Positions 1 through 64,000 of a stretch of DNA of 64,000 nucleotides are shown one piece after another. How positions within the stretch are numbered: position 1 is the stretch's first letter; the number at the start of each line of letters is the position of its first letter. The notes beneath the pieces were generated by a model. It ran no database searches. It was not told the origin of the DNA and was given only the letters and a program-made list of their open reading frames with translations. Both the position numbers and the translations under genes were made by a program. This DNA comes from a phage. The DNA lies in sequence record OZ346201.1. The stretch is one strand, 5' to 3'.

Positions 1-2
1 AG

Positions 3-1718
3 CAGACTGAAAGTACCTGTATTGTTGCAGATAACAACTGTTGTATTAACCGTTTAGTGTCAAGAACATATGGAGGTATGGCTGGGTGCATTTGGGAAAC
101 AGTTGACAAGTATGACCATTTCGGTATTGGGTTTGATGATCACTATGAGATGAGAAACACCAAGCTTTGGTTCAGAATGTCAATAACCAACGCCAGCAAC
201 TTCTCCACTCCTGAAAAGATGATTATGACTGTAGACCTTGTTGATGGCACAATCATCTATGTTCCTTTAGCTCAATATGCTGTCAGCATCTCAGAGGATA
301 AAAATGTTGCAGAAATTCATATTGATTTTGAGGACTGCGTCGGGATGGACCAGAACAACAACATGATGGGTGTTGATCCTCGGCAGGTGAGAAGGATTTT
401 AATACCACTTATGCCTAAAGACTGGGTAAGTAATAGCACAGATCCAAGAACGGAAAATGTAGAGTGTGAGTTGCGCCTAGATCTGCTTCAGCCAGACACA
501 GGCTGGAAAATGATGCAACTTAATAATATCCAGGTGAGAGAGCACGACGTTGGGATCTGCACCGCATATGACGATATGTGGAACGTGTCCCCTTTAAGGG
601 TGTTGAACAATATCAAGCGTCTGGGCTATACCGGAACCATAAACCATTATGTTGGTATGAGTCATTATTATGACTACACATGGTCAGGAACCCAATGGTC
701 TATAAACAGAACAGGAGCGCTAAACGCTGCAGCTTATAAATGGCATGATGATTTTATGTACAATGCCAAACGACATAACTTCGACGTTATGCAATCTGTA
801 AGTTTTGAGCTTTTCAGCGATGCCTGCCCGTTGGAATGGACCCAAAGAGACTGGAACGATAACTACGCTAAAACAGGGTATACACCTTGTAGCTACCTCC
901 TGTCTCCAACCATTGAAGAGGGTATGAATTTCCTTACTGCAGTATTTAAGAATTTTGCATCAGCCGCTATGAGAAACAACCTGCCAGTGATTATGCAGGT
1001 TGGTGAACCGTGGTGGTGGTACAATACCGATACTCGTAGACCTTGTATTTATGATTACCCTACAAAACAGGCGTTTTATGATGAGACAGGCGAGTATGCA
1101 TTAGATATTGGGACTATTGACGATCCTAAAACTGGCGGTGTTTACGATAAGTATGTAGCATTTTGTCGTGGTAAGCTTGGCGCTCGTATTGCGGCTATTT
1201 CAAAGGCAATAAAGGCACACGCTGCATCAGCTCAGATGACAGCTCTGCTGTTTTTCCCAACCATTATGGAAACCGAGCTTACGCAAAAGCTTAACCTTGC
1301 TGACCAATATAAAAAGGAAGCAGGTGCTCTTGATTTCTTCTGCACCGAGTGCTACGATTGGGTGATGCAGGGAGGTATTGAAAAGGCAAAAGAGTCTGTA
1401 AACATACCTATCGTTAAGTTAGGTTGGCAACCGTCTGAAATACAATACCTTGCAGGGTTCGTTCCTAGTAAAGAGCTTGCTCCGGTATATGGTTACGACC
1501 CAACCAGGAATTACCAAGAATTTTTATGGAGATGTATTTGCGGAAACATGGCAACTATAGAGTATAGATATCCTGAGGTAAAACAGTATGTGTGGGCATA
1601 CCCGCAAGTAATGTCTGACAGCATCACTGTTACCGCTAGAGATTCTACCGTGCTTCATATGGGGCAGGTTGCTCTGAAAGGGTATGTAGAAGATGTTGTC
1701 CCGCCAGACTTCTCATAA
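3..1718 (+). CDS. hypothetical virion-associated protein (5' end cut by window edge)
   Basis: Frame is open back to position 3 with no upstream stop; lies directly upstream of tail-fibre genes; no catalytic motif recognised. Confidence 0.55.
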   Translation, partial: QTESTCIVADNNCCINRLVSRTYGGMAGCIWETVDKYDHFGIGFDDHYEMRNTKLWFRMSITNASNFSTPEKMIMTVDLVDGTIIYVPLAQYAVSISEDKNVAEIHIDFEDCVGMDQNNNMMGVDPRQVRRILIPLMPKDWVSNSTDPRTENVECELRLDLLQPDTGWKMMQLNNIQVREHDVGICTAYDDMWNVSPLRVLNNIKRLGYTGTINHYVGMSHYYDYTWSGTQWSINRTGALNAAAYKWHDDFMYNAKRHNFDVMQSVSFELFSDACPLEWTQRDWNDNYAKTGYTPCSYLLSPTIEEGMNFLTAVFKNFASAAMRNNLPVIMQVGEPWWWYNTDTRRPCIYDYPTKQAFYDETGEYALDIGTIDDPKTGGVYDKYVAFCRGKLGARIAAISKAIKAHAASAQMTALLFFPTIMETELTQKLNLADQYKKEAGALDFFCTECYDWVMQGGIEKAKESVNIPIVKLGWQPSEIQYLAGFVPSKELAPVYGYDPTRNYQEFLWRCICGNMATIEYRYPEVKQYVWAYPQVMSDSITVTARDSTVLHMGQVALKGYVEDVVPPDFS

Positions 1719-1730
1719 TCAGGAGATAAA

Positions 1731-2771
1731 ATGTCAAAACCTAGTTTTCCATTAGAGATTTGGGCAGAGGAGGATCAGGTTCTGCCTAACACCCACAGAC
1801 AGAACAGGCTACGCCCGATTGATGATTTGTGGAGAAAAGGTTGGGATCTTGGTCAAAAGCCCTCATGTGAAGAACTTAACTATATTTTCAATATGCTCGG
1901 GACTTGGGCAAAATACATCGCTGACGAGCAGATCCCCGCTCAAGAAGGCCGTTATCTGGTACGTGATAATAACTTGAGTGATCTTTTGAACATTCCTGTT
2001 GCCCGTAGAAACCTTGGGATTATTACTAAGGAAGAGGCAGACGCCAGGTATGTAAAAGTTACAGGTGATACAATGACAGGCCCATTGGGTTTGCAACGTA
2101 TCAACTTTAAAGCTGCCGAGTCAGATAAGGCTTGGATAGAGACAACTATTGGCCCAGATAAGACAACTCTCGACTTTGGGTTAAGTGATAATACCGGGTC
2201 GTTTGATGATGGTGGTACATCTACAGTGGATGCGTTCCGTTGGAGATTCCAGCCAACTCAGCCGGATATTAATCCAGAGTTCACTTTGATGTACCTTAAC
2301 GCGATCACGGCTAACCGTGCGCTGTTGAAAGTGGTAGGCAATGTTGAAGTTGTCGATAACATGAGGTGCAATAACCTTACTATCAGCAATACAGCGACAT
2401 TCACCAACTGTAATGTGGCTAGTCAGTTGACGGCTGGGTCAGTGTATGTTAATGGTGGTGCAAGTTGTGACAGTATGGTTGTAAGAAGCCAGCACTGTGT
2501 TGTCGGTAACAGAAATGTGGTTCGCTCTGTGAACGGAGTGACGGCTAACGGTAACGGTGATGTAACGATCACTATCCCGCAGACAGGTGTGCAAGACATC
2601 AGAATCGGTGCAAGACTTGTGGACGGAGTTTCTGAATCTCCAATCCGCAACGGCTACGTTGTCACAGGCTGGCATTTCGGTGACAAAAAAGAGATGCGTG
2701 GTTCAACCTACTGGGCAGGACCTTTACAAAAACTTGTAAATGGTCAATGGATCACTGTTAATTATGCATAG
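1731..2771 (+). CDS. tail fibre protein, paralog 1
   Basis: SD AGGAGA upstream of ATG; shares N-terminus (P-x-[ED]-IWA..QD-VL-NT), central RWRFQP / NAITANRA and C-terminal QKLVNGQWIT-x-YA with the ORF at 3786..4829; central region divergent. Confidence 0.75.
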   Translation: MSKPSFPLEIWAEEDQVLPNTHRQNRLRPIDDLWRKGWDLGQKPSCEELNYIFNMLGTWAKYIADEQIPAQEGRYLVRDNNLSDLLNIPVARRNLGIITKEEADARYVKVTGDTMTGPLGLQRINFKAAESDKAWIETTIGPDKTTLDFGLSDNTGSFDDGGTSTVDAFRWRFQPTQPDINPEFTLMYLNAITANRALLKVVGNVEVVDNMRCNNLTISNTATFTNCNVASQLTAGSVYVNGGASCDSMVVRSQHCVVGNRNVVRSVNGVTANGNGDVTITIPQTGVQDIRIGARLVDGVSESPIRNGYVVTGWHFGDKKEMRGSTYWAGPLQKLVNGQWITVNYA

Positions 2772-2785
2772 ATCGGAGGACTAGC

Positions 2786-3370
2786 ATGAAAATACTTCAA
2801 GAGTTTAAACTTTACCAACCGGGATCTGGCGAATACCGCACCAACAAGGAAACCAAGGAGCTGACCCCTCAAGAGGTTGAGGATTACACAGCATACACTG
2901 GGTATTTTTTACGTAATGATGATGGCGATTGGTATGTGCAGTCACGAACATTACGACAAGAAAATCCGGGGTGTATCTTCCTACTTGTTGACGAGAAGGG
3001 AATTCTTAAGACATCTACAGAAGAACCTGATGCCTTATGGCCTGCTCCAGGTCTTCGTGTGGTTATCGCCAAAAAAGAAGAGGTACCAGAAAACATTATG
3101 CTTCACCACGACGCTTTGCGTTTAGTTGGTGATGAATTTGTCACAGACAATGAATTCTTTGTTCAACAGGCAGAGGGTGTCATAGAGACAGAACTTGCTT
3201 GGGCTACTGCTAGAATTGGTGCCTATCAAGACATGATTGACCTTGAATATGATCTTACTGATGACCAGAAACGTAACATCAGAGATTTGAAAATGTACAG
3301 GGTAAAACTTCTTGAAATAGATACATCTAAAGCCCCTGACATTTTCTTCCCGGAGCGACCTACCCTCTAA
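2786..3370 (+). CDS. hypothetical protein (tail-fibre associated)
   Basis: SD GGAGGA 6 nt before ATG; sits between the two fibre paralogs. Confidence 0.55.
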   Translation: MKILQEFKLYQPGSGEYRTNKETKELTPQEVEDYTAYTGYFLRNDDGDWYVQSRTLRQENPGCIFLLVDEKGILKTSTEEPDALWPAPGLRVVIAKKEEVPENIMLHHDALRLVGDEFVTDNEFFVQQAEGVIETELAWATARIGAYQDMIDLEYDLTDDQKRNIRDLKMYRVKLLEIDTSKAPDIFFPERPTL

Positions 3371-3381
3371 GAGGAGGTGTT

Positions 3382-3696
3382 GTGGAGTTGGATTTGGCGG
3401 CATTGTACGGTATCTGCATGGGTACCGTTGTCCCGATCTGTGTATGGGCTTTCAACCAGTGGCACACCAAATGGAAAGGCATTTCCAAGAGGTTGGATGA
3501 ACTGGAGAAAGACCTCATCTTAGTGAAAAACAGTATGGTTACAAAAGATAAACTTGATTCCGTTATCGAGACCCGGTTAAGTAAGCTAGAGGCCGATATT
3601 AACGACCTTAAGCAGGATGTCAGGACAGATGTCTCCGGTATCCGAGCTGATGTACAAAAGATTTTGCACATGCTCGTAGAGCATAGTAAAAGGTAA
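3382..3696 (+). CDS. membrane-anchored coiled-coil protein
   Basis: GTG start preceded by GAGGAGG; hydrophobic N-terminal segment followed by heptad-like charged region. Confidence 0.5.
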   Translation: MELDLAALYGICMGTVVPICVWAFNQWHTKWKGISKRLDELEKDLILVKNSMVTKDKLDSVIETRLSKLEADINDLKQDVRTDVSGIRADVQKILHMLVEHSKR

Positions 3697-3785
3697 ACAA
3701 AGGTCAGAACGGAAAGGACTCTGTTCTTGCATTTTGTTCCCTAAAGTGTTAAAATAGTCCTAAGGAATTTTCTCAGGAGAACGTG

Positions 3786-4829
3786 ATGACTAAACCAGTT
3801 ATCCCTCTTGATATTTGGGCCAATCAGGATGTTGTGCTTGAAAATACGGGAGAGTTGAATAAGTCTCAACCAAAAAAAGAAGAGAGATTGAAAGGTTGGG
3901 ATATGACACAAAGAGTGGCATGTGAAGTTGTTAACTTTGAACTTCACATGCTTTCTGCGTGGTTGAAGCATTTAACAGAAGATGTTGTCCCAGGATGGGA
4001 TAATAGATTCTTAAGGGTCACTAATAATCTAGCAGACGTTCCAGACAAAGCTGCTGCACGTCAAGTTCTCAATGTATACTCACCTGAAGAAATGGACGAT
4101 CTATATGTTGACAAGTCTGGAGACATAATGACTCAGACTCAAACTTTAGGTCTTCAAAGAATCGAGTTTGCATCTGCGTCAACAGACAGTGCGGCAATAT
4201 ATACCACCATAACTCCAGACAAGACGACGATGGATTTCTGGATTATGGACAACATCGGTGGTGCTGACGGCACAGACCTTGATGATCCTTCTCACCAAAT
4301 AGATGGGTTCCGTTGGAGATTTCAACCTTCTGGTGGGCAGCCTGTGTTTTCAGCTATGAAGCTCAATGCTATAACTGCCAACCGTGCAAGACTGGCTATC
4401 CAAGGAAATCTTGAATGCAACGATGCAAAAAGTTCCTCTGCAAATGCCAATGCGGTCACGATACCAAGAGCCACTGTTAATGGACAACAATCCTGCGGAA
4501 GCGCTCAAATAGGTGGAAGAGTTGATTGTAACGATGAAACCGTCAGGGGCCAATATGCAACAGTTGGTGGAAGAAACGTGGTCCGCAGGGTAAATGGTAA
4601 CGGCGCAGACAGTAGTGGTAACCTTACTATTCCTATGCCTAGCAGAGGGGTTGATGATGTAAGGATAGCAAACCGTTTCAAAACCACCTACAGAGAGTCA
4701 AGAGTCTACCCTGGACATGTGATGTGCTCTGGTAACTACGCTTATAAACACCCTTATCAAGGTGATTACTGGACAGGTGCTATCCAAAAACTTGTAAATG
4801 GTCAATGGATCACTATATCTTATGCTTAA
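3786..4829 (+). CDS. tail fibre protein, paralog 2
   Basis: SD AGGAGA; conserved N- and C-terminal ends shared with 1731..2771, different central domain; ATG at 3786 preferred over GTG at 3783. Confidence 0.75.
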   Translation: MTKPVIPLDIWANQDVVLENTGELNKSQPKKEERLKGWDMTQRVACEVVNFELHMLSAWLKHLTEDVVPGWDNRFLRVTNNLADVPDKAAARQVLNVYSPEEMDDLYVDKSGDIMTQTQTLGLQRIEFASASTDSAAIYTTITPDKTTMDFWIMDNIGGADGTDLDDPSHQIDGFRWRFQPSGGQPVFSAMKLNAITANRARLAIQGNLECNDAKSSSANANAVTIPRATVNGQQSCGSAQIGGRVDCNDETVRGQYATVGGRNVVRRVNGNGADSSGNLTIPMPSRGVDDVRIANRFKTTYRESRVYPGHVMCSGNYAYKHPYQGDYWTGAIQKLVNGQWITISYA

Positions 4830-4840
4830 AAAGAGGGTAA

Positions 4841-5107
4841 ATGAAACTAACTCAGTTTTTATGGGGACTGGTTGCGGCATCTGATGACCCTACGAAAGTA
4901 TCCCAAACTAAGCTATGGTCGAACATAGGCATGGCGGTGATGACTGGGGTGTTTATTCATATGGGGTATAATGATACGCTTCCTGAATGGTATGCGTGGA
5001 TATACGCGCCTTCAGTAGCTTGCCCCCAGCTTATTAGCAAATTCATCTCGCTCCGGTGGGGTTGCCAGCACCCTGACCACGTTAAAAACGAAGAGCAAAA
5101 AGCTTAA
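4841..5107 (+). CDS. small membrane protein (holin-like candidate, unproven)
   Basis: 88 aa with hydrophobic segments, SD GAGGG; embedded in fibre module. Confidence 0.45.
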   Translation: MKLTQFLWGLVAASDDPTKVSQTKLWSNIGMAVMTGVFIHMGYNDTLPEWYAWIYAPSVACPQLISKFISLRWGCQHPDHVKNEEQKA

Positions 5108-5116
5108 GGAGAAATC

Positions 5117-6862
5117 ATGGCGCAAGACATGACAAGCTTTGAGCAGGCGGTAGATCAAGTAATTGTTGATTCTGAACGTTTGCACCTGATTGTCAACGGT
5201 AACGCTGTGGATGAAGTTGTCGTAGAGGATGGGACCACCATCCCTACGGTACGAAAAGCCATGCTTGACACCCTTTATTTTAAAACGCCACCGATCCCTT
5301 GGGCGTATGGTGCATCCACAACAGTTTTTAACCAGCTGTACGAGTTTAAAGGGGACACAGGCCCTCAGTGGTGGTACGCTCCCGCAGCATCAAAATCTAA
5401 CCCGGTTAGAATGCCAGCAGATCCTTCACAATCTCCAAACTGGAGATTATATACCGATTCTGCAGTAATGGCAAAATACTACGCAAAACTTAACAGTCCG
5501 AGGTTCGAAGGTGACCCGCGAGTACCTACGCCTCCAATGGACGACAAATCCGAGTCTATAGCAAACACAGAGTTTGTTGTTGACTATGTGGATAGCATAT
5601 TTGAAGCCATGGAGGGAATGAAAGTTACTGTAGGGTCTTTGGTGGTAAAAGGTCTTACAGAACTTGCTAACACTATAGTTGGTGGCACACTCACCTTACA
5701 TGGGCCTGTTAATGGAGCAGATTCTACTGCACGCTTCAGGAACCTAATCCTCACGGCAAATACTTCTACACTTACTTTTGCGTGGAGTGATCCTAAGCAT
5801 GCAGACTGGAGAAGCACAGAGCTGCAACCTCATGAAGTGTCCACCCACAGGGTTATAGCTGACACTATAACTTCTGGGAAACCAGTGGCTAATAATAACG
5901 ATGTGCATTTTGATGGTCTAGGTAATAACTTTTTTGACTACGTGTACATTCGTGGTAATGCCATGAAGGCAGCAACCGAACCGACATTGCAGGTAGATGG
6001 AACCACCAGGGTTAAGAACCTTGAGGTGACAGGCACTGTTACAGGGATAACATACTCTGTCGATGGCACCATGATCTACCCTAGCTATATTGAAAGCACG
6101 GGTGATGCATTGATAAATGGCGATTTGGAGGTTGGCGGGTCTGTAGTTATTCGAGGTACAGCCTCTATCCAAAATATAGCTCTGAATACTCTAAGAGTCA
6201 ATGAGCGTGCAACTTTTGAAGGAGAAGGGCTTACAGCCAATAAAGGTACAATTACCGAGCTGACCACCACCACTTTAACTGCAACAACTGCAAACTCTGA
6301 AAACTGCAACATTACCAGAAACTTGCAGGTAAATGGAGATGTTAGTTTAAACGCCGCAGGGACTGGCACCACCTACCTTCACAATCTTGAAATATCCGGC
6401 ACAGTGACCGGATGGCTGCCAGACTTCTCTAATGTCAACTTTGTCTGTAATGGCATTAACTCCAGTGGTAAGATAACCACCTCTCAAGAAATTGAGGCTG
6501 GTAAAACCATCACTGCCCCTACTTTCCACGCAGGAAAGGTAGATTTTGACTTAGAGGAGGTTGACGCGTCCAGTGGGACATGGACACCTAACGGGCAGGC
6601 CAGTATGTATGTTGTCCACGCTAAAGGGGATTTTACAATAGGTCAGTGGCCTGGGACATCAGCGGAAGATAAACCTTATCCATTCACTGCAGTTATCTAT
6701 GTCATTCAGGATGCTGTAGGTCACAACGTGACTTTGCACGATAAGTATGCTATCCTGTCGGCAACACCTGTTATTAACAACAGGGCTAACAGTGTTACCT
6801 TGCTGCAATTAACGTATTGTGGTGTTGGTGATATTGTAGACGTAGTAATTGCACAACGTTAA
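5117..6862 (+). CDS. tail fibre / tail spike-like protein
   Basis: 581 aa, Thr/Gly/Asn-rich repetitive beta-type segments, SD AAGGAGA; followed by terminator. Confidence 0.65.
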   Translation: MAQDMTSFEQAVDQVIVDSERLHLIVNGNAVDEVVVEDGTTIPTVRKAMLDTLYFKTPPIPWAYGASTTVFNQLYEFKGDTGPQWWYAPAASKSNPVRMPADPSQSPNWRLYTDSAVMAKYYAKLNSPRFEGDPRVPTPPMDDKSESIANTEFVVDYVDSIFEAMEGMKVTVGSLVVKGLTELANTIVGGTLTLHGPVNGADSTARFRNLILTANTSTLTFAWSDPKHADWRSTELQPHEVSTHRVIADTITSGKPVANNNDVHFDGLGNNFFDYVYIRGNAMKAATEPTLQVDGTTRVKNLEVTGTVTGITYSVDGTMIYPSYIESTGDALINGDLEVGGSVVIRGTASIQNIALNTLRVNERATFEGEGLTANKGTITELTTTTLTATTANSENCNITRNLQVNGDVSLNAAGTGTTYLHNLEISGTVTGWLPDFSNVNFVCNGINSSGKITTSQEIEAGKTITAPTFHAGKVDFDLEEVDASSGTWTPNGQASMYVVHAKGDFTIGQWPGTSAEDKPYPFTAVIYVIQDAVGHNVTLHDKYAILSATPVINNRANSVTLLQLTYCGVGDIVDVVIAQR

Positions 6863-6871
6863 TATATCTAA

Positions 6872-6896
6872 CCGCTCCTGACGGGGCGGTTTTCTT
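6872..6896 (+). terminator. rho-independent terminator
   Basis: CCGCTCC..GGGGCGG hairpin followed by TTTTCTT. Confidence 0.6.
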
Positions 6897-6910
6897 ATCT
6901 GGAGAACACA

Positions 6911-9900
6911 ATGCTTCCAATCCCTTTGCTAAAACTTGGTCGTCATTTCCTCGATAAGAGGGGTGGAATTAAGGAACTTGCTGTTCTGTCATACCCAATA
7001 GACAACAGTGATGGTACAAGCAACACAGTATCCTATGTAAATAGCTTGGCTATACTTTTTGATGATGGTCAGCTTAATATTACGGGCTATAACAAGTTCG
7101 GGGAGTGTCGCACTGGGGATCGTAACCCTATAAACTACCCAAGCGAAACAGCCTGGAATGTTGATCATGTGTGGAGAGCAGACCGTGCGTTTGTGATCCG
7201 GACTTTTGATAACCAGTTTTTCTACATCGGCTGCACTGCAGGTCTTATCGGATCCACTGCGGCAGGCGGTAATGATGTTTGCGTAAACGAGTGGACACCT
7301 CTTCCGGAACAGATTGTTAAAGGGTTGCACCTTGACACCCACCCAGAGCGCCTTATTGAGGTGATGGGTGGTATTAACAACACTGTCTGGGTTATTGCAG
7401 AGGCAGAAGGCACTGGCATACTTAAACTATATGGATCTGGTAACAACACCTACGGATCTTTGCATGTAGATAAAAATCAGCATGCAACCCCTGTAAAGAT
7501 TGGTGAGACATCGGAAAATCCGGAAACAGGTCCTTGGAAAAACCCAAGCATCAACTGCGAGGTGCATGACAACTCTGTTATTTTCGGTGGTCCTAGAGGC
7601 TTCTGGATTGCTGGATACGACTTTCTAAGAAATAACAGTAGAAACGACCTTGTTTGGCCTCCTGTGCAGATTACTCGTAACGATTTGAGGGGCATTCCTG
7701 CAGATGAAGAGTGGAAAGGGTTTATGTGCGGTCCTAACGGGGCAATAATTGCCACACAGAGGATGCACAAACCAAATGACCAGCAGCTTGTTAACGTATT
7801 CTACGGGCAAGACGTTTGGGGAGATGACACGTGGCGTTCCTTAAATATCACCTACACCCATGAGGTGATAATGGCTCGTGGATACGGCACAAGTGGCATT
7901 TTCTTCAATAATGGCACTAAACAGTATCGTGGATTCTCTCGCAACTTGTGTAATGATATTGGTGCACAATCTGCAAACAATAGCCCTAGGGCTAATTTTA
8001 TCCACTATCAGGCTCTTGCTACAGCTAAATATGTTGAGCAACGCCTGCCAGTTAGCTGGACAGAGAGTGTTTATTTCCAAGGCATCCACAGGGAAGGTTT
8101 CTTAGGAACCTTTACTGTTGTTAATGGCAAACTTTGGTGGTCAGGCATCCCAAGGGGGAGTTTTGCAGGATCTAACAACCTCTTTGGCGGCAGACTTAAC
8201 AGCCAAGGGTTCACAGAGATTCCGGAGAATTGGTATAAAAATGTCCCGGTAGATAGCTGGGGTATCGAAGACATCTTTGATGTCAATGGTGTGAGCAATG
8301 TTAGCAACATTTACATCGGAGATACTGTCAAGATGAAATTGAAACCTCAGCCGGAGGGTGCTACGTTCATTATTGACAAGATTGAGTTGGTAAATGCTGC
8401 AGGCACTGTTGTTACAGATGCAAACTATCAGTTCTCCACTAACTGGAACCATGGTGGTGCTAACGAAGTTGTGGTCACCCAGTATAACCGTAACATCAAC
8501 AGACGTGGTTTGTATTCTATCAAGATCACCTACCATGACAAGCATGGCACTGGAAGAACCTATACGACAAGAACTTTGAACTGGAACACTATAGTTCCTG
8601 CGTATCCGTCCAACGGCAAGTGGCATACCGTTGGTAGAAACAAGCAGTTCCATGTTAACGATACTGTATACTTTGGGCTGAATGGGACCCAGCCTGCAGT
8701 AGAAGGGGATACATCGTATATGGTCAGACTCCACAGAATGGATGCTGGATCAGTCACTTATGATGTGACCCAAGAGATCTACGATCAAAGACGTGCCACG
8801 TATGACAATATTGTAAAAACACAAGCCTTGTGGGAGTTCAATCCTAATGGCAAGGGTGGTAAAATGTTGCAGGTTAATGAGCAGAACGGAACGTCGTTGA
8901 CTGTTCACGAACACCCAGACCCTTGGCCTGATCCTGGAAAACCTCGCCCGGGAGCTCGTACACTGAAAATTGTCAGCCATGATGCAGGATATTTCGGAAT
9001 ACGCTGGGAAGCTACAGTAAGATATGTCGACGGGACAACAAACAACATAGGGATTACACTTGGCGGCACTAGTGAAGATAACTCGCTGAAAATTGCCTAC
9101 ACGCCCAGAGGTATCTCTATTGATAGTATGGATGTTGTTCGCAATGGCTACGGCGATGTGAATGTCAAAGTTACTCTTGGCGAACATCTTGGTGGGGAAA
9201 GGATCATCATGTATACCTTTGATCATGATCCACGCACCAATGGAACTTATGCAAATCAGGCATGGAGTTACCTGATAAATGCACCTGAGCCGAATACTAA
9301 AGAGTTCTACTATGGTATGAAGCGAGATGTGTGCAAGAAAACAGGAACACATGACTGGATTGCTATCTGCGTTAAAGATGAGCGCACAGCTTGGGATGAG
9401 CCTGTTAACAGATGGTTCATAGGTATTCCTACCAGAAGTGATAAGTATGTCGCAGAATATATTGTATGCATGGGCGGTACCAACCTAAACATGTGTTGGA
9501 ACGAAGATGTAAACAAATACTCTGATTATGACTATATGAGGGATTACTCTTGTAATTTGTGGTTTAACCAAACTACAGGTTACCCTCCAAGACAGGCGAG
9601 AGTAAACCCTGCAATCTTCACAGACACGCAGGTTTTCTTGACAAAACAGGCCAACGAGGTTCAGACCTTCAAGAATAAATACGCTCCTAACAAGTGGTTC
9701 TACAACTGTTACGGCGCATTTTTCTGGGGACCTGGTGAGTTACCTGGTGGGGGATCTTGCTTGAATGAGGCAACTTACGCAAGTGACTACATCATGGGGC
9801 AGGTCAAGAAGTATAAGATAATCCCCGGTCCTGAGACTTTGGGCAATGCCGTTGACCCTTATATCATCATGACTGCACTGAGATCAAACATGGATGGGAC

Positions 9901-12547
9901 ATCCATGTCCATGCAAATTCCGGTAACAAACGGATACAAACGTGTTGTGATGATCATTAAGTGCGACCTGATAGGTAAACAAGTTCTTGCAGAAAACGGG
10001 ACATCCACACATCCTTTTGAGATCGCTCTGCACTATCAGTTTGCTGACTCACCTTTTGCAGGGGATAAGAGAATATCTGATACAGACGCACAGCGTTGTA
10101 AGAAAGTATTGTTGGGTGCAGGTTGGTGGTGGTATGAGTTTGATTTAACAGACAAATTCACCGACACGTCTAAAGTTGTAACAGGACTTCGTCTAGACCT
10201 TGGCGAGAACATGCACAAAGCTGTTTGTGATGGCACCTATGGTGACCCTACAATATACCTAAAATATGTTTCTTTTGAGCATCCGGAAGATGTTGTCTAC
10301 GGTCCAAAACTGAGATTGTTTGGCAGCTGGATTGCAAAAGATAGGGTAGGCATGGGTAAGAAGGTAAGAGGGCTCTTGGTTGATGCAGGAACAGAAGACA
10401 TGCTGGTTAATGCAGTGTGGCCTGAATTACCTGGGACTCAGTGGGACAACTCAGCCAAATCTATAAACTGGTTTAACATTCATAGGGCCATGTGGACCAC
10501 TAACTGCTACTTGTGGAGAGAGCTTAACGATCAGGCCTTTGGATTCAGCGATGGTAGAAGGATGGCGATCATTTGCTGGACAACACTGCAAAGATGTTAT
10601 GACCATGACTATGAGATTGGGGGCAGGGCATGGAAAAATATCAGGGATAGAATCATAACCAATTTTGCAGACGACAACGGTGGTGGAGCACATAACTTTG
10701 GCACAAGCCGACTCATCCATTTGAACGGATCCTCAGCCTACAAGAAAGAAGGTTACTCTGGGTCTATGATCGAGTGGGGTCTGGTGAAAGATGCTCGCGT
10801 ATTGATGGGCCAGCAACTTGCTGCCGCAATAGGTCCCAGCGCAGTGCAGTCGGTTAAACCAGCGTGGTTCGATATTCCATTGTGGTCACCCGGAACACCG
10901 GGAACTGCTGCAATCAACCCTACCACTGGGGATCTAGAAATCTCCTGGGAGGACTTGAAGCAGGTCGGTGGTTGGGACAAAACAGGGTACCAGGTTCAGT
11001 GGTGGAGAGCTGATGGATCTTTAGCTGCTGATGAGTTTGTTAAGGACAATTTCTACACTATGTCCTCTGCAAAAGCACAGCAATTATTTGGTCAGGCAAC
11101 TCCGTCAACGATCACCATGTCTATGTGCTGTAAAGACAACAGGACTGGAGCTTTGGGGCCAAGGGTTGCTAAAGTTTTCTCAGGTATTAAATGGAATCTA
11201 CCTGTCCAAAGTATTTCATGGAAGCAAATAGGTGATAACAAGCTGCTGGTTACCCCTGCCTGTCAGTTCAACGCAACTCTTAACGTTGATCCTGCTGTTG
11301 CGGCAAACTCAGCTAAAGCTTCTGACTTCTCTGTGTCTAACACTGCTATGGCAGATGTGAGGAAGATTGACACGCTGAACGCCAGAATTACCTGTAAAAA
11401 CACTTATGGCACATTCCAGATCATCAACAACTTCACAGATGCTGATTCTAAGGTAGTGAGGACAGCAAGCCAGACTTTGAGTTTAGGAACTCTGGCCTAT
11501 GCGGCCCTAATCACTGAACAGTCGGCAACACTCCAAGGAGGTGGTGTAGGCAAGTCCATTACAACACCTGTGTGGAAGCCAAATGAGTGGGTTGTGTTTG
11601 ATTTGACTGTGGACTTCTCCAGCGATAATAACTGGACATGGGTAAGGAATTGTTTGTCACAGTTGATGGGCGGTCCAAGCTCCGTTAGTGATAGTCACGA
11701 CTCTACTGACCCGAGTGTGTTCCAGGTAGGTAAAACTCACCCAGAGACTGGAGAAACGTTGCCTGACAGGAAGTATGCTTTGGTTTGCATCTCTTACGGG
11801 AAGGCAGATGTCACCTTCTCAGGGACACACACTTATAACGGAACCTACAACTTCTCAAGGAAGTATAGTCTCAAAGCAGGGAACATTATAGACGAGGTTG
11901 GTGTGCTGTATAATCCGGGCAACGGCATAGGGATTGTTGGTGGTAAACTGCAGATGCAGGAACCTTCTATTACCCCTTCCAACGTATCCGGGATTAGAAA
12001 GACTTGGGAAAGTAGTAATACCAACATTGCAACAGTGGATGCCACCACAGGACTGGTAACATTTAAAGCTACTGGGAATGTCACCATAAAGTTTGTAGTT
12101 ACAGATGATGCAGGGCGCAAAACGTCTTCAACATCTTTTACTGTCAAACAGATGGCACCACAGTGGAGAATGTGGATAGGTACAGCAACAAACGGGGCAT
12201 ACCCTAATCCGGCAGGTACTTCTGGTATGAAGACTTTCTCTACAAGCAAACCGATGGAGTACGGCAGCGGTCCTAAGGTAGGGCAGATGGTGTACTTTGG
12301 TGCGTATATTCCTGAAATTATAGGGCTTCCGAGAAGTCAGCTTCAGTTGCTGTTTGGGGCTGGTGTTGACGATCTTGCCACTTTCGGGTATAGCGACAAC
12401 ATCGAGGCTGCAAGGAGTTCAGGATGGGTAGGGTTCAGAATGGAGTCTGGAAAGGAAGGCAGGATTCTAGGGACAGCCTCTATAGGTGTTATGTTCCCTG
12501 GTGACCAGCAGTATCGTCTAGAAGCCTACGCAACCTTTTCTCGTTAA
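6911..12547 (+). CDS. large tail fibre / receptor-binding structural protein with Ig-like domain
   Basis: 1878-aa ORF; C-terminal region has a bacterial Ig-like (Big_2-type) stretch (..IATVDATTGLVTFKATGNVTIKFVVTDDAGR..); no polymerase motifs. Confidence 0.7.
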   Translation: MLPIPLLKLGRHFLDKRGGIKELAVLSYPIDNSDGTSNTVSYVNSLAILFDDGQLNITGYNKFGECRTGDRNPINYPSETAWNVDHVWRADRAFVIRTFDNQFFYIGCTAGLIGSTAAGGNDVCVNEWTPLPEQIVKGLHLDTHPERLIEVMGGINNTVWVIAEAEGTGILKLYGSGNNTYGSLHVDKNQHATPVKIGETSENPETGPWKNPSINCEVHDNSVIFGGPRGFWIAGYDFLRNNSRNDLVWPPVQITRNDLRGIPADEEWKGFMCGPNGAIIATQRMHKPNDQQLVNVFYGQDVWGDDTWRSLNITYTHEVIMARGYGTSGIFFNNGTKQYRGFSRNLCNDIGAQSANNSPRANFIHYQALATAKYVEQRLPVSWTESVYFQGIHREGFLGTFTVVNGKLWWSGIPRGSFAGSNNLFGGRLNSQGFTEIPENWYKNVPVDSWGIEDIFDVNGVSNVSNIYIGDTVKMKLKPQPEGATFIIDKIELVNAAGTVVTDANYQFSTNWNHGGANEVVVTQYNRNINRRGLYSIKITYHDKHGTGRTYTTRTLNWNTIVPAYPSNGKWHTVGRNKQFHVNDTVYFGLNGTQPAVEGDTSYMVRLHRMDAGSVTYDVTQEIYDQRRATYDNIVKTQALWEFNPNGKGGKMLQVNEQNGTSLTVHEHPDPWPDPGKPRPGARTLKIVSHDAGYFGIRWEATVRYVDGTTNNIGITLGGTSEDNSLKIAYTPRGISIDSMDVVRNGYGDVNVKVTLGEHLGGERIIMYTFDHDPRTNGTYANQAWSYLINAPEPNTKEFYYGMKRDVCKKTGTHDWIAICVKDERTAWDEPVNRWFIGIPTRSDKYVAEYIVCMGGTNLNMCWNEDVNKYSDYDYMRDYSCNLWFNQTTGYPPRQARVNPAIFTDTQVFLTKQANEVQTFKNKYAPNKWFYNCYGAFFWGPGELPGGGSCLNEATYASDYIMGQVKKYKIIPGPETLGNAVDPYIIMTALRSNMDGTSMSMQIPVTNGYKRVVMIIKCDLIGKQVLAENGTSTHPFEIALHYQFADSPFAGDKRISDTDAQRCKKVLLGAGWWWYEFDLTDKFTDTSKVVTGLRLDLGENMHKAVCDGTYGDPTIYLKYVSFEHPEDVVYGPKLRLFGSWIAKDRVGMGKKVRGLLVDAGTEDMLVNAVWPELPGTQWDNSAKSINWFNIHRAMWTTNCYLWRELNDQAFGFSDGRRMAIICWTTLQRCYDHDYEIGGRAWKNIRDRIITNFADDNGGGAHNFGTSRLIHLNGSSAYKKEGYSGSMIEWGLVKDARVLMGQQLAAAIGPSAVQSVKPAWFDIPLWSPGTPGTAAINPTTGDLEISWEDLKQVGGWDKTGYQVQWWRADGSLAADEFVKDNFYTMSSAKAQQLFGQATPSTITMSMCCKDNRTGALGPRVAKVFSGIKWNLPVQSISWKQIGDNKLLVTPACQFNATLNVDPAVAANSAKASDFSVSNTAMADVRKIDTLNARITCKNTYGTFQIINNFTDADSKVVRTASQTLSLGTLAYAALITEQSATLQGGGVGKSITTPVWKPNEWVVFDLTVDFSSDNNWTWVRNCLSQLMGGPSSVSDSHDSTDPSVFQVGKTHPETGETLPDRKYALVCISYGKADVTFSGTHTYNGTYNFSRKYSLKAGNIIDEVGVLYNPGNGIGIVGGKLQMQEPSITPSNVSGIRKTWESSNTNIATVDATTGLVTFKATGNVTIKFVVTDDAGRKTSSTSFTVKQMAPQWRMWIGTATNGAYPNPAGTSGMKTFSTSKPMEYGSGPKVGQMVYFGAYIPEIIGLPRSQLQLLFGAGVDDLATFGYSDNIEAARSSGWVGFRMESGKEGRILGTASIGVMFPGDQQYRLEAYATFSR

Positions 12548-12560
12548 CAAGGGGGTAAAT

Positions 12561-12590
12561 AAAAAGGGGCCAAACGGCCCCTTTCTTTTT
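12561..12590. terminator. bidirectional rho-independent terminator between convergent genes
   Basis: AGGGGCC-AAAC-GGCCCCT hairpin flanked by A-run and TTTCTTTTT. Confidence 0.85.
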
Positions 12591-12594
12591 ATAG

Positions 12595-12795
12595 TTAGTA
12601 ATACTCCCAACATGCCCCATCTTCAGACGGCTTGACGCGCTTACCTTTATGGTCAACATAGGTATAGCCACAACCTTCACAAATAACAGGTGCTGCATAG
12701 CCTTCCTTCCACTGATCCTCAGTGATCAATCCTTTCAGATCTCCGCAGTCACGACCAAACAACTCTTCAGAACAGTCTTTACAAAAATCAGCCAT
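12595..12795 (-). CDS. small Cys-rich zinc-ribbon-like protein
   Basis: 66 aa with CxxC ... CxxC pairs. Confidence 0.55.
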   Translation of the reverse strand: MADFCKDCSEELFGRDCGDLKGLITEDQWKEGYAAPVICEGCGYTYVDHKGKRVKPSEDGACWEYY

Positions 12796-12864
12796 CTCTA
12801 TCAGTCTCCATATTTAACCAATCTATATTACATATTGCCGAAGAAACAGTATTTCATTTCATCA

Positions 12865-13083
12865 TCACAGATCTCCAACAACTTCCCAAATACCCCAGTG
12901 AGCATCTATATCCTTGATAAAGTATCTTTCTCCACGGTTTGTCCACACACCTATCCCAACTTTACCATCTATCCCATTGTATACATCTGCCTCATACTCT
13001 TTGCCCGGTGTAAAGTGTACACCCATCATAAGGGCTGTTATTCCATTAGGATTTTTAAATTTAACAAATTTTACTTTGCTCAT
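12865..13083 (-). CDS. hypothetical protein
   Basis: 72-aa ORF in leftward block, tight spacing to neighbours. Confidence 0.5.
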   Translation of the reverse strand: MSKVKFVKFKNPNGITALMMGVHFTPGKEYEADVYNGIDGKVGIGVWTNRGERYFIKDIDAHWGIWEVVGDL

Positions 13084-13084
13084 A

Positions 13085-13414
13085 TTACTTAATCCTTGCA
13101 GTTACAGTAGCGCTATACCCCATGTAGTTATGAGACATAAAGAATGTAAGCCCTTTAAGTTCAGGATTCTTTCTAAGAAATCGTTTCAATTTTCGAATGC
13201 AATTAACACCATGATCATAGTTTGAGAAATTAAATTTAATACCCTGCTCCATCATAGTGCACACTTCTCCATGGGTATGCCATTGTCTATCGTGGTCACA
13301 AAACCAGTAACCAATACCTTCTTTTTCTTGGATATGCAATCCCCAAAATACTTTATGCATTGGATATTTTGGTTTTCTACCATGATAATGTAGTTTAATA
13401 TTCACATGTGCCAT
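13085..13414 (-). CDS. hypothetical His/Cys-rich protein
   Basis: 109-aa ORF; multiple His and Cys residues. Confidence 0.5.
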   Translation of the reverse strand: MAHVNIKLHYHGRKPKYPMHKVFWGLHIQEKEGIGYWFCDHDRQWHTHGEVCTMMEQGIKFNFSNYDHGVNCIRKLKRFLRKNPELKGLTFFMSHNYMGYSATVTARIK

Positions 13415-13583
13415 TTTTTTGTTACTCCGTTCTGTATCTGTGATAATGAGAATAGCAAACTGGGGTGTGTGCTGTCAACAACATTTTTAAGCGTTTTGGG
13501 GAAGTTTTTTGAAAGGTGGGTGTAATCACAAGAGAGGGTGGAGTTATTGAAGGCACAGGCCTCTTTTGAGGCCTTAAAATCGA

Positions 13584-13964
13584 TTATGACACTTTGACGT
13601 AGCGCTCTGACAGAGCTGGAAAGCCAAAAGCAGTACCTATACTACCGTATGCTACCCACCATTGAAGTTCATCGTGACACCATTTTCCGATCAGGAAGGT
13701 GCTGGAGTAGCGGGTCAGTATTTTGGCATAAGCTTTAGGGTCTGCATCTTCTGGGATAATGATACTTGGAACATCTTTGTTATGGCCACAGCAGCAGTTT
13801 AGAGTTTTCAATCCTGCCGCCCATAGACTCATGATAGGCTTAGCCATGCACTTATCAAGGCACACACGTTTTTTGCCGTCACGGAGCTTTTTAGGCACAT
13901 CAACGATAACATTTTGATGCTTGGCACCTTTCACTTTCCAATTATAGGATTTACACTTGCACAT
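13584..13964 (-). CDS. hypothetical Cys-rich protein
   Basis: 126 aa; CKCK...CxxxC...CCCGH cysteine clusters. Confidence 0.5.
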   Translation of the reverse strand: MCKCKSYNWKVKGAKHQNVIVDVPKKLRDGKKRVCLDKCMAKPIMSLWAAGLKTLNCCCGHNKDVPSIIIPEDADPKAYAKILTRYSSTFLIGKWCHDELQWWVAYGSIGTAFGFPALSERYVKVS

Positions 13965-13994
13965 TTAATCAGTCTCCATCTAGAAAGCAATACT

Positions 13995-14165
13995 TTACTT
14001 AAAATCTTTGTCACCTATTACGATTGCACGAATCCACTCATTGTGATGTTCAATGGCGGTAAGGTGTAACATAATGCAGTGATTGTCATTACCAAACACG
14101 GTGCGGTAAGCTTTAGCAGCACCATGATATAACTTCCACATCAGGTAATGATATCTTCGCCTCAT
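13995..14165 (-). CDS. small hypothetical protein (56 aa)
   Basis: ATG overlaps stop of upstream gene (ATGA); below the ORF-track length cut-off. Confidence 0.3.
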   Translation of the reverse strand: MRRRYHYLMWKLYHGAAKAYRTVFGNDNHCIMLHLTAIEHHNEWIRAIVIGDKDFK

Positions 14166-14641
14166 GGCTCTTTCTCCGGTTCAGGATCTGGGTAATCTTC
14201 AATAATAAAGGGCCATCCGTTCCGCTTAGCCTCAGACTTGTACTCAATCTCCTTCATTGCAAACTCTAACTGATTTTTAGCCGGAATACATGCCGGAGAA
14301 TCATCAACCCAGATATCTGGGTAGATATCAAACTGCGCCAGGTAGGATGCCTTCTGAACACCGCCAGTATAAAACACACCAACATCGAGCTCCTTGCGCC
14401 AATACTCAATGTCCACATTGTCTTGAGTAATGAATCGGAAAGTCACAAGGTATACTGTCCACCCCTCCTTCTTCAGGTCCCTGATCAGGCGGGAGAAGAT
14501 GAACGGACTCGCATTGAACGTTCCATCAAAGTCAATGGCAATGATGTGTGTGCCGTGGCGAGTCTCATATGGATTGCTTGTGGTAAGATTGCTGTAGTTA
14601 AAAGGAACTTCTTCCCCGCAGTAGCTGTAGTCCATATTCAC
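14162..14641 (-). CDS. HAD-superfamily phosphatase (nucleotidase-like)
   Basis: Motif I IAIDFDGTF (DxDGT) and C-terminal acidic WVDDSP motif. Confidence 0.7.
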   Translation of the reverse strand: MNMDYSYCGEEVPFNYSNLTTSNPYETRHGTHIIAIDFDGTFNASPFIFSRLIRDLKKEGWTVYLVTFRFITQDNVDIEYWRKELDVGVFYTGGVQKASYLAQFDIYPDIWVDDSPACIPAKNQLEFAMKEIEYKSEAKRNGWPFIIEDYPDPEPEKEP

Positions 14642-14913
14642 ACCTTCTCGTTGATAAATTTACGGGCGGTTTGGTGAGTTGTTTCTGCTGTCTTCAGAAT
14701 GATATTAATTTTATTGTCAAGATCATTCATCTCTGCAGTTAATTCAGGAATCTCTCCGGCATGCATAGTGAAATCATACATAGACATGCCCAGAATCTCA
14801 TTGATGCGGCGGTTGCATTCTGCAGCACGCTGGTTCATTTTCCAAGCTAACACCAAAGCCTCCTGCGTAGCCTCTAGTGCAAAATCTAATACATCGGCCT
14901 CTTCTTTCGTCAT
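14638..14913 (-). CDS. hypothetical protein
   Basis: 91-aa ORF, stop/start overlap with neighbour. Confidence 0.5.
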   Translation of the reverse strand: MTKEEADVLDFALEATQEALVLAWKMNQRAAECNRRINEILGMSMYDFTMHAGEIPELTAEMNDLDNKINIILKTAETTHQTARKFINEKV

Positions 14914-14968
14914 CTCAGTCTCTCCTGTTGTATTGTTGGTAGGTGCATGAACACCTTATATCTCACTT

Positions 14969-15535
14969 TTATTCAAACTGCAATAGTAAGTCCACCACCG
15001 CGCTAGGTCTGTCAACAAATTCCCCAGGTCCACATGCCCACAGAGGGTATCCGTCTACATACCGCCAAATCCAACCTGCAGTGTGGAGTTCGAGCAGGGC
15101 AGTACCGTCCTTACTGTCAACCACTCTTTCCCACAGTGTTGGGCAGCGAAGCTTGAGAATCGGATCACCTCCCTTATACCCGTCCATGTAGATACCCATT
15201 GCAAAGTTCAGCATCATCTTTTTGTGCACTGATCTCTTACTGAGGGTGCTCATCACTTCCTCTTTGTGAATGTTTGTAAGCTTCTCTTTGGCTACCCGCA
15301 GATCGTTGCAACCATTGTTCAGCAGATCTTCCAGACACTTGATCCGGAGGTCGTGAATGTCTTTGTCGTGTACCGTTGGCACAGGGTCGTAGCGGTATAG
15401 CACTGTTGATACAAGGTTGCTCGGGTGTGGGTCTGACAGCAACCCATAACCCCAATACTCTTCTGTATCTGAAAGGACAAGACACCCAATGTCTCTGTCA
15501 AGCTTTCCTGTGTTGTAAGCCACATTGACCGCCAT
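14969..15535 (-). CDS. hypothetical protein
   Basis: 188-aa ORF. Confidence 0.55.
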   Translation of the reverse strand: MAVNVAYNTGKLDRDIGCLVLSDTEEYWGYGLLSDPHPSNLVSTVLYRYDPVPTVHDKDIHDLRIKCLEDLLNNGCNDLRVAKEKLTNIHKEEVMSTLSKRSVHKKMMLNFAMGIYMDGYKGGDPILKLRCPTLWERVVDSKDGTALLELHTAGWIWRYVDGYPLWACGPGEFVDRPSAVVDLLLQFE

Positions 15536-15537
15536 GA

Positions 15538-15783
15538 CTATAGCTCCACTAGCAAAGTGCTTTCAAAGTGCCGTTCATGCAGACCGTTGTAAGGGACCAC
15601 TTCCACAACACCATCACGGACATACGGGGCCATCATAGTGGTATAATCTCCAAACGGGTTGGTATTGTCACTAACCACAACCACCTTCTGCCCTTCCTTG
15701 GCAGAGTGCCAAATAGATCTACACTTCATCAGGTGTTCGAGAGCTCCAGGTAAAATTTTGTTACGTTCTTTACGGGTCTTCAT
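15538..15783 (-). CDS. hypothetical protein
   Basis: 81-aa ORF, overlapping stop/start with next gene. Confidence 0.5.
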   Translation of the reverse strand: MKTRKERNKILPGALEHLMKCRSIWHSAKEGQKVVVVSDNTNPFGDYTTMMAPYVRDGVVEVVPYNGLHERHFESTLLVEL

Positions 15784-16229
15784 AACAGATATAGCTCCTT
15801 ATGAAAGTGGTCTTTTAATTTCTCACTGAGAAACTTCTTGATACCTTCCTCTAAAGTGTTTTCGATGTAGTCCAGCTTAACTGCTTCGATGGACATATCA
15901 TAGATTGCCAGCTCTAAGCTGTCAAGTCCCATCATAGCATGAACCATAAGATTTTCATCTTCAGATACATTCAGGGGACTTCCTATAACATCTGGAGGCA
16001 GAATAGTTTCCCAATTATTCTGGGTGGTAGTTCTCCCGCCATCTACTTTACGGCGCAGTTCGAATGTGTTCTTAGTGTAGAACACTTCATAAGAAACGAT
16101 ACGACTGTCACTCTCATAATAAACGAAGTTCAGGTAGGAGCCTAGCCGCAGTCGGCAAACTTCCACCCCAAACCATTGTTTCTTATAAGAATTCAGGCTA
16201 ATGCTGTCGCATTCACGTTTGCTCAACAC
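15780..16229 (-). CDS. hypothetical protein
   Basis: 149-aa ORF with GTG start. Confidence 0.5.
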   Translation of the reverse strand: MLSKRECDSISLNSYKKQWFGVEVCRLRLGSYLNFVYYESDSRIVSYEVFYTKNTFELRRKVDGGRTTTQNNWETILPPDVIGSPLNVSEDENLMVHAMMGLDSLELAIYDMSIEAVKLDYIENTLEEGIKKFLSEKLKDHFHKELYLL

Positions 16230-16245
16230 GGCTATCTCCTTTTTG

Positions 16246-16480
16246 TTAATCTTCGTAAATCAGGATTTCTGCTTTAGGTTTTCGTGCTTTCAGGTCCAGC
16301 TCTATCCAGTGCACCATAGCTGTTTCAAGAAAAACAGCTTGGATGCATCCGTCCTCAGCGTGCCCCCACCAACATAACGAGATCTTCACCTTCGTCATCT
16401 GCATCACGAACATAAAGAATCTCTCCAGATTCGAAGTCTTTCACAACCTGATTGCTAGATAATTTTCGAATTTTTGCCAT
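16246..16480 (-). pseudogene. fourth member of the 87-aa tandem paralog family, split by a frameshift
   Basis: ATG at 16480 gives MAKIRKLSSNQVVKDFESGEILYVRDADDEGEDLVMLVGAR*; the next frame continues ..AEDGCIQAVFLETAMVHWIELDLKARKPKAEILIYED*, matching the family C-terminus (TE-[LM]-D..I.ILGE); break is at a C5/G5 run near 16363-16367. Confidence 0.45.
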
Positions 16481-16481
16481 A

Positions 16482-16745
16482 TCAGAAACCCTCTAAAAAG
16501 CTCTTGTAGAAAACAATCTCAGTATCCACACCAGTCACAATCTTGTCGTTCCTGATTTCATCGGTAAGATAGGTGTCAAAACGCAGAACCTGTGTGGTGT
16601 TGTCACACATCCACTCAGCTGTGACCATTGCGAAAATCTTAGCATCTTCATTATCTGGTGTGAATGTTACCACCTCACCGCACTTAAACTTTTCGATAGG
16701 CTGAGTGTTAGCTTTCGGTTCTGCGATAGTGATTTTTGTGGTCAT
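16482..16745 (-). CDS. small protein, tandem paralog family member
   Basis: 87 aa; same length and pattern as the two following ORFs; 1-nt stop/start overlap. Confidence 0.6.
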   Translation of the reverse strand: MTTKITIAEPKANTQPIEKFKCGEVVTFTPDNEDAKIFAMVTAEWMCDNTTQVLRFDTYLTDEIRNDKIVTGVDTEIVFYKSFLEGF

Positions 16746-17008
16746 TATTCTCCTCCTTCTTTTGAATAGCTTGTCTCTCCAAGGATGGTAATTTTGGTGT
16801 CAAGCTCTGTAACTTTCATGTTTGGCGGCAGATCGTACAACTCATTATTTTCTAAATCGAACCCCCACACACAATGTTCTCCTGTTTTGACAATCATAAC
16901 TATGTTTTGAATGCCGTCTCCGTCGCAACTTACCACGGTCCCACACGGAAAACTGTCTGCACGCTTTTTGTTCTTCACCTTAGAATTGAATACAATGCTG
17001 GTAGCCAT
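16745..17008 (-). CDS. small protein, tandem paralog family member
   Basis: 87 aa; MAT.. N-terminus, G-T-VV core, TELD..ITILGE C-terminal motif. Confidence 0.6.
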   Translation of the reverse strand: MATSIVFNSKVKNKKRADSFPCGTVVSCDGDGIQNIVMIVKTGEHCVWGFDLENNELYDLPPNMKVTELDTKITILGETSYSKEGGE

Positions 17009-17271
17009 TATTGTTCCTCCACCATAACTTCGCCAAGAATTTCTATGCAGGCATCCATTTCTGTAACAACCAAACTGTGAGGTAGTTCTACAAACACCTT
17101 TCTGAACAGGTCAAATACCCCAACATATATGTTTGCAGGATGTGATTTTACAACAAGTGCTGTATTCACATCCCCAAGTTCATCAACAAACATCACCACA
17201 GTGCCCGGAGCTACTGAGGACAGATACTTCTTAGTTTTACGGTTTGATGCAAATTTTAACTCTGTTGCCAT
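17008..17271 (-). CDS. small protein, tandem paralog family member
   Basis: 87 aa; MATELKF.., ..TEMDACIEILGE..; head-to-tail with 16745..17008. Confidence 0.6.
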   Translation of the reverse strand: MATELKFASNRKTKKYLSSVAPGTVVMFVDELGDVNTALVVKSHPANIYVGVFDLFRKVFVELPHSLVVTEMDACIEILGEVMVEEQ

Positions 17272-17286
17272 AAATAACCTCCTCTC

Positions 17287-18768
17287 TTACTTAGCGTACT
17301 CGATTAATTCCACAGTTTTCCCAAAGCTCGGGATATAATTTTTATTATACCCCTCAGTGAGGACCCATAGAGTATCGTACTTTTTCCACTTGTTGTCAAC
17401 AACCTTTTGTTCAAAGTTATGCTCAAAGTATAGGTCGGTCAGGACGATGACATCTTTTGCATTAGGTATGTTGGCATCCAGATACTCGAACACGCAAGCA
17501 GCTGTTGTGCCCCATGTTGAGTGGACCTCATAGTTGATCATCTCGTCTATGTTGCCGCGAGTGTATACTTTAACCTCTCCAACCTCAGTTGACCAACAGA
17601 ACATTGTAACCTTAAACTCTTTATACAGATTGCACAATCCGGTGATTTCATTGAACATTTTCTTTAAAGTTCTTTGAGAGATCGAGCCAGAAACGTCTAA
17701 AGCCACCACAATATCTATAGTGTTTTCCGGATTACGACCAGGAACAATAACGTGCTGGTTCTTGTTTATAGCCCCAACTTTTCGCATTGTGCTGGTCAAA
17801 GACCCAGATCGGCGACCAGGTTTTCTGTAGGTCAGTTCGGCCTTTCTTTTAGACAACATACGTTGCTTAATGATGTCTATATAGTTGATTACAGGCTTAC
17901 CTCTGTTCTTGACAAACTCACGCACCGCCTCAGGGCAACGGCCTCCGGACGCTTGCATTGCTGCCTCCAGCATATCACCAGAGTCCTGCATGGCCTGATC
18001 TTTATCAGATTGGCTGATTACAGGTTGTGGCTGATCATACCCCATAGCCTTTCCAAGATTATCACTGGTGCCACCGTTCCCACTCATGTGATCATCGGTT
18101 TGTCGCTTATCACTTTGAGAGTTCTCACCTTTACCGTTCTTACTTTTACCGTTATTCTGATCTCTTTGCTTATCAAGAACTGCATAAACGTTCTCAGCAA
18201 TCCATCCATGAAACTTCATGTCGCAGTAGCAGCTGGCTAAGAAGCCAAAAGGCTTACCTTTCATGAACGTAGTGCTTTTCCCCTTCGGGAAGAAAACACA
18301 AGGAGGTTTGCTAAAGTCAACCACAAGGCCTGTGTTGATAACGTGATCACAAGCAATATTGAACAGTTCCGGCTCAAAGCTTTTACCACGGACTAGGTGA
18401 TCACAGATAATATGCCCCACCTCATGTGACAGAAGGAAGGCCACCTCTTTCACAGATTTTGGGGAATAGAAAACTTCAGCCATCTCAAACTGCTCGTCAG
18501 TTAGAGAAGCCTTAAGAATAGCCTTGCGTTCATCAGCCAATCCCATAATGAACTCAGGACTGTAATAGATGCGTTTATGGTCGGTTGCCATGGTGGAGCA
18601 CCATGTGTGGTTTTCTACGAACTGCAACCCTGACAGTAGTGTGCCATAAAACGGCAGCTTTTCAAGGAGATACATACGTGCAGCCTGCAACATTCTCAGG
18701 GCATCATCTTTCTGCGAGGCAATGATTTCTGAACTTCTGCTATCCATTAAAACTCCAGAAGGGGCCAT
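17287..18768 (-). CDS. vWA-domain protein with N-terminal HExxH metallopeptidase-like domain
   Basis: HEVGH motif (..AFLLSHEVGHIICDH..) in N-terminal half; MIDAS-like VVALDVSGSI (DxSxS) in C-terminal half. Confidence 0.75.
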   Translation of the reverse strand: MAPSGVLMDSRSSEIIASQKDDALRMLQAARMYLLEKLPFYGTLLSGLQFVENHTWCSTMATDHKRIYYSPEFIMGLADERKAILKASLTDEQFEMAEVFYSPKSVKEVAFLLSHEVGHIICDHLVRGKSFEPELFNIACDHVINTGLVVDFSKPPCVFFPKGKSTTFMKGKPFGFLASCYCDMKFHGWIAENVYAVLDKQRDQNNGKSKNGKGENSQSDKRQTDDHMSGNGGTSDNLGKAMGYDQPQPVISQSDKDQAMQDSGDMLEAAMQASGGRCPEAVREFVKNRGKPVINYIDIIKQRMLSKRKAELTYRKPGRRSGSLTSTMRKVGAINKNQHVIVPGRNPENTIDIVVALDVSGSISQRTLKKMFNEITGLCNLYKEFKVTMFCWSTEVGEVKVYTRGNIDEMINYEVHSTWGTTAACVFEYLDANIPNAKDVIVLTDLYFEHNFEQKVVDNKWKKYDTLWVLTEGYNKNYIPSFGKTVELIEYAK

Positions 18769-18780
18769 TGGCCCCTGTCA

Positions 18781-19575
18781 TTATTTAACGTGTTTGAAAA
18801 TACCTGCCAACTCGGTCATTGTCATGCGGGTGGTCTTCATAAGATCTGTCATAGCTTTCTCCATAATTGGAGATACTACCATAAAGTTTCCTTTAGTGAA
18901 ACCTTTATTCCAGTCGGTCACCAACAGGGGTTTAAGTCCAGCTCCAAGACGTTCACCAGTTAAAGCACAGCATTTGCGAATATACGAACTCTTAAATTGG
19001 CTGAACGACAGATCAACTTTCATACCTACATCGTAGAACGTTTGACAATAGAAAGTGTAAGCTTTGGCAATCTCAACATCATCAGGTAGTGCAGGAACCT
19101 CTTCTGTAAGCTCCTCTTCGACCTCCTGAGTCTCTTTTTCCTCTTCATGCACCTGTTGCGTCATTTCTTCAATCTCTTCTGTGATAGGCTCGTTTACAAT
19201 GTCGGAAATGTGCTTCTTGGGTGCACGATAAGTAACTTTAGACATCGGTAGCATATCTTCCTCCTCTTCTTCGTCAAAGAGTGCTAGTTTATCCTCTTCC
19301 GTTCCATATTGCAAGATGAAATCTTCAAAAGTATAATCACCTTTCAATTTCTCCATACGCTCTTCGCTCAGGTGGAGCATCATCTGCTGGACAATTTTTC
19401 GATCAGTTTCGTCTTTAATCAAGACTGCAGTCTTTTTATCTACCAGACAGTCCTTTAGAGAGTTGCATCTCAATCCCACCACACAACAGTTATCAACCGC
19501 ATAAGGACCTTCATCATCTATCCGCTCCAGAGATGGGTAGAAAGGATTCCCCAGCCCGTTTTCATCTGTGTGCAT
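18781..19575 (-). CDS. hypothetical acidic protein
   Basis: 264 aa with Glu-rich centre; first 23 codons lie inside the left arm of the 254-bp palindrome; has an internal LPMSKVTYRAP segment duplicated at the start of the ORF at 20791. Confidence 0.5.
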   Translation of the reverse strand: MHTDENGLGNPFYPSLERIDDEGPYAVDNCCVVGLRCNSLKDCLVDKKTAVLIKDETDRKIVQQMMLHLSEERMEKLKGDYTFEDFILQYGTEEDKLALFDEEEEEDMLPMSKVTYRAPKKHISDIVNEPITEEIEEMTQQVHEEEKETQEVEEELTEEVPALPDDVEIAKAYTFYCQTFYDVGMKVDLSFSQFKSSYIRKCCALTGERLGAGLKPLLVTDWNKGFTKGNFMVVSPIMEKAMTDLMKTTRMTMTELAGIFKHVK

Positions 19576-19760
19576 GTCAAAAGGTATAAGGGTATAGTCG
19601 CATACTCCATCTCCTAAAAGTTTTTTACCAAATATTTGGTAAAAAACTTTTAGGAGATGGAGTATGCGACTATACCCTTATACCTTTTGACATGCACACA
19701 GATGAAAACGGGCTGGGGAATCCTTTCTACCCATCTCTGGAGCGGATAGATGATGAAGGT
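19507..19760. repeat. perfect 254-bp palindrome (two 127-bp inverted arms, no spacer)
   Basis: Right arm 19634-19760 is the exact reverse complement of left arm 19507-19633, checked block by block; centre ACCAAAT|ATTTGGT. Confidence 0.9.
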
Positions 19761-20502
19761 TATTGAGCGTAGATTGGTATCTGGGTCTGATAAGTGGACA
19801 TATTTAGATAATGAAGGACACACCTATTCCAATGGGTATGTCGATATAAAAGTAGAATACGCGGTATCATACCGCCGGAGCGGTTCTGTAACTTTCAACT
19901 TCTCTGGAGGTTTTCGATCTCTGGCTACCTCACCTTTTGTTTCCTCAGAGGAGAAGTATGAGCTGCCATTTCTTTGGATGATGGCTAACGCGACAGGAAA
20001 AACCCCCGTTAGCATCCGAGTAAAATACAACTACAACGGATCTAGTAAGATCTATGCCGAAAGTGTCTCAGCAAGTTTTTATTTTGTGATGGGGGATGGA
20101 ATCCTCAAACATATAAAGATGTGCGATATGCATGATGTTATAAATGAAGTGACTGATAAGAATGTTCTAGTGAAAGACCTCAACAATTTTTATACACCCG
20201 GAGACTATTACGTCAGCCGTCCACTGTGCATCTTTAATGCCGCACACCCTCTAGGTGAGTATTTGATCGCCAATAGCGATATTGCCAATAACCGCTTCGA
20301 GGTAGCAAGAGTTCAGAATGAGGTATTGACATCTTGCAAGAGCGGTGATAAGTTTACCGAAGAAGAGATGGGTGTTTTAGAAATGATGGGATATAAGTGT
20401 AGCCTTTGGGTAGATGAGGTGTTCAATGATTGCATCTATGGACAGGATATTTACCCATTAAAGAAGTATACTGATTCCAGTTTAATTTACGCGGAGATTT
20501 GA
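19750..20502 (+). CDS. hypothetical protein
   Basis: 250-aa ORF; start codon lies in the last 11 nt of the palindrome right arm. Confidence 0.55.
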   Translation: MMKVIERRLVSGSDKWTYLDNEGHTYSNGYVDIKVEYAVSYRRSGSVTFNFSGGFRSLATSPFVSSEEKYELPFLWMMANATGKTPVSIRVKYNYNGSSKIYAESVSASFYFVMGDGILKHIKMCDMHDVINEVTDKNVLVKDLNNFYTPGDYYVSRPLCIFNAAHPLGEYLIANSDIANNRFEVARVQNEVLTSCKSGDKFTEEEMGVLEMMGYKCSLWVDEVFNDCIYGQDIYPLKKYTDSSLIYAEI

Positions 20503-20777
20503 CTATGATGAAGTCATGTGGTAGTGTATATTATGTTGGTGAGAATGTTCAGGCAGATAGTGTGTGGAAATCCATTAAGTCCACCACCGATGATGCCTTT
20601 CTGAGCGGGTTATGTTTTCCCAGCCCAGGGGACACTCTCCCTTACCCTGGAGATTTTGTTGTCAACAAGATGGACGGTTATACCGTGTGCCTGATGGTTG
20701 AAAAAATCTTTTTAGACACTAGACACAATCACCGTCTTGTGTTAAAATTTCAAGAATGTAAAATGACAATTGCCTAA
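20499..20777 (+). CDS. hypothetical protein
   Basis: 92-aa ORF overlapping stop of upstream gene. Confidence 0.5.
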   Translation: MTMMKSCGSVYYVGENVQADSVWKSIKSTTDDAFLSGLCFPSPGDTLPYPGDFVVNKMDGYTVCLMVEKIFLDTRHNHRLVLKFQECKMTIA

Positions 20778-20790
20778 GGAGACCTTGCCG

Positions 20791-21147
20791 ATGTCTAAAG
20801 TTACTTATCGTGCAGCTATTTACTGCAATGAACACCCAATCAATAATGATGGTCACTGCCTTTTTAAAGAAAATCAATTGGGCTGTATTGTCCTCCCTGA
20901 TGAAGGGGAAGGTTATCTGATTGCGTTGACAGGGTTTGAACCTGAAGCTCTGGAAGCCAATCTTGACTACCTGGTAGAGGAGGGTGCTGCAGACCTGGTT
21001 GCCAATGGCCTCTCCATAAGCCTTGACGAAGTGGAGCGCTTCATGGGCAATTACCGTGTAGTGCGTGAGTTTACTATCGAGGTGGAAACTCCCGAGTGGG
21101 GTAGCCATGAAACTAATGCCGAAGAAAAAGAAGAGGAGGTAGAATAA
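20791..21147 (+). CDS. hypothetical acidic protein
   Basis: ATG at 20791 with AAGGAGA 8 nt upstream preferred over track start 20770; N-terminus MSKVTYRA is encoded by a 27-bp segment also present inverted at 19222-19248. Confidence 0.5.
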   Translation: MSKVTYRAAIYCNEHPINNDGHCLFKENQLGCIVLPDEGEGYLIALTGFEPEALEANLDYLVEEGAADLVANGLSISLDEVERFMGNYRVVREFTIEVETPEWGSHETNAEEKEEEVE

Positions 21148-21404
21148 TGAAAGTGCAGATCTTGACTAATGCCGAGAAGATGTTTATTGAAGATACACCT
21201 TTTGAAGCTGGTGAGCTACAGTTCGTTTATTTTGTTGACTTAGATAAGGTGTTTCCTGCACTGAATCTAGGTTTGGATGAAGTTCCTCATAAGGTTTTGT
21301 GCCAAGTTGTTCGTGCCTTAGCGGCAGAGGGGGAGTTCCACACCCTTCAAGATATCCAGACCTACGGGTATCTTGAACTACAACGAGAAGAAGAGGTGGA
21401 CTGA
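21147..21404 (+). CDS. hypothetical protein
   Basis: 85-aa ORF, ATGA-type overlap with upstream gene. Confidence 0.5.
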   Translation: MKVQILTNAEKMFIEDTPFEAGELQFVYFVDLDKVFPALNLGLDEVPHKVLCQVVRALAAEGEFHTLQDIQTYGYLELQREEEVD

Positions 21405-21406
21405 TA

Positions 21407-21787
21407 ATGGCTCAGTGGAAGACAACAGTTGACCTTCATGATCAGTGGTTAGGACGCATCACTGAAGACGGGAAGCTAGTGGAGTGGGACAATAAGCATG
21501 TTAGCGAGTTGGCAAGTATTGTGGCTGGCAAGTTACGCTCCAAGTTCCCTGAACAACTGGATCCTGATAGTTCAAAGTTCGATCCTGAGTTAGAGGATGT
21601 TGTATACTACTTCGACACCGTTGATGACTACGACGCGTGGTTTGCAGCACGGGAGCTTTACCCACAAGGCTCTGCTATGCGCCAGATGGAAGAAGATTAT
21701 CCTCCGTGTGAGCAATTCAATAGTGCAATGACTTGCCTCTATGATTGGGCAGATAAGAACCTTGTCTGGATTCGGACTGCATTTTAG
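21407..21787 (+). CDS. hypothetical protein
   Basis: 126-aa ORF. Confidence 0.5.
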   Translation: MAQWKTTVDLHDQWLGRITEDGKLVEWDNKHVSELASIVAGKLRSKFPEQLDPDSSKFDPELEDVVYYFDTVDDYDAWFAARELYPQGSAMRQMEEDYPPCEQFNSAMTCLYDWADKNLVWIRTAF

Positions 21788-21831
21788 TGGGCAGGAATGG
21801 CGGCAAGGATGCTGCTTAAGGAGTAGTAGAG

Positions 21832-22101
21832 ATGTTATACCAGCAATATGAACTTCGTGCAGAAAAAGAGTTAAATTTTGACAAAGATATTCACAGATAT
21901 TATTATGGGAAAGTTAGAGGGCAAGCAAGAAAGTGTACTCCAACACTCTTTTATGCCAGCAGACGACTAGCGCCAGAAGAGGCAACAGCAGAAAGGGTTG
22001 CGTACAACTGGAGAGTCACGTATGATATTGACAGATTCGATGTGATATCTGTTTTGGAAAACTTTGAAAACACTTACACACAAGTAGAGGACTTTTACTA
22101 A
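21832..22101 (+). CDS. hypothetical protein
   Basis: 89-aa ORF. Confidence 0.5.
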   Translation: MLYQQYELRAEKELNFDKDIHRYYYGKVRGQARKCTPTLFYASRRLAPEEATAERVAYNWRVTYDIDRFDVISVLENFENTYTQVEDFY

Positions 22102-23285
22102 TGTCAAGAAACGTATTCGAAAGTGGTCAAATCACTGTCCGTGAGTTGCCAGCTATTATTCAGTTTGCCCAACGTCATAGCCGATCTGTCCTAATTTTGG
22201 GACCAATGGGTGTGGGTAAAAGCCAGGTGATGAAGCAGATCGCTGATAATATGTTCGGTGAGCGAGATGACAACCTTGTTGACGTGCGACTGTCAGATAA
22301 AGATCCTGCCGACTTATCTGGGCTACCTATCCCTGTAGAAGCGGATGGAACTACACGTACAGTGTTTGCAATTCCAGAATTTTGGCCTGCGGATCCTGAC
22401 TGGAGCGGAATTATCTTTCTGGATGAGCTCACTCATGCAGATAACTACCTGCAAAAGGTTGCAATGCAAATTATGCTTGACCACAAGTGCGGCACCTATG
22501 CATTCCCTAAGGGTTCTGTTTTTGTGGCTGCGGGTAACCGTTCTACAGATGGTGCGGTTCTTTCGGCGCTCGAAGCCCCTCTGGCTAACCGTTTTATCAT
22601 TGTAGAGGTTACAAGCAATGCAGAGGTGTTTATTGAGGACTACGCATTCCTCAACGGGGTTCACTCCTCTGTAATTGGGTATCTGAAAAGAGTTCCATCA
22701 GCTATTGATAATTATGAGGCTATGGCTGAGATTAATTGTCCATCTTTTGCCACACCACGATCTTGGGTTGCTGCATCTGACATCTTGCACGATTTTGACA
22801 GCGGTATTATTTCTGACGCTATGGCCCGTGTTCTTCTACAAGGTGCTATTGGTCACACTGCAGCGGTAGAGATCTGGACTTACCACACCAAGAAACGTAA
22901 TTTACCGGAAATCGGTCGGATTATGGCAGGTGGCTGCAAAGAATACGTAGGTCCTAAGCAGCCAGACATTTTGTGGATTCTTGGATCTGAAGGTTGTATC
23001 GCTATTCGCAATATGATGGAAAATGCAAGTATCTCCGACGAAGATCTTGTTAGCTGTGTGGCAAACTTCCTCGATTTCCTTTGGGAAAATTTCAAGGACG
23101 AGAACCGAGATTTTGTATTCTCAGTCTTTATGGCGATGATGAAACCTAACGCCTTAGGAAATGCCTTGCTTATCGGTAAAGGGCGTGACAAGATTGTTGC
23201 TCAGTTGATCAAAGCATATCCAAACCTGATGAAGATTGTAAAAGAGTTTGGTGAAGAGTTTAGCGCCATTTTGGCTAAAGCTTAA
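22101..23285 (+). CDS. MoxR/CobS-like AAA+ ATPase
   Basis: Walker A GPMGVGKSQ, Walker B IIFLDELTHAD, MoxR-type PLANRF segment. Confidence 0.8.
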   Translation: MSRNVFESGQITVRELPAIIQFAQRHSRSVLILGPMGVGKSQVMKQIADNMFGERDDNLVDVRLSDKDPADLSGLPIPVEADGTTRTVFAIPEFWPADPDWSGIIFLDELTHADNYLQKVAMQIMLDHKCGTYAFPKGSVFVAAGNRSTDGAVLSALEAPLANRFIIVEVTSNAEVFIEDYAFLNGVHSSVIGYLKRVPSAIDNYEAMAEINCPSFATPRSWVAASDILHDFDSGIISDAMARVLLQGAIGHTAAVEIWTYHTKKRNLPEIGRIMAGGCKEYVGPKQPDILWILGSEGCIAIRNMMENASISDEDLVSCVANFLDFLWENFKDENRDFVFSVFMAMMKPNALGNALLIGKGRDKIVAQLIKAYPNLMKIVKEFGEEFSAILAKA

Positions 23286-23294
23286 GGGGGTTGT

Positions 23295-23675
23295 ATGGCT
23301 AAAGTAGGTAAGCGGGGAAACTACCTGGTGGTATTGACCGAGGAGCCGGAGAAGGAGTACGAGTGCAGCTCCACTTGCGTGATCGATATCCGAGAAAAGG
23401 ATGTGGATGAAATCTGGTTTGAAATATTAGACGCTTGCGACAGCAGTGATTATTTCTTCATCTATGTCAACGATAAGGCTGGATTCTTCCATGACGACGG
23501 AGAGTTGCCGTATGAAATCTATGAACTTGTAGAGGCTTGCCATCGTGGAGATGCGGAGTTGTTTGGCCTACGGCTGAAAAGCGGTAAATTCTTCTATCAA
23601 GATGAGTGCATGAATCTTCATAACTTTGTAGAGGGAACTTGCAACGATGGAGAGATTTTGGCACACTACGATTAA
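23295..23675 (+). CDS. hypothetical protein
   Basis: 126-aa acidic ORF, SD GGGGG; followed by terminator. Confidence 0.5.
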   Translation: MAKVGKRGNYLVVLTEEPEKEYECSSTCVIDIREKDVDEIWFEILDACDSSDYFFIYVNDKAGFFHDDGELPYEIYELVEACHRGDAELFGLRLKSGKFFYQDECMNLHNFVEGTCNDGEILAHYD

Positions 23676-23688
23676 TTTCTAAGACCTC

Positions 23689-23712
23689 CCCCGCTTCGGC
23701 GGGGATTTTCTA
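23689..23712 (+). terminator. rho-independent terminator
   Basis: CCCCGC-TTCG-GCGGGG hairpin followed by ATTTTCTATTT. Confidence 0.75.
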
Positions 23713-23724
23713 TTTGGAGTCATT

Positions 23725-24225
23725 GTGAAAATTAAGATCTTTGCTATTATTTTGAGCGCACTTTTATCGCTGCCTGTTGTTGCAGCACCAAAACAAAAAG
23801 TATATCATACTTGCAAGCCATCAGATACTAAGGAAAACATTCTGGCATGCAATATCTACAGGGAAGCTAGAGGAGATGGCACGATGGGTATGCTGGCATC
23901 TGGGTTTGCCACACTAAACAGGAAATCCCACCCTAAATACCCAGACACTATAAGAAAGATTGTCTACCAACCTAACCAGTTTTCGTGGACAAACCACGGC
24001 AAAACTTTTAAGGTGACAGAAAAAGATTCATGGGATCACGCTAAAAGTCTTGCAAAGATGCTTCTAAAGGTCTATAATAACAACCATGTTGCATACATGG
24101 CTATGGACATAACAGGTGGAGCAACACACTACCATACAACCAAAGTACGACCGAAATGGGCAAAAAAGATGCAGAGGACAGCTCAATTCGGGAGCCATAT
24201 CTACTACAAGGAGCGCAATAAATGA
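23725..24225 (+). CDS. secreted SleB-like cell-wall hydrolase (lysis-enzyme candidate)
   Basis: GTG start; N-terminal signal peptide MKIKIFAIILSALLSLPVVAAP; ..CNIYREARGDG..YQPNQFSWT.. resembles the SleB / hydrolase_2 family. Confidence 0.65.
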   Translation: MKIKIFAIILSALLSLPVVAAPKQKVYHTCKPSDTKENILACNIYREARGDGTMGMLASGFATLNRKSHPKYPDTIRKIVYQPNQFSWTNHGKTFKVTEKDSWDHAKSLAKMLLKVYNNNHVAYMAMDITGGATHYHTTKVRPKWAKKMQRTAQFGSHIYYKERNK

Positions 24226-26204
24226 TCGTAAACAGTAATGAAACTAAAGCGGTACTAACCGGGAATATGGAGGTCACCAGGGGCTCAATTTCTCTGAACA
24301 AAGAGACTTTTGGGCTAATCATTAAAGGGATTTACGAAGATAAGGTGCTGGCAAGCTGCCGTGAACCAATCTTCAATGCCGTGGACTCCCATGTTGAGTC
24401 TGGACGGGGTGATGTACCGATCATTATTCACTCTCCTACAGACCTTGAACCATACTTCTTTGTGCAGGACGTTGGATTGGGCATGTCAGAAGAGATGGTC
24501 CGCAACACTTTCATGAACCTCGGGGAGTCAACCAAGCGCAACAGCAACGCTCTGGTAGGTAATAAAGGTGTTGGTTCAAAGGCTCCGTTCAGCATGGTGG
24601 ACACTTTCGATGTTATCAGTGTGCACAATGGTGTTGAAAGCACATATCTATTGTTCTTGGATCAGGGTATCCCAAACGTTACCAAGATCCGTGAGCGGAA
24701 GACTGAAGAGCACAACGGGGTAAAAGTTCAGTTCCATGTTAAGAAAGAGCATGTCCTGAAATATCGCACTGCTATTGCATCGTGCTTACGCTATGCGAAG
24801 TTTCCGTTCATCGTCACCGATCCTATGACCAGTAAGATGTTAGAAGGTGACAAGGTTGAGGCACAGTATCATTACGAGAAGGATGGCTGGAAAATGACCA
24901 TCCTGAAAGGTTATACCAGTTCTGATGAGAGCCGTGTTGTGATGGGTCACCAACCTTACCGCTCCAAGTTCCTGGAGACATTGACCGATTACCCTGCAAT
25001 CTGCGTGGAAATTCCTATTGGGGATTGCAATATTAACCCTGGGCGTGAATGGACCATAGAGGGCCATGACGACGGTGGATTCCAGGATCGCCTGGAGGCC
25101 TTTGTCAAAGAAGGTATACGTCTTCGCGGGGCAGAAGTTGTTGCAGAACTGGAGACGGCAAAAACCTCCGCAGAAGCACGTGAAATGATGAAGAATAGTG
25201 GAGTGTTCGGACACATCTTCGGCAAAAACTTTATGTGGAACCGTTGGGAAGAAACAGGGCTTGGCGACTTAGGCGATTGTGAAATTTTCGCTGGCGGCTT
25301 AAATAAAGGCCGCATAGGCTATGCTCGTTACGGAAAGTCGGAGTTCTTACGAGGTGTATACCTTGTATTTAACGACGGAGACGGCAAATATAACCGGAAT
25401 AAGTGTAACTACTTAAGCGAGATCACCGGACGCAACGTTTTCTATTGCCGGAACACGGATCTGGTGAAAGAGTTTAAAGAGGCGGCACACCATCCGTTCT
25501 TTGCAGATACGGTCAAATTGTTATCGGAGCTTCCACGCCGACCTGCGAAGAAAGGTGAAACCAAAACTCGATACGAGCCAGGCTACTGGGTTAAGAAGCT
25601 TAGAGAGGATGGCTACTTCCATCGTGAGCGCCTCACGAAGGCAGAGTTCAAGAAGATTAAGCATTGCATCCCTTATGAGGGGGATATCCAACGGGGAAGC
25701 TGCTGGCTGGGCCAGATGAGTAACATCTACCAGCAAAATTATGACCGTGTGCGTGCGGCACTCCAGATTCCTGAAGGGGAAGACCTGTACCTGGTATCAG
25801 AATCCCGTCTGCTTTGGACTGATCCTGATTGCCAGTATGTTACAGAGAAAAATGTGGAACATTTGTTGAAAGAGGACGCCTGGAAATTCTTACTGACTCG
25901 CGCAGCAAATGAAACTTCATATGACAACCTGTATAGACAATTAGGGAAAATTATCCCCATGCAGGATTTTGGAAATTATCGGCCACATTTCCACAAGTGG
26001 GAAGGTAACACCGCGTGGAAGCACAGTGAGCTAAATCATCGTGCCAAAATCTTAATCGCCAACCGGGTTAAGTGCGGGAAGGCCTATATTGCAAGATTGG
26101 AAAAGAAATATCCACTTTTGAAGCATGTGGGCTTGAAATATTGGGACACTTCTGCTATGATTGAATACCGTGAACTGATCGATACAAAGAATAACATCAA
26201 ATAA
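24222..26204 (+). CDS. rIIA: rIIA-like protein (GHKL ATPase fold)
   Basis: N-terminal region aligns with T4 rIIA: ..VQDVGLGMSEEM.. and GVGSKAPFSMVDTFDVISVH versus T4 [20 protein letters not shown]. Confidence 0.8.
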   Translation: MIVNSNETKAVLTGNMEVTRGSISLNKETFGLIIKGIYEDKVLASCREPIFNAVDSHVESGRGDVPIIIHSPTDLEPYFFVQDVGLGMSEEMVRNTFMNLGESTKRNSNALVGNKGVGSKAPFSMVDTFDVISVHNGVESTYLLFLDQGIPNVTKIRERKTEEHNGVKVQFHVKKEHVLKYRTAIASCLRYAKFPFIVTDPMTSKMLEGDKVEAQYHYEKDGWKMTILKGYTSSDESRVVMGHQPYRSKFLETLTDYPAICVEIPIGDCNINPGREWTIEGHDDGGFQDRLEAFVKEGIRLRGAEVVAELETAKTSAEAREMMKNSGVFGHIFGKNFMWNRWEETGLGDLGDCEIFAGGLNKGRIGYARYGKSEFLRGVYLVFNDGDGKYNRNKCNYLSEITGRNVFYCRNTDLVKEFKEAAHHPFFADTVKLLSELPRRPAKKGETKTRYEPGYWVKKLREDGYFHRERLTKAEFKKIKHCIPYEGDIQRGSCWLGQMSNIYQQNYDRVRAALQIPEGEDLYLVSESRLLWTDPDCQYVTEKNVEHLLKEDAWKFLLTRAANETSYDNLYRQLGKIIPMQDFGNYRPHFHKWEGNTAWKHSELNHRAKILIANRVKCGKAYIARLEKKYPLLKHVGLKYWDTSAMIEYRELIDTKNNIK

Positions 26205-26214
26205 GGAGACCAAG

Positions 26215-27420
26215 ATGATTTTCATCTACGAACATTTCAAAACCCGTAAAGAAGCACGAGACCGCCGTGCAGAACTTGAGAAGAAGGGTTTCACATGTGC
26301 CATTGAGAAAGGCGACACAACCTGGACACTGGCAGTGGGTGCCCCAGAGTTGTTCGATCCTGACCGTGACAGCGTCTGCTACACCCGTGAGGATTTTGAA
26401 ACCCGCGAAGAGGCCCGTTTATCCCGCTATGGATTGGAAGATAATGGTAAGTACGCCATGATCTTAGACTTAGGCGAAGGTTCCGTTAAACGTTGGGGCG
26501 TGGTATACCCACTGTGTGTTGTTCACGGTGTGGGGTTCACTGGGGTGGCAATCAAGTCAGAAGAACCTTTAGTAGAAGTTAAAGATCCGGTGCTGGAGGT
26601 GGTGAGCAGTGTGTCTCAGCAACAAACTCGAAGCATCGAGCCTTTGGTAGTTATTTGTGGGGAACTCCTCCAGATCACCTGCAACGAAGGCATTTTTGAA
26701 ATTCGCCGCAGCGAAAGTGAGGAAGTTTACCAGAAAGTCTTCGACCATATCTCTGTTCAGGAATATGACGAGGCAATTGGTGAAATCCTTGTCTGGCTGG
26801 AACGCAAGAATGAGTTCACCACACTTGCAGACAACCTGATCATGAAAGATGGTAAGCTCTACTACTACGGTGTAGAGATGCGATCCACCATTGCAAAGAA
26901 AATTGAGAAAGATTATGCAGACGGAACGCTGGATGACCGCTATGTGAAATTCCTCGTTCGCCTGCTACGCAATCCTTCTGCAAAATCTGTAAACATGCTC
27001 TACGATTTTATGCAGGCCAATGATATTCAGATTGCAGAAGATGGTCGAATCATTTGCTACAAAGGGGTTCAGTTTAACGGTAGCAAGTGGGTGGATTGGC
27101 ACAGTGGTAAAGTCCCACAATACCAAGGTGCTTTTGTATCCATGCCTCGTAACTTTGTAGAGGATGATCCTGAAGCTGCGTGCTCCTATGGCTTACACTG
27201 CGCCAGCAAAGAGTATGCGAAGAGCTACGGCACTGTAATGCCTGTCATGGTTGACCCTGCAGATGTGGTTAGTGTGCCATACCAACACAATAGCGCTAAG
27301 TGCCGTGCATGCCGCTATGAGATTGTGGTAGCTCCGGAAGCACGCAAGGACGGAGACCCGATTGAATACGTGGTTGACCGAGACGGTAACACTATCGACA
27401 TTCTTTACGAGGAGGCGTAA
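26215..27420 (+). CDS. rIIB: rIIB-like protein
   Basis: C-terminal block SYGLHCASKEY..ADVVSVPYQHNSAKCRACRYEIV matches T4 rIIB SYGLHVCSKSY..RDVVSIPIDYNDAKMRTCQYEVV; directly downstream of rIIA. Confidence 0.8.
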   Translation: MIFIYEHFKTRKEARDRRAELEKKGFTCAIEKGDTTWTLAVGAPELFDPDRDSVCYTREDFETREEARLSRYGLEDNGKYAMILDLGEGSVKRWGVVYPLCVVHGVGFTGVAIKSEEPLVEVKDPVLEVVSSVSQQQTRSIEPLVVICGELLQITCNEGIFEIRRSESEEVYQKVFDHISVQEYDEAIGEILVWLERKNEFTTLADNLIMKDGKLYYYGVEMRSTIAKKIEKDYADGTLDDRYVKFLVRLLRNPSAKSVNMLYDFMQANDIQIAEDGRIICYKGVQFNGSKWVDWHSGKVPQYQGAFVSMPRNFVEDDPEAACSYGLHCASKEYAKSYGTVMPVMVDPADVVSVPYQHNSAKCRACRYEIVVAPEARKDGDPIEYVVDRDGNTIDILYEEA

Positions 27421-28790
27421 TGGAAAAAGGGCAGTATGATGTAGGCACAGATGCTGCCCTCGTTGCAATCATGAGCGGTGAGAATGTCTTCGTTTCAGGA
27501 CCAGCAGGTTGTGGGAAGACGTACCTCATCAACATGATCCAGTCAATGTATGGAGACTCTTGCATAACGGTTGCCCCGACAGGGGTAGCCGCTTTAAACG
27601 TTAATGGAGCAACAGCACACCGAACCTTCGATCTTGCAGCAGGTGTGAGCATGGAGTCAGACTGGACCGCAATAAGGGCAAAAACAGCAAAGCCTTTGAA
27701 AAGCAAGGCATTTACCATCCTGATTATCGATGAAATCTCTATGATCCGTGCTGATAAGTTTATAGAGATGGATAGGAAACTTCGCTTCCTTCGAAAAAAT
27801 GACAAACCTTTCGGAGGCATACAGGTCATATTGTTTGGCGATTTTTACCAGGCACCTCCTGTTGTCTCTTCTATGGAGAAGGAAGCCTACTTCAACTTCT
27901 ACCATACAGACCTGTGTTGCTATACCGAATCTTGGAAAGAGCTTGACCTCCACAACATAGCCCTAATAGATCAGTTCCGACAGGAGTCTATTCGATTTGC
28001 CACAATGCTCAACTGTGTTCGTGAGGGTCGTCGCATAAAAGAGGTTGTAGCAGAACTTAATGCTCGCTGTTACAAAGGCGGTGTACCAACAGACGCTCTC
28101 ACAATTTGCGCCACCAACAAACAAGCAGAGGAAGTGAACAGAAGGTTCTATGATGCCATCAACGCCCCGGAGAAGGTATACACTGGGGAAATGAAGGGTA
28201 AGTTTCCCTCCACCCTGCCAGTTGAGCAGGAGATGAAGTTGAAAATTGGCATGAAAGTTATGATAACCGCCAACGATGTTGACCCGACGCACAAAGTACC
28301 TTATTATGTTAACGGAACACGTGCCACAATTGTTAAATTTAAGAACAAGGCGGTGGTGGTAGAGCTTGAAGATGGAACACAGGTTGACATAGAGCAGAGG
28401 TTGTGGGAGAATAACGAGTATAAGCCATCTCAGAGATACAACATTGCAGAAAGGAAGATGGAGAAGTTTATAGAGAGGGTAGTGATTGGGTCATACAAGC
28501 AACTTCCTCTGAAATCTGGGTACGCCGTAACATCTCATAAAAGTCAAGGACTTACGCTAGATTGTTACAACCTAGACCTTGGAAAGAACGGAGCTTTCTC
28601 TCCTGGGATGACGTATGTCGCTTTGAGCAGAGTTAAGACAATACAAGGAATAAACTTGTTGCGTCCACTAAGAGAAGTTGACATTATTGTTGACCCGCGA
28701 GTCGTAGAGTTTTACAATACAACATTCCCTGACTTAGACAAAATTGTCAGGAAAGATTTTGAAACCAGAGCCGAAGAGGGGGGCGTATGA
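27420..28790 (+). CDS. dda: Dda-like SF1 DNA helicase
   Basis: Walker A GPAGCGKT, Walker B IIDEISM, C-terminal VTSHKSQGLTLD and MTYVALSRVKT motifs as in T4 Dda. Confidence 0.75.
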   Translation: MEKGQYDVGTDAALVAIMSGENVFVSGPAGCGKTYLINMIQSMYGDSCITVAPTGVAALNVNGATAHRTFDLAAGVSMESDWTAIRAKTAKPLKSKAFTILIIDEISMIRADKFIEMDRKLRFLRKNDKPFGGIQVILFGDFYQAPPVVSSMEKEAYFNFYHTDLCCYTESWKELDLHNIALIDQFRQESIRFATMLNCVREGRRIKEVVAELNARCYKGGVPTDALTICATNKQAEEVNRRFYDAINAPEKVYTGEMKGKFPSTLPVEQEMKLKIGMKVMITANDVDPTHKVPYYVNGTRATIVKFKNKAVVVELEDGTQVDIEQRLWENNEYKPSQRYNIAERKMEKFIERVVIGSYKQLPLKSGYAVTSHKSQGLTLDCYNLDLGKNGAFSPGMTYVALSRVKTIQGINLLRPLREVDIIVDPRVVEFYNTTFPDLDKIVRKDFETRAEEGGV

Positions 28791-29128
28791 GTTTGTGGAG
28801 AAATATCGTTAACTACGTGTGTGGCAATCCAACTCCTGAAGAGAAGGATGTTGTGATTCACGATTTTACTAAAAGATCTCGTGAAAAAGATCTACTGCTA
28901 ACAAAGGTGACTGATAAAGATCCTGCAGTAGGGGACTGGGCAGGTTTTGCATTCACATCGGACAAATACACCTTTAACAAAGGTGACTACCTTGTTGTGG
29001 ATTTTAACGAAGACATCGAGGGTGCTGAACCTTACTATCAGACCCTTATTGTTGCAGGGTGTGTTGATCTCTCTGCAGGCATGCACAGTTTGATTCTTTT
29101 TGAGCTTGACTCTGAAGACCTTGAGTAG
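28787..29128 (+). CDS. hypothetical protein
   Basis: 113-aa ORF overlapping helicase stop. Confidence 0.5.
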   Translation: MSLWRNIVNYVCGNPTPEEKDVVIHDFTKRSREKDLLLTKVTDKDPAVGDWAGFAFTSDKYTFNKGDYLVVDFNEDIEGAEPYYQTLIVAGCVDLSAGMHSLILFELDSEDLE

Positions 29129-29189
29129 TAAGATGTGAGTATAAAGGGGAGGCCTCCTCCCCACAAAAAACTAAGGAGAGCACCAAACG

Positions 29190-30518
29190 ATGAGCAAAAC
29201 CAAATTAGAACTTACCTGGATAGGTAAAAACGAGCGCAAAAAATTAGAGCCACACATTTTGTTAGAAGACCCGAGCAAGTCTTATCACGCCAGCCAAAAA
29301 GTGACCGAAAACGATATTTTTGATAATAAACTGATTTTTGGCGATAACTTATTAGCATTGAAGGCGCTAGAGCAAGAATATGCAGGCAAAGTGAAGTGTG
29401 TTTACATAGACCCACCATTCAACACCGGGAGGGCTTTTGAGCACTACGATGATAGTCTGGAGCATTCCATTTGGCTGGGCTTAATGAGGGATAGGTTAGA
29501 AATAATTCGTAATCTTCTAAGTGATGACGGGGTAATATTCGTTCACTTAGATGATTGCGAAATGGCGTATTTAAAAGTTTTGATGGACGAGATTTTTGGT
29601 CGTGCAAATCAGTTAAATACCATATCGATGACCACAAATTCCCCTTCGGGATTTAAGGCAACAGGAGCCACAGTTTTCTCCACAGCAAACTTTTTGCTTG
29701 TATATGCAAAAGATCGCACCCAGAAACCGCTTAACAAAATCTATATACCTAAAGGGTATGATACCGGATATAACAAATACCTATTAAACCCGGATGATCA
29801 TTATAAAAATTGGACGTGGTGCGGTATTGCCGATGCGTTTGCAAAGGCCAATGGCTATAAAGATGCAAAAGAAGCCAAGAAAAAACTGCCTGACACATTC
29901 GATGATGAATTAGCACAATTTGCAATTGATAATGCAGAACGTGTATTTCAATCTGTTGCAATTGGTGGTGGTGCTAAAATAAAGAGAAAAGAAACTATAG
30001 AGAAGTCAAAGAAAGATAGGGATAAGGTTTATGTACATCCAAATGAGGATGTTGAAGGATTTTATATCGCAAATGGTAGGCAAATGGTCTTTTACTCCAA
30101 CAGGCTTTTGGAAATTGACGGTGATATGCAACCTGCGGAACTAATAACTGATGTTTGGACAGACATTAGTTGGAATGGAATAGCAAATGAAGGCGGCGTT
30201 AGTTTCAAAAATGGGAAAAAACCAGAAGCGCTTTTGAAGCGGATTTTCGAAATGTGTACGCGAGAAGGTGATTTGGTATTGGATTCATTCGGTGGTTCGG
30301 GAACTACTGCCGCTGTAGCTCACAAGATGAAAAGACGTTGGATCTCCATCGAGATTGGTGATCATTGCCATACCCATATTATTCCGCGCTTGGAAAAAGT
30401 GATCGATGGGGAAGATCAAGGTGGTATTTCTAAGTCTGTAAACTGGCAAGGTGGTGGTGGCTTCCGTTATTACAAACTTGCCCCGACCTTAATTGCGAAA
30501 GATAAGTCTGATCAATAA
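29190..30518 (+). CDS. DNA methyltransferase, beta-class amino-MTase (N6-adenine or N4-cytosine)
   Basis: Catalytic DPPF (..VYIDPPFNTG..) precedes AdoMet motif FGGSGTT; SD AAGGAGA. Confidence 0.8.
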   Translation: MSKTKLELTWIGKNERKKLEPHILLEDPSKSYHASQKVTENDIFDNKLIFGDNLLALKALEQEYAGKVKCVYIDPPFNTGRAFEHYDDSLEHSIWLGLMRDRLEIIRNLLSDDGVIFVHLDDCEMAYLKVLMDEIFGRANQLNTISMTTNSPSGFKATGATVFSTANFLLVYAKDRTQKPLNKIYIPKGYDTGYNKYLLNPDDHYKNWTWCGIADAFAKANGYKDAKEAKKKLPDTFDDELAQFAIDNAERVFQSVAIGGGAKIKRKETIEKSKKDRDKVYVHPNEDVEGFYIANGRQMVFYSNRLLEIDGDMQPAELITDVWTDISWNGIANEGGVSFKNGKKPEALLKRIFEMCTREGDLVLDSFGGSGTTAAVAHKMKRRWISIEIGDHCHTHIIPRLEKVIDGEDQGGISKSVNWQGGGGFRYYKLAPTLIAKDKSDQ

Positions 30519-30531
30519 AGAGTACAATCAA

Positions 30532-30837
30532 ATGATGAAACGTTATAAACCATACACTTTTGAAATCGATTTCGAACTTGACGATATGTTCACTGTAGAA
30601 GCTCAGGCAGTTGTCCAGTTGCCAGACCCGGAGTGCCGTGATTCTGATGTTGACTATTACGGATTTAGACAGATCACTGATGTGCATGTTTACCACAACG
30701 GTGAAGAGGTGGACTTCCACCAACTGCCAAACGATATTCGCCACTCAATTTACAAACGTGCAGCCCGTGAACTAGAGTCCTATCTGGATGCAGCGACGAC
30801 AGCAGCTGCATTTGCCGAAGAAGTGGGAGGTTTCTGA
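30532..30837 (+). CDS. hypothetical protein
   Basis: ATG at 30532 after the MTase stop preferred to track start 30493. Confidence 0.5.
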   Translation: MMKRYKPYTFEIDFELDDMFTVEAQAVVQLPDPECRDSDVDYYGFRQITDVHVYHNGEEVDFHQLPNDIRHSIYKRAARELESYLDAATTAAAFAEEVGGF

Positions 30838-31235
30838 TGATTACAGGTGTGAAGATTCTCCAATACCACTTAACCAAATTGGAAGATGCTGAAAAAGAGC
30901 TTGCAGAAGTTCTGAATAGTGGATATACTTTGCTATCATGCGCCTGCTCAGACACCTACGTTGTGTGGACACTTATCCGGAAGGAAGAGCCTGCAGGGAT
31001 CTTGGTGCCAAACCCTAAGATTATTAGTGAGGTGGATGACTATTCCCAGGACGGCCTGCCAGAAGGCTGGGAAGTATGGGAAGGTGGTGAAAACCCTGCA
31101 CCAGGTAAGTGGGTAAAATATAAACTACGTAGTGGTGCACAGTACGCTGACTACTCTGATGACCTAGACTGGAGTCATTCTTCACCAGGATCGTCTGCAA
31201 GTTCATATGATATCGTTGCTTTTCAGGAAGAATAA
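30837..31235 (+). CDS. hypothetical protein
   Basis: 132-aa ORF, ATGA overlap. Confidence 0.5.
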   Translation: MITGVKILQYHLTKLEDAEKELAEVLNSGYTLLSCACSDTYVVWTLIRKEEPAGILVPNPKIISEVDDYSQDGLPEGWEVWEGGENPAPGKWVKYKLRSGAQYADYSDDLDWSHSSPGSSASSYDIVAFQEE

Positions 31236-31247
31236 GGAGATAGTGTT

Positions 31248-31730
31248 ATGTCAGCTTTTATGTGGAAAGTAGGTTACGCAGCTCCTGAAATGTGTGAGGC
31301 TTGCTTTGTGAAAATAGGCCGCGAGGATATCGACAAAGTGATCCTTAAGTTTCGTGATGTGGCTGTGATCGGCAACCGAGTGCTTAAGCACTTAAAGAAT
31401 TTGAAGCTCACCAAAAAGAAATTCTTCGGGCTTTTCGAAGAGAAAGTTGATGCTTGGACCCATTGCATTCAGGAAGCTAAATCTCACTACAGCGCTATCG
31501 TTACCCCAGAACGGGTAGCCAAGATGGAAGGATTCATCAACAGCACAGAGTTTGAGTGCCTGAAAGCTGCACTTGATAGTTATCCGAAATGCCTCAAGCA
31601 CTTGGACAAGTATGTAGAAAAGGATGGGGAAATGTACCTAACCCTGGACGCATATTATGAGATGCAAGAAATTTTAAATTTAGATTTGACATTGGTATCC
31701 ACCGAGTATACAATAGGTATCCGGGTTTAA
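31248..31730 (+). CDS. hypothetical protein
   Basis: 160-aa ORF, SD AAGGAGA. Confidence 0.55.
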   Translation: MSAFMWKVGYAAPEMCEACFVKIGREDIDKVILKFRDVAVIGNRVLKHLKNLKLTKKKFFGLFEEKVDAWTHCIQEAKSHYSAIVTPERVAKMEGFINSTEFECLKAALDSYPKCLKHLDKYVEKDGEMYLTLDAYYEMQEILNLDLTLVSTEYTIGIRV

Positions 31731-31736
31731 CACTAG

Positions 31737-31763
31737 GCCCTGCCCGAAAGGGTGGGGCTTTTT
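31737..31763 (+). terminator. rho-independent terminator (same sequence family as 42127-42155)
   Basis: GCCCTGCCC-GAAA-GGGTGGGGC hairpin followed by TTTTT. Confidence 0.8.
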
Positions 31764-31781
31764 GCATTAGGAGACAGCAAA

Positions 31782-32546
31782 TTGAAATTTATCTACAAAG
31801 AACACTACCACAAAGGTGTTGTGTGGAGCCTGTTTGACGGATCTGGTGGTGCAGTCATTGACTGGGCAAAAGCTGGGTATCTGTGCCTGTGCTTTAATGC
31901 AGAAGGTGCTGATCACGGCAGTTATGCAGAGGTGATAACCGATCATCCCAACATTCACTATGTGGATTATTGGATTGACCCATGGTTCCCTCAGGAAACT
32001 TTTTGCATGTACCCAGCTCCAGACTTTATTCTTGCATTTCCTCCGTGCACGCATTTAGCGGTATCAGGTGCTGCACATTTTAAGAAAAAGCTGGCTAAGG
32101 ATCCTTTGATCCAAATTAATGCTGTAAAGGATGCTCGGGTTGCGGAAGAGTTGGGAGAGATTTACGATTGCCCGTGGCATGTAGAGAATCCTGTAGGGGT
32201 TATGTCCACACTGTGGCGAAAACCTGATTACCGTTTTCATCCTTCGGATTATGGTGGGTATTTACCGGAGGATGATGTAAACCCCTGGTTTCCTGAATTT
32301 ATAGCTCCACGTGATGCCTATCCAAAAATAACTTGCGGCTGGATAGGCAATGGATTTATAATCCCGGCCACAAAACCTGTCCCGCAAATAGTTGACGCGG
32401 TTAGCGGGTATTCCATGCAACACGCCAAGCTGGGTGGAAAGAGTGCAAGAACGAAGATGATCCGAAGCCTCACGCCACGTGGCTGGGCAAAAGCCGTATT
32501 CTTAGCAAACGAGCCTGTAGTAAGGAGCAGAATTAATGGGAAGTAA
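31782..32546 (+). CDS. short DNA cytosine-C5 methyltransferase-like protein
   Basis: Motif I-like LFDGSGG, motif IV-like FPPC (catalytic Cys), motif VI-like HVENPVG; TTG start at 31782 with AGGAGA 7 nt upstream preferred over track GTG at 31752, which lies inside the terminator hairpin. Confidence 0.6.
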   Translation: MKFIYKEHYHKGVVWSLFDGSGGAVIDWAKAGYLCLCFNAEGADHGSYAEVITDHPNIHYVDYWIDPWFPQETFCMYPAPDFILAFPPCTHLAVSGAAHFKKKLAKDPLIQINAVKDARVAEELGEIYDCPWHVENPVGVMSTLWRKPDYRFHPSDYGGYLPEDDVNPWFPEFIAPRDAYPKITCGWIGNGFIIPATKPVPQIVDAVSGYSMQHAKLGGKSARTKMIRSLTPRGWAKAVFLANEPVVRSRINGK

Positions 32547-34614
32547 ATTTATGGCATCTGCATACAACCGTTTCGGTGAGCCAAACCCGAAAGCAACTAA
32601 GTATAAAAGTGGGGGAAGTGTGAAACGAGACTATCGTGATGAAAAAGAGGTTGAAACTGTAGAGACTGTTTTAGAAAATACTAAAATCGTCCCTGTCCCA
32701 CAACAAAATATCGGTCTGATGGCTGCACAATATTTTGGTGTGCGATCAGCATTATCCCAAGAAGATGGTGTGACAGTCACTGCAACATATTTCCCATATT
32801 ACGACCGCTACGGAAATCTGTCCGGTTTCAAAAAGCGTGACTGGACGATTCCTAAAGAGCAAAGAGGCCATTTCTCCGTTGTTGGCATAGTAAAGGCTAA
32901 CTCTCAGATGTTTGGTCAAAAGCTGTGTGCATCTTCCAACAACCGTAAGCAGATTAACGTTTGTGAGGGAGAAGGTGATGTTATTGCAGCATGGCAGGCT
33001 GCATATCAGATACAAGTAAAAGGGATTCTCACCAACGCTAAAGCCCCGGCAAAGGTGAAACAGTGGGCTAAAGAGGTCCAGGACGGGATCGATGCAGTTA
33101 TCAACGGTGGCGATCTGGCAGGAAAACCATGCCTGCCTTTTGTTGGAATTAACTGTGGATGTGCAAACGCAGTAGATACTTTTGCAAACAATGAGAAGTT
33201 TATCCGTAGCTATGGAACAGTTGTGCTGGCAATGGATAACGATGCAGCTAACGAGGTAGAGAAGCAAAAACACGTCATTAAAGGTGTTGAGGCCACGCAC
33301 AATATCGCAGCATTTTTGATGGCTGATAACGTTTACCACGTAGAATACCCTGGTGAAGTAAATGACCCTGACGGGGTAAAAGATATCCGTGACATGCTGA
33401 AGGCTAAAAAGCTGGAAGATATTGTCAACATGTTCCGGCACCCTGTTAAATATGTGCCTGATGCTGTGTCGGATTTAGAAGACTTCTCTATCGAGTCTTT
33501 GCGGAAAAAGACTTCCAACGGGGTAGATATCAGCGCAGAGTTCCCAAAACTGCAAAAAATGCTAAAAGGCTTGCACAAAGGGACACTCGTAATGCTTACA
33601 GGGCCATCAGGGGGCGGTAAAACAACTGTAGCTAAAAAACTGGAACATTGTATTGCAAGATACCTAATGGACCCGACATGCCCGAAGGCTGATGACTATG
33701 AAGAGGATGATCGTCTATGTATGATCCATCTTGAGGAGGACCCGGAGGAAGCAATTAACTCCTTGTATGCAAACCAGTTAGGGTTTGATGTTAAAGAGTT
33801 TGTTGAAGATCCTAGCCAGTTTTTAACTGATCAAGAACACGCAGAGATTCACCAATCATGGGCAAAAGCTGGAAAAATCAAAGTGTTCAAACATTTCGGA
33901 TCTATTCCGGTGGACGAGTTGATTACCAAGCTTAAGCAAATGGTTTGCCTGTACCATTGCCGTTATATTGTGCTGGATCACCTGTCCATGGTAATTTCAG
34001 GGCTTAATGTTAAGGATGAGCGAAAAGAACTGGACATGGCTATGACTCAGCTGGCTGCGTTTTGTAAGCAGTTTAACGTGTTTATCTTAGTGATCGCTCA
34101 CCTCAAACGTACAGAGATTGTGCCTCCTAAGGACAAGGATGGTAACCCGTTACCTTTCTGGTATCCTGTGCGAAAAGAGAATTTGCGAGGATCGGCGGGG
34201 CTTGAACAGTTGAGTTGGGTAGTCATAGGTGTCGAGGCCGAAGAAATGGTGGATCGTTCTCGTGGACGTGTCCGTCTGGTAGGTCTTAAAAACCGTCCAG
34301 CAAAAACTTTAGGTATTGCTGACACTTTGGTTATGGACCCGCACACAGGTAAGTTCCATGATGCCAGTAATTGGTACTGGGACAAAGAAATGCAAATGTT
34401 TACAGACGGAGAAGGTGGGGAGGTTGTTTGGAGACCTCAGGCTATGTTTGAGGATCAGGAGCATGCAGTTGTAGAAACACCTATGGGCAAGGTTGTGGCT
34501 GATAAGGTTGTAACTCCTACTGTTAAGCCTGTTGACACGCAGGAAGACCTCCAGTACGATGATCCATCCTCTGACCCGGTCCCTGGTTTTGAGGATGATG
34601 AAACGCCTTTTTAA
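32536..34614 (+). CDS. bifunctional primase-helicase (T7 gp4-like: TOPRIM plus DnaB-type helicase)
   Basis: TOPRIM acidic motif VVLAMDNDAANE; helicase Walker A LTGPSGGGKTT and DnaB-like C-terminal motifs. Confidence 0.8.
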   Translation: MGSKFMASAYNRFGEPNPKATKYKSGGSVKRDYRDEKEVETVETVLENTKIVPVPQQNIGLMAAQYFGVRSALSQEDGVTVTATYFPYYDRYGNLSGFKKRDWTIPKEQRGHFSVVGIVKANSQMFGQKLCASSNNRKQINVCEGEGDVIAAWQAAYQIQVKGILTNAKAPAKVKQWAKEVQDGIDAVINGGDLAGKPCLPFVGINCGCANAVDTFANNEKFIRSYGTVVLAMDNDAANEVEKQKHVIKGVEATHNIAAFLMADNVYHVEYPGEVNDPDGVKDIRDMLKAKKLEDIVNMFRHPVKYVPDAVSDLEDFSIESLRKKTSNGVDISAEFPKLQKMLKGLHKGTLVMLTGPSGGGKTTVAKKLEHCIARYLMDPTCPKADDYEEDDRLCMIHLEEDPEEAINSLYANQLGFDVKEFVEDPSQFLTDQEHAEIHQSWAKAGKIKVFKHFGSIPVDELITKLKQMVCLYHCRYIVLDHLSMVISGLNVKDERKELDMAMTQLAAFCKQFNVFILVIAHLKRTEIVPPKDKDGNPLPFWYPVRKENLRGSAGLEQLSWVVIGVEAEEMVDRSRGRVRLVGLKNRPAKTLGIADTLVMDPHTGKFHDASNWYWDKEMQMFTDGEGGEVVWRPQAMFEDQEHAVVETPMGKVVADKVVTPTVKPVDTQEDLQYDDPSSDPVPGFEDDETPF

Positions 34615-34672
34615 TGTTTAACAAAGAGTGGGAGGGGTAGTACAACCGCCTCCCCTTTAAGGAGAACTGTAT

Positions 34673-37012
34673 ATGAGTATGTGGTCTTTCGATTTTGAGT
34701 CATCCGGTTTGCTGGAAGACCCAGATCTTTATTATCACTGCGGTCTGTTTAAAGAGCTGAATAAGAACCGTTTTATGCTGTTCCTTCCTCTAAATGACCG
34801 CACACACTACTCCGAGGAGGATATAGAAAAGGCTAAGAACTTCATTCTGTCAAAGAAAACTCTTTATAAAGATTTTGAAGTTCGCATAGCAGATTTTTCG
34901 GAGTTGGAAGGTTGGCTTACAGGCAATTCTGACTGGTCACCAACAGCTTTGAACTGCCATAACTGCTACAGTTATGACTTTATGCTAATGGAAAGATTAT
35001 CCGGTATTCATTTTGATATGTTCCGTGATCCTAAATGCATGGGGACTATCAACGACCACCAGGTTAACCTGTTTGATACGTTGGCTATGAGCCGAATCTT
35101 GTGGCCTGATCGCCCTTTACCAAAAGGTTGTCCGGACGCTGTATTCAACCCGGTTACTAAGAAAATGCAACCTGTTGGTCCTCACGGCCTTATGGCATGG
35201 GGCTACGCCCTTGGTAACCAGAAAGTTCAAATTGATGACTGGCGCGATCTTCCGTTGTGGAAGTATGTGGATCGTGTATTCGAGGACGTTATCATCCAGG
35301 AGCTGCTCTGGAAAGAGCTGGTAGCGGAATCAAAAGGTGTATTCTACGGCAAATCTGACATGCAGAACTTTATGTACGATCCAGCCAAAGAGAAGCCGAA
35401 AGGGTTCAAGAAGATCACCTGGAAGAACGCATTACGTCGAGGCATGCTGCAGCACTTCCTGATGGAGCTGCAGGCCCGTCAGGGTGTATACTTCGACATA
35501 GATGGAGCTATTGCTTTACGTGACCGTTGCGATGCGTGGATGAAAGAAATCGCTGATCGTGTTGAACCACAACTACCTTTAAAAGAGCTGTCAATGTCTC
35601 AGCGGCCCAAGTTCCCTGAAAAGCCGTTTAACCAAGACGGGACAATCTCTAATAATGGTTGGAAATGGTTAAAAGATAAGCTTGGCTATCCTGTAGACAT
35701 GAGTGCTTTAGAGTTCAAAGCCCCGCCTAAGCGAGCATTTACCTCTACAGGAGATGTCAGCAAGATGGGGATAAAATGGTGTGAAGAGATGGGCTGCAAA
35801 GACCCCGATAAGATGGCTGATTTCTTGAGAGGCTATATTAAGGGCACCTCCACACCACAACCCTTACCTAAAGAGCTGATGGATCAGGCAATAAGTGATC
35901 TGCAGCAGAAGCGAATGCCTGACTGCAAGATACCTATGAAAATCAGCAATCAGGACGACATCAAGCGATACCTAATCAGTGCTGGTTGGCTCCCAACAAT
36001 GTGGAGAACTAAAGATGTAACTAAAGACAGCAAGAAGAAAGCTTTACCTGATGCAGATGTTGATGCACGAGTATATGCATATATGGACGAGCTTTTGGAG
36101 TCAGAGTATTGTGACCTAATTATCAACTTCTGGAACAAAACTGATGCTAAGTTCCAGACAACCGTGCACAAGTTCCGAAGCTTTCCTAACTCCGAAAGGA
36201 TTAAAAAGGAAGTATTCGGGAAAATACGTAGAAAAGCCAGGGCACTTATTACTTCTCCGCAACTGAAAGATACGTTTGGACACCTATGCCCAAATCTTGA
36301 AAAATTGAACGGAGAGATGGCTAAAGATATCGTCTTGTGGTTATCATTGCGAAACCGCAGATCGGTCCTTGATCCAATCAAGGAGGATAAGGTTGATACT
36401 GGTCTTCTTAATCACCCACGTTTGAAGATTGACCATAAGCTTCCTGCTAAAAGCTCTGGATTAACAAACACTTCCAGACAGAAACACAGTATTTGTGCAA
36501 ACATGCCTAAACCATCTCCTAAAGTGGTTATGGGTAAAGAGATGCGTAGTCTGTGGGGTGTTCCTCCGGGATACTTTGAGATTGGTATTGACGGGTCCAA
36601 CTTAGAACAGCTTATCGGGGCTTGGGGTGCCTTTGAGTTCGACAACGGCCTGTATTATGATGTTGTAAGTAACGGAGACGCACACCAAAACAATGCTGAG
36701 GCATATACAAAAGTGGCAGGCAGAGAGGTGTCCCGTAACGACGGTAAACCTATCACGTATGGGGTTATGTACGGGGCACAAAAAGATAAAGTTGCAGATA
36801 TGTTGGACATCTCCCCAGAGTTACAGGTGTTTGATGGACTCTGGGATGCCAACCCAGGTCTTAAGGGGCGCAAAGAGGATCTGGAGAAATTCTGGAAGCA
36901 ACAGGTAAGAAGTTTATCTACTCTTTTGATGGTCATGCTATCTGGACCCGATCTAAACACTCTTTACTTAATGCATACCAACAAAATGGCGGTGCATCGT
37001 TGTGTGACTTAG
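34673..37012 (+). CDS. DNA polymerase, family A, with 3'-5' exonuclease (reading frame breaks near 36900)
   Basis: Exo I FDFESSGL; Pol A motif A DGSNLEQ and motif B REVSRNDGKPITYGVMYGAQ; polymerase similarity continues in another frame from about 36901 to the stop at 37093-37095 (..FDGHAIW..NAYQQNGGASLCD..WYDEGV..). Confidence 0.75.
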   Translation: MSMWSFDFESSGLLEDPDLYYHCGLFKELNKNRFMLFLPLNDRTHYSEEDIEKAKNFILSKKTLYKDFEVRIADFSELEGWLTGNSDWSPTALNCHNCYSYDFMLMERLSGIHFDMFRDPKCMGTINDHQVNLFDTLAMSRILWPDRPLPKGCPDAVFNPVTKKMQPVGPHGLMAWGYALGNQKVQIDDWRDLPLWKYVDRVFEDVIIQELLWKELVAESKGVFYGKSDMQNFMYDPAKEKPKGFKKITWKNALRRGMLQHFLMELQARQGVYFDIDGAIALRDRCDAWMKEIADRVEPQLPLKELSMSQRPKFPEKPFNQDGTISNNGWKWLKDKLGYPVDMSALEFKAPPKRAFTSTGDVSKMGIKWCEEMGCKDPDKMADFLRGYIKGTSTPQPLPKELMDQAISDLQQKRMPDCKIPMKISNQDDIKRYLISAGWLPTMWRTKDVTKDSKKKALPDADVDARVYAYMDELLESEYCDLIINFWNKTDAKFQTTVHKFRSFPNSERIKKEVFGKIRRKARALITSPQLKDTFGHLCPNLEKLNGEMAKDIVLWLSLRNRRSVLDPIKEDKVDTGLLNHPRLKIDHKLPAKSSGLTNTSRQKHSICANMPKPSPKVVMGKEMRSLWGVPPGYFEIGIDGSNLEQLIGAWGAFEFDNGLYYDVVSNGDAHQNNAEAYTKVAGREVSRNDGKPITYGVMYGAQKDKVADMLDISPELQVFDGLWDANPGLKGRKEDLEKFWKQQVRSLSTLLMVMLSGPDLNTLYLMHTNKMAVHRCVT

Positions 37013-37095
37013 TTGGAATACTCATGCACCACCAGATGGTGAAGCGTGGGTGGTACGATGAAGGTGTTCGTCGTATTATTTATTACCATAAATAA

Positions 37096-37361
37096 CATTG
37101 TGGCTTCATAGAGTAATCTATGTCGAATAACCTCTTTAACTGCGGGAAGCCTAAACCTTATGGCAAGGTAATCCGCAACGAAGCGCTCAAAAGAGCGAAC
37201 GCTCAGAGGCCATTCCGAAAGGAAGTAGACCAGCAAGTGCGGTCGAAATGGGAGGATTCCTGTGGTTGCTTATCATAGGAATATGAGATGGTCCGATCCT
37301 ACGTGAAAACGTATGGCTATGCACGTAATGGTGCGGGTAGCTTAACGACCTACCTGAACTA
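37096..37361 (+). other. intervening segment inside the split DNA polymerase gene (intron or insertion candidate)
   Basis: Lies between the polymerase body and the ORF carrying the Pol A C-terminus; stops in the relevant frames; contains a ~52-codon ORF (MSNNLFNCGKPKPYG..). Confidence 0.4.
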
Positions 37362-37718
37362 TTGGATGAGTACCAACTTCAAGTGCCTGACACACCGAAG
37401 TATAAGACTGTGTACACCTTCGACACAATTGAAGAACTGGAAGCATTTAAGGCAGAGCAGGAAGCCAAACTTCATGTGTTCGACGGTCATAAGTACAAAA
37501 AGGCACGCAAGGATGAGGACGGAAACGAAGTGGTTGACAGAGACGGAAACACGGTGTACGATCCTATCCTGAACGATGACGGAAAGCTTGAACTTATCTG
37601 GAGCCCTGTGGGTGAAATGGTGGTACATTGCTTCTGGCAAGCTTCTAAAATGATGGGAGTCCCGTTCCAGATCACAGGTGAATACTTGTGTGGTCGTAAT
37701 TGGGGTGATTGTCACTAA
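37362..37718 (+). CDS. ORF carrying the DNA polymerase A C-terminal segment
   Basis: Ends ..MMGVPFQITGEYLCGRNWGDCH, matching the Pol I family C-terminus (..VEVGSGENWDQAH); third reading frame relative to the polymerase body. Confidence 0.55.
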   Translation: MDEYQLQVPDTPKYKTVYTFDTIEELEAFKAEQEAKLHVFDGHKYKKARKDEDGNEVVDRDGNTVYDPILNDDGKLELIWSPVGEMVVHCFWQASKMMGVPFQITGEYLCGRNWGDCH

Positions 37719-37767
37719 TGTAAACTATCAACACATGGAAGTGTTGTTGAGCAAAGAGGAGACTTTT

Positions 37768-38052
37768 ATGGTAGTAGAACCAACAAAAACATTTACATCC
37801 ATGACTATCCCTGTTATTATGCAGGTGGAGTGTGTTCAGGTATCTCAAGTGTGGCCTGGCACCAAAATCCCAACAGGGCCTGATTTCTTTCAGGTTGGGA
37901 AAGTGTACAATGTCTGGAAGGCACCAGATTGTTACCCTTTCATTAAAGATGACCGTGGGATGCTGTGGTATCTTGGAAATGACTTGACACTGCACCTTGG
38001 GAATGCTATTATTGCAGTATTCAGACTTAACAAGAAGGAGACCGATCAATGA
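37768..38052 (+). CDS. small protein, paralog family B
   Basis: ATG at 37768 with AAAGAGGAG upstream; shares F..GK.Y.V...D..G..WY motif with the next two ORFs. Confidence 0.55.
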   Translation: MVVEPTKTFTSMTIPVIMQVECVQVSQVWPGTKIPTGPDFFQVGKVYNVWKAPDCYPFIKDDRGMLWYLGNDLTLHLGNAIIAVFRLNKKETDQ

Positions 38053-38276
38053 CGACTTTGGTTAAAGCCACCTTTGTAGAAGAAAAGATGACAGACATGT
38101 CATTCTTTAAAGAAGGAAAGACCTACGAGGTTTATTACGATAAAGCTCGTGCAAACAAAATGATTAAAGACGAGGAAGGGGTTGACTGGTATATCTCTCA
38201 CCTGGCAAACGGTGAGTATCATATCTACGGAACCACTTTGCTTGCCAAGTTTGTAGTTGTTGAAGAGGACCTATGA
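38049..38276 (+). CDS. small protein, paralog family B
   Basis: 75 aa; ..FFKEGKTYEVYYDKA..DEEGVDWYISHLANGEYHIYG.. Confidence 0.55.
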   Translation: MTTLVKATFVEEKMTDMSFFKEGKTYEVYYDKARANKMIKDEEGVDWYISHLANGEYHIYGTTLLAKFVVVEEDL

Positions 38277-38467
38277 AAGTAAAGTATCTTGCTGAAGGTA
38301 TGAATAGGTATTTTACCCTTGGTGAAGAATATTGGCCCTTTACAAACAACGGCGATGTCTACGTGAAAGATAATTTCGGCACGCCGTGGTTTCTGCACTC
38401 TAATGGGCTGGGATACTCCATTTACTGCGGTGCAGTGAACAACACAACTCTTGCAGAGTTCGTTTAG
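38273..38467 (+). CDS. small protein, paralog family B
   Basis: 64 aa; ..FTLGEEYWPF..DNFGTPWFLHSNGLGYSIY.. Confidence 0.55.
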   Translation: MKVKYLAEGMNRYFTLGEEYWPFTNNGDVYVKDNFGTPWFLHSNGLGYSIYCGAVNNTTLAEFV

Positions 38468-38477
38468 AGGAGGTAGG

Positions 38478-38849
38478 ATGTTAGTAAAAGGTACCCACAC
38501 AGTCAAACAACGTATTGAAGTTGAGATTGATGATTGTGAGCTGAAGCATATTTTACGGTCATGCTCCAACGTTTTGCTCCTTAGTATTCTTCAGGAGCGA
38601 GCGGAGAACGAGTTCTTAAATGCATTGGCAGGCCGTCCCGGTGACTTCTGTGTGCGTAAGCGTGGTGACAACAAGTCGTGGTTGTGGGAGATCGATGCCG
38701 ACTGGGATTACCACAAAAATGAGGGTATAGATGAGCCTATTCGTGAACTGACGGACAAAGAGATTCAGATGTACAATGAAGTTTGTCATTGGGCAACACG
38801 CCAACAAATTTACCTAGACCCTGTGTGGCTGATTGAAAATAGTCGTTGA
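38478..38849 (+). CDS. hypothetical protein
   Basis: ATG 38478 after GAGGAGG; stop codon lies inside the -35 of the next promoter. Confidence 0.5.
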   Translation: MLVKGTHTVKQRIEVEIDDCELKHILRSCSNVLLLSILQERAENEFLNALAGRPGDFCVRKRGDNKSWLWEIDADWDYHKNEGIDEPIRELTDKEIQMYNEVCHWATRQQIYLDPVWLIENSR

Positions 38850-38874
38850 CAAGAAGTAAGGTTAGATGTAAGAT
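38846..38874 (+). promoter_or_regulatory. sigma70-type promoter
   Basis: TTGACA-N17-TAAGAT with upstream AAAATAGTCG. Confidence 0.6.
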
Positions 38875-38925
38875 ACTCCTCACAAACAGAGTATTGATTG
38901 TTAAATAATTAAGGAGACCTCTAAG

Positions 38926-39180
38926 ATGAAAATCATGTTGAAACCAGAATGCGTTGCAAACGACCGAGCTTTTAAAGATTGCACACTTGGCGCTACTTAT
39001 GAAGCAGAGTTTTGTGAGAACCCTTTGGTAAAAGCCCTTTTGGAAGAAGGGGCCCCTCTATCACAAGAAGAGCTTGATGAGCTGGAAAACTCAGCACAGT
39101 GCCTTACCTTTAAAGATGATGAAGGAGACTCTGTCTGGTGCACTGTTAACGAAGTAGTTTTTGTAAAAACTGAACATTAA
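38926..39180 (+). CDS. small protein, paralog family C
   Basis: 84 aa; SD AAGGAGA; shares K..D.AF.DCT...Y..DD.GD.V.CT..E pattern with 39244..39504. Confidence 0.55.
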   Translation: MKIMLKPECVANDRAFKDCTLGATYEAEFCENPLVKALLEEGAPLSQEELDELENSAQCLTFKDDEGDSVWCTVNEVVFVKTEH

Positions 39181-39183
39181 TAC

Positions 39184-39212
39184 TTGACAACAGCGATAGG
39201 ACCTAATACAAT
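39184..39212 (+). promoter_or_regulatory. sigma70-type promoter
   Basis: TTGACA-N17-TACAAT. Confidence 0.65.
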
Positions 39213-39243
39213 GGTCCTATCAAAACGAAAGGGGACCACAGCA

Positions 39244-39504
39244 ATGACCAAACAATATCAACGAATTAAAGCCAAGGTTAAGCCAGACTATCTAGAGAAG
39301 GACTCTGCTTTTCGGGACTGCACAGCTGACAAAGTTTACACAGGGGCCGTCCTGTTGAACGATAAACTTGAAGTAGATGTGCTGGGTAAAGAGGCCGTTA
39401 TCGAGGATGACAACGGTGACTGTGTTTTCTGCACCACACGAGAGCTAGAAGTCTTAGAATATTTCGGTGAAATCTTCAACTCCTTAGACGACGAGGAAGC
39501 GTGA
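39244..39504 (+). CDS. small protein, paralog family C
   Basis: ATG 39244 downstream of promoter; track start 39184 would overlap the promoter. Confidence 0.55.
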   Translation: MTKQYQRIKAKVKPDYLEKDSAFRDCTADKVYTGAVLLNDKLEVDVLGKEAVIEDDNGDCVFCTTRELEVLEYFGEIFNSLDDEEA

Positions 39505-39893
39505 TGAAAAATATTTGGGATATCGATATCTTTGAAGCCTCTAAGCTTGACGGTGCTGATGGAGTGATTATGGTGTCTGATGGCAAGGCAACACTAACTT
39601 CCGGAGATATCATCTATGCCTTGGACGAGCTGGCGCTTCTGAAATCTACCGGTAACACTTTGGAGGAGCGTCTTCAAGGATTCGCTTTCAAAGAAGGTAC
39701 AAATACAGCCATGATGTGCACCACACGGACAGTCCAGGTTGGTAACGGTGTCTATATGATTATTGCTGTGTGTCCTAAATTCAGCAACGTCAACAAAGAT
39801 GATGCTGACGCGGTCAACGATGTGGTTGTTCTCTTCGTGGGTGACGCTATGGCAGATCTGATGAATGCAGGAGAAGCAGCAAATGAAGACTGA
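39501..39893 (+). CDS. hypothetical protein
   Basis: 130-aa ORF. Confidence 0.5.
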   Translation: MMKNIWDIDIFEASKLDGADGVIMVSDGKATLTSGDIIYALDELALLKSTGNTLEERLQGFAFKEGTNTAMMCTTRTVQVGNGVYMIIAVCPKFSNVNKDDADAVNDVVVLFVGDAMADLMNAGEAANED

Positions 39894-40185
39894 AAACATC
39901 ACCCCAGCAGGGTTCTTAAAAGTATACCGTGAACTGCTATATACTACAGAGGACAGTGTTCTAGAGTATCCAGAATATCTTTTGCTGTATAAGTATCTGC
40001 AGGAGGCTGGTGAAAATCTGCCAGTTAGTGCAGAAGGTGGTCCAAACTGGATATACAGCGCATGGAGAAAGGTTGACATTCTCCCAAACCCAGGTAAAGA
40101 TATGGTAGTTTGGCAGCTTATCAACAACATCGGGATTCCAATCTTTGATGAAGCTGTTAAAATCTATTTTGAACTTGACGATTAA
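39883..40185 (+). CDS. hypothetical protein
   Basis: ATG 39883 with AGGAGA 9 nt upstream preferred over track start 39865. Confidence 0.5.
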   Translation: MKTENITPAGFLKVYRELLYTTEDSVLEYPEYLLLYKYLQEAGENLPVSAEGGPNWIYSAWRKVDILPNPGKDMVVWQLINNIGIPIFDEAVKIYFELDD

Positions 40186-40202
40186 TATCAGGAGACCTTA
40201 AG

Positions 40203-40448
40203 ATGACTGAAGCAGTTGCTCGCGCAGGACAGAAAGTACGTTGTGTTGAAGTAGGTTTTGGTGGCAAAGGGTGTCAAAACTTGACTCAAGGCAAGGAATA
40301 TGCTGTTATCTCTGGTGGTGGCGACGAAAGTATTGTGTTCGAGGGTCACATCCTGGATGCTGAAAACTTTGAAATCTTTGACGACGATGGGGATCCGATC
40401 ACCTGCCTGCTGGACGGGAATTGGGGAACTTTCGAAGTGATTGGCTAA
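40203..40448 (+). CDS. hypothetical small protein
   Basis: 81 aa, SD CAGGAGA. Confidence 0.5.
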   Translation: MTEAVARAGQKVRCVEVGFGGKGCQNLTQGKEYAVISGGGDESIVFEGHILDAENFEIFDDDGDPITCLLDGNWGTFEVIG

Positions 40449-40531
40449 CAAATACCTATTGTAATTTACAGAAGGGGATGCTAAAATAGTGTCTCCTTCT
40501 ATGTTGTTCAAATAAAATCGGAGATTCCATA

Positions 40532-40900
40532 ATGGAACAAATGAACGATCAAGAGTCGGTTGCGATGAACGAGCAAGAACAACCTCAAGAATTTTTCTTA
40601 GGGTTAAGTAAAGATCAAGTGTCTCTTTTGCTAGTGCTTTCTTCTTTCATGGGAAGACTTCAGGAGCTCACACAACAACCGGAGGCTGAACAATTATTTC
40701 AGGCTCTGCGTGAAGAAGAAAAATATCGTCGTTTGGACTATGCCTTAGGTTGGGTAGCTCAACAACGAGATATGCTGATGGCCCTCTCTGGGACCACAAG
40801 TTTTGCAATGGGCCTGTTGGCTCAAGTTCAGGACAAATTAATTCAAGCAGGGTTTGCACACACGGCAAACACTAACGAAGAACAAGGAGACAAAGAATGA
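40532..40900 (+). CDS. hypothetical protein
   Basis: 122-aa ORF, SD GGAGA, immediately upstream of SSB gene. Confidence 0.5.
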   Translation: MEQMNDQESVAMNEQEQPQEFFLGLSKDQVSLLLVLSSFMGRLQELTQQPEAEQLFQALREEEKYRRLDYALGWVAQQRDMLMALSGTTSFAMGLLAQVQDKLIQAGFAHTANTNEEQGDKE

Positions 40901-42111
40901 GCGTTATTCAACAATTCGCTAACCCGATGAATCCGCGTGAAACTGTTTTACTGGCTCACGGCATGATTAAACGCGTCAGCATCAAGCCTATCAAAGGTGC
41001 TGATCCTACAACAGGTATTAAAACCACTGTGTGGCAAGGTAAGAAAATTGAATCCAGCCACACCATCTCTTTACTGATTTCTGAACTGGATTCCTCTGAT
41101 AACCTACTTCAAGGTGGTGAAGAAGTTTGGATCAGTATGGGCGATAAGCTGCTTAAACCGGGTCATCAAGACTCTGTCTCTGTTAAAATTGATGACAAGT
41201 GGGAAACCGTAACGCCAGGATGGATCGTAAATATTCCTTTGAAGGCAAACGAGCATAACGGTAAGACCTATTACAAAGGCTCACTGGCTAAGATGGTTAA
41301 GCTGGGTGTAGGAGAGGCTCCAGCAGCGACTCAGCAGCAAAAACAGCAACAAGGTGTACAATCACAAGGCCAGAAGCAGAATGCCAATCAGGACGTTTTA
41401 CGCATCTATGGCGATGTGACTCAGATTGTTGGCAACGTGGTTACTGTCAATGACCACAAGATTGGCGAAGGTGCTATGGTTGTCACCGATGAGCAGCTTA
41501 AAGATCTGGTGGTAGGTGGTCGTGTTGCAGCCATTGTTGACAAAGACACCGGAAACATTATCAGTGGTTTCAAAGCCTACCCCCCTAAGGCAGAGAACGG
41601 CACTCAAGGCTCCGGTGGCAAGCGTAAATCCTCTTACGACCCTATCGGTGTGGAAACGGGGCATAGCATCAATGCGTTGCAGATCATCCTGGATCGCGGG
41701 TTTAAGGTAGACGACCCACTGGGCGTGGCTAAAACACTGCACGTAGTCACCATTGAGCTTAAGAAAGAGTATGCTCAGGCCACCAACCGAACTGAAGATG
41801 AAGTAGGTGCCAGTGTCGGTAATGCGGTGTTGAACGCTTGTCGCCGTATTGACAAGAAAACGAAAGTTGATGATTTTGCAGCGGCAATTACTGCAGAAGC
41901 AAAAGATGTCTTGACTAATCTGGCTGAGCCGTTGTACGATTGGATCAAGAACGGTGCTGGGTCAACTGACCATCAAGAACCTCAGGCTACCAAACAGGAA
42001 GCAGCTCCACAGCAAAACACTGTAGACGCTCCTCCTGTAAATGATGAGGAAGATGACCCAATGGATCAGAATCCAGCACAGTACTCCTTTGATGATGACA
42101 TCCCTTTTTAA
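40897..42111 (+). CDS. ssb: single-stranded DNA-binding protein with host-SSB-like acidic tail
   Basis: C-terminus ..YSFDDDIPF* matches the E. coli SSB tail DDDIPF; Gln/Gly-rich linker before it. Confidence 0.7.
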   Translation: MSVIQQFANPMNPRETVLLAHGMIKRVSIKPIKGADPTTGIKTTVWQGKKIESSHTISLLISELDSSDNLLQGGEEVWISMGDKLLKPGHQDSVSVKIDDKWETVTPGWIVNIPLKANEHNGKTYYKGSLAKMVKLGVGEAPAATQQQKQQQGVQSQGQKQNANQDVLRIYGDVTQIVGNVVTVNDHKIGEGAMVVTDEQLKDLVVGGRVAAIVDKDTGNIISGFKAYPPKAENGTQGSGGKRKSSYDPIGVETGHSINALQIILDRGFKVDDPLGVAKTLHVVTIELKKEYAQATNRTEDEVGASVGNAVLNACRRIDKKTKVDDFAAAITAEAKDVLTNLAEPLYDWIKNGAGSTDHQEPQATKQEAAPQQNTVDAPPVNDEEDDPMDQNPAQYSFDDDIPF

Positions 42112-42126
42112 CAATTAGTTAACATA

Positions 42127-42155
42127 GCCCTGCCCGAAAGGGTGGGGCATTTTTA
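42127..42155 (+). terminator. rho-independent terminator (near-identical to 31737-31763)
   Basis: GCCCTGCCC-GAAA-GGGTGGGGC followed by ATTTTTAT. Confidence 0.8.
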
Positions 42156-42173
42156 TATAAGGAGATCTGAAAA

Positions 42174-42590
42174 ATGACATTAGAAGATATCATTGTTAAA
42201 CCTGAGAACTATGACCAATACAACCTGTCAACTCAATCTGTAGACCTTGGATGCGCCACGGTCAGTGCGTGGCCGGTTAACGGAAAAGAGCTAGATAAAT
42301 GCTTAGAAGCTCACATGTCTATTAACAAGTTTCTGGATGAAAATACTCACTGGCTTGAGGGTGCAGGAGTATATGCTTCATGGTTGGAGAGTATGGGATT
42401 CGACTACCAATCTGAAGAAGGGTGGTGGAGCTATTTAGCTATCTGTCCAGAGACGCTACAATGCTTCATGAAATACTCTGAAGATTTAGAGTACCGGGCG
42501 GTGGTTGATAGTGCTATTGCCCGTTATAGCCGTAAACCTTTTTCCCACGACATTAAAACTGTGGAAGAGTTTGTTGAAGTTTTCTGTTGA
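42174..42590 (+). CDS. hypothetical protein
   Basis: 138-aa ORF, SD AAGGAGA. Confidence 0.55.
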   Translation: MTLEDIIVKPENYDQYNLSTQSVDLGCATVSAWPVNGKELDKCLEAHMSINKFLDENTHWLEGAGVYASWLESMGFDYQSEEGWWSYLAICPETLQCFMKYSEDLEYRAVVDSAIARYSRKPFSHDIKTVEEFVEVFC

Positions 42591-42686
42591 CACAGGTTGA
42601 AAGGTGTGCAATTATAACTTCATATGACTGGAGGACGTGATGAACGAAGAAAACTGGGATGTATAACTAACAGGAGGCCACTGCCC

Positions 42687-42884
42687 ATGATTTATCGAAT
42701 CCGTGTAAGAGAAGATGCACCAGGCTGTTACTTTGACTGGCGTGGGTGGTGGTTTCTCCACCCAATGGATGGACTCACAGATAGAATGCTGGATGCTGCC
42801 CTTTATACAGATACCGACATAGAGTATAATCTCTATCTGAAGGACGGTATAGATAACGGCCTGTTTGAAGCAATTCCTGTGTAA
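42687..42884 (+). CDS. hypothetical small protein
   Basis: ATG 42687 with CAGGAGG upstream preferred over track start 42624. Confidence 0.5.
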   Translation: MIYRIRVREDAPGCYFDWRGWWFLHPMDGLTDRMLDAALYTDTDIEYNLYLKDGIDNGLFEAIPV

Positions 42885-42952
42885 GAGACTGTGATAGCTA
42901 TGTTTTATGATCTTCCTGTAGCGCCACCACCTGTTGAACCCGGAGAACTAAG

Positions 42953-43378
42953 ATGATCTATGAAATGCCAAAACTGATTCGTGACGATGCCCAAAACGCT
43001 CACACCATTATTATGGGCAAACGCATGGATATTATTTGTCATAAAGATTTCTGGGAAGGAAGTTACTTCACAGAGTATTTTGGTAAACTGGATAATGGTC
43101 TGCTGATCCAGTTCTACACCGATGCGGAAAACAACATTCCCTGGGAGTTCGAAACTGAAGATATTCATAAACTTTTCACCTTCCTCGATATTAAGGTTAA
43201 GGCCAAGTTTGAAGAGGGTGAGTGCGACGATTGTGGATTTTATGAGGTAACAGATTTCTATCTTCCAAGTGGTAAGAACCTTTACTATGAAAGCCACTTC
43301 GGTAACTCAAATATGCCACAGTGCTGGACTGAGTTTTTTGAAATTGTGGAAGAGGAGCTGGCATATCGTGATTATTGA
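42953..43378 (+). CDS. hypothetical protein
   Basis: 141-aa ORF, SD GGAGAA. Confidence 0.55.
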   Translation: MIYEMPKLIRDDAQNAHTIIMGKRMDIICHKDFWEGSYFTEYFGKLDNGLLIQFYTDAENNIPWEFETEDIHKLFTFLDIKVKAKFEEGECDDCGFYEVTDFYLPSGKNLYYESHFGNSNMPQCWTEFFEIVEEELAYRDY

Positions 43379-43826
43379 TACTGTAGAGGGAGATTTAATC
43401 TCCCTTTTTAAGAGCGGTGCTGGTCACCTGATCCACGGTTGTAACTGCTTCCACACAATGGGTAAGGGTGTAGCAAAACAGATTGCCCGTGAGTTCCCTC
43501 AAGCATTGGAAGCTGATAAAATGACTATGCACGGTTGCCTAAGTAAACTGGGCGCGTTCTCCCGCTGGGAGCACTTATCTCCGAGAGGTATTGTCTACGG
43601 AATAAATCTGTATACTCAGTTCTACCCAGGGCCTAATGCTGAATATTTCTCAATACTGAAAGGCTTTGAGCGAGTCAATGAAGTATTTGAGGGGTCGATT
43701 TTACCATTCTACATCCCTAAGATCGGGTGCGGCATAGGTGGTTTGAAGTGGGAACATGTAGAGGACATTATTAACCTTGCCACTTTTGATATAGATATTA
43801 TCGTGGTGGAGTACAAAGAGTGTTGA
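43368..43826 (+). CDS. macro-domain protein (ADP-ribose binding / hydrolase candidate)
   Basis: ..IHGCNCFHTMGKGVAKQIAREFP.. matches the macro-domain nucleotide-binding motif (N-x-V-N..G-x-MGKG-[LV]-A..FP); GTG start at 43368 with GAGGAG upstream. Confidence 0.6.
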   Translation: MIIDTVEGDLISLFKSGAGHLIHGCNCFHTMGKGVAKQIAREFPQALEADKMTMHGCLSKLGAFSRWEHLSPRGIVYGINLYTQFYPGPNAEYFSILKGFERVNEVFEGSILPFYIPKIGCGIGGLKWEHVEDIINLATFDIDIIVVEYKEC

Positions 43827-43851
43827 CAGCTATATTTTAAGATGGTATAGT
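43823..43851 (+). promoter_or_regulatory. sigma70-type promoter
   Basis: TTGACA-N17-TATAGT; stop codon of the macro gene lies inside the -35. Confidence 0.65.
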
Positions 43852-43880
43852 CGCCACAACGATTAAGACAGAGGAGCACT

Positions 43881-44075
43881 ATGGAGACTAAAATCTTAAT
43901 TCTAGCTGTGATAGATACAACAGAAGGAGCCATGTTTGAATCTGCAGGAGGGTATTTCTACCTGCCCTATGGAAAAAGAACTTCCGAGCCGAGTAAAGAT
44001 TCAATCCTTAAAGTGTTCCCGTGTGCTTTCTGGCTGGAGATCTTGGTAGAAGATTGCAGAGGACTAGGGAGATAA
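43881..44075 (+). CDS. hypothetical small protein
   Basis: 64 aa, SD AGAGGAG. Confidence 0.5.
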   Translation: METKILILAVIDTTEGAMFESAGGYFYLPYGKRTSEPSKDSILKVFPCAFWLEILVEDCRGLGR

Positions 44076-44077
44076 TT

Positions 44078-44272
44078 ATGAGAAACAAGAAAGAGCTTTA
44101 CTCTGGTGAGTGGATAAACGATCAACAGGTAGGAGAGGTAACCTGCTTCCGGTGCTTTACTAGGTACAATCTTAAAACTGCACCAAAAAGTGTTCCAAAG
44201 ACTGACGGTTATTACATAAAAGAACCTCATTGCCCAAAATGCAAATGCCGATTATACTGGAGTAACCTGTAA
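44078..44272 (+). CDS. small zinc-ribbon protein
   Basis: CFRC ... CPKCKC pairs; ATG 44078 preferred to track start 44021. Confidence 0.5.
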   Translation: MRNKKELYSGEWINDQQVGEVTCFRCFTRYNLKTAPKSVPKTDGYYIKEPHCPKCKCRLYWSNL

Positions 44273-44276
44273 AAGA

Positions 44277-44304
44277 TTGACATCTGAAAACTGCGGTGTA
44301 TAAT
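44277..44304 (+). promoter_or_regulatory. sigma70-type promoter, consensus hexamers
   Basis: TTGACA-N16-TATAAT. Confidence 0.75.
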
Positions 44305-44335
44305 ATAAACATAAACTAGCAGAGAGTGATATATT

Positions 44336-44527
44336 ATGGTAATTTTTAATCGAGACGGTATCATAGTTAGACAGCACCCATTCCTTGAATACTATCAAAT
44401 TGAGCAATGGTGCTACGGGGATTGCAGTCACTCCTATGGGCAAAGTTGGGGATATCGCACAGTTTTTGAATCAACAGATCTTGATAAGGTAAGACAGAAA
44501 GTTTTAGAACTTATTAACAACAAGTGA
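44336..44527 (+). CDS. hypothetical small protein
   Basis: 63-aa ORF downstream of consensus promoter. Confidence 0.5.
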   Translation: MVIFNRDGIIVRQHPFLEYYQIEQWCYGDCSHSYGQSWGYRTVFESTDLDKVRQKVLELINNK

Positions 44528-44534
44528 GTATGAT

Positions 44535-44870
44535 ATGGTAACATTAGAAAGACGTAAAGCTATCGCCGCCACACTGGCAGACATCTTTTGGGAGTGCAAT
44601 TTAAAAGATACCCGATATTGTGGCGCATCTGTAGATGCATTATTCCCACGGCCCACTATTGTTGCAATGGGAAACCTGTCAAACGTGGTGTATGGAGCAT
44701 GGGACAAAGAAGGTGGATTTTATATCTGGCAACCTGACTACGGGACCTGGAAAGAGGTAAGGGGTGCGGATGACTTTGGGCCTGCAGTTGCCAAAACGAT
44801 GGATGGCTGGAAAATCTATGTCGGTAACGACATGAAGCTGAAAGGCGAGATTGTTTACTGGTTACCTTAA
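44535..44870 (+). CDS. hypothetical protein
   Basis: 111-aa ORF. Confidence 0.5.
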   Translation: MVTLERRKAIAATLADIFWECNLKDTRYCGASVDALFPRPTIVAMGNLSNVVYGAWDKEGGFYIWQPDYGTWKEVRGADDFGPAVAKTMDGWKIYVGNDMKLKGEIVYWLP

Positions 44871-44891
44871 TAAAACGCAGGAGATAAAGTT

Positions 44892-45137
44892 ATGAACAAA
44901 GGGTGGACATTTGTAGACGGCGTTAAAAACATGCCTCTAGGAAAGTATATTGTAGCCATGGCAGATGAGAATGGCAAGGTGGATTTCGGAGTTTGCGAGG
45001 TTGTTCTTGCAGGATCTGGTGACTATGCTCACAAAACTGGGATAATTAACGGTCATTTCTACTTTGATTACAACCCTGTTGTGGCGTATATGGCTATGCC
45101 AGAGTTCGAGCTCCCAAAGGAGGGTGCGGATGTTTAA
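44892..45137 (+). CDS. hypothetical small protein
   Basis: 81 aa, SD CAGGAGA. Confidence 0.5.
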   Translation: MNKGWTFVDGVKNMPLGKYIVAMADENGKVDFGVCEVVLAGSGDYAHKTGIINGHFYFDYNPVVAYMAMPEFELPKEGADV

Positions 45138-45327
45138 GCTTAAATCTGCATGGAACATCGCTGTGGGGGACGAGATCCGCATCCCAGGTGGAAAGACCAT
45201 TATGAAGATATCTCGTATCGAGTACGAAGGTGATCGTGTATTTCATATCTTTGCAGAAGATGGTCGAGAAATTTATATACAGGCAGGCTCTCACATCTAT
45301 ATTCGTAAGAAAGGGGACGACAAATGA
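45130..45327 (+). CDS. hypothetical small protein
   Basis: ATG 45130 with AAGGAGGG upstream. Confidence 0.45.
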   Translation: MFKLKSAWNIAVGDEIRIPGGKTIMKISRIEYEGDRVFHIFAEDGREIYIQAGSHIYIRKKGDDK

Positions 45328-45653
45328 CAGAGATCATCATTTCAACTGCAGGGTATGTGTTCCTGACAATCATTGCACTGACCATTCTGGTGGTGGTATA
45401 TGGAATTGTTATTCTCCCTATTCTTGAGACAATTAGTTTGTGTCGGTGTTGGAGAAAGGCTTACGGTCCACAGCCGTGGAAGGACTGGCCCCACCTGGTG
45501 CACATAGCGTTCTCTTATGCTTATGATCACGCCAGCAGTGCATGCATAACCGGGTATCACGCCCACAACTGGAGCTGGGAAGGGTTGAGGAAATGGAATG
45601 TTACAAAGACCATACCTCTGCGCATGTACAAACCTAAAAACAAAGACAGCTGA
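45324..45653 (+). CDS. membrane protein
   Basis: N-terminal hydrophobic helix TAGYVFLTIIALTILVVVYGIVILPIL. Confidence 0.5.
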   Translation: MTEIIISTAGYVFLTIIALTILVVVYGIVILPILETISLCRCWRKAYGPQPWKDWPHLVHIAFSYAYDHASSACITGYHAHNWSWEGLRKWNVTKTIPLRMYKPKNKDS

Positions 45654-45966
45654 TACTTGAAAATCCCTGGCATATCAAGTGTAAGGAGGATTTCTAAAAT
45701 GGATTTCCTCCTTTTGATATTTCACCGGGCCAGATATTTTAAAATTCTTAGAAAATCAGAAAATGGATCGAAAACTAAAATGGATTTTTCAAGACAGGCA
45801 CGATAAGATGTGCTGCTCATTCTATCGTTCGCACCGTACTTTAAGTCACTATTCCAGATTTTTCCGCACATACTCTCACCCTTCTACCAGAACTTTCCCA
45901 GCTTACCTCTGACCTTTTATAACAATAAGTCCATTATTATCAGAAAGTTTCGGCACATCTCTTTCG

Positions 45967-46140
45967 GTACTCGATCTGTTTTTCATTTCAAAGACCTGAT
46001 TTTCTGAAAATTTTTCTCGATAAATTTCTTAGTACTCGATCTGTTTTTCATTTCAAAGACCTGATTTTCTGAAAATTTTTCTCGATAAATTTCTTAGTAC
46101 TCGATCTGTTTTTCGTTTTCTGAATCGGATTTTCTGGAAA
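45967..46140. repeat. tandem 65-bp direct repeats (two exact copies plus degenerate copies), iteron-like
   Basis: Unit GTACTCGATCTGTTTTTCATTTCAAAGACCTGATTTTCTGAAAATTTTTCTCGATAAATTTCTTA at 45967-46031 and 46032-46096, then diverged copies with GATTTTCTGG / AAATGGATTTT submotifs. Confidence 0.85.
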
Positions 46141-46321
46141 TCGTTCCAGCTCTCGACCTGAAATTTTTGGGGACGAAATCGATTTTTCGTTTTCAGAAAT
46201 GGATTTTTAAAATTTCTATATGGGAATATTTTATGGGATACTGTTTTATAGGAAATTGTTACGGAGGGTAATTAGCATGCTAATTAAATTTATTAAATGC
46301 GAGGAGTTCTCATTTAGAATT

Positions 46322-46535
46322 TTGAATGATAATCATTCTCGTTTGCAGAATAACGGGCAGGCCCGGTGATTGTCTCCCGGCCCCTACTGCCCCGGCTTGT
46401 TATTATAGTATCACACAGGACAAAGAAAGCAAGGATTTTTTGCATAAATTTTTAAATGATAATGATAACCGTTCTCATTTTATGCAGCGCCCATCCCCGG
46501 TGGTTGTCTCCCCCGTCACCGGTGCCTGCCGTCCT
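46322..46535 (+). other. two copies of a conserved GC-rich structured element (candidate RNA structure or protein-binding site)
   Basis: AATGATAAT..GCAG..GGGCAGGCCCGGTGATTGTCTCCCGGCCCC at 46322-46395 and a diverged copy at 46452-46535; nested hairpin GGGCAG..CCGG-loop-CCGG..CTGCCC; third copy inverted at 56134-56162. Confidence 0.45.
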
Positions 46536-46735
46536 TTCGATAGGTATATCGTGCCACCTGGCGGGGCCGCTGTCAACACTTTTCAAAAAATTTTTCTAAC
46601 CTGATGCGCTAACCGCTGCAACCTGGCGGGGTCAGCCTGGCAGGACCTAACTGACCGGGTAGGAGAGAATGAAGGCTTGTAAACCTGGTGGGCCTATGCT
46701 ACAGGATAGGTAACAATTGAAGAGGAGGTACAAAA

Positions 46736-46903
46736 ATGAAAGGTAATATGATCCCCCTAGAAAATGTAGCTATTAATGACGCTGAGGCTATCGCCCTGGT
46801 TGAAAAGGCTATGGCGGGAGCGTTGGAACATAAAGAAGAGTACGAAAAATGGTGGTTAACCTGGCGGGGGCGGCAGGTGGATTCTATCATAAAAATAATT
46901 TAA
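46736..46903 (+). CDS. hypothetical small protein (55 aa)
   Basis: ATG preceded by GAAGAGGAGG; below track length cut-off. Confidence 0.4.
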   Translation: MKGNMIPLENVAINDAEAIALVEKAMAGALEHKEEYEKWWLTWRGRQVDSIIKII

Positions 46904-46911
46904 AATAGTCG

Positions 46912-46939
46912 TTGACAACAAGGTTAATCATGGTATTAT
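46912..46939 (+). promoter_or_regulatory. sigma70-type promoter
   Basis: AAAATAGTCG-TTGACA-N16-TATTAT. Confidence 0.6.
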
Positions 46940-46989
46940 TACCCTACAAGGTGAACAACACCGCACTAACCAGTAAAGAGGATAAATTT

Positions 46990-47187
46990 ATGAACGCATA
47001 CGGGATCAAAGTACGTCGCAACACTCGCCAGGTGGTCACCAATCAAGTGATTTGCCGGGTGGATGTAACCATCAACAACGGGCAAGGCCTTTATAAATTT
47101 CGTCGCGGTCATAGCTATACCCTGCAACAGCTTAATCGTTGCGCCCTGACAAAAGGTCAGATCAACCATTGGTTTAATAAAAAATAA
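46990..47187 (+). CDS. hypothetical small basic protein
   Basis: ATG 46990 with AAGAGGA upstream; track start 46912 would overlap the promoter. Confidence 0.5.
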   Translation: MNAYGIKVRRNTRQVVTNQVICRVDVTINNGQGLYKFRRGHSYTLQQLNRCALTKGQINHWFNKK

Positions 47188-47190
47188 GTA

Positions 47191-47219
47191 TTGACATACA
47201 GTCCGACACCAAATACACT
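47191..47219 (+). promoter_or_regulatory. sigma70-type promoter
   Basis: TTGACA-N17-TACACT. Confidence 0.55.
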
Positions 47220-47251
47220 AAAAGCACAAAAGACACTAAGAGGATAAAATC

Positions 47252-47650
47252 ATGAAAACCACTACCTTTAATTTTGATAATGCAGACTTTTCTTTTTCTG
47301 ATGTCAAGAACTGCCGCCGTGATCGTGGATTTTACAAGGCTTATAATCTGGTGGGCCTGGACGATGACAATAATTTGCACGAAGTAGCTGAGATCCGGTA
47401 TTATGCCGCCGCCAGCGGTAACACTAACTACTGCGTTTTTTGGATACACGACAACAAGAACAATAAGTACGGTTATACTGGTGGCAAGGCGAGCGGTCAC
47501 GGTTACGATAAAGCTAATGCAGCACTTGAGAGCGCATTAAATGCTATGGGGATCACTGCCAACGGCTGGATCTATGAAGAAGAGTTTTTGTCGGCACTTG
47601 CTGACCACCTGGGCTATAAAAAGCACATTGTAACATGCGCCCACGAATAA
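47252..47650 (+). CDS. hypothetical protein
   Basis: 132-aa ORF, SD AAGAGGA. Confidence 0.55.
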   Translation: MKTTTFNFDNADFSFSDVKNCRRDRGFYKAYNLVGLDDDNNLHEVAEIRYYAAASGNTNYCVFWIHDNKNNKYGYTGGKASGHGYDKANAALESALNAMGITANGWIYEEEFLSALADHLGYKKHIVTCAHE

Positions 47651-47656
47651 AAATTG

Positions 47657-47684
47657 TTGACACGCTGCAAAATTCAAGTAAACT
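47657..47684 (+). promoter_or_regulatory. sigma70-type promoter
   Basis: TTGACA-N16-TAAACT. Confidence 0.55.
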
Positions 47685-47732
47685 AGTCACAAAAGGCGGG
47701 AATGTTTCCCGCCAACACAAAGGAAAAAGATC

Positions 47733-48137
47733 ATGAATAAGAACGTACGCCGCATCATGAACGAACTGGCAAACGATGAAAAAATTATTGACATGCATTT
47801 GATCAACATTTGCCGCCGTTGTGTAACATACAACAACCGCGCCGCAAAAGCGCGTGAGATGAACGCAAAAGGCACCTTAAAGCCATTCCAGGTGGTGGTA
47901 AAGGCCATTAAAGATGTAACTAATACGGCAAACCAGGTACAGGGGAACACCAACGAGAGTACCAATATTGATCCGGCTTACATCATGAAACGGATCCGGA
48001 CCTGCAAGAACAAAGAGCAAGTGTATAATGTCATAGACTGGTTGGATTCTATGGGCGATGTGGTGTACAATAGATTCTCGGCAGCTATTGAGATCCAGCT
48101 TGACAGGTTAGACGGTAAAGTACTTAAAACTTACTAA
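47733..48137 (+). CDS. hypothetical protein
   Basis: 134-aa ORF, SD AAGGAAA. Confidence 0.55.
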   Translation: MNKNVRRIMNELANDEKIIDMHLINICRRCVTYNNRAAKAREMNAKGTLKPFQVVVKAIKDVTNTANQVQGNTNESTNIDPAYIMKRIRTCKNKEQVYNVIDWLDSMGDVVYNRFSAAIEIQLDRLDGKVLKTY

Positions 48138-48138
48138 A

Positions 48139-48185
48139 TTTATTTTTAGATGGCCTTGACTCCAGGGCCATCAATAAAGTAAATT
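48139..48185 (+). repeat. repeated intergenic element, copy 1 (promoter-like hairpin)
   Basis: TTATTTTTAGATGGCCTTGACTCCAGGGCCATCAATAAAGTAAATT; stem ATGGCC/GGCCAT with TTGACT in loop. Confidence 0.8.
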
Positions 48186-48217
48186 AATCTCAGCTAAGCG
48201 AAAAAGGGGGCTTTAAG

Positions 48218-48337
48218 ATGAGCACTACACGCCAATACACAAAGGTAACTATTATCGCCTGCGTTGTCGGTTACATCCTGGCGCAAATGTTAATGAGTAG
48301 CGCTAACAGTTTTGCAAAATTTTTCTTAAATTTTTAA
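48218..48337 (+). CDS. small hydrophobic peptide (39 aa)
   Basis: ATG after AAAAGGGGG; single predicted TM segment. Confidence 0.35.
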   Translation: MSTTRQYTKVTIIACVVGYILAQMLMSSANSFAKFFLNF

Positions 48338-48365
48338 TTGACAAGCTAACTTAGATTGATATACT
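48338..48365 (+). promoter_or_regulatory. sigma70-type promoter
   Basis: TTGACA-N16-TATACT. Confidence 0.65.
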
Positions 48366-48416
48366 TAAACACGTAAACGGGAAAACTTCCCAGAACACAC
48401 AAAAGGAGAAAACACC

Positions 48417-48758
48417 ATGACTACTATGGCCGCCGCAGAAAAAGCTATTCAGATCGCCGCACTGAAAAAACAGATCGCAGACCTTGAGAACAAGATCGAT
48501 AACTTTGAAATCGACGAGGACAAGTACGACGAAAACTATGATGAATGGTTAGACGAGATCTACGGCGAAATTATGATCGGAAACATTTCTTTTCTTCCGT
48601 CGCGTATCCTCAAGGAGCTAGATCCTATCGCTTACCGCTGCGGATTTAGCGACTACATCGACAGCCTGGATATTGAGGACGATGAAGAATACCAGGAATT
48701 ACAGACAGAGTTAGAAGAAGCAAAAGAAGAGCTTGCAGAACTGGAAGAAAACGAGTAA
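48417..48758 (+). CDS. highly acidic coiled-coil protein (DNA-mimic candidate)
   Basis: 113 aa with dense Asp/Glu runs (..DIEDDEEYQELQTELEEAKEELAELEENE*). Confidence 0.55.
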   Translation: MTTMAAAEKAIQIAALKKQIADLENKIDNFEIDEDKYDENYDEWLDEIYGEIMIGNISFLPSRILKELDPIAYRCGFSDYIDSLDIEDDEEYQELQTELEEAKEELAELEENE

Positions 48759-48760
48759 GA

Positions 48761-48805
48761 TTATTTTTAGATGGCCTTGACTCCAGGGCCATCAATAAAG
48801 TAAAC
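48761..48805 (+). repeat. repeated intergenic element, copy 2
   Basis: Identical core to copy 1: TTATTTTTAGATGGCCTTGACTCCAGGGCCATCAATAAAGTAAA. Confidence 0.8.
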
Positions 48806-48847
48806 TTTATACTGTTAACACTGAACTAATGCATAGGAGTTAAAACC

Positions 48848-49093
48848 ATGGCAGCACTAATCACCAAATATTATGCCCCTACCAACACCAAAAGCGCCCG
48901 TATCATGGTAAAAGGCTTCGGACGTAAAAAGGTGTACACCTGGGATTATGCCTTAGACACGGAAGACAACTACACCAACGCGATGACCGATTTTATTAAT
49001 GATCTGAACACGCGGATCTTGACAAATTATAAAATTACCGATATTGCCTATATAGGGGAAGGCGGGATCTGTTTTGTCGGTATCGTCAAATAA
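48848..49093 (+). CDS. hypothetical small protein
   Basis: 81-aa ORF. Confidence 0.5.
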   Translation: MAALITKYYAPTNTKSARIMVKGFGRKKVYTWDYALDTEDNYTNAMTDFINDLNTRILTNYKITDIAYIGEGGICFVGIVK

Positions 49094-49140
49094 GCTGTTT
49101 TTTCGGTGGTCCTGGTAGCAGGGCCATCTATAAAGATAGT
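49094..49140 (+). repeat. repeated intergenic element, diverged copy
   Basis: ..GGTGGTCCTGGTAGCAGGGCCATCTATAAAGATAGTTTA.. keeps CAGGGCCATC-ATAAAG core. Confidence 0.5.
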
Positions 49141-49168
49141 TTATCAATACAATGAAAGGAGAAAGTAC

Positions 49169-49522
49169 ATGATCAGCGGGGCAAGTTTTATTATTGGCGC
49201 TATTGCTACGGCTTTAATTGTAAACAAGATCCAATCTAAAAACGAAAAAGATAGCAACGCCCTTACAGAATACCCGTTTTGGGTATTCAACGACAATGAA
49301 GACTATATTATCAAGTACAAGAATGAGAAGGGCGACCAGGTAACACCGCGACCGATCCCGGCTTACAAGATGCAAGAAACACTATACCGCCTAAAGGCTG
49401 GAGGCGCAAAAATCGTAGACTTTTGGGGATACGATCACACAGATCAGGAAGTTATAAAGCGCCGTATCCGGGCTATTCAGGCCAATATTGAAGTTAGCAA
49501 GGGGGGAATATATGAAGATTAA
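49169..49522 (+). CDS. membrane-anchored protein
   Basis: ATG 49169 with AAAGGAGAAAG upstream; N-terminal TM helix. Confidence 0.5.
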   Translation: MISGASFIIGAIATALIVNKIQSKNEKDSNALTEYPFWVFNDNEDYIIKYKNEKGDQVTPRPIPAYKMQETLYRLKAGGAKIVDFWGYDHTDQEVIKRRIRAIQANIEVSKGGIYED

Positions 49523-49709
49523 TTTTGAGAAGATTGTAAAGCGATCTCATGCTTCCGAAGAGCTGCCGGAACGCCGCCAGCGCAACAATAAACTGAATAA
49601 GCCAAAAAGATTTGGGAAGATCTGGCGGAATCATTATGATCGCAAATTACCGGGCCTGCTTTTGGAACGTGAACGACAGGCGGAACGATACCGCCACAAA
49701 GGCAAATAA
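49512..49709 (+). CDS. small basic protein
   Basis: 65 aa, Arg/Lys-rich; ATG 49512. Confidence 0.45.
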   Translation: MKINFEKIVKRSHASEELPERRQRNNKLNKPKRFGKIWRNHYDRKLPGLLLERERQAERYRHKGK

Positions 49710-49717
49710 CAACCAAC

Positions 49718-49745
49718 GCCCCGCCATTGTGCGGGGCTTTTTATT
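49718..49745 (+). terminator. rho-independent terminator
   Basis: GCCCCGC-CATTGT-GCGGGGC hairpin followed by TTTTTATTT. Confidence 0.85.
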
Positions 49746-49890
49746 TCTATCCTACGAATAGCGCCCCTGGTTGGCCCTGTAAGCGCCAAAAAGGCCCCAC
49801 CTATGCAATCGCCCACCTTTAACCTGAAAACATCGCTTAGGGCCGTTTTATGGCGTTAAAAATATCATTGACAGTGATTTTATTTAAAGC

Positions 49891-49918
49891 TTGACATCTT
49901 AAACAGGTTAGCTATACT
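49891..49918 (+). promoter_or_regulatory. sigma70-type promoter
   Basis: TTGACA-N16-TATACT; second TTGACA 23 nt upstream. Confidence 0.65.
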
Positions 49919-49952
49919 AACCACATCAAAGAGAGAGAAAGGAGTAAACGCC

Positions 49953-50213
49953 ATGCGTAAATTAAAAAATTTTGATAAAGTTGATGTTGTCCTGAATAAT
50001 TTTTACTACTGCAACAACAAGGCCATTTGGTGGCGTGATAGTTCCACCGATAAAGTCAAGGCGCGCTTTCTCCAGGGGCACTGGCAAGGCCGCCCAGTGA
50101 TTAAAATCATGGGGCAATTGGTAGCGTTTAAAAATTGCCGCCGTGTTGATGACGTTGAAGAGATCTTGAATATTTTACGCCACAATAATTTAAAAAATAG
50201 TGTTGACAAGTAA
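49953..50213 (+). CDS. hypothetical small protein
   Basis: 86 aa, SD AAAGGAG. Confidence 0.5.
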   Translation: MRKLKNFDKVDVVLNNFYYCNNKAIWWRDSSTDKVKARFLQGHWQGRPVIKIMGQLVAFKNCRRVDDVEEILNILRHNNLKNSVDK

Positions 50214-50230
50214 ATCTCAATAAGTATACT
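50203..50230 (+). promoter_or_regulatory. sigma70-type promoter
   Basis: AAAATAGTG-TTGACA-N16-TATACT; overlaps stop of upstream gene. Confidence 0.65.
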
Positions 50231-50287
50231 TAAGCACACAGGCGGGAAGTTTTCCCGCCACTAACAAAGAAAATAGGAGAAAATATC

Positions 50288-50911
50288 ATGACCACCGTTA
50301 ACATTACCACAGGTTGCAATTTATCTTTCGACGTGCTGACCGACGAACAAAAAGAAAAAGCTGTTGAAATGGTCCGCGAAAGAGAAGAACACAGCGGGGA
50401 TAACTTTTTTGCAGAAAGTGTAATTGAATACTATAAAGAATATGTTTTTCCAGAGTACGGGCTTGAAGATACCAAGGTACAGTGGTCCGGCTTTTGGTGT
50501 CAAGGCGACGGCGCATCAATTAGCGCTGAAAATGTAAACTTAGAAAAATTCTTGCGTAAGGTTAAAGCGCTTACAAAATTTCGCTCAATTAGACACTTGT
50601 TCGGCACAATGCACGATGGCGAACTATCAGCCAGCGTTGAACGTATCCCGTTTAGCCATTATCATCACGAAAACACAATAGGCGGGTGCATCGATACCAA
50701 CTGGCTAGACCTGACCACCAAGCAAGAGGATAAAATTGAAGAGCTGGAAGAGCTGATCACCGAGACGGTACGGGAGCTATCCCGCAAGGTTTACGTAGAC
50801 CTGGAGCAGGCCTATCTTGAACAATTCACTACCGAAAACCTGATCGGCCTTATCGAGGCCAATGATTGGCGGTTTGATGTGGATGAGTATGGCGAGATGA
50901 CTTTTTCATAA
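50288..50911 (+). CDS. acidic hypothetical protein
   Basis: 207 aa, Glu/Asp-rich, SD AGGAGA. Confidence 0.55.
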   Translation: MTTVNITTGCNLSFDVLTDEQKEKAVEMVREREEHSGDNFFAESVIEYYKEYVFPEYGLEDTKVQWSGFWCQGDGASISAENVNLEKFLRKVKALTKFRSIRHLFGTMHDGELSASVERIPFSHYHHENTIGGCIDTNWLDLTTKQEDKIEELEELITETVRELSRKVYVDLEQAYLEQFTTENLIGLIEANDWRFDVDEYGEMTFS

Positions 50912-50918
50912 ATAAAGT

Positions 50919-50946
50919 GTTGCAATAACCTAAAAACCTGCTATAT
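50919..50946 (+). promoter_or_regulatory. sigma70-type promoter (weaker -35)
   Basis: TTGCAA-N16-TATATT. Confidence 0.45.
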
Positions 50947-51000
50947 TAAAACTCAAGGGGCAAGACGTTTGCCCCCACACAAAACAAAGAGGAAAACATC

Positions 51001-51381
51001 ATGAAAAACACTACTAAAGCTATTGACACCGTTATGTTTAACCTGGTTACCTTTCGCGAGGATATGAAAGATCTTCCACGTGAAACAGTGTGCGATCACA
51101 TTGAAAACTATCGCAAACTAATCAAAGAGTTGCCTTTAAAACGTGACCAGTATGCGGCTAACGCCATGCTTAATGCCATGATCAAAAAGATGATTCAGTG
51201 TGATTTAACTCTGGCCTATGACTATGCGGGTGGTCGTTTTGCAGTATACAATCAGCCCGTGCCCGGTATGGGCACCACCGAAGAATTGCACGCGCTCAAT
51301 CTAAAACAAGACGTATGGGATAACATGCCCCGCGTGGTGGTGTGGGCAGAAAGCGGAAAGATTTACGGCGATAATTTTTAA
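51001..51381 (+). CDS. hypothetical protein
   Basis: 126-aa ORF, SD AAGAGGA. Confidence 0.55.
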   Translation: MKNTTKAIDTVMFNLVTFREDMKDLPRETVCDHIENYRKLIKELPLKRDQYAANAMLNAMIKKMIQCDLTLAYDYAGGRFAVYNQPVPGMGTTEELHALNLKQDVWDNMPRVVVWAESGKIYGDNF

Positions 51382-51390
51382 TCAGGTAAC

Positions 51391-51417
51391 AGGCGGCATA
51401 TTTGCCGCCTTATTGTT
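51391..51417 (+). terminator. hairpin terminator
   Basis: AGGCGGCA-TATT-TGCCGCCT followed by TATTGTT. Confidence 0.55.
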
Positions 51418-51445
51418 AAACAGAGTTGCAAAAGAGGTACATAGA

Positions 51446-51817
51446 ATGGAATTTATTATTTTGGCTGTAGTAGTTGCCTTGTTCAACGCCTGGATCGCTG
51501 GCAAGATGGGTAGATCCGCCTTTTTATGGTTTATTATATCTATTTTCCTGGGGGTGGTTGCAACTATTGTACTTGTTATCCTTGCAATTGTTGACAAGGG
51601 GAATAATAGAAAGGGTAAAGTATTTTCAGACCTGTACGACGCTCAAACGTTTGTCAACGCCTATTATAGTGATCTTCCAGTCTCCCTACGCTGCAGCCTG
51701 GCACAACAAGTTTTCGATGAGGCTAAAACCAGAGATCAAGCCCATGAGATATGTTTAACTGAGGCGGATCGCCTATTTGAGAGGAATAGAAAATATGTGG
51801 GCCAACCGTTTAAATAA
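51446..51817 (+). CDS. membrane protein (two predicted TM helices)
   Basis: MEFIILAVVVALFNAWIAG.. and FLWFIISIFLGVVATIVLVILAIV; ATG 51446 with AAGAGG upstream. Confidence 0.5.
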   Translation: MEFIILAVVVALFNAWIAGKMGRSAFLWFIISIFLGVVATIVLVILAIVDKGNNRKGKVFSDLYDAQTFVNAYYSDLPVSLRCSLAQQVFDEAKTRDQAHEICLTEADRLFERNRKYVGQPFK

Positions 51818-52040
51818 TGCCACGTTAATTAATCCCTTTAGTGAAGATTTGAAGCCAGCCGCCTGGCGTGATGGATTCAATAACGAACGCTTTATTTTCA
51901 AGCCTGATCTTGAGGAATTTTATAACAATGGATCGAACAACAGCGGAGATAATTTTTCTTGGGATGTGCGTGGTGATGGTACTCCTGGGGGCCATTGTAA
52001 ACCACGTCACTACTACCAGGAGGAAAGAGGGAGACGATGA
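51795..52040 (+). CDS. hypothetical small protein
   Basis: ATG 51795 with GAGAGGAA upstream; overlaps end of previous ORF. Confidence 0.4.
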   Translation: MWANRLNNATLINPFSEDLKPAAWRDGFNNERFIFKPDLEEFYNNGSNNSGDNFSWDVRGDGTPGGHCKPRHYYQEERGRR

Positions 52041-52156
52041 CAACCAAGGATAAGCCCCGTACCGATAAGGCGCGCCGGGTTATGGTATGGCTTGAGATCA
52101 TCGCCCTTGAAATATTGCTAGGCGTAGGGATGTACTTTATCGCTGTAAGTAACTAA
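52037..52156 (+). CDS. small hydrophobic peptide (39 aa)
   Basis: ATGA overlap with upstream ORF; C-terminal TM segment; followed by terminator. Confidence 0.35.
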   Translation: MTTKDKPRTDKARRVMVWLEIIALEILLGVGMYFIAVSN

Positions 52157-52160
52157 GAGC

Positions 52161-52188
52161 GGCCCCCGATCATGGGGGCCTATCTTTT
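52161..52188 (+). terminator. rho-independent terminator
   Basis: GGCCCCC-GATCAT-GGGGGCC followed by TATCTTTT. Confidence 0.75.
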
Positions 52189-52209
52189 AAAAAATTTTTC
52201 TTCCGGGGT

Positions 52210-52238
52210 GTTGCAATCCGGTCCGGAATGTGGATAAT
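52210..52238 (+). promoter_or_regulatory. sigma70-type promoter (weaker -35)
   Basis: TTGCAA-N16/17-GATAAT. Confidence 0.45.
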
Positions 52239-52294
52239 AACAATCAACGGGGAGCTAATCCCCACCACCACAAAAACCAGAAAGGAGAAACAAA

Positions 52295-52495
52295 ATGAGC
52301 AACAATATCCGCGTTATTAACTTCAAAAAAGAAGAAAAAATTGCCGTGCTGATTGACGGTCAAGAAATCTTCAAGGGCGACTATGAAGATCATCAAACGG
52401 CGATTAGTATCACTCGCGTGATTGGTTATCATAATTTCTACCCCCAAGGCGCTGAGGCAGCAGTTAAACGAATCAAAGAGATTGTAGGCCTGTAA
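52295..52495 (+). CDS. hypothetical small protein
   Basis: 66 aa, SD AAAGGAGAAA. Confidence 0.5.
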   Translation: MSNNIRVINFKKEEKIAVLIDGQEIFKGDYEDHQTAISITRVIGYHNFYPQGAEAAVKRIKEIVGL

Positions 52496-52548
52496 AATTT
52501 ATTTTTAGATGGCCTTGACTTCAGGGCCATCGATAAAGTAAATTTAAA
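52496..52548 (+). repeat. repeated intergenic element, copy 3
   Basis: AATTTATTTTTAGATGGCCTTGACTTCAGGGCCATCGATAAAGTAAATTT; two substitutions relative to copies 1 and 2. Confidence 0.8.
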
Positions 52549-52588
52549 CCCTGTTAAAATACCACGCAGTTAACAAGGAGTGATAGAC

Positions 52589-52888
52589 ATGTTTATCCAG
52601 GCTAATAATCTTTATTTCTTTGATGGTCAGATCGTAGATGGTGTGGAAGTGGAGATCACCGGGTGCCCTGGCGGTCAGGCTATGACTTTTCGGAATAATG
52701 CCTTTGATGATTCTCATATCGTTATGAGAATGGAAGTTACGAAGCTGGACGACAAGAAAACACTTATTGACTATTCTGTGAAAGATCATCCAGACTACCG
52801 CATGATCCATGGTGATTTGTGCATTGTTGACCGTGACAAGGTGGGCGGCATTGTGATCGCTATTGTGAACGATGTTTTCTCAAACTAA
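52589..52888 (+). CDS. hypothetical protein
   Basis: ATG 52589 with AAGGAG upstream. Confidence 0.5.
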   Translation: MFIQANNLYFFDGQIVDGVEVEITGCPGGQAMTFRNNAFDDSHIVMRMEVTKLDDKKTLIDYSVKDHPDYRMIHGDLCIVDRDKVGGIVIAIVNDVFSN

Positions 52889-52905
52889 TTTCAGCAGGCG
52901 ATTTT

Positions 52906-53256
52906 ATGAAAGTCAAACTATATTACCTTAATGAGCTTAACCCCCTTGCCCAGGTCCGCGCCCTAGCTAATACCTTGATTTGTGAGAAATCTGTATATTG
53001 TGTTGAGCTTAACGCCATGCGTGAACGTCTCAAAGGTGGTTACTTTGACATCCATGCTGCAATCAACGGCCTGAATATGGAATTTATACGCTTACGTAAC
53101 AGCCGCCGGAATCTGGCAAGAATGGAACAAGATCCGGCCCACCTTCGTAAGCTGGTTATTGAAAATCATCTGATGTTTAATGCCGAGGGTGATTATTACC
53201 ATTTTCACCGCAAACGCTGGTACCGTGGCGGCAATACAGGCAAGAATGCAAAATAA
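52906..53256 (+). CDS. hypothetical protein
   Basis: 116-aa ORF; followed by AGGCCC..GGGCCT hairpin and a strong terminator. Confidence 0.5.
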   Translation: MKVKLYYLNELNPLAQVRALANTLICEKSVYCVELNAMRERLKGGYFDIHAAINGLNMEFIRLRNSRRNLARMEQDPAHLRKLVIENHLMFNAEGDYYHFHRKRWYRGGNTGKNAK

Positions 53257-53291
53257 GGCCCCTAGCAGGGCCTGCAGCAATATAATCACAT

Positions 53292-53326
53292 AAAGGCCAT
53301 GCGGTTGCATGGCCTTTATTATTTTG
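53292..53326 (+). terminator. rho-independent terminator
   Basis: AAAGGCCATGC-GGTT-GCATGGCCTTT hairpin followed by ATTATTTT. Confidence 0.85.
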
Positions 53327-53373
53327 GCGTTACAACGGCATACGGGGCGCTTAAAAAATTTTTAAAGAAGTAC

Positions 53374-53401
53374 TTGCATCATTCCCGACAATATGGATAA
53401 T
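53374..53401 (+). promoter_or_regulatory. sigma70-type promoter (weaker)
   Basis: TTGCAT-N16-GATAAT. Confidence 0.4.
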
Positions 53402-53458
53402 AAGAGTTGTCGAGGGGGAGGCCCCCAATCGTTGACCAGATAGATAGGAGTTAAAATC

Positions 53459-53743
53459 ATGGCTATTGTTACCGCTGGCGATGTAGTAGAAATGGAAGCA
53501 AAATACTTAAAAGCGGGTATGCACATCCTACGGAATGATCAAGAGCTATTATTAACGATGGTTGACTATAATCACGGCCAGGATTATCCAAGCATCGACT
53601 ACTTTTTTGAGTATGTTGATGAAGAGTTGAAAGAGGATGAGGCCTATTGCGGTGAGTTCTGCAACTTCTTTTGTCCTGATGAGGTTGTAAAGGTTATTTA
53701 TCAACCTGGCGTAGCTTTCCCGCTGCACGCTATCAATAAATAA
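53459..53743 (+). CDS. hypothetical acidic small protein
   Basis: 94 aa; followed by ACCTGGCGGGGCC-GAAAA-GGCCCC hairpin. Confidence 0.5.
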   Translation: MAIVTAGDVVEMEAKYLKAGMHILRNDQELLLTMVDYNHGQDYPSIDYFFEYVDEELKEDEAYCGEFCNFFCPDEVVKVIYQPGVAFPLHAINK

Positions 53744-53798
53744 ACCTGGCGGGGCCGAAAAGGCCCCCAATTATGAAAATAAAGAGAGGCAAATCATC

Positions 53799-54032
53799 AT
53801 GATGGAACAAATTAAACGCGCCGAGGCTATTAATGGCAACGTGATCTATTTTGTCAGCAAAAACGAAAAAGGCGTACCATATGCGGCAGTAATAGTACAA
53901 CCTGACGGCGATTATTGGTTTACTGTGTACGGCGCTTATTCTTTTGGGCGTCCAGTGCATGATAAAATTTTGAAAGTAGCGAACCCTACCGGGAAGAATA
54001 TCACAGCAGAAAAATTTTTTGAAAATAGTTGA
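53799..54032 (+). CDS. hypothetical small protein
   Basis: 77 aa; stop codon TGA embedded in the -35 TTGACA of the next promoter. Confidence 0.5.
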   Translation: MMEQIKRAEAINGNVIYFVSKNEKGVPYAAVIVQPDGDYWFTVYGAYSFGRPVHDKILKVANPTGKNITAEKFFENS

Positions 54033-54056
54033 CATGACCATATAAGACTGTAATAT
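54029..54056 (+). promoter_or_regulatory. sigma70-type promoter
   Basis: AAAATAGT-TGACA-N16-TAATAT. Confidence 0.6.
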
Positions 54057-54107
54057 ATAAATCAAAGGGGGCAACGAACCCCACCAACTACAAAGAGGAT
54101 AAAAATC

Positions 54108-54287
54108 ATGGCTATTATTGCAAAGACTGAGATCATAGGCTTAGATTCTATTCTCCTCGCATATGAGGAAGCTATAGAAATGTATGTGGTTTCCTATGGT
54201 GAGTATATCCGTGAATATAAATCTATTGATCTGGCTTTTGAATGTTATATCCGCCAGGTTAATAAAGCGTACGATGATTATCGTTAA
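54108..54287 (+). CDS. hypothetical small protein (59 aa)
   Basis: ATG after AAAGAGGATAAAAATC; just below track cut-off. Confidence 0.45.
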   Translation: MAIIAKTEIIGLDSILLAYEEAIEMYVVSYGEYIREYKSIDLAFECYIRQVNKAYDDYR

Positions 54288-54294
54288 AATAGTT

Positions 54295-54323
54295 TGACAA
54301 CAGCCATCTTACAAAGCATAATA
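54295..54323 (+). promoter_or_regulatory. sigma70-type promoter
   Basis: AAAATAGT-TTGACA-N17-CATAAT. Confidence 0.6.
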
Positions 54324-54374
54324 CATAAGGCGGTGGAATGGTCCGCCACCTGGAACAAAGAAGAGGTAAACACC

Positions 54375-54620
54375 ATGAAAAGCAATAAAGGTTATAACGG
54401 TTACAAAAACAAAACTCATTGGAATGTAAGCCTTTGGATTAATAACGATGAGTCATTGTACCGGTTGGCCCAAGGCTTTATTAACGCCAATGCTAATCGT
54501 AATGATGCGGCGCGGGATATGATGCTTTTTCTGGAGCTAACCGGACAAGATAAGACCCTGGACGGCTTCAAGTACAGCACTACGGCGATCCGTGCCGCGA
54601 TGGTTGGAATGAAACACTAA
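54375..54620 (+). CDS. hypothetical small protein
   Basis: ATG 54375 with AAGAGGTAAA upstream; track start 54294 would overlap the promoter. Confidence 0.5.
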   Translation: MKSNKGYNGYKNKTHWNVSLWINNDESLYRLAQGFINANANRNDAARDMMLFLELTGQDKTLDGFKYSTTAIRAAMVGMKH

Positions 54621-54697
54621 AAGCACATAGCTGCCTTACCCTGGGGCTGTGGTAGCGGCCCCATGAATAAGGTTACTAACAGAAGAGAATAAACACC

Positions 54698-54802
54698 ATG
54701 AAACAGAAATTAATCGATGCAGTGATCTTGGTTATTGCCCTGGGTATTGGCCTGATTGCAACCATGTCTAATATGATCTTGTCTTCCAACGGTATCGGGT
54801 GA
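54698..54802 (+). CDS. small hydrophobic peptide (34 aa)
   Basis: Single TM-like segment; weak SD. Confidence 0.3.
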   Translation: MKQKLIDAVILVIALGIGLIATMSNMILSSNGIG

Positions 54803-54811
54803 GGTTGGCAA

Positions 54812-55027
54812 ATGATCACTAACAAAACAGGCAAAACGGAATTTTTACGCAACTTACAGATCGGCAAGCCTGAGATCTGGTACTGCACTAAAACACCGCG
54901 TGACGAAATGAAAGACTTCACCGCCACGCTGCAACGGGTAAAGATATCTATCACGCAGAAAAAGGCCTTACTAGTGGTGGAAGGGGAGATCCCCCAAACC
55001 GTTGTTATAGTTGATCGTACAGCATAG
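54812..55027 (+). CDS. hypothetical small protein
   Basis: 71-aa ORF. Confidence 0.45.
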   Translation: MITNKTGKTEFLRNLQIGKPEIWYCTKTPRDEMKDFTATLQRVKISITQKKALLVVEGEIPQTVVIVDRTA

Positions 55028-55118
55028 TTTAATTTATACAGATACCTGAAAATTAACCAACAAAGCATAAACAGGCGGTTACCGCCGCCTTAAACGTAGC
55101 AGAAAGAGGATAGGCACA

Positions 55119-55403
55119 ATGAAAAAGATGATCGCAGTGGTTACCCTGGTTGTTGGACTTAATGCGCCTGTAATGGCTAAAGAGCTGGCAAAAGAGGTTA
55201 ATCTAACGGATATTCATGCCGTCAATCAAATCGGGGTTACTTATCGCTTATGCCTTGCCGCTAAAACTTTTAAGGACGGCACAACAGAGTACTACGGATT
55301 CGAGGGTATCCGGTGCGGTGAGCTTGCTCGCGACCTTAAGGAAGATCCAGACCTGGAGGATCTGCCCATAACCGTGAACGGGAAAACTTACGTGAACCGT
55401 TAA
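55119..55403 (+). CDS. secreted small protein (signal peptide)
   Basis: N-terminus MKKMIAVVTLVVGLNAPVMA followed by polar mature region; SD AAAGAGGA. Confidence 0.55.
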   Translation: MKKMIAVVTLVVGLNAPVMAKELAKEVNLTDIHAVNQIGVTYRLCLAAKTFKDGTTEYYGFEGIRCGELARDLKEDPDLEDLPITVNGKTYVNR

Positions 55404-55405
55404 CC

Positions 55406-55540
55406 ATGAGAAAGATAATTATTACCATGGGGATCGTGGCGGCAATGTTGGCGATCTTTCCCTTTATGGTTAGGTATGTGCTGATTAATGTTGTCCTGGT
55501 AGTCAGCGATCTGGTGTTATATATTAACTCATTGTTTTAG
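55406..55540 (+). CDS. small hydrophobic peptide (44 aa)
   Basis: Overlaps stop of upstream gene; two hydrophobic stretches; no clear SD. Confidence 0.3.
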   Translation: MRKIIITMGIVAAMLAIFPFMVRYVLINVVLVVSDLVLYINSLF

Positions 55541-55548
55541 GCGCGATA

Positions 55549-55740
55549 ATGACAGCGGAAGAAGTTAAAAAAGTACTGGCGGTACTGCGTTATCATAATC
55601 ATTGCAAGGTGAAGAATGATCCTGATTATCTTGATTCATCCCTTGAAGAGGATACACTACAAGCCATAAGCAACATGCAAGAATTGCTTAAGCGTATGAC
55701 AGAGAAAAACCGACCGGACTACATAGGGGGTAAAATATGA
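55549..55740 (+). CDS. hypothetical small protein
   Basis: 63-aa ORF. Confidence 0.45.
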   Translation: MTAEEVKKVLAVLRYHNHCKVKNDPDYLDSSLEEDTLQAISNMQELLKRMTEKNRPDYIGGKI

Positions 55741-56048
55741 TCGCTATTACGCCAACCGTTTTAGATTGGTATCGGCAACGCATAGCGCCTCCGCTGGCTA
55801 TCTTCAAAGATGCGGAAGCAAAACAACGCCGGATCTCAATACATGAGATCATCAACCTTAACGCTGGAGGCACACCATACCGCCCAGGACCTGGCCGTGA
55901 GATGGACAATACATTGGCGATCCTGAAGATACGCCGTAAACGGTCCTCCCTTACGCTGGATTCATTACACACAATGCAGTCTCCGTTCCAGGTGACTGGG
56001 AAACGGATCGCCAGGTCCTGGACAAAGGCCAATGACCGGACCGTATAA
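55737..56048 (+). CDS. hypothetical protein
   Basis: 103-aa ORF, ATGA overlap. Confidence 0.5.
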   Translation: MIAITPTVLDWYRQRIAPPLAIFKDAEAKQRRISIHEIINLNAGGTPYRPGPGREMDNTLAILKIRRKRSSLTLDSLHTMQSPFQVTGKRIARSWTKANDRTV

Positions 56049-56183
56049 ATAAAAAGTGTTTTGGTACTGATTTTGGGGTTGACTTGTTCGGCCCCTTTTG
56101 CTATTCTTATTAAACGGGCGGCACTTGGGAACAGGGGGAGACAATCACCAGGCCTGCCTGTCATATAAGAACTATAAAAACCG

Positions 56184-56212
56184 TTGACATCTGCCAGGGG
56201 GTGGGGTAACAT
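56184..56212 (+). promoter_or_regulatory. sigma70-type promoter
   Basis: TTGACA-N17-TAACAT. Confidence 0.5.
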
Positions 56213-56266
56213 TTATCTTGAAGGGGCAAAGGTGCCCACACAACAACCAGAAGAGAGGAAAACACT

Positions 56267-56539
56267 ATGTCAAGCTGGATTAATCAAGAAGTCGAATCAC
56301 GTTTTAATGCTATTTGGGATCTCATCGAAAAAGAAGACGGCACATCAAGCCCCTACCTCAACAATTTGGAATTCCATTTTGTGGAAGCGATGAACGCAGA
56401 ACATGATCACGAAGGTGGTGCGGACGAGTTCGCTAAAGGGTATGGCTTCAACAATGCCAACGAAATGATCGAGGCGGTTGTACTCCAGGCTGAGGAAGAT
56501 TATCAATTAAAAACGCTTGAATTCTGCCGCCGCAAGTAA
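56267..56539 (+). CDS. hypothetical acidic small protein
   Basis: 90 aa, SD AGAGAGGAAAA. Confidence 0.5.
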   Translation: MSSWINQEVESRFNAIWDLIEKEDGTSSPYLNNLEFHFVEAMNAEHDHEGGADEFAKGYGFNNANEMIEAVVLQAEEDYQLKTLEFCRRK

Positions 56540-56599
56540 TAAGATAATGACACGGGCCGGGAGGCCCACTAATCAGAACCACACAAAGAGGTAAACATC

Positions 56600-56863
56600 A
56601 TGAAACGTCTTGATCAGCTTAAACTAGTTCAGTACATGGCCTACAAAGTTCTTGAAGTCCAAAAAGGTAGCAAAAAAGAGGTTTGCGAGAAAGCGTACAA
56701 GATCTTTACCCGTAAAAAAGATGATTGGATGTTACGCCAGACCAAAAAAGCCGATATCTTGGGGTACCTGGAAGAAGAGATCCGACTTGAAGAGCAAGAA
56801 GAGATCCGCCGCAGTGAGGCAGATTATCAGGCAGCCTGGGAAAACTGGATGAGCAACAAATAA
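56600..56863 (+). CDS. hypothetical small protein
   Basis: 87 aa, SD AAAGAGG. Confidence 0.5.
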   Translation: MKRLDQLKLVQYMAYKVLEVQKGSKKEVCEKAYKIFTRKKDDWMLRQTKKADILGYLEEEIRLEEQEEIRRSEADYQAAWENWMSNK

Positions 56864-56930
56864 TACAACAAGTTGCACGATCAGGGGGCAATAAAGCCCC
56901 TTGATCACATAAAAATTATGCTATCCTTGG

Positions 56931-56959
56931 TTGACAAGGATCGGCAGTTTTGCTATATT
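56931..56959 (+). promoter_or_regulatory. sigma70-type promoter
   Basis: TTGACA-N17-TATATT. Confidence 0.65.
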
Positions 56960-57007
56960 CTTTTTGAAGGGAAGTTGTAAGAAAATTAACTAAGAGGTAA
57001 AAACACC

Positions 57008-57427
57008 ATGAACATTAAATCTAATAATCCGGCATATAGCTTTGATAACGCTTTTTGTCACGGTCCGGCGGCGAAAGGATTCGAAATCGATGGTAAACTA
57101 ATTATTGTCAATGTTGACGGGGAAGAGGTTGCAGTATATCCGGTGGCAGACGTAAAAAGCCGTTTACAATGCCGCATGGATGTTACCGCCTATCAGCTTG
57201 ATCCGGTCCGCATAGTTGCCCTGGTCCTGGAAGAAGAAATTAAAGCCATGCACCATAGCAACAGATTTATTGGTGACGCGCAGGATAATATGAAAGTATG
57301 CCGCCATAAAGTTAATGAAGTGCTTAAAGAGTACGGCTATAAAGATCTTATGATCAAACGTGAGGAAAAATTCCGCTACCGTAACGACCTGGCAAATCGG
57401 ATTTTTGAAATATACGAATCATTATAA
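57008..57427 (+). CDS. hypothetical protein
   Basis: 139 aa, SD AAGAGG; last rightward gene before the 2.4-kb non-coding region. Confidence 0.55.
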   Translation: MNIKSNNPAYSFDNAFCHGPAAKGFEIDGKLIIVNVDGEEVAVYPVADVKSRLQCRMDVTAYQLDPVRIVALVLEEEIKAMHHSNRFIGDAQDNMKVCRHKVNEVLKEYGYKDLMIKREEKFRYRNDLANRIFEIYESL

Positions 57428-57446
57428 TTTTTTAACTGAATTATCA

Positions 57447-57470
57447 AGGGGCTTAGGCCCCTTTCTTTTT
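57447..57470 (+). terminator. rho-independent terminator
   Basis: AGGGGC-TTAG-GCCCCT followed by TTCTTTTT. Confidence 0.85.
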
Positions 57471-57479
57471 GTCTGCTCT

Positions 57480-59880
57480 TCCCCCTACCATAAACGGCCC
57501 TACCTGGCAAGTGGAATAATTGACGAGCCATCAATCCCACACACTGTACAAATATACATGTAAAATAACTATTGCATAACCTTTCATTGTGTGGTAGCGG
57601 TGCTATTTTTTACCTGTTTTCCTTCCAAAATTGCACGTAATGCAGCTATTGCACAAAATTTAACCTGATGCACATCTCCAATATCCTGTCAACAACTAAA
57701 AATCTTTATAAGTCATACACTTACACAGCATCGAAAGCGTGTTCTACGCGAAAAATCGAGTATAACTATAGCCGCCAGATCTCAGAATTCACGTACGCAC
57801 GCCATTCTATAGCCTGCAAAGTATTTATTCCAACCACAGAATAACGGAATAGTCAATACCTGAATAAAATAATTATTCGTTTAAACTGCATAACATAAAT
57901 CAGCTCAGGTGTCAACATTTTTCGTAAACAGTCTGAAATTGTCACTGTGAGTTATCATAAACAGAGAAATCTTTAGTCGTATAATGTTTACTGTACGTTA
58001 CTATACTGACTGGAATCATTAGATGACTAATAGAAAGATAAGAAATAATTAACAATACAATTATTTTACCTGTAACAATAAGACAACTATGCAAACGAAT
58101 GGCATGGCGCGACGGAGTCGCGACATAATATAAAAGCAGTAACCATCACCCCCGTGATGGTTTGTCTGCAATCTATTAATCAGATCATAGTTGCCTTGTA
58201 TTCAGTTAATCATGACATAATAAGCAAGGCAACTATAGATCTGCTAATAGTTGCCCTGCTTTTATATTATGTCATATATTATTAACTTGTTAATTGTTAA
58301 CTTGCTAATTGTTTTCATGCAAACGAATGTCATGGCTTATCCTATCTGTGTAAACAGTTAAGGTGTAAACTATCCAGGCGTAAACAGTCTATGCGGGAAC
58401 AATCTATACGTGAACAGTGAAACATGAAATAATAACAGTCGTTATTGTGTCGAAAGTGTATAAGGTGTCAGACAAGTTTTTCTCCTCTTTGTCAAGTGCT
58501 GCATGAAAAATTTACAAGCTTGTATGGTAGCATTTTTGCGGCCCTGTTTACATTCAGCGATGTATGTATAATCCTTGTTGTGTGGGCGTTTAGACGTCTA
58601 GACGGTCAGAAGTCTGCAGGTTAATACCTAATCTATCGGCTGCTAACTATATCCCACACAAATAGTAAGAAATATAATTGTTATGTGCGTAAACAGTAAC
58701 TCATGTTATCAATCCCTGTATGTATCGCCAGTGGTGCGCATAATGGGTATTATGTTAAATTGCCCGTAATGATAACTATTCTCACAATGATAGGTATTCT
58801 CATTCACTCCCACAAGATAGGTTGCAAATGTTGTGCCACTGTGTGAACGGCCTAACCTATTAATTTGCCTCACTGCCTCGATATTTGAGAATTGTTATAA
58901 GAATGAGAAGTATTCCCATTTCGTCCGCCTGGCAGCACTCCAGTCGCTACCGCTCATGACAGGGCAGAACTAGACCCTCTTCAGATATTTCTGGCTGACT
59001 CTTCAGGTCTGTGTGGGAAAAGCCAACCTCTCCGGCGGCGGGGAGGGGGTCAATTAAAAAAAATTACGTGGTGCATGAAGCGCTCTTCAGGTAAGGCATG
59101 TGTTATGGGATGAAACCCTCTTCAGGCAATGATATTTGTGGGTGTGATATTTGCTGGAAAGCCAGATATGACGGGACTCCTGGCGGGGCAGGGGTAGTAC
59201 AGACAGGGAAAATATGGGGGATGTAGTTGGGGAAATTGATCAGACAGGTAGAGTATGGAATATGTTACAAGTATGTTAAATAGGGAGGATGAATATCTGC
59301 AGGATTTGTGTGTAAAATCAAAGACTTAAGTGGTGTTGTGGTATTTTCTATAAATAATTCAAGTTTAATAGGTAATATTTGTCTCTATCCACTTTGTGTG
59401 GTAAACAGATTCAGATGAAATTGGTTTACAAGTGTATACATAATATACAAATTAAAGATACAAGAAACCCCCCTCCCCCTTCGGCTACCATTCACCTTTT
59501 CCTCTGACTGGTACTTAAACACTTATTCAGACTCTTCAGGTTATCACCCATATATCATATGGCAGTGACTGGTGTCCTCCGGCCCCTCTTTCGTCACCCG
59601 TCCGCTTCGCCATGCTAATGCCATAGCCAATGGTTCGGTTGTTCACTCTGTTCACTCAGGTGTATCTCCATACCCCTTCAAACCGAAGAGACAAAATCCT
59701 AATTACTCGGTAAAAGAAAAGAGAAGAACTTAATTTTATCAGGATAGGCAAGAATGTCAAGGCATGACTGCTCACTAAACAAGCAAACAGTCATGTGTGG
59801 AAGGTAAGTGATTGTGGTGGTGGGAAATTTAGTTGAAAGATGTGTTATAGGTGCGCTTCCAGCACTTTGGCCGGGCAGCT
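57480..59880. other. 2.4-kb ORF-free, repeat-rich region between convergent gene blocks (candidate origin / packaging / control region)
   Basis: No ORF of 60 aa or more on either strand; six CTCTTCAG(G) copies (58.97-60.18 kb); about nine GTAAACAG-like copies (57.9-59.4 kb); inverted TAGTTGCC and GACATAATA motifs at 58.1-58.3 kb. Confidence 0.6.
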
Positions 59881-59889
59881 AATTGTGTG

Positions 59890-60105
59890 TCAGTCCAGCG
59901 GTTCATCCTCTACTTCACTGAAATCAATGTTCATGGTCTCCTCCCAACCATCGATCTCAGCACAAGAGTGGAGTTCTTTAGGGTTTACTCCCAAAGCCTC
60001 AGCAACAGAGTCTATATTTAACACCTCTGGCAGGTATGATTCATCGAATTCAAGGTAAATCAGGCCACGAGTGTTGTCAGCTCCACCAAATATCTCTATC
60101 TTCAT
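59890..60105 (-). CDS. hypothetical acidic small protein
   Basis: 71 aa, SD GAGGAG upstream on minus strand. Confidence 0.5.
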   Translation of the reverse strand: MKIEIFGGADNTRGLIYLEFDESYLPEVLNIDSVAEALGVNPKELHSCAEIDGWEETMNIDFSEVEDEPLD

Positions 60106-60224
60106 GAAATCTCCTCTGGAAATGAGAGTGTGAACAGGGTTTTATACGTTCTAATGCACAGGAATTATACACGTTTGCCTCTTCAGGCCATGCTTTAGCA
60201 TGAGGAACTTGTGGGCTCGGTGCT

Positions 60225-60437
60225 TCATAGTCTACCACCTCTGAACTCTTCGTGCTCAGGCATAATAGAGAACCAGATATCTACGATGTCCTCCCACGTC
60301 AGGTCATCAGCCTCAGGATCTGTCTGGGACGAAGATGAAGAGTCCTCAGAATCTAAGTTTTCCTCTTTAACTGGCTCATCCAAGGGACATATGGTCACTC
60401 CTTCGGATGTCTCTTCAGATGCATGTGTGTTGATCAT
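60225..60437 (-). CDS. highly acidic small protein
   Basis: 70 aa, Asp/Glu/Ser-rich. Confidence 0.45.
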   Translation of the reverse strand: MINTHASEETSEGVTICPLDEPVKEENLDSEDSSSSSQTDPEADDLTWEDIVDIWFSIMPEHEEFRGGRL

Positions 60438-60744
60438 GTTCCCCCCGTGAGTATTCCGGCAACAGCCGCTATGGAAGTAATGATCATCAGGATCACCACT
60501 AAAACTTCAGACAATGTTCTCATTGTGTATTCCATATTCTCCAAACTGTGTGTGGATACTATCACGGGAGCGGTAATGTGTCAACAGCAACGCCGCGAGG
60601 GTTTGGTTAAAATCCGAGCGTATGGTGATTTGGGTCAAAACGGACGTGCGTTCTCGCTACGCTCGAAAGAGAGACTTGTTTGTAGAAAGCTCTTAAACGC
60701 TCTGTAACGAGATTATCTGTCCAAGGTATGCAATCGTGCACCAG

Positions 60745-60773
60745 ATAAAGAAAAGGACGCCACAGAGCGTCCT
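60745..60773 (-). terminator. minus-strand hairpin terminator
   Basis: AGGACGC-CACAGAG-GCGTCCT stem with T-rich tract on the minus strand. Confidence 0.5.
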
Positions 60774-60797
60774 AGGTGTCTTAAATTTGATATTTTG

Positions 60798-61109
60798 CTA
60801 TACCCATGAGGGCTTATCAAGGTTGGAGTAGCTGAAAGGTGTCAAAAGGTGACTGTCAAAATCCCTCAAACTATCCAAATCTTTTTCCTCGTCCTGACAC
60901 CATCTGTGCCTACATTTATTGTTGTAGTGCATAGAATGCATAGCGTTCTGCAACTTAACAGGTACAAGTGATTCAGGAGTAGATAGTATTGTTGGGTATG
61001 CCAGAATCACCTCAAACAGTGGAAACACATCGAAACTAAAGTCTATCTCTGCAGAGGTTGATGGCATATAGGAGTATTTAGCCGCCTTTGTAGACATAAT
61101 CCACCTCAC
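60798..61109 (-). CDS. hypothetical protein
   Basis: 103-aa ORF. Confidence 0.5.
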   Translation of the reverse strand: MRWIMSTKAAKYSYMPSTSAEIDFSFDVFPLFEVILAYPTILSTPESLVPVKLQNAMHSMHYNNKCRHRWCQDEEKDLDSLRDFDSHLLTPFSYSNLDKPSWV

Positions 61110-61432
61110 ACAGGTTTGATAATACCTTTACCGAATAATTCTTCGTATCTAATCTTATCCGGATCCCACTCTTGGATAATTTCGAAGACAATATCCAACC
61201 CAGGGATAATCACTTCTCCAGTGTCAAGTTTGGCAAGAACAAAACCAGAAGGCTGAATGGTTTCCCAGTTGCGCCGATTGGAATAGAAGACCTCGAAAAT
61301 ATCGCCGACCTTTATCTGTTGATCAAGATGTTCAAGATTCTCTTTCATATAGACGCAGCGGATTTTTCGTGCAGGCCAGAGACCACCTGCATCACGTTCA
61401 TTTAGCTCTTTTACAGTAATCGGTATACCCAT
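61106..61432 (-). CDS. hypothetical protein
   Basis: 108-aa ORF, overlapping stop/start. Confidence 0.5.
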   Translation of the reverse strand: MGIPITVKELNERDAGGLWPARKIRCVYMKENLEHLDQQIKVGDIFEVFYSNRRNWETIQPSGFVLAKLDTGEVIIPGLDIVFEIIQEWDPDKIRYEELFGKGIIKPV

Positions 61433-61454
61433 CTCAAATCTCCTTCATAGATAG

Positions 61455-61480
61455 AAAAAAGAGGGGCCCAAGCCCCCTCT
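61455..61480 (-). terminator. minus-strand rho-independent terminator
   Basis: GAGGGG..CCCCTC hairpin with A6 on plus strand (T6 on minus) downstream of 61487..61792. Confidence 0.7.
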
Positions 61481-61486
61481 TTGTCA

Positions 61487-61792
61487 TTATTCTACAGAGC
61501 GTTTGAACAGAATGTCTGCCTCAGACATGTGCTCAACCTCTTCTTCGATTTTAGCGCGACGTTTTTCAGCCTCATAGCGAATATCGAACTCGGTAGCCAC
61601 CAGAGATTTGATGAATTTAGGAGAATACAGGTGATCCTGCTTCTCAACGAGAATGATATCCTTAATGGCATCTTTCAGATCTTTAATCTGAAGTTGGAGT
61701 TCTACCAGTTCTTCGATTGTTTTGCGAAGGCGATCACGCTCTGCAGTGTCAGAAGGAAGAGAGGTGAACAGTTCAACTTTAGATTTAGCCAT
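61487..61792 (-). CDS. hypothetical coiled-coil protein
   Basis: 101 aa, charged heptad-like sequence. Confidence 0.5.
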   Translation of the reverse strand: MAKSKVELFTSLPSDTAERDRLRKTIEELVELQLQIKDLKDAIKDIILVEKQDHLYSPKFIKSLVATEFDIRYEAEKRRAKIEEEVEHMSEADILFKRSVE

Positions 61793-61820
61793 AGTAAGAG
61801 TCTCCTTATGTTGTTTTAAA

Positions 61821-62072
61821 TTAACGTTCTACAAAAATACCGTTCAGTTCAATAACCAGGAATTTCTGGTCTTCACTATCGTCTCGTGCCAGCACCTCAC
61901 AGACGTATCGGTCATCCCCATCATCATCGCAGTCAAATACAAGACTGAGGACTTTATCATGGTAAACCTTCGCCACTACCGCCTCGTAAGTATTGCCGAT
62001 TGTGAATCCAAGATAATCTCCGATGCATTTGACAACAACATGGTCTCCAGCATTTAAGTCAATCTTCGTCAT
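61821..62072 (-). CDS. hypothetical small protein
   Basis: ATG at 62072 with AAGGAG 7 nt upstream preferred over longer track ORF (to 62138). Confidence 0.45.
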   Translation of the reverse strand: MTKIDLNAGDHVVVKCIGDYLGFTIGNTYEAVVAKVYHDKVLSLVFDCDDDGDDRYVCEVLARDDSEDQKFLVIELNGIFVER

Positions 62073-62199
62073 TACTGCGCTCCTTGGGTAATAATACTGT
62101 ATGTAAAACTTTAACCAGAGATGTGAATAACGCCCCAAAACACACCGATAGCGCTAAAACAGACAAGGCCATCATTAAAGCTTCAGTAAAATCAGTCAT
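62059..62199 (-). CDS. small hydrophobic peptide (46 aa)
   Basis: GAGGTGAGGA before ATG; one TM-like segment. Confidence 0.35.
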   Translation of the reverse strand: MTDFTEALMMALSVLALSVCFGALFTSLVKVLHTVLLPKERSNDED

Positions 62200-62227
62200 T
62201 CCTCACCTCTTGTTAGTCACTGTACTA

Positions 62228-62491
62228 TCATTTATCCTTGTCGTCAAGAACTTTTTTAAATCTTTCAGGGATATCTCCCGTTCTTAGATAGTTCATGACC
62301 TCGCAAGGTTCCCACTTGAATTTCTTACAGAGCAGGGCGGCTGAGATTGTTTCATTGCGAAAAGAAAGGATATTAATATCCCACTCTGAGAACCCCAACT
62401 TCCGAAGGGTAGCTACAGAAATCCTCACCGCAACCCAGCAGCAAAAACATGCAACAAACGCCACTGCTACAACCCACATCAGGATGTTCAT
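62228..62491 (-). CDS. membrane-anchored small protein
   Basis: 87 aa; N-terminal hydrophobic helix; SD AAGGTG. Confidence 0.5.
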   Translation of the reverse strand: MNILMWVVAVAFVACFCCWVAVRISVATLRKLGFSEWDINILSFRNETISAALLCKKFKWEPCEVMNYLRTGDIPERFKKVLDDKDK

Positions 62492-62580
62492 ATAAGCACC
62501 TTACTGAAATACAAGACACAGTGTTAAGGTTACTGACCAGCAAATAATTAACAGTGCCGTTGCAACCTTTGCAAGATTTA

Positions 62581-62868
62581 TCATAGTGCCTCTAAGATTT
62601 CATATCCTTCGGGTCGGAATACAAGCCACTCCGTGGCTCCGTTTGGTCGATACGCTTTATACAGAACAACCTGGTCTCGGCACATGCACATGGCTACATA
62701 GTTTTCATCCACACCTGCAGCCTGCATTGCATCTTCTTCTCCGGCAACTGCTTTGCTTACAACTTCCTTGGTAGGCAGGTGTGCGATCAGCTCGTCACCA
62801 TCATTAATTCCAAAATGGCTGAGTTCGCCGTTGGTATCTTTAATCTTAATCTTAACCAGATCTTTCAT
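62581..62868 (-). CDS. hypothetical small protein
   Basis: 95-aa ORF. Confidence 0.5.
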   Translation of the reverse strand: MKDLVKIKIKDTNGELSHFGINDGDELIAHLPTKEVVSKAVAGEEDAMQAAGVDENYVAMCMCRDQVVLYKAYRPNGATEWLVFRPEGYEILEAL

Positions 62869-63197
62869 TAGTCTTCCCCCAGGTTCAAAGGTCCTAAGAT
62901 TTCATATGCCAGATTAGAAGTTACAAGAGGGTCTTCTGCGTCTTTAGTATTATACCACCCGTGAATAACCAGAGTCCCACTTTGTTTCATGTCCAACTGG
63001 AACTCTTCTGCCGTTTCCTCATCCAGCTCCAAGATTTCCATAAGGTATTTGATGTTAGGGAGGTATGCAGCTGTTACAGTCCCCTCTACCAGACCTTCAG
63101 GCCAACCTACATCTGGATGACAAGTAGGAACCAGGTTGGTCAGCTTAATGGTGTACGCTTTTTCTGCACGAGCCTTCAGTAACGGGTCAATCTTCAT
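62868..63197 (-). CDS. hypothetical protein
   Basis: 109-aa ORF, 1-nt stop/start overlap. Confidence 0.5.
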   Translation of the reverse strand: MKIDPLLKARAEKAYTIKLTNLVPTCHPDVGWPEGLVEGTVTAAYLPNIKYLMEILELDEETAEEFQLDMKQSGTLVIHGWYNTKDAEDPLVTSNLAYEILGPLNLGED

Positions 63198-63547
63198 TAT
63201 TCGTCCTCCTCTTCGGTACCTGCTTCCAGTAATAAGTTAAGAATATCTTCTGCACAAGGTTCATAGAACTCTTGGCCTTCATTATCGATGATTTTGTAGT
63301 CATCTCCACGAATAATCAGGGGATCACTATCAAAATTATCGAGACCTTTAACAACGACAACACGATCGATTGCCATCATTGTAAGAACTTTATCGACATC
63401 TTCCTCTGCTACACCATACTGCAGCAGAATGTCTTTGGTAGGAGGAACAGCATCCACCACAACGCCGTTACCAAAACCTTCTGGAAGTTTAGCTAAAATA
63501 TCTTCCGGAACCACATTCACATCAAAACCGGTAATTTCTACTTTCAT
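63197..63547 (-). CDS. small acidic protein, paralog family D
   Basis: 116 aa; shares ..EED[VI]...L.M[ML]..D..V.V.G.. pattern with 63548..63808. Confidence 0.5.
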   Translation of the reverse strand: MKVEITGFDVNVVPEDILAKLPEGFGNGVVVDAVPPTKDILLQYGVAEEDVDKVLTMMAIDRVVVVKGLDNFDSDPLIIRGDDYKIIDNEGQEFYEPCAEDILNLLLEAGTEEEDE

Positions 63548-63808
63548 TTACAGCACCTCTTCGTCAACTACTTCATAAAAATGGCCTGGGATTGCAATAG
63601 CGTTCTCACCTTCACCTACAAACACAGTTCCGTCAAGAATCAACATCATAAGAATTTCTGTAATATCCTCTTCCGGAACGTTGCCAAAACCTTTAATCAG
63701 CTCGTAGGTTGGAATATTTACCTCTAAGATGTCACCATCTTTAGAACGGAAATCAACACCGTCCTGAATCTCTGCCGTTTCAAGGTTTTTCAATTTAATC
63801 TTCATCAA
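63548..63808 (-). CDS. small acidic protein, paralog family D
   Basis: 86 aa; tandem with 63197..63547. Confidence 0.5.
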   Translation of the reverse strand: MMKIKLKNLETAEIQDGVDFRSKDGDILEVNIPTYELIKGFGNVPEEDITEILMMLILDGTVFVGEGENAIAIPGHFYEVVDEEVL

Positions 63809-63837
63809 TCGGTCCCCTGTCTTGTTAAGATGAAGGT

Positions 63838-63866
63838 ATTATTTCACACAGGGTTGGCGTTGTCAA
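63838..63866 (-). promoter_or_regulatory. minus-strand sigma70-type promoter
   Basis: Minus strand reads TTGACA-N17-AATAAT upstream of the gene at 63548..63808. Confidence 0.5.
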
Positions 63867-64000
63867 CACCTGTGTGCAAGAAAATTACTGAAACAGTGCG
63901 GATAAATTACCTTCTGGTGGGAACTTATCTGCCAAAAACGGTGTTAGCACAGTAGCCTTCTGAAGATCTGGGGTCCACTCGTTGTTCAGAACATCCCAGT

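Follow-up and report, generated by a model that had tools for sequence, protein, structure and literature searches.

A conserved non-coding region of rV5-like myophages combines an iteron array with predicted Fur boxes and facing promoter-like sites

Results

Position and coding potential of the locus

The phage of sequence record OZ346201.1 is an rV5-like E. coli phage, from which a window of 64,000 nucleotides was analyzed. The locus described here is a gene-free stretch of 1.1-1.3 kb situated about 12 kb inside one end of the 136-kb genome (11.7-13.3 kb from that end). A previous sequence-only reading had noticed repeats and reiterated motifs at 45660-46740, and these were confirmed as real. 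The following features were recognized, all positions being those of the window:

45734-45795, plus strand: phased A-tract block (ATATTTTAAAATTCTTAGAAAATCAGAAAATGGATCGAAAACTAAAATGGATTTTTC) holding GATATTT and AAATGGATTT motifs
45796-45966: variable spacer with indels, 73.8% identity and 38% invariant columns
45967-46031, plus strand: iteron unit A, an extra exact 65-bp copy, 100% identical to 46032-46096 (private duplication)
46032-46096, plus strand: iteron unit A' (GTACTCGATCTGTTTTTCATTTCAAAGACCTGATTTTCTG with a AAAATTTTT tract), 91% identity among relatives
46097-46160, plus strand: iteron unit B, 68% identical to unit A, 91.2% identity among relatives
46148-46215, plus strand: degenerate iteron unit C (CTCGACC...CGATTTTTCGTTTTCAGAAATGGATTTTT), aligning with the iteron core of other genera
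46216-46289: AT-rich stretch of low stability between iterons and Fur boxes, 72-78% AT
46296-46343: predicted Fur-box cluster 1 (by consensus match), a weak box at 46296-46314 and the strong box AATGATAATCATTCTCGTT at 46325-46343
46322-46351, plus strand: rightward promoter-like site P1 (TTGAAT, 18-nt spacer, CAGAAT), its spacer filled by the Fur box
46356-46377: GC box 1 (GGCAGGCCCGGTGATTGTCTCC, 22 bp), 85-90% conserved in other genera
46402-46432, minus strand: leftward promoter-like site (TTGCTT, 19-nt spacer, TATAAT) facing P1
46455-46479: predicted Fur-box cluster 2 (by consensus match), a pair of 19-mers that overlap with a 6-nt offset (AATGATAATGATAACCGTTCTCATT)
46486-46512: GC box 2, with the core GGTGGTTGTCTCC at 46499-46511
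46548-46576, minus strand: second leftward promoter-like site (TTGACA, 17-nt spacer, CACGAT), its spacer holding ACCTGGCGGGG
46576-46735: variable, indel-rich and GC-rich tail, with a second ACCTGGCGGGG at 46621
46736-46903, plus strand: 55-codon ORF, probably no conserved gene, matching PHROG 21957 (function not assigned)
46912-46939, plus strand: predicted strong sigma-70 promoter (TTGACA, 16-nt spacer, TATTAT, with TG) that would start the downstream small-gene block
56137-56158, minus strand: third, inverted GC box in the ORF-free gap 55741-56266, without Fur box

The description of the locus as non-coding was upheld, because no coding frame is conserved across relatives. Doubt had also been cast on the annotated 92-aa ORF at 46326-46604, and with good reason. 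This ORF is annotated in several related records and matches PHROG 14993 (E = 5e-65), but the match simply mirrors nucleotide conservation among annotated relatives. Its ATG lies inside a Fur box, its frame varies from 6 to 132 codons across genera and comprises 6-28 codons in most of them, and it is frameshifted in rV5_ev156, where a 1-nt deletion rewrites the last 30 codons. Moreover, it has no Pfam match, and the ORFs annotated at the locus differ from record to record. That this or the other short ORFs are real genes is regarded as highly improbable. The 55-codon ORF has lost its ATG in ECP26 and is disrupted by frameshifting indels in slur16 and Mangalyan; the window itself differs from the other relatives by a 1-nt indel. 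Judged from this sequence comparison the ORF is probably not a conserved gene. The neighboring proteins, here and in other genera, revealed no informative Pfam or PHROG function, and neither tRNA genes in a scan of the 64-kb window nor Chi sites were found.

The strongest constraint was observed in the right half. Among relatives, the region 46290-46575 is 96-97% identical, 90-94% of its columns are invariant and a single column has a gap, whereas identity is 89.9% in the adjacent coding sequence and 74-87% in the spacers. The core was recognized in 244 phage records at 71-88% identity, and no homologue of it was found in E. coli genomes. As a sufficient explanation, the proposal of a module boundary is refuted by the conservation of the locus across genera with unrelated flanking genes; the window contains no homologue of the proteins that flank it in the other genera.

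The iteron array and the adjoining AT-rich stretch

The two exact 65-bp units (45967-46031 and 46032-46096) were recovered by repeat search, and Tandem Repeats Finder reported a period of 65, 2.3 copies, 98% matches and a score of 297 for 45967-46118. A third unit (46097-46161) was detected at 68% identity and a fourth, degenerate one near 46161. Hence, the degenerate units described as decaying copies do exist; they are, however, the older paralogues B and C, which occur in every relative, and do not represent the decay of a recent expansion. When one unit was used as query, exactly one place was found in each of 114 related Vequintavirus records, and the 65 bp are missing at this position in all eight aligned relatives. 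The exact pair is an isolate-specific duplication, and the conserved feature consists of the older repeats A, B and C. The present isolate has four iterons because one 65-bp unit was recently duplicated.

The iteron core of about 40 bp is common to five genera and present in every genus in three copies of one orientation, with a period of 52-78 bp. Unit A' fits the five-genus core gGGt.CTCGATCg.tTTTTCaattTC.aaAtcGtATTTT, and unit C is the best conserved iteron (97.8% identity, 93% invariant columns). The motif is confined to the locus and occurs nowhere else in the 136-kb genome, including the other 76 kb of EdH4. The locus thus has the direct repeats of an iteron-type origin, namely at least three conserved copies in one orientation and with regular spacing. 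The reiterated motifs are likewise concentrated here: all three plus-strand AAATGGATTT and all three GATTTTCTG sites of the window lie inside the locus, as do four of the five matches to AAATGGATTTT with up to one mismatch. To the left, the A-tract block has a mean pairwise identity of 95.4% and 87% invariant columns among nine Vequintavirus genomes, compared to 74-79% identity in the flanking spacers; other genera carry the analogous modules GATATTTG and AAATGGwTTTC. Between subfamilies the iterons diverge whereas the Fur boxes stay constant, which fits a host factor acting on the boxes and a phage factor acting on the iterons. The iterons may be read as an array bound by a DNA-binding protein that the phage encodes.

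The AT-rich stretch is of low duplex stability. The 50-mer 46202-46251 (duplex free energy -52.2 kcal/mol, window mean -65.6) is only the 8th least stable in the window, and many promoter regions as well as a locus at 58 kb are of equal or lower stability. The least stable DNA lies at 58.0-58.3 kb, beside the terminal repeat; the A-tract block ranks 13th.

Predicted Fur boxes and promoter-like sites

The right half (46.29-46.58 kb) is organized in two tandem units 136 bp apart. Each contains predicted Fur operators over a weak rightward sigma-70 promoter-like site, then a GC box, and then a facing leftward promoter-like site. This module, the most constrained part of the locus, had been missed before. 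The strong box at 46325 has two mismatches to the classical 9-1-9 Fur consensus, or one if either variant is accepted per position, and the sites 46455 and 46461 have three each. Cluster 2 matches the E. coli 19-mer GATAATGATAATCATTATC at 16 of 19 positions and is invariant among relatives save two columns. The window holds five sites with up to three mismatches to the 9-1-9 consensus, compared to none in 30 shuffles, and three of them fall in the locus (46325, 46455 and 46461); the motif AATGATAATCATTCTC was found eight times versus 0.98 expected. By consensus match these sites are candidate Fur operators. Further candidate boxes lie in the terminal repeat, at 58760-58925.

Comparison with other phages and bacteria pointed in the same direction. 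One to five boxes occur in all 15 loci from seven genera, and each of the 15 has a box orthologous to the strong box. A 29-bp distance between neighboring boxes is common in these loci, and TTGA..GAAT always underlies the last box. The orthologous box of phage 4MG is a perfect AATGATAATCATTATCATT, and phiWec186 contains GAGAATGAGAATGATTCTC with the same 6-6-1-6 layout as in GATAATGATAATCATTATC. Letter for letter, the phage consensus AATGAGAATcATTCTCATT equals the Fur box published for Xanthomonas, and it shares 84% identity with the consensus of B. subtilis and Shewanella (PMC1790865); the Fur boxes of A. baumannii are similar strings (PMC3055841).

The TTGA and GAAT columns of the P1 hexamers are invariant across genera; by consensus P1 is weak (8 of 12 positions, under the threshold of the promoter scan), and the second rightward promoter-like site, P2, has a poor -10 and -35. 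Both leftward sites are near-misses in the window: the first was not called because its 19-nt spacer is too long, and the second because its -10 element CACGAT matches at only three of six positions. In other genera, 11 of 13 loci have a leftward promoter that passes the scan, and its -10 element lies 52-55 nt past the rightward one. The positions of both promoters are conserved. Between 45500 and 47100, the plus-strand promoter at 46912-46939 is the only site passing the scan (11 of 12).

With up to three mismatches, the GC box is present in two copies in the window versus none expected, and the segment 46450-46575 including GC box 2 is 97.4% identical among relatives. In the tail behind it, 82 of 167 alignment columns contain gaps and 32% are invariant. 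At the third GC box, a predicted plus-strand promoter (56079-56107) would read through the element in the same promoter-to-GC-box order. As a separate observation, the 22-bp GC box is more conserved than the surrounding genes. When the window was searched for targets of the loop-like motif UUGUCUCC, a single 8-mer turned up apart from the copies themselves; it lies at the ribosome-binding site belonging to the gene at 40897 and corresponds to chance level.

Search for RNA structure

The elements downstream of the repeats had been described as GC-rich and structured. They are indeed GC-rich (32-48% AT at 46350-46400 and 46475-46650) but not detectably structured. Their folding, GC box included, was no better than that of shuffles on both strands (z from -0.9 to +0.65), and RNAalifold found no consensus structure among 14 sequences. 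A structured RNA was rejected on these two grounds. Rfam searches with the window locus and seven related loci, at gathering and permissive thresholds (E up to 10), gave nothing relevant. A non-coding RNA may be encoded here, as also suggested from the sequence, but Rfam, folding and RNAalifold lent this no structural support.

Discussion

The locus is best explained as a conserved non-coding control region of the rV5-like myophages (Vequintavirinae and Stephanstirmvirinae) that consists of two halves, the A-tract block with the iterons at 45.73-46.22 kb and the predicted Fur boxes with the promoter-like sites at 46.29-46.58 kb. We give roughly even chances to the more specific reading that an iron-gated, i.e. 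Fur-gated, face-to-face promoter switch lies beside a binding array for a phage protein, in which Fur would be the factor occupying the conserved boxes. In each unit, two facing start sites would be about 45 bp apart. If iron is plentiful, Fe2+-Fur would polymerize on the boxes and occlude the rightward promoters, and the bound Fur would act as a roadblock to the leftward transcripts about 45-90 nt along their path. If iron is scarce, the boxes would become clear, permitting non-coding transcription in both directions across the region, leftward into the AT-rich stretch and the iterons and rightward to the early-gene block. The region would thereby act as a switch set by iron.

Several known systems resemble parts of this arrangement. 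Fur operators of Enterobacterales and other bacteria, described by the 19-bp GATAATGATAATCATTATC and in 7-1-7 or 9-1-9 readings, share with the locus the hexamer-phased overlapping boxes and the arrays of two to four, and their overlap with the -35/-10 interval has a possible counterpart in P1; the 19-bp 9-1-9 palindrome is identical to a published consensus. In contrast, the boxes reported here reside on a virulent phage upstream of no recognizable iron gene, binding to them is predicted, and they have G at position 3 of the hexamer (GAGAAT) more often than the E. coli consensus does. Face-to-face promoter switches are known from the temperate coliphages 186 (pR/pL) and P2 (Pe/Pc), where, as proposed here, convergent sigma-70 promoters are separated by a few tens of bp and an operator array covers one of the two. 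The present phage, however, is virulent, the role of repressor would presumably fall to a host metalloregulator and not to a phage CI or Apl, and no gene on the leftward side is directly served by the locus. Literature searches on the locus and on the origin, the transcriptome or Fur boxes of these phages found nothing. The one publication pairing "Vequintavirinae" with "fur box" deals with sit operons of lambdoid prophages.

One question is whether the region acts in replication. The sequence-only reading regarded iterons beside an AT-rich stretch as an origin layout, and its description stands insofar as the region is non-coding and iteron-like repeats adjoin AT-rich DNA at 46175-46300; no tie to replication was found. 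In such a plain iteron origin, a phage initiator would bind the repeats and the AT-rich stretch would melt, and the palindromes and promoters would be incidental or serve neighboring genes. The three or four repeats in one orientation, spaced by 52-65 bp and with a conserved core, the uniqueness of the motif in the genome and its divergence with the phage lineage, as expected for initiator-iteron pairs, are consistent with this explanation, and the iteron core GATCTGTTTTT fits all nine specified positions of the E. coli oriC 13-mers GATCTnTTnTT. However, the core of other genera contains GATCG or GATCA instead of GATCT. No recognizable initiator gene lies next to the iterons, where the neighbors have no assigned function and are not shared between genera; a conserved upstream neighbor of about 275 aa in four genera is likewise without assigned function and has no homologue in the window. 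Between 45654 and 46980, neither the DnaA box TTWTNCACA nor the IHF site WATCAANNNNTTR was present, and the GC skew shows no inflection at the locus. The skew in these phages follows transcription, and a skew analysis of rV5 was uninformative on the origin (PMC3606486). Moreover, the greatest constraint rests on the Fur and promoter module and not on the iterons, and a rival locus with the least stable DNA and further repeats exists by the terminal repeat at 58.0-58.4 kb. A plain origin is therefore a possible but not a favored explanation. Iteron-type origins such as lambda ori, P1 oriR and RK2 oriV have a repeat period of about 20 bp, whereas the period at the locus is 52-78 bp and no initiator, DnaA box or IHF site was found there. 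Transcription-activated origins are known from T7 (the primary origin at phi1.1A/B) and T4 (oriF and oriG). Both types share with the locus direct repeats of one orientation, an AT-rich neighbor, nearby promoters and a single array per genome. It seems similarly possible, in our tentative estimate, that the half with the iterons and the AT-rich stretch serves as an origin activated by transcription, the Fur gate tying initiation to the iron status of the host.

Alternatively, the region might serve transcription without any replication role, with the iterons binding an early or middle regulator of the phage. This regulator and Fur would jointly determine when, or in which direction, transcription proceeds at the head of the early-gene block. 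We consider this somewhat less probable than an origin. The loci of other genera are promoter-dense on both strands (5-9 sites versus 1.8-2.8 expected), a strong sigma-70 promoter and a series of unassigned small genes follow directly downstream of the locus, and in CB7 the sigma-70-like promoters are mainly found among such short ORFs, likely the early-gene region (PMC7344957). On the other hand, a candidate regulator was not found, the iterons are 100-350 bp away from the nearest promoter-like site in the window, and computation cannot separate this explanation from an origin. A comparable, rather low likelihood is assigned to tandem Fur-repressed sRNA genes, where by analogy to known cases P1 and P2 would give rise under iron limitation to short rightward RNAs acting in trans on host or phage mRNAs. 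RyhB of E. coli and the tandem PrrF1/PrrF2 of Pseudomonas are Fur-repressed sRNA genes, and the locus resembles them in that it comprises two tandem units, both equipped with a predicted Fur box and a promoter-like site, and lacks a conserved ORF. U-runs about 85-100 nt downstream (46434-46439 and 46581-46584), a terminator-like hairpin that was called in GAP31, Mydo and phiWec186 some 200 nt behind the same promoter, and the GGTGRTTGTCTCC motif common to both units also argue for such genes. However, there is no sequence or Rfam similarity to these sRNAs even at the permissive threshold, folding is at shuffle level, no terminator was called in 46300-46740, the hexamers of P2 are poor, and the GC box sits more consistently downstream of the opposite-strand promoter. 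Furthermore, the two units share only a box of 13-22 nt, unlike PrrF1/PrrF2.

Roles in packaging or DNA entry appear far less plausible. Several public records, R7 (at 69 nt), phiWec189 and A112b among them, start within the locus or beside it, as a pac site or genome terminus might cause; but record starts at tandem repeats are also expected from assembly breaks. The 459-bp direct terminal repeat of EdH4 maps to 58471-58929, so that the genome end is 12 kb off and the locus is therefore no packaging site; for Vequintavirus the idea is refuted, and we attach almost no probability to it. In T5, the boundary of first-step transfer is an injection-stop region of non-coding repeats. The present locus is, like it, a repeat-rich non-coding block about 8-9% from the genome end beside small early genes that are transcribed toward this end; every gene from the locus to the end is small and encoded on the plus strand. 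A boundary element of the first-entering segment would nevertheless be an improbable function here: the comparison is an analogy, there is no sequence relation, the virion type is another one, the locus lies outside the terminal repeat, and two-step injection is not known from phages with contractile tails.

Returning to the iron-gated switch, the conservation of its layout across a group of therapeutic-type phages suggests that these lytic phages read the iron status of their host, although the boxes may instead be bound by a phage-encoded protein with a Fur-like site preference. The wider proposal, that a therapy-relevant lineage of strictly lytic coliphages (the rV5, phi92, PVP-SE1 and phAPEC8 groups) has wired Fur into a face-to-face promoter switch gating non-coding transcription into the iterons, by which iron would license an origin or the early program, is offered as a speculative and rather unlikely one. 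The locus also provides a single, precisely delimited candidate for origin mapping. Phages of the Vequintavirinae and related groups have a broad host range and are widely isolated for use in biocontrol and therapy. Laboratory broth is rich in iron, whereas the gut and infected tissue contain little of it. If the proposal is true, conserved operators for host Fur on a virulent phage would make the outcome of infection dependent on iron availability, which would bear on the testing of phage efficacy.

Genomic setting of the repeat locus

The window derives from an rV5-like E. coli myophage, a Vequintavirus with a genome of about 136 kb, and 122 phage records matched 45300-47100 at 80-93% identity in megablast searches, with EdH4, Gotham and WalterGehring at the top. 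The locus (about 45660-46740) fills the gap separating the small plus-strand ORFs 45324-45653 and 46736-46903 and is enclosed by a long plus-strand gene block at 19.7-57.4 kb. A terminal redundancy of 458 bp has been reported for EdH4 by Korf et al. (PMC6563267); in the EdH4 record a 459-bp direct terminal repeat was confirmed, which maps to 58471-58929. Hence, the genome ends fall within the window, the locus lies 11.7-13.3 kb from a physical end, and it was rejected as genome terminus or packaging site.

Some side observations concern the records themselves. Sixteen GenBank "Campylobacter phage" entries match this E. coli Vequintavirus locus (45300-47100) at about 92% identity, and Salmonella phage R7, classed in Demerecviridae, has a Seunavirus-like locus; mislabelling seems likely in both cases. 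Moreover, a group I intron (37080-37315, plus strand; Rfam RF00028, 64.7 bits, E = 4e-14) directly follows the 779-codon ORF 34673-37012.

Tandem repeats and iterons

The 65-bp tandem repeat that had first drawn attention to the locus is real (TRF: 65-bp unit x2.3 at 45967-46118, 98% matches, score 297), and the repeat search recovered the two exact copies, followed by one of 68% identity and a degenerate fourth. The small flanking motifs are likewise locus-specific, since all three plus-strand AAATGGATTT and all three GATTTTCTG sites of the 64 kb are found here. The copy number does vary, but only in this isolate or its assembly: a single unit used as query matched exactly one place per record in 114 of 114 related records, and eight aligned relatives show a clean 65-bp absence at the position of the exact pair. 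The pair is not a conserved feature; the conserved objects are the older iteron units A (present here twice, at 45967-46031 and 46032-46096), B (46097-46160) and C (46148-46215), with unit C best conserved at 97.8% identity.

An iteron core of about 40 bp, gGGt.CTCGATCg.tTTTTCaattTC.aaAtcGtATTTT, usually followed by an A/T tract (AAAAAATTTTT), aligns the units of Vequintavirus, Seunavirus, Certrevirus, Mydovirus and Henunavirus, each with three copies per genome spaced 52-78 bp. Phapecoctavirus and Justusliebigvirus have other repeats of 62-72 nt at the equivalent position, and the motif was not found in the remaining 76 kb of EdH4. Because the iterons keep their place but change in sequence from one phage lineage to the next, their binder is probably a protein encoded by the phage. 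The cores contain GATC, and a DNA N6-adenine methyltransferase is annotated at EdH4 108389-109207.

Conservation and coding capacity

Sensitive blastn found the segment around 46289-46441 in 244 phage records at 71-88% identity, spanning Vequintavirus, Seunavirus, Certrevirus, Mydovirus, Henunavirus, Phapecoctavirus and Justusliebigvirus, where the matching sequence mostly bears no annotation. An exact degenerate pattern retrieved only ten contigs from IMG/VR, all of 83-152 kb. Every retrieved locus has an ORF-poor gap of 0.8-1.4 kb at the corresponding place, and the window holds no homologues of the proteins flanking it in other genera. Identity among Vequintavirus is 96-97% over 46290-46575, where 90-94% of the columns are invariant, compared with 89.9% for the adjacent CDS and 74-87%, with many indels, for spacers. 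In sum, this is a non-coding locus of deep conservation.

A coding reading was rejected, in agreement with the doubt cast on ORF 46326-46604 in the sequence-only reading: its ATG lies within a palindrome, it shrinks to 6-28 codons in most genera and it is frameshifted in rV5_ev156, while its PHROG match only reflects annotated relatives. The 55-codon ORF 46736-46903 has a good ribosome-binding site, but its ATG is lost in ECP26 and its frame is broken in slur16 and Mangalyan, so that the non-coding stretch may reach as far as the promoter at 46912.

Predicted Fur boxes and facing promoters

The following features are referred to below (window coordinates).

45734-45795: A-tract block upstream of the iterons, nearly invariant
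46175-46300: AT-rich stretch between the iterons and the Fur/promoter module, eighth for instability in the window
46322-46351, plus strand: rightward promoter-like site TTGAAT-18-CAGAAT, spacer filled by box 1 (46325-46343, the strong box of Fur-box cluster 46296-46343)
46356-46377: GC box, 22 bp, directly downstream of the rightward site
Same position as in other genera, minus strand: leftward promoter-like site TTGCTT-19-TATAAT
46499-46511: GC-box variant after box 2 (Fur-box cluster 46455-46479)
Second Fur-box, promoter and GC-box unit, minus strand: leftward promoter-like site TTGACA-17-CACGAT
56158-56137, minus strand: GC box copy 3, inverted
46325, 46455, 46461, 55411, 58786: candidate Fur sites (9-1-9 consensus, at most 3 mismatches)

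The motif AATGATAATCATTCTC has eight window sites at up to three mismatches versus 0.98 expected, and the classical 9-1-9 Fur consensus has five, versus none in 30 shuffles. The Fur box that was derived from Fur-regulated receptor genes of Xanthomonas has exactly the sequence of the phage consensus, AATGAGAATcATTCTCATT, and is noted in that paper to share 84% identity with the consensus of B. subtilis and Shewanella (PMC1790865); similar strings are listed as Fur boxes of A. baumannii (PMC3055841). Phage 4MG carries a perfect AATGATAATCATTATCATT, and phiWec186 a 6-6-1-6 hexamer layout. One to five boxes, often 29 bp apart, are predicted in 15 of 15 loci, the last one always over the same promoter-like hexamers. 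The boxes stay constant while the iterons diverge across phages of E. coli, Salmonella, Klebsiella, Cronobacter, Enterobacter, Erwinia, Pectobacterium and Proteus, which fits a host factor acting at the boxes.

The hexamer columns of the rightward site are invariant across genera, although its score of 8/12 is below the pass mark of the promoter scan, which calls only the strong promoter at 46912 in this locus. The leftward promoter facing it passes in 11 of 13 non-Vequintavirus loci, its -10 element lying 52-55 nt beyond the rightward -10. What is conserved, then, is an arrangement of two promoter-like sites that face each other around the GC box, in which the predicted Fur array would cover one promoter and lie in the path of the other. 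At GC box copy 3, a scan-called plus-strand promoter (56079-56107) reads through the element in the same relative sense.

Copy 3 lies in a 525-bp ORF-free gap (55741-56266) with a further scan-called plus-strand promoter (56184-56212) and no Fur box. At 46359-46361 and orthologous positions in the related loci L001-L021 a two-state polymorphism (GGCAGGyCCGG vs GGCACCCCCGG) recurs within Vequintavirus and within Certrevirus, with no second linked change seen in these loci. Another motif, ACCTGGCGGGG, occurs on the plus strand only, exactly at 46556 (GC-rich promoter spacer), 46621, 46859 and 53744 (hairpin foot) and with one mismatch at 59178, in the 13 kb that lead up to the genome end; the other 76 kb of EdH4 lack it. 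In loci of other genera (L006 2130-2260, L007 2150-2270, L008 2140-2262) a direct repeat CTTTACAAATCTTTACAAA follows the Fur and promoter unit and lies directly upstream of the leftward promoter. Its reverse complement, GTAAA-N5-GTAAA, resembles CpxR/OmpR-family sites. A conserved element of about 90 nt follows, ending in a terminator-like hairpin; neither repeat nor element is present in the window.

Interpretation of the locus

We give roughly an even chance to the locus being an iron (Fur)-gated switch of face-to-face promoters adjoining a phage-specific iteron array; here, that Fur binds, that the promoters are active and what recognises the iterons are our inferences. A replication origin in the iteron and AT-rich half, a less likely role, would be compatible with the layout: the iteron array is unique, the leftward promoters are aimed at the AT-rich stretch and the iteron core fits the oriC 13-mer pattern GATCTnTTnTT; however, neither an initiator nor, at the locus, DnaA or IHF sites or a skew inflection were found, and the region beside the terminal repeat is a stronger candidate on composition and also has Fur-like boxes. 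These surroundings (58000-59300) are a rival origin candidate. Just left of the terminal repeat come the window's least stable 50-mers (58019-58068, 58261-58310) along with tandem repeats of 15 bp (58278-58418); the terminal repeat itself carries three Fur-like boxes (58768, 58786, 58902) as a second Fur-box site.

Three other readings compete with these: sRNA genes in tandem under Fur repression, a platform for transcription switching alone, and an entry boundary like that of T5. The structured elements suggested in the sequence-only reading did not hold up, since folding was no better than shuffles on either strand and no consensus RNA structure was found; an Rfam search of the locus gave no match.

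As for the proposed Fur-gated switch, genes for the iron-dependent ribonucleotide reductase NrdAB, for a glutaredoxin and for the Fe-S enzymes NrdDG lie at EdH4 113031-119525 and would plausibly explain why a lytic phage should sense iron. We found no report on Fur boxes, transcript maps or the origin of these phages, and the rV5 paper offers no more than a box labelled "non-coding" and an uninformative skew analysis. Fur operators, iterons and convergent promoters are each of a known kind; their combination on a virulent phage lineage is new.

Follow-up and report, generated by a model that had tools for sequence, protein, structure and literature searches.

A candidate promoter, leader hairpin and Fur-box-like cassette repeated in the genomes of rV5-like phages

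What is the role of a GC-rich motif that occurs three times, once inverted, between the genes of an rV5-like phage, and does it act as coding sequence, as RNA or as a protein-binding site? We addressed this question in a window of 64,000 nucleotides (the whole stretch of phage DNA that was analysed, sequence record OZ346201.1), which represents an rV5-like Vequintavirus and is 92-97% identical to EdH4 and rV5.

Motif copies and their conservation

The three copies described in the first-pass annotation were recovered at 46356-46378 (+), 46497-46512 (+) and 56136-56158 (-). The 23-mer GGCAGGCCYGGTGATTGTCTCCC matched exactly at the first and the last of these positions (expected by chance: 0 in 100 shuffles), and the diverged copy 2 was found with a 16-nt core and one mismatch. 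The inverted pair also appeared in the inverted-repeat listing, with 29 nt and 90% complementarity. Copies 1 and 2 are indeed duplicated, over a greater length than the approximately 60 nt originally claimed: about 95-105 nt could be aligned, spanning the AATGATAAT..TTCTC leader, the motif and an AT-rich stretch past the motif. In the same alignment, copy 3 has sequence in common with copies 1 and 2 only from ATGACAGGCAGG on.

The copies are kept in more than 100 sequenced relatives, with 72-89% identity of the cassette unit between genera, and the motif is present also in one unrelated phage contig. A non-coding layout of 0.7-0.9 kb around copies 1 and 2 is kept in Seunavirus, Mydovirus and one Aeromonas phage. 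Neither a paper in the searched literature nor an Rfam family matched the motif or the cassette. As best overall explanation we propose, with moderate confidence, that a non-coding early-transcription cassette of approximately 100 bp, conserved in Vequintavirinae and Stephanstirmvirinae, is present here in three paralogous copies.

Two open reading frames that contain the peptide TGRPGDCLP run through the copies, and we regard both as spurious. The frame 46326..46604 (+), annotated as rV5 ORF198 (phrog_14993), crosses copies 1 and 2; the antisense frame 55688..56212 (-), which has no PHROG family, crosses copy 3. The earlier view that the motif is not coding was supported for the former, since its frame is broken in relatives, by two in-frame stop codons in L019 (93% identical) and by a frameshift in L025, and since its substitutions (9/12/11 by codon position) revealed no third-position bias. 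Dozens of deposited genomes label the cassette region as hypothetical protein.

Promoters, sense strand and leader hairpins

The orientation first assigned to the motif is probably wrong, as the promoter evidence places the transcript on the complementary strand. Every copy in the window and in about ten related lineages is preceded at 23-37 nt by a sigma-70 -10 hexamer; this distance, measured from the -10 end to the motif, applied to all 28 instances, with variable spacers. Ahead of the motif, the top-scoring -35/-10 pair averaged 8.9/12 over these 28 instances, compared to 6.1/12 for shuffles and 7.1/12 for the opposite strand; a promoter of its own, i.e. a position-constant sigma-70 consensus, was found in 28/28. 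The sense strand was G-rich in 28/28 instances as well (mean GC skew +0.18). Judged by these sequence features, the functional strand is likely the one reading GAGACAAWCACC, i.e. - for copies 1 and 2 and + for copy 3. Given that the transcript strand is the complementary one, the leader lies downstream of the hairpin and not upstream.

The copy 2 promoter (46548..46597, -) was read as an A/T-rich UP-like tract (46597-46577), a -35 TTGACA (46576-46571), a 17-nt spacer and a -10 CACGAT (46553-46548), for which relatives have CATAAT or CACAAT; best sense scores in the window and in relatives were 9-11/12. Its UP-like tract mirrors, in inverted form, the UP/-35 region of two + strand early promoters. 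The copy 1 promoter (46402..46432, -), also read from the sequence, consists of a -35 TTGCTT (46432-46427), a 16-nt spacer and an extended -10 TGaTACTAT (46413-46405) overlapped by TATAAT (46407-46402); at this position, the relatives L002 and L025 carry TTGACA-16-TATTAT. For copy 3, promoter and terminator scans located TTGACT-17-TATTCT with a TG at 56079..56107 (+), with the -35 in the loop of a hairpin (56075-56095) that resembles a terminator and closes off the upstream gene. A second promoter directly 3' of copy 3 (TTGACA-17-TAACAT; 56184..56212, +) is predicted to drive the gene 56267-56539, and copy 3 is thus placed within a tandem-promoter leader.

Downstream of these promoters, G-rich leader hairpins were assigned to 46354..46393 (copy 1, -; GGGGCAG..GGCCGG-loop-CCGGGCC..CUGCCC, with the motif GAGACAATCACC at 46376-46365), to 46484..46529 (copy 2, -; motif GAGACAACCACC at 46510-46499) and to 56114..56161 (copy 3, +; ACGGGCGG...CCUGCCUGU, motif GAGACAATCACC at 56138-56149). 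The nested hairpin proposed for the motif held for copy 1 (-27.4 kcal/mol over 69 nt, z = -2.4) and was weaker in copies 2 and 3 (z = -1.5 and -1.1), the copy 2 hairpin itself displaying an MFE of -20 to -23 kcal/mol with z from -1.5 to -2.1. Fold z-scores across genera ranged from -2.6 to +1.1, with several genera no better than shuffles. A closing helix drawn by hand for 11 units of other genera had 87% of its cells paired, 15 of them as G·U, compared to 29-55% when the 3' partner was slid and to 82%, i.e. nearly as much, on the opposite strand. Only 2/10 pairs of this helix change on both sides, and covariation was not significant, the observed score being reached by 148/500 shuffles. Moreover, RNAalifold returned no consensus structure, and stem changes within Vequintavirus are uncompensated (CC to GG in rV5, G to A in Gotham). 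In the covariance-model search proposed at the outset, the element reached the gathering threshold of no Rfam family, in the window or in the relatives' loci: the single match in the whole window was a group I intron at 37080-37315, nothing credible was obtained for 45800-47000 at E up to 10, and five related loci had no matches. The structured RNA first suggested is weakly supported. A terminator scan detected no convincing intrinsic terminator 3' of the hairpins at the three copies, where U tracts are weak and variable.

Fur-box-like operators beside the motif

The alternative suggestion of a protein-binding site was supported for the leader, which is Fur-box-like by consensus match. The AATGATAAT..TTCTC leader forms a cluster with 15-16/19 matches to the consensus GATAATGATAATCATTATC, the central AATGATAATCATT of which is matched perfectly in the phage boxes. 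The two leaders are the window's best Fur-consensus matches (16 and 15/19), and shuffled windows contained no match of 15 or more. At copy 2, the Fur-box-like operator (46453..46481) includes GATAATGATAACCGTTCTC at 46458-46476, with 16/19 the top match of the window, and the cluster has registers at 46452/46458/46464. At copy 1, the cluster (46294..46346) comprises overlapping registers at 46322-46340 (15/19) and 46328-46346 (14/19) as well as a second box at 46294-46314. Fur-consensus matches of 14-16/19 also begin at precisely +19 and +25, counted from the end of the motif, in seven further lineages that represent at least five genera. Fur sites cluster with 3- or 6-bp offsets, a 6-bp register shift being a known signature (PMC2189734). 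The phage box registers are likewise 6 bp apart. As a cross-check, a matrix built from the phage boxes only was scanned over 26 kb of E. coli DNA, and nine of its ten best matches fell into the fepA/fes, fepD/entS and fepB/entC intergenic promoter regions (ent-fep). These promoters are Fur-repressed.

Copy 3 has no Fur box 3' of the motif, and neither has the copy 1-type unit of L025; motif and Fur box are thus separable. In Certrevirus CR3 and POP18, a Fur box does follow the units homologous to copy 3. The searched literature contained no account of Fur boxes in lytic phages.

The probable 459-bp terminal repeat of the phage contains a dif-like XerCD site, both arms of which are identical to E. 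coli dif.

Proposed function, alternatives and known systems

The features established directly are the presence of the copies, the absence of coding in them, a promoter consensus at constant position, a sense strand biased towards G, and the likeness and fixed spacing of the Fur boxes. From these, we propose that the element is a conserved, unannotated early promoter with a G-rich leader hairpin and a putative Fur operator, a reading that we consider about evenly balanced between right and wrong. Each cassette would contain a host sigma-70 promoter, followed from about +1 by a 45-55-nt G-rich leader that could fold, imperfectly, into a hairpin topped by the nearly invariant motif; a putative Fur-operator cluster would be positioned exactly 19 nt past the motif in copies 1 and 2 as well as in the units of at least five other genera. 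Early in infection, host RNA polymerase would then transcribe a short leader RNA with this hairpin. Fe-Fur, bound immediately past the hairpin, would gate the next step, either by keeping transcription from reading through into the region of the AT-rich stretch and the 65-bp repeats or by repressing a weak antisense promoter (TTGAAT-N18-CAGAAT) overlapped by the box. With either option the node would respond to iron. As the leader resembles a Fur site, early phage transcription may thus respond to host iron. Most likely, a conserved factor recognises the loop sequence in the RNA. The motif recurs across genera and in an unrelated contig, which points to a sequence-specific reader. The loop resembles the ribosome-binding region of some phage early genes, without start codon.

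A broader and rather unlikely extension, which we offer tentatively, is that a large group of enterobacterial myoviruses with a virulent life style (the Vequintavirinae and Stephanstirmvirinae, and phages further away) sense host iron via conserved Fur operators that are coupled to hairpin RNAs of a new, promoter-proximal class and possibly to replication priming. In this extension, the operators would recur within the terminal repeat, beside the host-type dif site. Phages of the rV5 type are in wide therapeutic and biocontrol use, and the gut and infected tissue offer them little iron. If the boxes bind Fur, early transcription or replication of these strictly lytic phages would be iron-dependent, and such control would affect phage efficacy in these iron-poor sites.

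An unlikely alternative leaves copies 1 and 2 in the orientation first assigned. Fur would here repress a promoter with a -35 TTGAAT inside the Fur box, an 18-nt spacer and a -10 CAGAAT, from which a small + strand RNA would start at GGGCAGG. The loop of this RNA, GGUGAUUGUCUCC, is complementary to ribosome-binding regions, and the RNA would be the phage counterpart of RyhB or of the tandem PrrF1/PrrF2. Both this unit and the convergent sense promoter could be in place together, as a transcriptional-interference or antisense pair. The Fur box does cover the -35 and spacer, like in classical Fur-repressed promoters, TTGAAT-18-CAGAAT scores 8/12 and recurs in the window, GAP31, Hena1, GEC_vB_MG and POP18, the conserved block GGGCAGG..GGTGWTTGTCTC would constitute the first 22 nt of the RNA, and the copy 1 hairpin is followed by a U-rich GGCUUGUUAUUAU. 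However, the -10 lacks the critical second-position A in Mydo (CTGAAT) and phiTE (CGGAAT), copy 3 has no such promoter (best antisense match 5/12), the box is displaced by approximately 30 nt in CR3 and POP18 with CTGAAT-AGC-GGGCAGG still retained, the U-rich tail is not conserved beyond Vequintavirus, and the opposite-strand promoter is stronger and occurs in all 28 instances.

The element may instead act as DNA, the motif and its flanking inverted repeat being the site of a DNA-binding protein by the Fur operator, or a recombination module similar to the PeSLs of T4-type phages. The conservation of primary sequence with pairing that lacks covariation, the fixed spacing between motif and Fur box, and the weakly palindromic motif (GGAGA-CAA-TCACC) are in line with such a site. 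In many relatives, moreover, copy 3 homology begins at window position 56096, inside the promoter, and upstream genes differ, which places the cassette on a mosaic junction. We consider this quite unlikely, as a DNA site needs neither the G-rich strand bias nor a constant position after the promoter, the 5' arm shifts register between genera without losing its pairing to the conserved 3' arm CUGCCCGYYAU, and no candidate binding protein was found, the neighbouring genes having no Pfam match.

Very unlikely in our judgement is that copies 1 and 2 are the tandem primer promoters of a replication origin, at which G-rich transcripts form an R-loop adjoining an AT-rich unwinding region and 65-bp iteron-like repeats, comparable to the T7 phi1.1A/B promoters, T4 oriF/oriG or ColE1 RNA II. 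Two tandem promoters are indeed followed by G-cluster-rich non-template DNA, by approximately 200 bp at 62-74% AT and by three to four 65-bp direct repeats at 45957-46207, within the layout retained in Seunavirus, Mydovirus and the Aeromonas phage, but no DnaA boxes or IHF cores were found in the region of copies 1 and 2, GC skew has no inflection there, and copy 3 lies merely 5' of a gene, with neither repeats nor an AT-rich tract. Extremely improbable, finally, is that the motif is coding, even though ORF198 is annotated in rV5 and many other records and matches phrog_14993 (the broken frames and unbiased codon positions argue otherwise), or that the hairpins are ordinary intrinsic terminators, as their GC-rich stems and the label of the phiTE record for its own copy would have it: the scan finds none at 46354-46393, 46484-46529 and 56114-56161, loops measure 10-25 nt, the weak U tracts are not conserved, and in the first orientation copy 3 would face a gene-free strand.

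The proposed promoter-hairpin-operator cassette resembles several known systems in part. Lambda nut, P22 boxB and HK022 put are RNA hairpins shortly 3' of early promoters; sites of the nut/boxB type combine a short hairpin, with a GNRA-like pentaloop that is conserved, and a boxA. The phage hairpins share with them this position and the occurrence in opposite genome orientations, and a P22 boxB-like GACAA pentaloop is predicted only where the motif is GAGACAATCACC (copies 1 and 3); in contrast to nut and boxB, the pentaloop is lost in the common variants GAGACAAACACC and GAGACAACCACC, and no boxA-like element was recognised near the hairpins. To our knowledge, no N-like protein has been described for the rV5-like cassette. 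RyhB and the tandem PrrF1/PrrF2 of Pseudomonas are Fur-repressed small RNAs, similar to the phage units in being short and non-coding, with an adjacent Fur box and tandem duplication; the phage units differ in having no sequence or Rfam similarity to them and no clear terminator, and in that their better promoter points the opposite way. Early genes of T4-type phages are shuffled by promoter-early stem-loop (PeSL) cassettes. Like these cassettes, reportedly described by Arbiol et al. in 2010, the phage units are repeated promoter and stem-loop modules among small early genes at mosaic junctions; unlike in PeSLs, the hairpin is 3' of the promoter, its loop sequence is maintained from genus to genus, and Fur boxes accompany it. 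The putative phage boxes are closest to the Fur operators of enterobacteria (iucA, fepA-fes, entC-fepB), which they resemble in consensus match, 6-bp registers and matrix recognition. While the classical box simply overlaps the promoter of an iron-uptake gene, the phage boxes belong to a virulent myovirus and are located 3' of a strong promoter and a hairpin.

Motif copies and coding status

The window belongs to an rV5-like Vequintavirus, with positions 46000-47000 showing 92-97% identity to EdH4, rV5 and many more phages, and its 44-58 kb region carries small early-type ORFs on the plus strand, with sigma-70-like promoters and hairpins between the genes. The three copies of a GC-rich motif that the first-pass annotation had seen here are real: a 23-mer occurs exactly at 46356-46378 (plus; copy 1) and 56136-56158 (minus; copy 3), where chance expectation is 0, and its 16-nt core finds copy 2 at 46497-46512 with one mismatch. 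Approximately 100 nt can be aligned between copies 1 and 2, and copy 3 is alignable from just 5' of the motif onward.

As previously noted, two ORFs that read through the motif both contain the peptide TGRPGDCLP. One, 46326-46604, is annotated as hypothetical protein ORF198 in rV5 and others, and the PHROG that it matches was built from such annotations; the other, antisense across copy 3, had no family in the PHROG comparison. The frame of ORF 46326-46604 contains two stops in a 93%-identical relative and a frameshift in a more distant one, and substitutions among five relatives are distributed 9/12/11 over its codon positions. On these interruptions and the missing codon-position bias, a coding reading of the motif was rejected, which bears out its earlier assignment as non-coding. 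An intrinsic terminator was rejected on the result of a terminator scan, and no tRNA or tmRNA origin was found. The neighbouring proteins gave no match in a Pfam search, and their PHROG matches were to unknown-function families only. A 63-aa minus-strand ORF (46699-46890) was rejected as a homologue of the small minus-strand gene that neighbours the unit in GAP31, Mydo and 2L372X, because its translation is of low complexity and it lies antisense to a plus-strand gene with a strong ribosome-binding site.

Promoter consensus and probable orientation

All copies, in the window and at related loci, were read in the direction that gives the motif as GAGACAAWCACC (the sense strand: minus for copies 1 and 2, plus for copy 3). 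On this strand a -35/-10 pair with variable spacer precedes each copy, for example TTGACA-16-TATTAT (loci L002 and L025), TTGCAA-17-TATATT (phiTE, Mydo, POP18), TTGACC-17-GATAAT (Hena1) and TTGACT-17-TATTCT (copy 3, where the promoter scan agrees). Over 28 instances, the best promoter match averaged 8.9/12, compared with 6.1 for shuffles and 7.1 for the other strand; the distance from the end of the -10 to the motif was 23-37 nt with no exception, and the sense strand was G-rich in all 28. The A/T-rich upstream tract of two plus-strand early promoters is also present at copy 2. From the promoter consensus, the fixed position of the -10 and the G-rich sense strand, we conclude that transcription would run leftward at copies 1 and 2, against the flanking genes, and rightward at copy 3, in tandem with the promoter of the gene at 56267-56539. 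This would be the reverse of the orientation originally assigned, promoter consensus and G-rich bias favouring the opposite strand.

In genera other than Vequintavirus, direct repeats GTAAAG-N4-GTAAAG (GTAAA-N5-GTAAA) lie just 5' of the unit's -35 (L027, L030, L031, L033, L152, L157, L159), a spacing that we take to be that of CpxR-type response-regulator sites. The short repeat AACCTGGCGGGG occurs at 46556, 46620, 46683, 46858 and 53743, i.e. in the promoter spacer of copy 2, in its surroundings and elsewhere.

An unrelated 46.8-kb IMG/VR contig (IMGVR_UViG_3300027123_000194; L013, L021) carries GGAGACAAWCACC at least five times, in each case 3' of a terminator and an extended -10 and 23-24 nt past TATAAT; approximately 100 nt after each copy comes another promoter and then a small gene. 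This like position relative to the promoter suggests that the motif has its own function. The remaining matches of that scan were mostly chance-like, and a further IMG/VR scan for diverse copies returned nearly only Mydovirus-like duplicates. Some early genes have start regions that look like the motif, e.g. GGAGAAAACACC-ATG, and one of the small genes following the copies on the contig has the start region GGAGTAATCACC-ATG; with a matrix derived from 77 gene starts, the copies rank only 583rd to about 7,000th of 128,000 positions. That the motif might mimic a ribosome-binding site is a weak idea only. No host counterpart of the motif was matched in 5,426 E. coli genomes, and plasmid matches were either the Fur box alone or an entire rV5-like genome deposited as a plasmid. 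The latter, a 137,565-bp "plasmid" from a cattle E. coli isolate (PLSDB CP057073.1; 99% identity to window positions 46290-46420), is such a phage genome and may point to a carrier state or to contamination.

Fur-box-like operator and candidate leader hairpin

The sequence AATGATAAT..TTCTC, described initially as a leader preceding copies 1 and 2, lies directly 3' of the hairpin on the sense strand, where it reads GAGAATGATTATCATTC with a perfect central palindrome of the Fur consensus. Both leaders are the top Fur-consensus matches of the 64-kb window (16/19 and 15/19), and shuffles gave none of 15 or more. Fur-consensus matches start exactly 19 and 25 nt past the motif in phiTE, phAPEC8, GAP31, Mydo, Hena1, GEC_vB_MG and an IMG/VR contig; a 6-bp offset between registers has been published as characteristic of clustered Fur sites (PMC2189734). 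A position matrix built from 19 phage boxes only was applied to 26 kb of E. coli K-12 DNA, and nine of its ten top matches fell in the three intergenic regions of the ent-fep cluster that are Fur-regulated, together less than 3% of the 26 kb. We infer that the leader is a Fur-box cluster to which Fur would bind. The protein-binding site offered as an option by the first-pass annotation is therefore retained for the leader, as a putative site with Fur-box-like sequence and fixed spacing. Fur boxes are absent at copy 3 and at one L025 unit, and conversely the promoter and boxes occur with no motif in an Aeromonas phage and a 347-kb contig, so that the unit is separable from Fur.

The 16-mer GAGAATGATTATCATT occurs at 120 or more IMG/VR loci, which is about the chance expectation by our estimate, so that the number itself means little. 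Its contexts look non-random: among the matches listed, some contigs carry arrays of 2-5 copies, an extended consensus AAATGAGAATGATTATCATTTGCAT is common to the sites, and sites adjoin DnaA boxes (L073, L116) or a parS-like TGTTCCACGTGAAACA (L054, L057, L067). Control regions of phages may often contain Fur-type boxes.

The claim that the motif forms a structured RNA was weakly supported. Copy 1 has a good predicted fold (-27.4 kcal/mol, z -2.4), but copies 2 and 3 are weaker, z-scores range from -2.6 to +1.1 over the 28 instances, RNAalifold predicted no structure from a MAFFT alignment of 23 units, and Rfam gave no match at gathering or permissive thresholds. In 11 units from other genera, the closing helix AUAGCGGG/CCCGCUAU with two inner pairs is 87% paired versus 29-55% when slid, and pairing on the other strand is 82%; both sides changed in only two pairs, and 148 of 500 shuffles reach the covariation score. 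Within Vequintavirus, stem changes are uncompensated. The 3' arm CUGCCCGYYAU is conserved and some G-rich 5' arm always matches it, in a register that varies between genera, which argues for structure. All in all, the hairpin is a plausible candidate. To judge from the sequences compared, the primary sequence is clearly selected, as GAGNCAANCACC followed by CUGCC(C/U)G and the operator.

In place of copy 2, GAP31 (L030, approximately 12150-12255, minus) and Mydo (L031, same position) have a second promoter-driven, G-rich candidate RNA, of about 100 nt, with the helix ACCGGGC/GCCUGGU in GAP31 and ACCAGG/CCUGGU in Mydo and no Rfam match. Elsewhere in the window, 37080-37315 is a group I intron (Rfam RF00028, 64.7 bits, E 4e-14).

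Interpretation and neighbouring elements

By their sequence, the units are paralogous non-coding cassettes with a promoter consensus, a leader rich in G and Fur-like operators whose spacing is fixed. A short leader RNA would be made early, and Fur would gate either read-through or a weak antisense promoter, TTGAAT-N18-CAGAAT, overlapped by the box. A first rival, a plus-strand small RNA repressed by Fur, would at copies 1 and 2 use the strand disfavoured by the promoter consensus. The site might instead act as DNA only, or as a recombination cassette, in line with the homology of copy 3 often beginning within the promoter. An R-loop origin would draw on the tandem promoters, the AT-rich tract and the 65-bp repeats, but DnaA and IHF sites were not found in the region and GC skew is without change; a host-type origin was rejected for lack of DnaA boxes, IHF cores or a GC-skew switch. 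G-quadruplex, sigma-54, sigma-32, ops/RfaH, lambda operator half-site, ArgR and IHF readings, compared by eye with consensus sequences, had no family-wide fit.

The three to four tandem 65-bp repeats (45957-46207; two identical, GATCGAG inside) adjoin copy 1, and GATCGAG-like and AAAAAATTTTTTCG motifs occupy the equivalent position in GAP31, Mydo and Aeromonas phage 2L372X.

A non-coding 1.5-kb region (57850-59400) contains a dif-like XerC/XerD site, GGTGCGCATAA-TGGGTA-TTATGTTAAAT, at 58733-58760. It matches E. coli MG1655 dif perfectly in both 11-bp arms, with two differences in the central 6 bp; Cronobacter phage GAP31, of another genus, has identical arms and a different centre (L030, position 24017). 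Phage Gotham has a 459-bp terminal repeat (PMC7471380). As the homologous Gotham stretch lies inside this annotated repeat, window positions of approximately 58471-58929 are probably a direct terminal repeat, and XerCD could mediate circularisation or dimer resolution in a virulent phage. Three further Fur-box-like sites directly follow the dif-like site (58766-58806 and 58900-58922; 16-23 bits with the phage-box matrix) and probably fall inside the terminal repeat. The region also holds GTAAACAGT four to five times as a direct repeat (58350-58420, 58690), an 18-nt perfect inverted repeat (58122-58139/58256-58273) and 26-nt direct repeats (58173/58233), which look like iterons or packaging signals.

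A separate 50-nt terminator/promoter cassette occurs four times (48136-48185, 48757-48806, 49092-49141, 52495-52544); its hairpin, GATGGCC-TTGACT-..GGCCATC, holds the -35 within the loop and resembles the promoter-early stem-loops of T4-type phages. No relevant paper on the motif, on small RNAs of Vequintavirinae or on Fur boxes in phages turned up in the library searched. Taken singly, Fur operators and promoter plus stem-loop cassettes are familiar kinds of element; their combination in virulent phages, conserved across genera, appears to be undescribed.

Follow-up and report, generated by a model that had tools for sequence, protein, structure and literature searches.

A repeated intercistronic hairpin with T7 RNase III-site geometry in the early region of an rV5-like phage

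In the early small-gene region of an rV5-like E. coli myovirus (Vequintavirus), one short sequence recurs directly behind stop codons. Does it start transcripts, end them, bind a regulator or mark the RNA for processing? The initial annotation of the window, that is the whole 64 000-nucleotide stretch of record OZ346201.1 that was analysed, proposed a promoter embedded in a hairpin, an RNA processing site or a regulator binding site. The conserved feature is an RNA structure of the plus strand with the geometry of T7 RNase III sites. Its probable role is to let RNase III process and stabilise the multi-gene transcripts of the phage by a single cut.

Copies of the element and their surroundings

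A repeat search of the window recovers a four-copy family of 50 nt, starting at 48136, 48757, 49092 and 52495 with identities of 100, 94, 68 and 96%. As first described, three copies are near-identical (copies 1, 2 and 4 at 48136–48186, 48757–48807 and 52495–52545), and copy 3 (49092–49142) is diverged. The 24-nt core GATGGCCTTGACTCCAGGGCCATC lies at 48149, 48770 and 52508 with 0, 0 and 1 mismatch, and none of 100 shuffles matches it. A full genome holds exactly these four copies, all on the coding strand and all in the early small-gene region. Of the two diverged relatives originally listed, the one at 49092–49142 belongs to the family. The other, at 53258–53280, was rejected; it is a separate 6-bp GC hairpin (53256–53273) beside the terminator at 53290–53319, is terminator-like on the minus strand, and gives no match to covariance model R1. 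At 54632–54674 on the plus strand, the hairpin scan and the sequence reveal an intercistronic hairpin of different sequence, in which stems of 6 bp (lower) and 10 bp (upper) are separated by a small internal loop and capped by a tetraloop. This is a candidate fifth site only, because the covariance model gives no match there. Rfam returns no match to the element at the gathering score, the best overlap, with rhtB, reaching 23.1 bits (E=4.6) where 55 are required.

Each copy starts at, or 1 nt past, the stop codon of the upstream gene, in agreement with the initial annotation; these TAA codons lie at 48135–48137, 48756–48758, 49091–49093 and 52493–52495. Between the 3' end of the hairpin and the next start codon there are 27–44 nt. 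Copy 1 separates a 134-aa gene (47733–48137) from a 39-aa gene (48218–48337), and copy 2 a 113-aa gene (48417–48758) from an 81-aa gene (48848–49093). Copy 3 follows that same 81-aa gene and precedes a 117-aa gene (49169–49522). Copy 4 is placed between genes of 66 aa (52295–52495) and 99 aa (52589–52888). Strong sigma-70 promoters, scoring 10–11/12 with a 16-nt spacer, would read into copy 1 (47657–47684) and into copies 2 and 3 (48338–48365). The promoter ahead of copy 4 (52211–52238, TTGCAA N16 GATAAT) reaches only 9/12, a score equal to that of the boxes inside the element. Intrinsic terminators called by the scan end the operon of copies 2 and 3 (49718–49737) and that of copy 4 (53290–53319), and a homologue of T7 gene 1.1 (PF08200, E=2.3e-10) closes the operon carrying the element. 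The T-tract of an intrinsic terminator is missing, as had been remarked: no copy has a T-run after the hairpin, the 3' flanks are A-rich, and the terminator scan calls none of the four. Upstream promoters, downstream terminators and the missing U-tract together suggest that the copies are transcribed by read-through. For rV5-like phages as a group, literature searches returned neither experimental nor transcriptomic data.

The plus-strand fold

A stem of 6–7 GC-rich base pairs had been described originally. Instead, the whole 50 nt folds as a 21-bp interrupted hairpin: a lower stem of 11 bp (A/U), a 2×3-nt internal loop, and an upper stem of 10 bp that ends in a tetraloop. In copy 1 the lower stem pairs 48137–48146 with 48176–48185 and the upper stem 48149–48158 with 48163–48172; the internal loop is TA/AAT and the terminal loop ACTC. 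All four copies fold alike, with free energies of −21 to −26 kcal/mol and z scores of −5.5 to −8.75. The individual values are −22.7 kcal/mol, z −5.8 and 79.3 bits against covariance model R1 for copy 1; −20.7 kcal/mol, z −5.5 and 79.5 bits for copy 2; −25.8 kcal/mol, z −6.5 and 71.7 bits for copy 3; and −24.4 kcal/mol, z −8.75 and 78.3 bits for copy 4. RNAalifold independently arrives at the same structure, with the same 20 pairs.

Pairing holds in 96.6% of pair cells across the 21 distinct copies compared, and drops to 37–57% when the partners are slid. Compensatory double changes occur at four lower-stem pairs, for example at columns 7/53 (GC 8, AU 7, GU 4). In the upper stem every cell is paired (100%) and the only changes are wobble-compatible; at columns 12/48 a U–G pair is invariant. 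Because these 21 sequences are mostly close relatives or paralogues, the covariation represents few independent events. Copy 3 preserves the structure through wobble and compensatory changes, although TTGACT has become CTGGTA. The strands differ sharply: the minus strand folds at only −14.5 and −9.2 kcal/mol, and the covariance model scores the plus strand at 72–80 bits versus 31–44 bits for the minus strand. Owing to its G–U pairs, the fold is plus-strand-specific, an indication of RNA.

Comparison with T7 RNase III sites

T7 early mRNA is cut at five sites of this type, and a single cut leaves protective 3' hairpins (PMC4858673, PMC1540722). Like the element, the T7 early sites are intercistronic hairpins; they lie in an early transcript of the host polymerase, as the element would. 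Their computed folds consist of a lower stem, a 1–2 × 3-nt internal loop, an upper stem of 9–10 bp and a loop of 3–5 nt, with R0.5 and R1.3 as exceptions (upper stem of 11–13 bp and a deviating loop length; R1.3 without an asymmetric loop). The asymmetric internal loop is found in R0.3, R0.5, R1 and R1.1, and a tetraloop in R0.3, R1 and R1.1. The cut position, taken from T7 coordinates attributed to Dunn & Studier 1983, falls directly after the 3-nt loop in these folds; the coordinates have no support here beyond the hairpins that occur there. Element and T7 sites have in common a lower stem, an asymmetric internal loop (5' strand 1–2 nt, 3' strand 3 nt), an upper stem of 9–10 bp and a tetraloop. 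Both have 'NAU' ahead of the cut position, which in the element is a predicted one, and both place a UA/UG distal box one base pair beneath the loop; at T7 R1, as at the element, the stop codon of the upstream gene adjoins the stem. The differences concern the phage, a 137-kb myovirus in which a phage RNA polymerase and a 0.7 kinase were not found, and the element itself, whose lower stem is longer (10–11 bp) and almost pure A/U, whose copies are nearly identical to one another, and whose proximal box differs at positions 1 and 3.

The covariance model was built from this phage group only. Its top three matches in the 13.2 kb searched are T7 R0.3, R1.1 and R1, which align to it full-length and in register; these matches are weak in absolute terms (11–13 bits, E about 1), and rank and register carry the argument. 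In a Klebsiella T7-like phage, the model matches directly upstream of the RNA polymerase gene, the position of R1, with 29.9 bits (E=5e-5), and this site and copy 2 have UAAACUUUAU in common.

E. coli RNase III substrates of the T7 R1.1 type span roughly two turns of double helix, or about 20 bp (PMC1540722), and every copy has 10–11 + 10 pairs. Between its two stems, each copy also carries a 2×3-nt asymmetric loop, the kind of loop that in such substrates restricts cutting to a single strand. Distal and proximal boxes were mapped by the uR1.1 rules of the same study (PMC1540722). The distal box is UA/UG (U26–A33 and U25–G34), at the same distance beneath the tetraloop as in R1.1 (one pair); U26–A33 is present in 21/21 sequences and U25–G34 in 15/21, including copies 1, 2 and 4, while in copy 3 a C–G pair replaces the U–G. 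Within the proximal box, position 2 should be neither G–C nor C–G, and G–C, A–U and A–U are preferred at positions 1–3 (PMC1540722). The element has A–U at position 2 (G–U in copy 3); positions 1 (U–A) and 3 (G–C) are not the uR1.1 optimum. From the predicted scissile bond to the loop there are 10 pairs plus a non-canonical A–A, C–U or A–G at proximal-box position 4, where the rule is an 11-bp helix; natural R1.1 has the same arrangement, with a U–C pair in the loop. Copy 3 may be a poor substrate because of its distal-box C–G and the G–U at proximal-box position 2. The register of T7 R0.3, R1.1 and R1, together with the T7 cut positions in the folds, places the predicted scissile bond of copy 1 between 48175 and 48176 on the plus strand, after NAU and before AAAG. 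Equivalent positions in copies 2, 3 and 4 are 48796/48797, 49131/49132 and 52534/52535.

The shape of a T7 RNase III site, combined with the key recognition pairs, makes it most likely that the element marks transcripts for cutting and stabilising by the host enzyme, so that of the three options first proposed the RNA processing site is favoured. Read-through, cleavage by RNase III, its precise position and the stabilisation that would follow are predictions, and the pathway may be pictured as follows. (i) Host RNA polymerase would make polycistronic early mRNA from strong upstream sigma-70 promoters, each copy providing an intercistronic hairpin. (ii) The polymerase would pass through the copies because the hairpins are not followed by a U-tract. 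(iii) The transcript would fold into about two helical turns of double-stranded RNA, interrupted by the 2×3-nt internal loop, and this hairpin would be bound by host RNase III. (iv) One strand only would be cut, on the 3' side of the internal loop, as at T7 early sites. (v) The upstream cistron would keep a 3' stem-loop that blocks 3'–5' exonucleases, and the downstream cistron would become a separate mRNA. (vi) Finally, because they are near-identical, the copies would double as sites of homologous exchange at which gene cassettes are added or removed.

Alternative explanations and cassette exchange

The same RNA structure would also suit a hairpin that is never cut and tunes the neighbouring cistrons as a REP-like barrier to 3'–5' exonucleases, as a place of pausing or attenuation, or by binding RNase III or a phage protein. 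Substrates that RNase III binds without cleaving exist (PMC1540722), the 3' half CAGGGCCATC.ATAAAG is invariant in 21/21 copies, beyond what pairing requires, and proximal-box positions 1 and 3 are suboptimal. Yet the 2×3 loop, 10-bp upper stem and UA/UG box reproduce the geometry of cleaved sites, and a simple exonuclease barrier would work without a second helix and without an internal loop; we regard this reading as unlikely. Far less probable is an element acting as DNA, either a palindrome, overlapping a promoter, that a phage repressor would bind as its operator, or the recombination site of a small mobile element. The inverted repeat GATGGCC/GGCCATC and an indel of 621 bp flanked by copies in natural isolates would fit, but the substitutions preserve G–U pairing on the plus strand only and break the symmetry in the minus strand and in duplex DNA. 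Target-site duplications and an associated recombinase are absent, and homologous recombination between 50-nt repeats suffices for the indel. The regulator binding site first suggested thus finds no support. An intrinsic terminator, the label under which the record of phage Murica lists copies 3 and 4 as 45-nt features, is hardly tenable despite the GC-rich upper stem: on both strands the T-run precedes the hairpin, an A-rich tract comes after the hairpin, the scan calls true terminators (49718, 51391, 52161, 53290) but no copy, and the downstream genes have no other promoter.

The promoter embedded in a hairpin corresponds to the PeSL cassettes of T4-like phages (PMC2839356, PMC4122927). Copies 1, 2 and 4, with a UP-like T-tract ahead of the boxes, would be sigma-70 early promoters of the next gene, and the hairpin would attenuate transcription from upstream. 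PeSLs and the element are both repeated intergenic modules (about 50–100 bp) of a small-gene-rich early region; they start at the upstream stop codon, with an AT-rich tract, a stem-loop containing G–T pairs and sigma-70-like boxes, and they border gene-cassette indels between close relatives. The position directly after a stop codon and the upstream AT-rich tract match the published description (PMC2839356). The boxes noted initially, TTGACT with a TAAATT-type box 18 nt on, are confirmed in copies 1 (48156–48185), 2 (48777–48806, TAAACT) and 4 (52515–52544), where the promoter scan calls them at 9/12; in phage Gotham, PhagePromoter annotates copies 2 and 4 as promoters, and the strong promoter at 47657 has TAAACT as its −10 box, too. 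However, 9/12 with an 18-nt spacer is near chance level (40 found versus 25.9 expected from shuffled sequence, 12 kb), and real promoters in the region reach 10–11/12 with spacers of 16–17 nt. Copy 3 lacks both boxes, having CTGGTA and no good −10 box, and keeps the fold. The sole variation in the −10-like box, T to C, covaries with its stem partner (columns 7/53), related hairpins of Seuratvirus have no promoter boxes, and the downstream genes can do without a separate promoter. By definition, PeSLs have a promoter of consensus strength, whereas the promoter match here is weak and, judging by copy 3, dispensable; their stem-loop has been shown to terminate, whereas the element has a conserved two-helix structure of RNase III type; and they sit in hyperplastic regions of T4-like phages, whereas this phage is a Vequintavirus. 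The composite promoter, too, is improbable. Elsewhere in the window, modules of a strong promoter and a 5' hairpin are closer to PeSLs than the element is.

The RNase III processing signal remains the preferred reading, and it includes exchange between copies. The 621-bp gene-cassette indel lies exactly between copies 1 and 2: phages phiWec189, ime and ECP26 and one IMG/VR contig are missing 48184–48757 and have one hybrid copy. Intercistronic hairpins of Seuratvirus (Skure, CAjan, SD04), of which literature searches found no description, have the same architecture, start at the stop codon and score 16–29 bits. Their 3' strand, AAUAAGU..AACU, resembles the element's AAUAAAGUAAACU. They differ in upper-stem sequence, in their 5-nt loops and in neighbouring genes that are otherwise unrelated. 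We tentatively suggest that such hairpins may be shared boundaries of early-gene cassettes moving between T7-like podoviruses, Seuratvirus siphoviruses and rV5-like myoviruses, with the three jobs of RNA-level insulation, 3' protection and exchange homology; if so, the element would be the RNA-level counterpart of the PeSLs of T4-like phages. Besides the natural indel, two observations hint at this. Despite the different neighbours, the 81-aa gene, enclosed by copies 2 and 3 in the Vequintavirus, has a homologue in Seuratvirus with related hairpins on either side, and the similarity past the hairpin extends to the next Shine–Dalgarno sequence (AAUGAAAGGAG).

A stop-codon hairpin family in the early region

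Phages of the rV5 type are widely isolated and are candidates for therapy and biocontrol. What is known of how their early genes are transcribed comes, to our knowledge, from predicted promoters and terminators alone. Across 47500-54000, the window matches more than 110 E. coli myoviruses of the rV5 type (genus Vequintavirus) at 94-97% identity. Seventeen GenBank records titled 'Campylobacter phage' (MG0656xx) are about 94% identical to the present E. coli phage, and their naming or host assignment looks doubtful. The early region (46 to 58 kb) comprises small plus-strand genes without known function, with many strong sigma-70 promoters (TTGACA N16 TATACT) and a few intrinsic terminators.

The repeated element reported here in the initial annotation is upheld: a 24-nt core is present three times with at most one mismatch, and was matched in 0 of 100 shuffles. 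The repeat search defines a 50-nt family of four members on the plus strand, at 48136-48186, 48757-48807, 49092-49142 (diverged) and 52495-52545 (copies 1-4). Every copy starts at the upstream stop codon, as had been described, the upstream genes encoding 134 (47733-48137), 113 (48417-48758), 81 (48848-49093) and 66 aa (52295-52495), respectively. The hairpin ends 27-44 nt before the next start codon. A fifth, diverged relative had been proposed at 53258-53280. It is dropped from the family, being a separate short GC hairpin that adjoins a terminator, has its own fold and is not matched by a covariance model built from the hairpin copies. With filters off, this model found no further copies in the whole window or in the other 76 kb of a sister genome. 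In 121 records, BLAST recovered three sites per genome, the diverged copy being too dissimilar for it to detect. An exact 17-nt pattern scan of IMG/VR yielded two Vequintavirus contigs; the remaining matches, in which the 5' half of the element is missing, appear to be chance hits. Scanning 44-60 kb against Rfam, with E values up to 10 allowed, returned nothing relevant.

The 6-7-bp stem first taken for the structure is just its middle part, as the entire 50 nt of the plus strand fold into a single hairpin. Its lower stem joins AAAUUUAUUUU with AAAGUAAAUUU through 10-11 A-U/G-U pairs. Above it come an asymmetric internal loop (2 nt 5', 3 nt 3'), a GC-rich 10-bp upper stem and a tetraloop. Plus-strand free energies are -21 to -26 kcal/mol (z-scores -5.5 to -8.7), and the minus strand folds far more poorly (-14.5 and -9.2 kcal/mol). 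The window, six relatives in GenBank and two IMG/VR contigs together supplied 21 distinct copies for the analysis of covariation. Standard pairs occupy 96.6% of pair cells, against 37-57% when partners are slid by 1-3 columns. Four lower-stem pairs show compensatory double changes: columns 7/53 (GC 8, AU 7, GU 4), 8/52 (UA 15, CG 2), 10/50 (UA 15, AU 2, GU 2, GC 1) and 11/49 (AU 15, UA 5). Pairing in the upper stem is 100%, its four variable pairs having wobble changes only. One U-G pair is invariant in the alignment and the loop varies freely. RNAalifold returned the same fold with no structure supplied, and the covariance model scores 72-80 bits on the plus strand versus 31-44 on the minus strand. 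The RNA structure itself is almost certain. Both the G-U pairs and the difference between strands indicate a single-stranded molecule of the plus strand, hence the mRNA.

Promoter and terminator readings

Public records label the same 50 nt in conflicting ways: 'terminator' for copies 3 and 4 in phage Murica, 'promoter' for copies 2 and 4 in Gotham. Neither the rV5 genome paper nor its supplementary table of promoters and terminators includes the element. An intrinsic terminator had already been doubted, and rightly so, as a T-run is missing downstream of every copy and none is picked up by the terminator scan. Copies 1, 2 and 4 contain TTGACT-N18-TAAATT/TAAACT, a 9/12 match, and weak promoter activity in these three copies is possible. 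Matches of this class are about as frequent in shuffled as in real sequence (40 found versus 25.9 expected). The real promoters of the region match at 10-11/12 with spacers of 16-17 nt. Copy 3 keeps all pairs of the fold but has CTGGTA at the -35 position and no good -10 box. The -10-like box is polymorphic at one position only (T/C, column 53), and the base it pairs with, in column 7, covaries. Given the weak match, the copy without boxes and this covariation, the conserved feature is the RNA fold. A 5-nt deletion (GGGCC) in copy 1 of Gotham (~1140-1190 of that record) abolishes the upper stem and could be genuine or due to misassembly at the hairpin. Hairpin and promoter spacing are both lost with it, so this variant favours neither fold nor promoter.

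Promoter plus stem-loop modules recur elsewhere, at 47657-47714, 48338-48392, 50203-50259, 50920-50976, 52211-52268 and 53373-53430. Each has a promoter, a GC-rich hairpin at the predicted transcript 5' end and then a Shine-Dalgarno sequence, in that order. The sigma-70 promoters at 47657, 48338 and 50203 match at 10-11/12; the others are 9/12 or uncalled. These modules resemble the promoter-early stem-loop cassettes (PeSLs) of T4-like phages.

Resemblance to RNase III sites of T7

RNase III sites in phage early mRNA are classical. All five T7 early sites were folded, at the coordinates and cut positions reportedly given by Dunn & Studier (1983). T7 R0.3, R1 and R1.1 fold into a lower stem, an internal loop of 1-2 x 3 nt, a 9-10-bp upper stem and a tetraloop, with the assumed cut (marked by a slash) directly 3' of the 3-nt loop (UAU/GAU, AAU/AGG). 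These three sites share their plan with the present element, which reads NAU/AAAG at the predicted cut point. In R0.5 the internal loop is unchanged, but the upper stem is longer and the terminal loop has 5 nt; R1.3 folds as a 13-bp stem that lacks the asymmetric loop. Host RNA polymerase transcribes the early region of T7 into a precursor of ~7 kb with five RNase III cut sites, of which R1.1 is cut at a single bond (PMC4858673). Internal loops confine cutting to one strand (PMC1540722). The covariance model, trained on the 21 copies alone, was run on T7 400-7000; its top three matches in 13.2 kb were R0.3, R1.1 and R1, all full-length and in register, at weak scores (11-13 bits, E ~1). A stronger match (29.9 bits, E=5e-5) was obtained in a Klebsiella T7-like phage. 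There the hairpin begins at the stop codon of a 367-aa ORF and sits immediately before the RNA polymerase gene; Pfam confirmed the polymerase assignment. T7 has R1 at this position, and UAAACUUUAU is common to copy 2 and the Klebsiella hairpin.

Substrate quality was judged by the rules derived for uR1.1 (PMC1540722) and a one-to-one alignment of the element to R1.1. In the distal box, U26-A33 is present in 21/21 copies and U25-G34 in 15/21, with C-G in copy 3; together they form the canonical UA/UG box, placed as in R1.1 a single pair beneath the tetraloop. In the proximal box, position 2 is A-U (G-U in copy 3), positions 1 (U-A) and 3 (G-C) are off optimum, and position 4 is a non-canonical loop pair, as in natural R1.1. 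From this fit of the two boxes, copies 1, 2 and 4 look like good RNase III substrates and copy 3 like a weaker one. By analogy, RNase III cleavage at the hairpins is judged moderately probable. The literature searched yielded no published description of RNase III sites in rV5-like or Seuratvirus phages, and nothing on Vequintavirus transcriptomes or on RNase III in rV5.

In the proposed pathway, host RNA polymerase would initiate at P47657, P48338 and P52211 and read through the hairpins. RNase III would then make a single cut after NAU, leaving the upstream cistron with a 3' stem-loop and freeing the downstream cistron. In T7, the 3' hairpin remaining after such a cut guards against exonucleases (PMC1540722). 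A ribosome terminating at the stop codon, which lies at the lower-stem base, would melt the lower stem, so translation might, speculatively, modulate cutting. Should the hairpins prove to be RNase III sites, the real mRNA units of the early region would be set by them. The cutting of early polycistronic mRNA by the host's RNase III, familiar from textbook accounts of T7, would then also occur in a large myovirus, and would offer a simple case of a processing signal abutting a stop codon.

An intercistronic hairpin at 54632-54674 (+), 11 nt past the stop codon of ORF 54294-54620, has RNase III-type geometry (6-bp lower stem, small internal loop, 10-bp upper stem, tetraloop) with a different sequence; the covariance model does not match it.

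Relatives in other phages and possible cassette boundaries

The operon carrying copies 2 and 3 ends in a T7 gene 1.1 homologue, a 65-aa basic protein (49512-49709; PF08200, E=2.3e-10). Pfam assigned no function to the other genes flanking the copies. Homologues of the 81-aa protein (48848-49093) are encoded by Seuratvirus and Nonagvirus phages and, in their early regions, by Klebsiella T7-like phages. Related hairpins (16-29 bits) occur in Seuratvirus siphoviruses (Skure, CAjan, SD04 and IMG/VR contigs), on the coding strand and also beginning at stop codons. They lie on both sides of the 81-aa gene homologue (47% identity), like copies 2 and 3, and no other neighbouring gene is common to the two loci. 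Among 43 distant IMG/VR loci with an 81-aa homologue, only Seuratvirus-like contigs carry a related hairpin; it is absent at the forty others, whose homologues are more distant. The hairpin is therefore not a universal companion of this gene. Relatives of intermediate divergence were not found, tblastn with the 81-aa protein leaving a gap between at least 90% identity (Vequintavirus) and below 60% (other phage groups). Such hairpins are suggested to aid early-gene movement between phage families.

Window 48184-48757, containing the 39-aa gene (48218-48337), a promoter and the 113-aa gene, is exactly missing in phiWec189, ime, ECP26 (MK883717) and one IMG/VR contig. What these isolates keep is a single hybrid, flanked on the left as copy 1 and on the right as copy 2. 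Because the indel is exact and leaves a hybrid, the copies are homologous-exchange sites, or borders of an inserted cassette. Their near-identity accounts for a recurrent gene-content polymorphism in the genus. Copies bordering an indel recall the PeSLs of T4-like phages, and a role as cassette boundaries is possible. The two deletions in rV5_ev146 (47724-48229 and 49660-56142 of the window) have their endpoints in 15-16-nt microhomologies at ribosome-binding sites instead of in the element.

Other repeats were seen in the window. A perfect palindrome at 19600-19667 (32-bp stem, 4-nt loop, -52.6 kcal/mol, z -17.8) might serve as a terminator in both directions or as an origin-like site. Two long overlapping inverted repeats (~26-bp stems, -28 kcal/mol) occupy an ORF-poor stretch at 58173-58274, and a 65-bp unit is present at 45957-46207 in three to four tandem copies, two of them identical.
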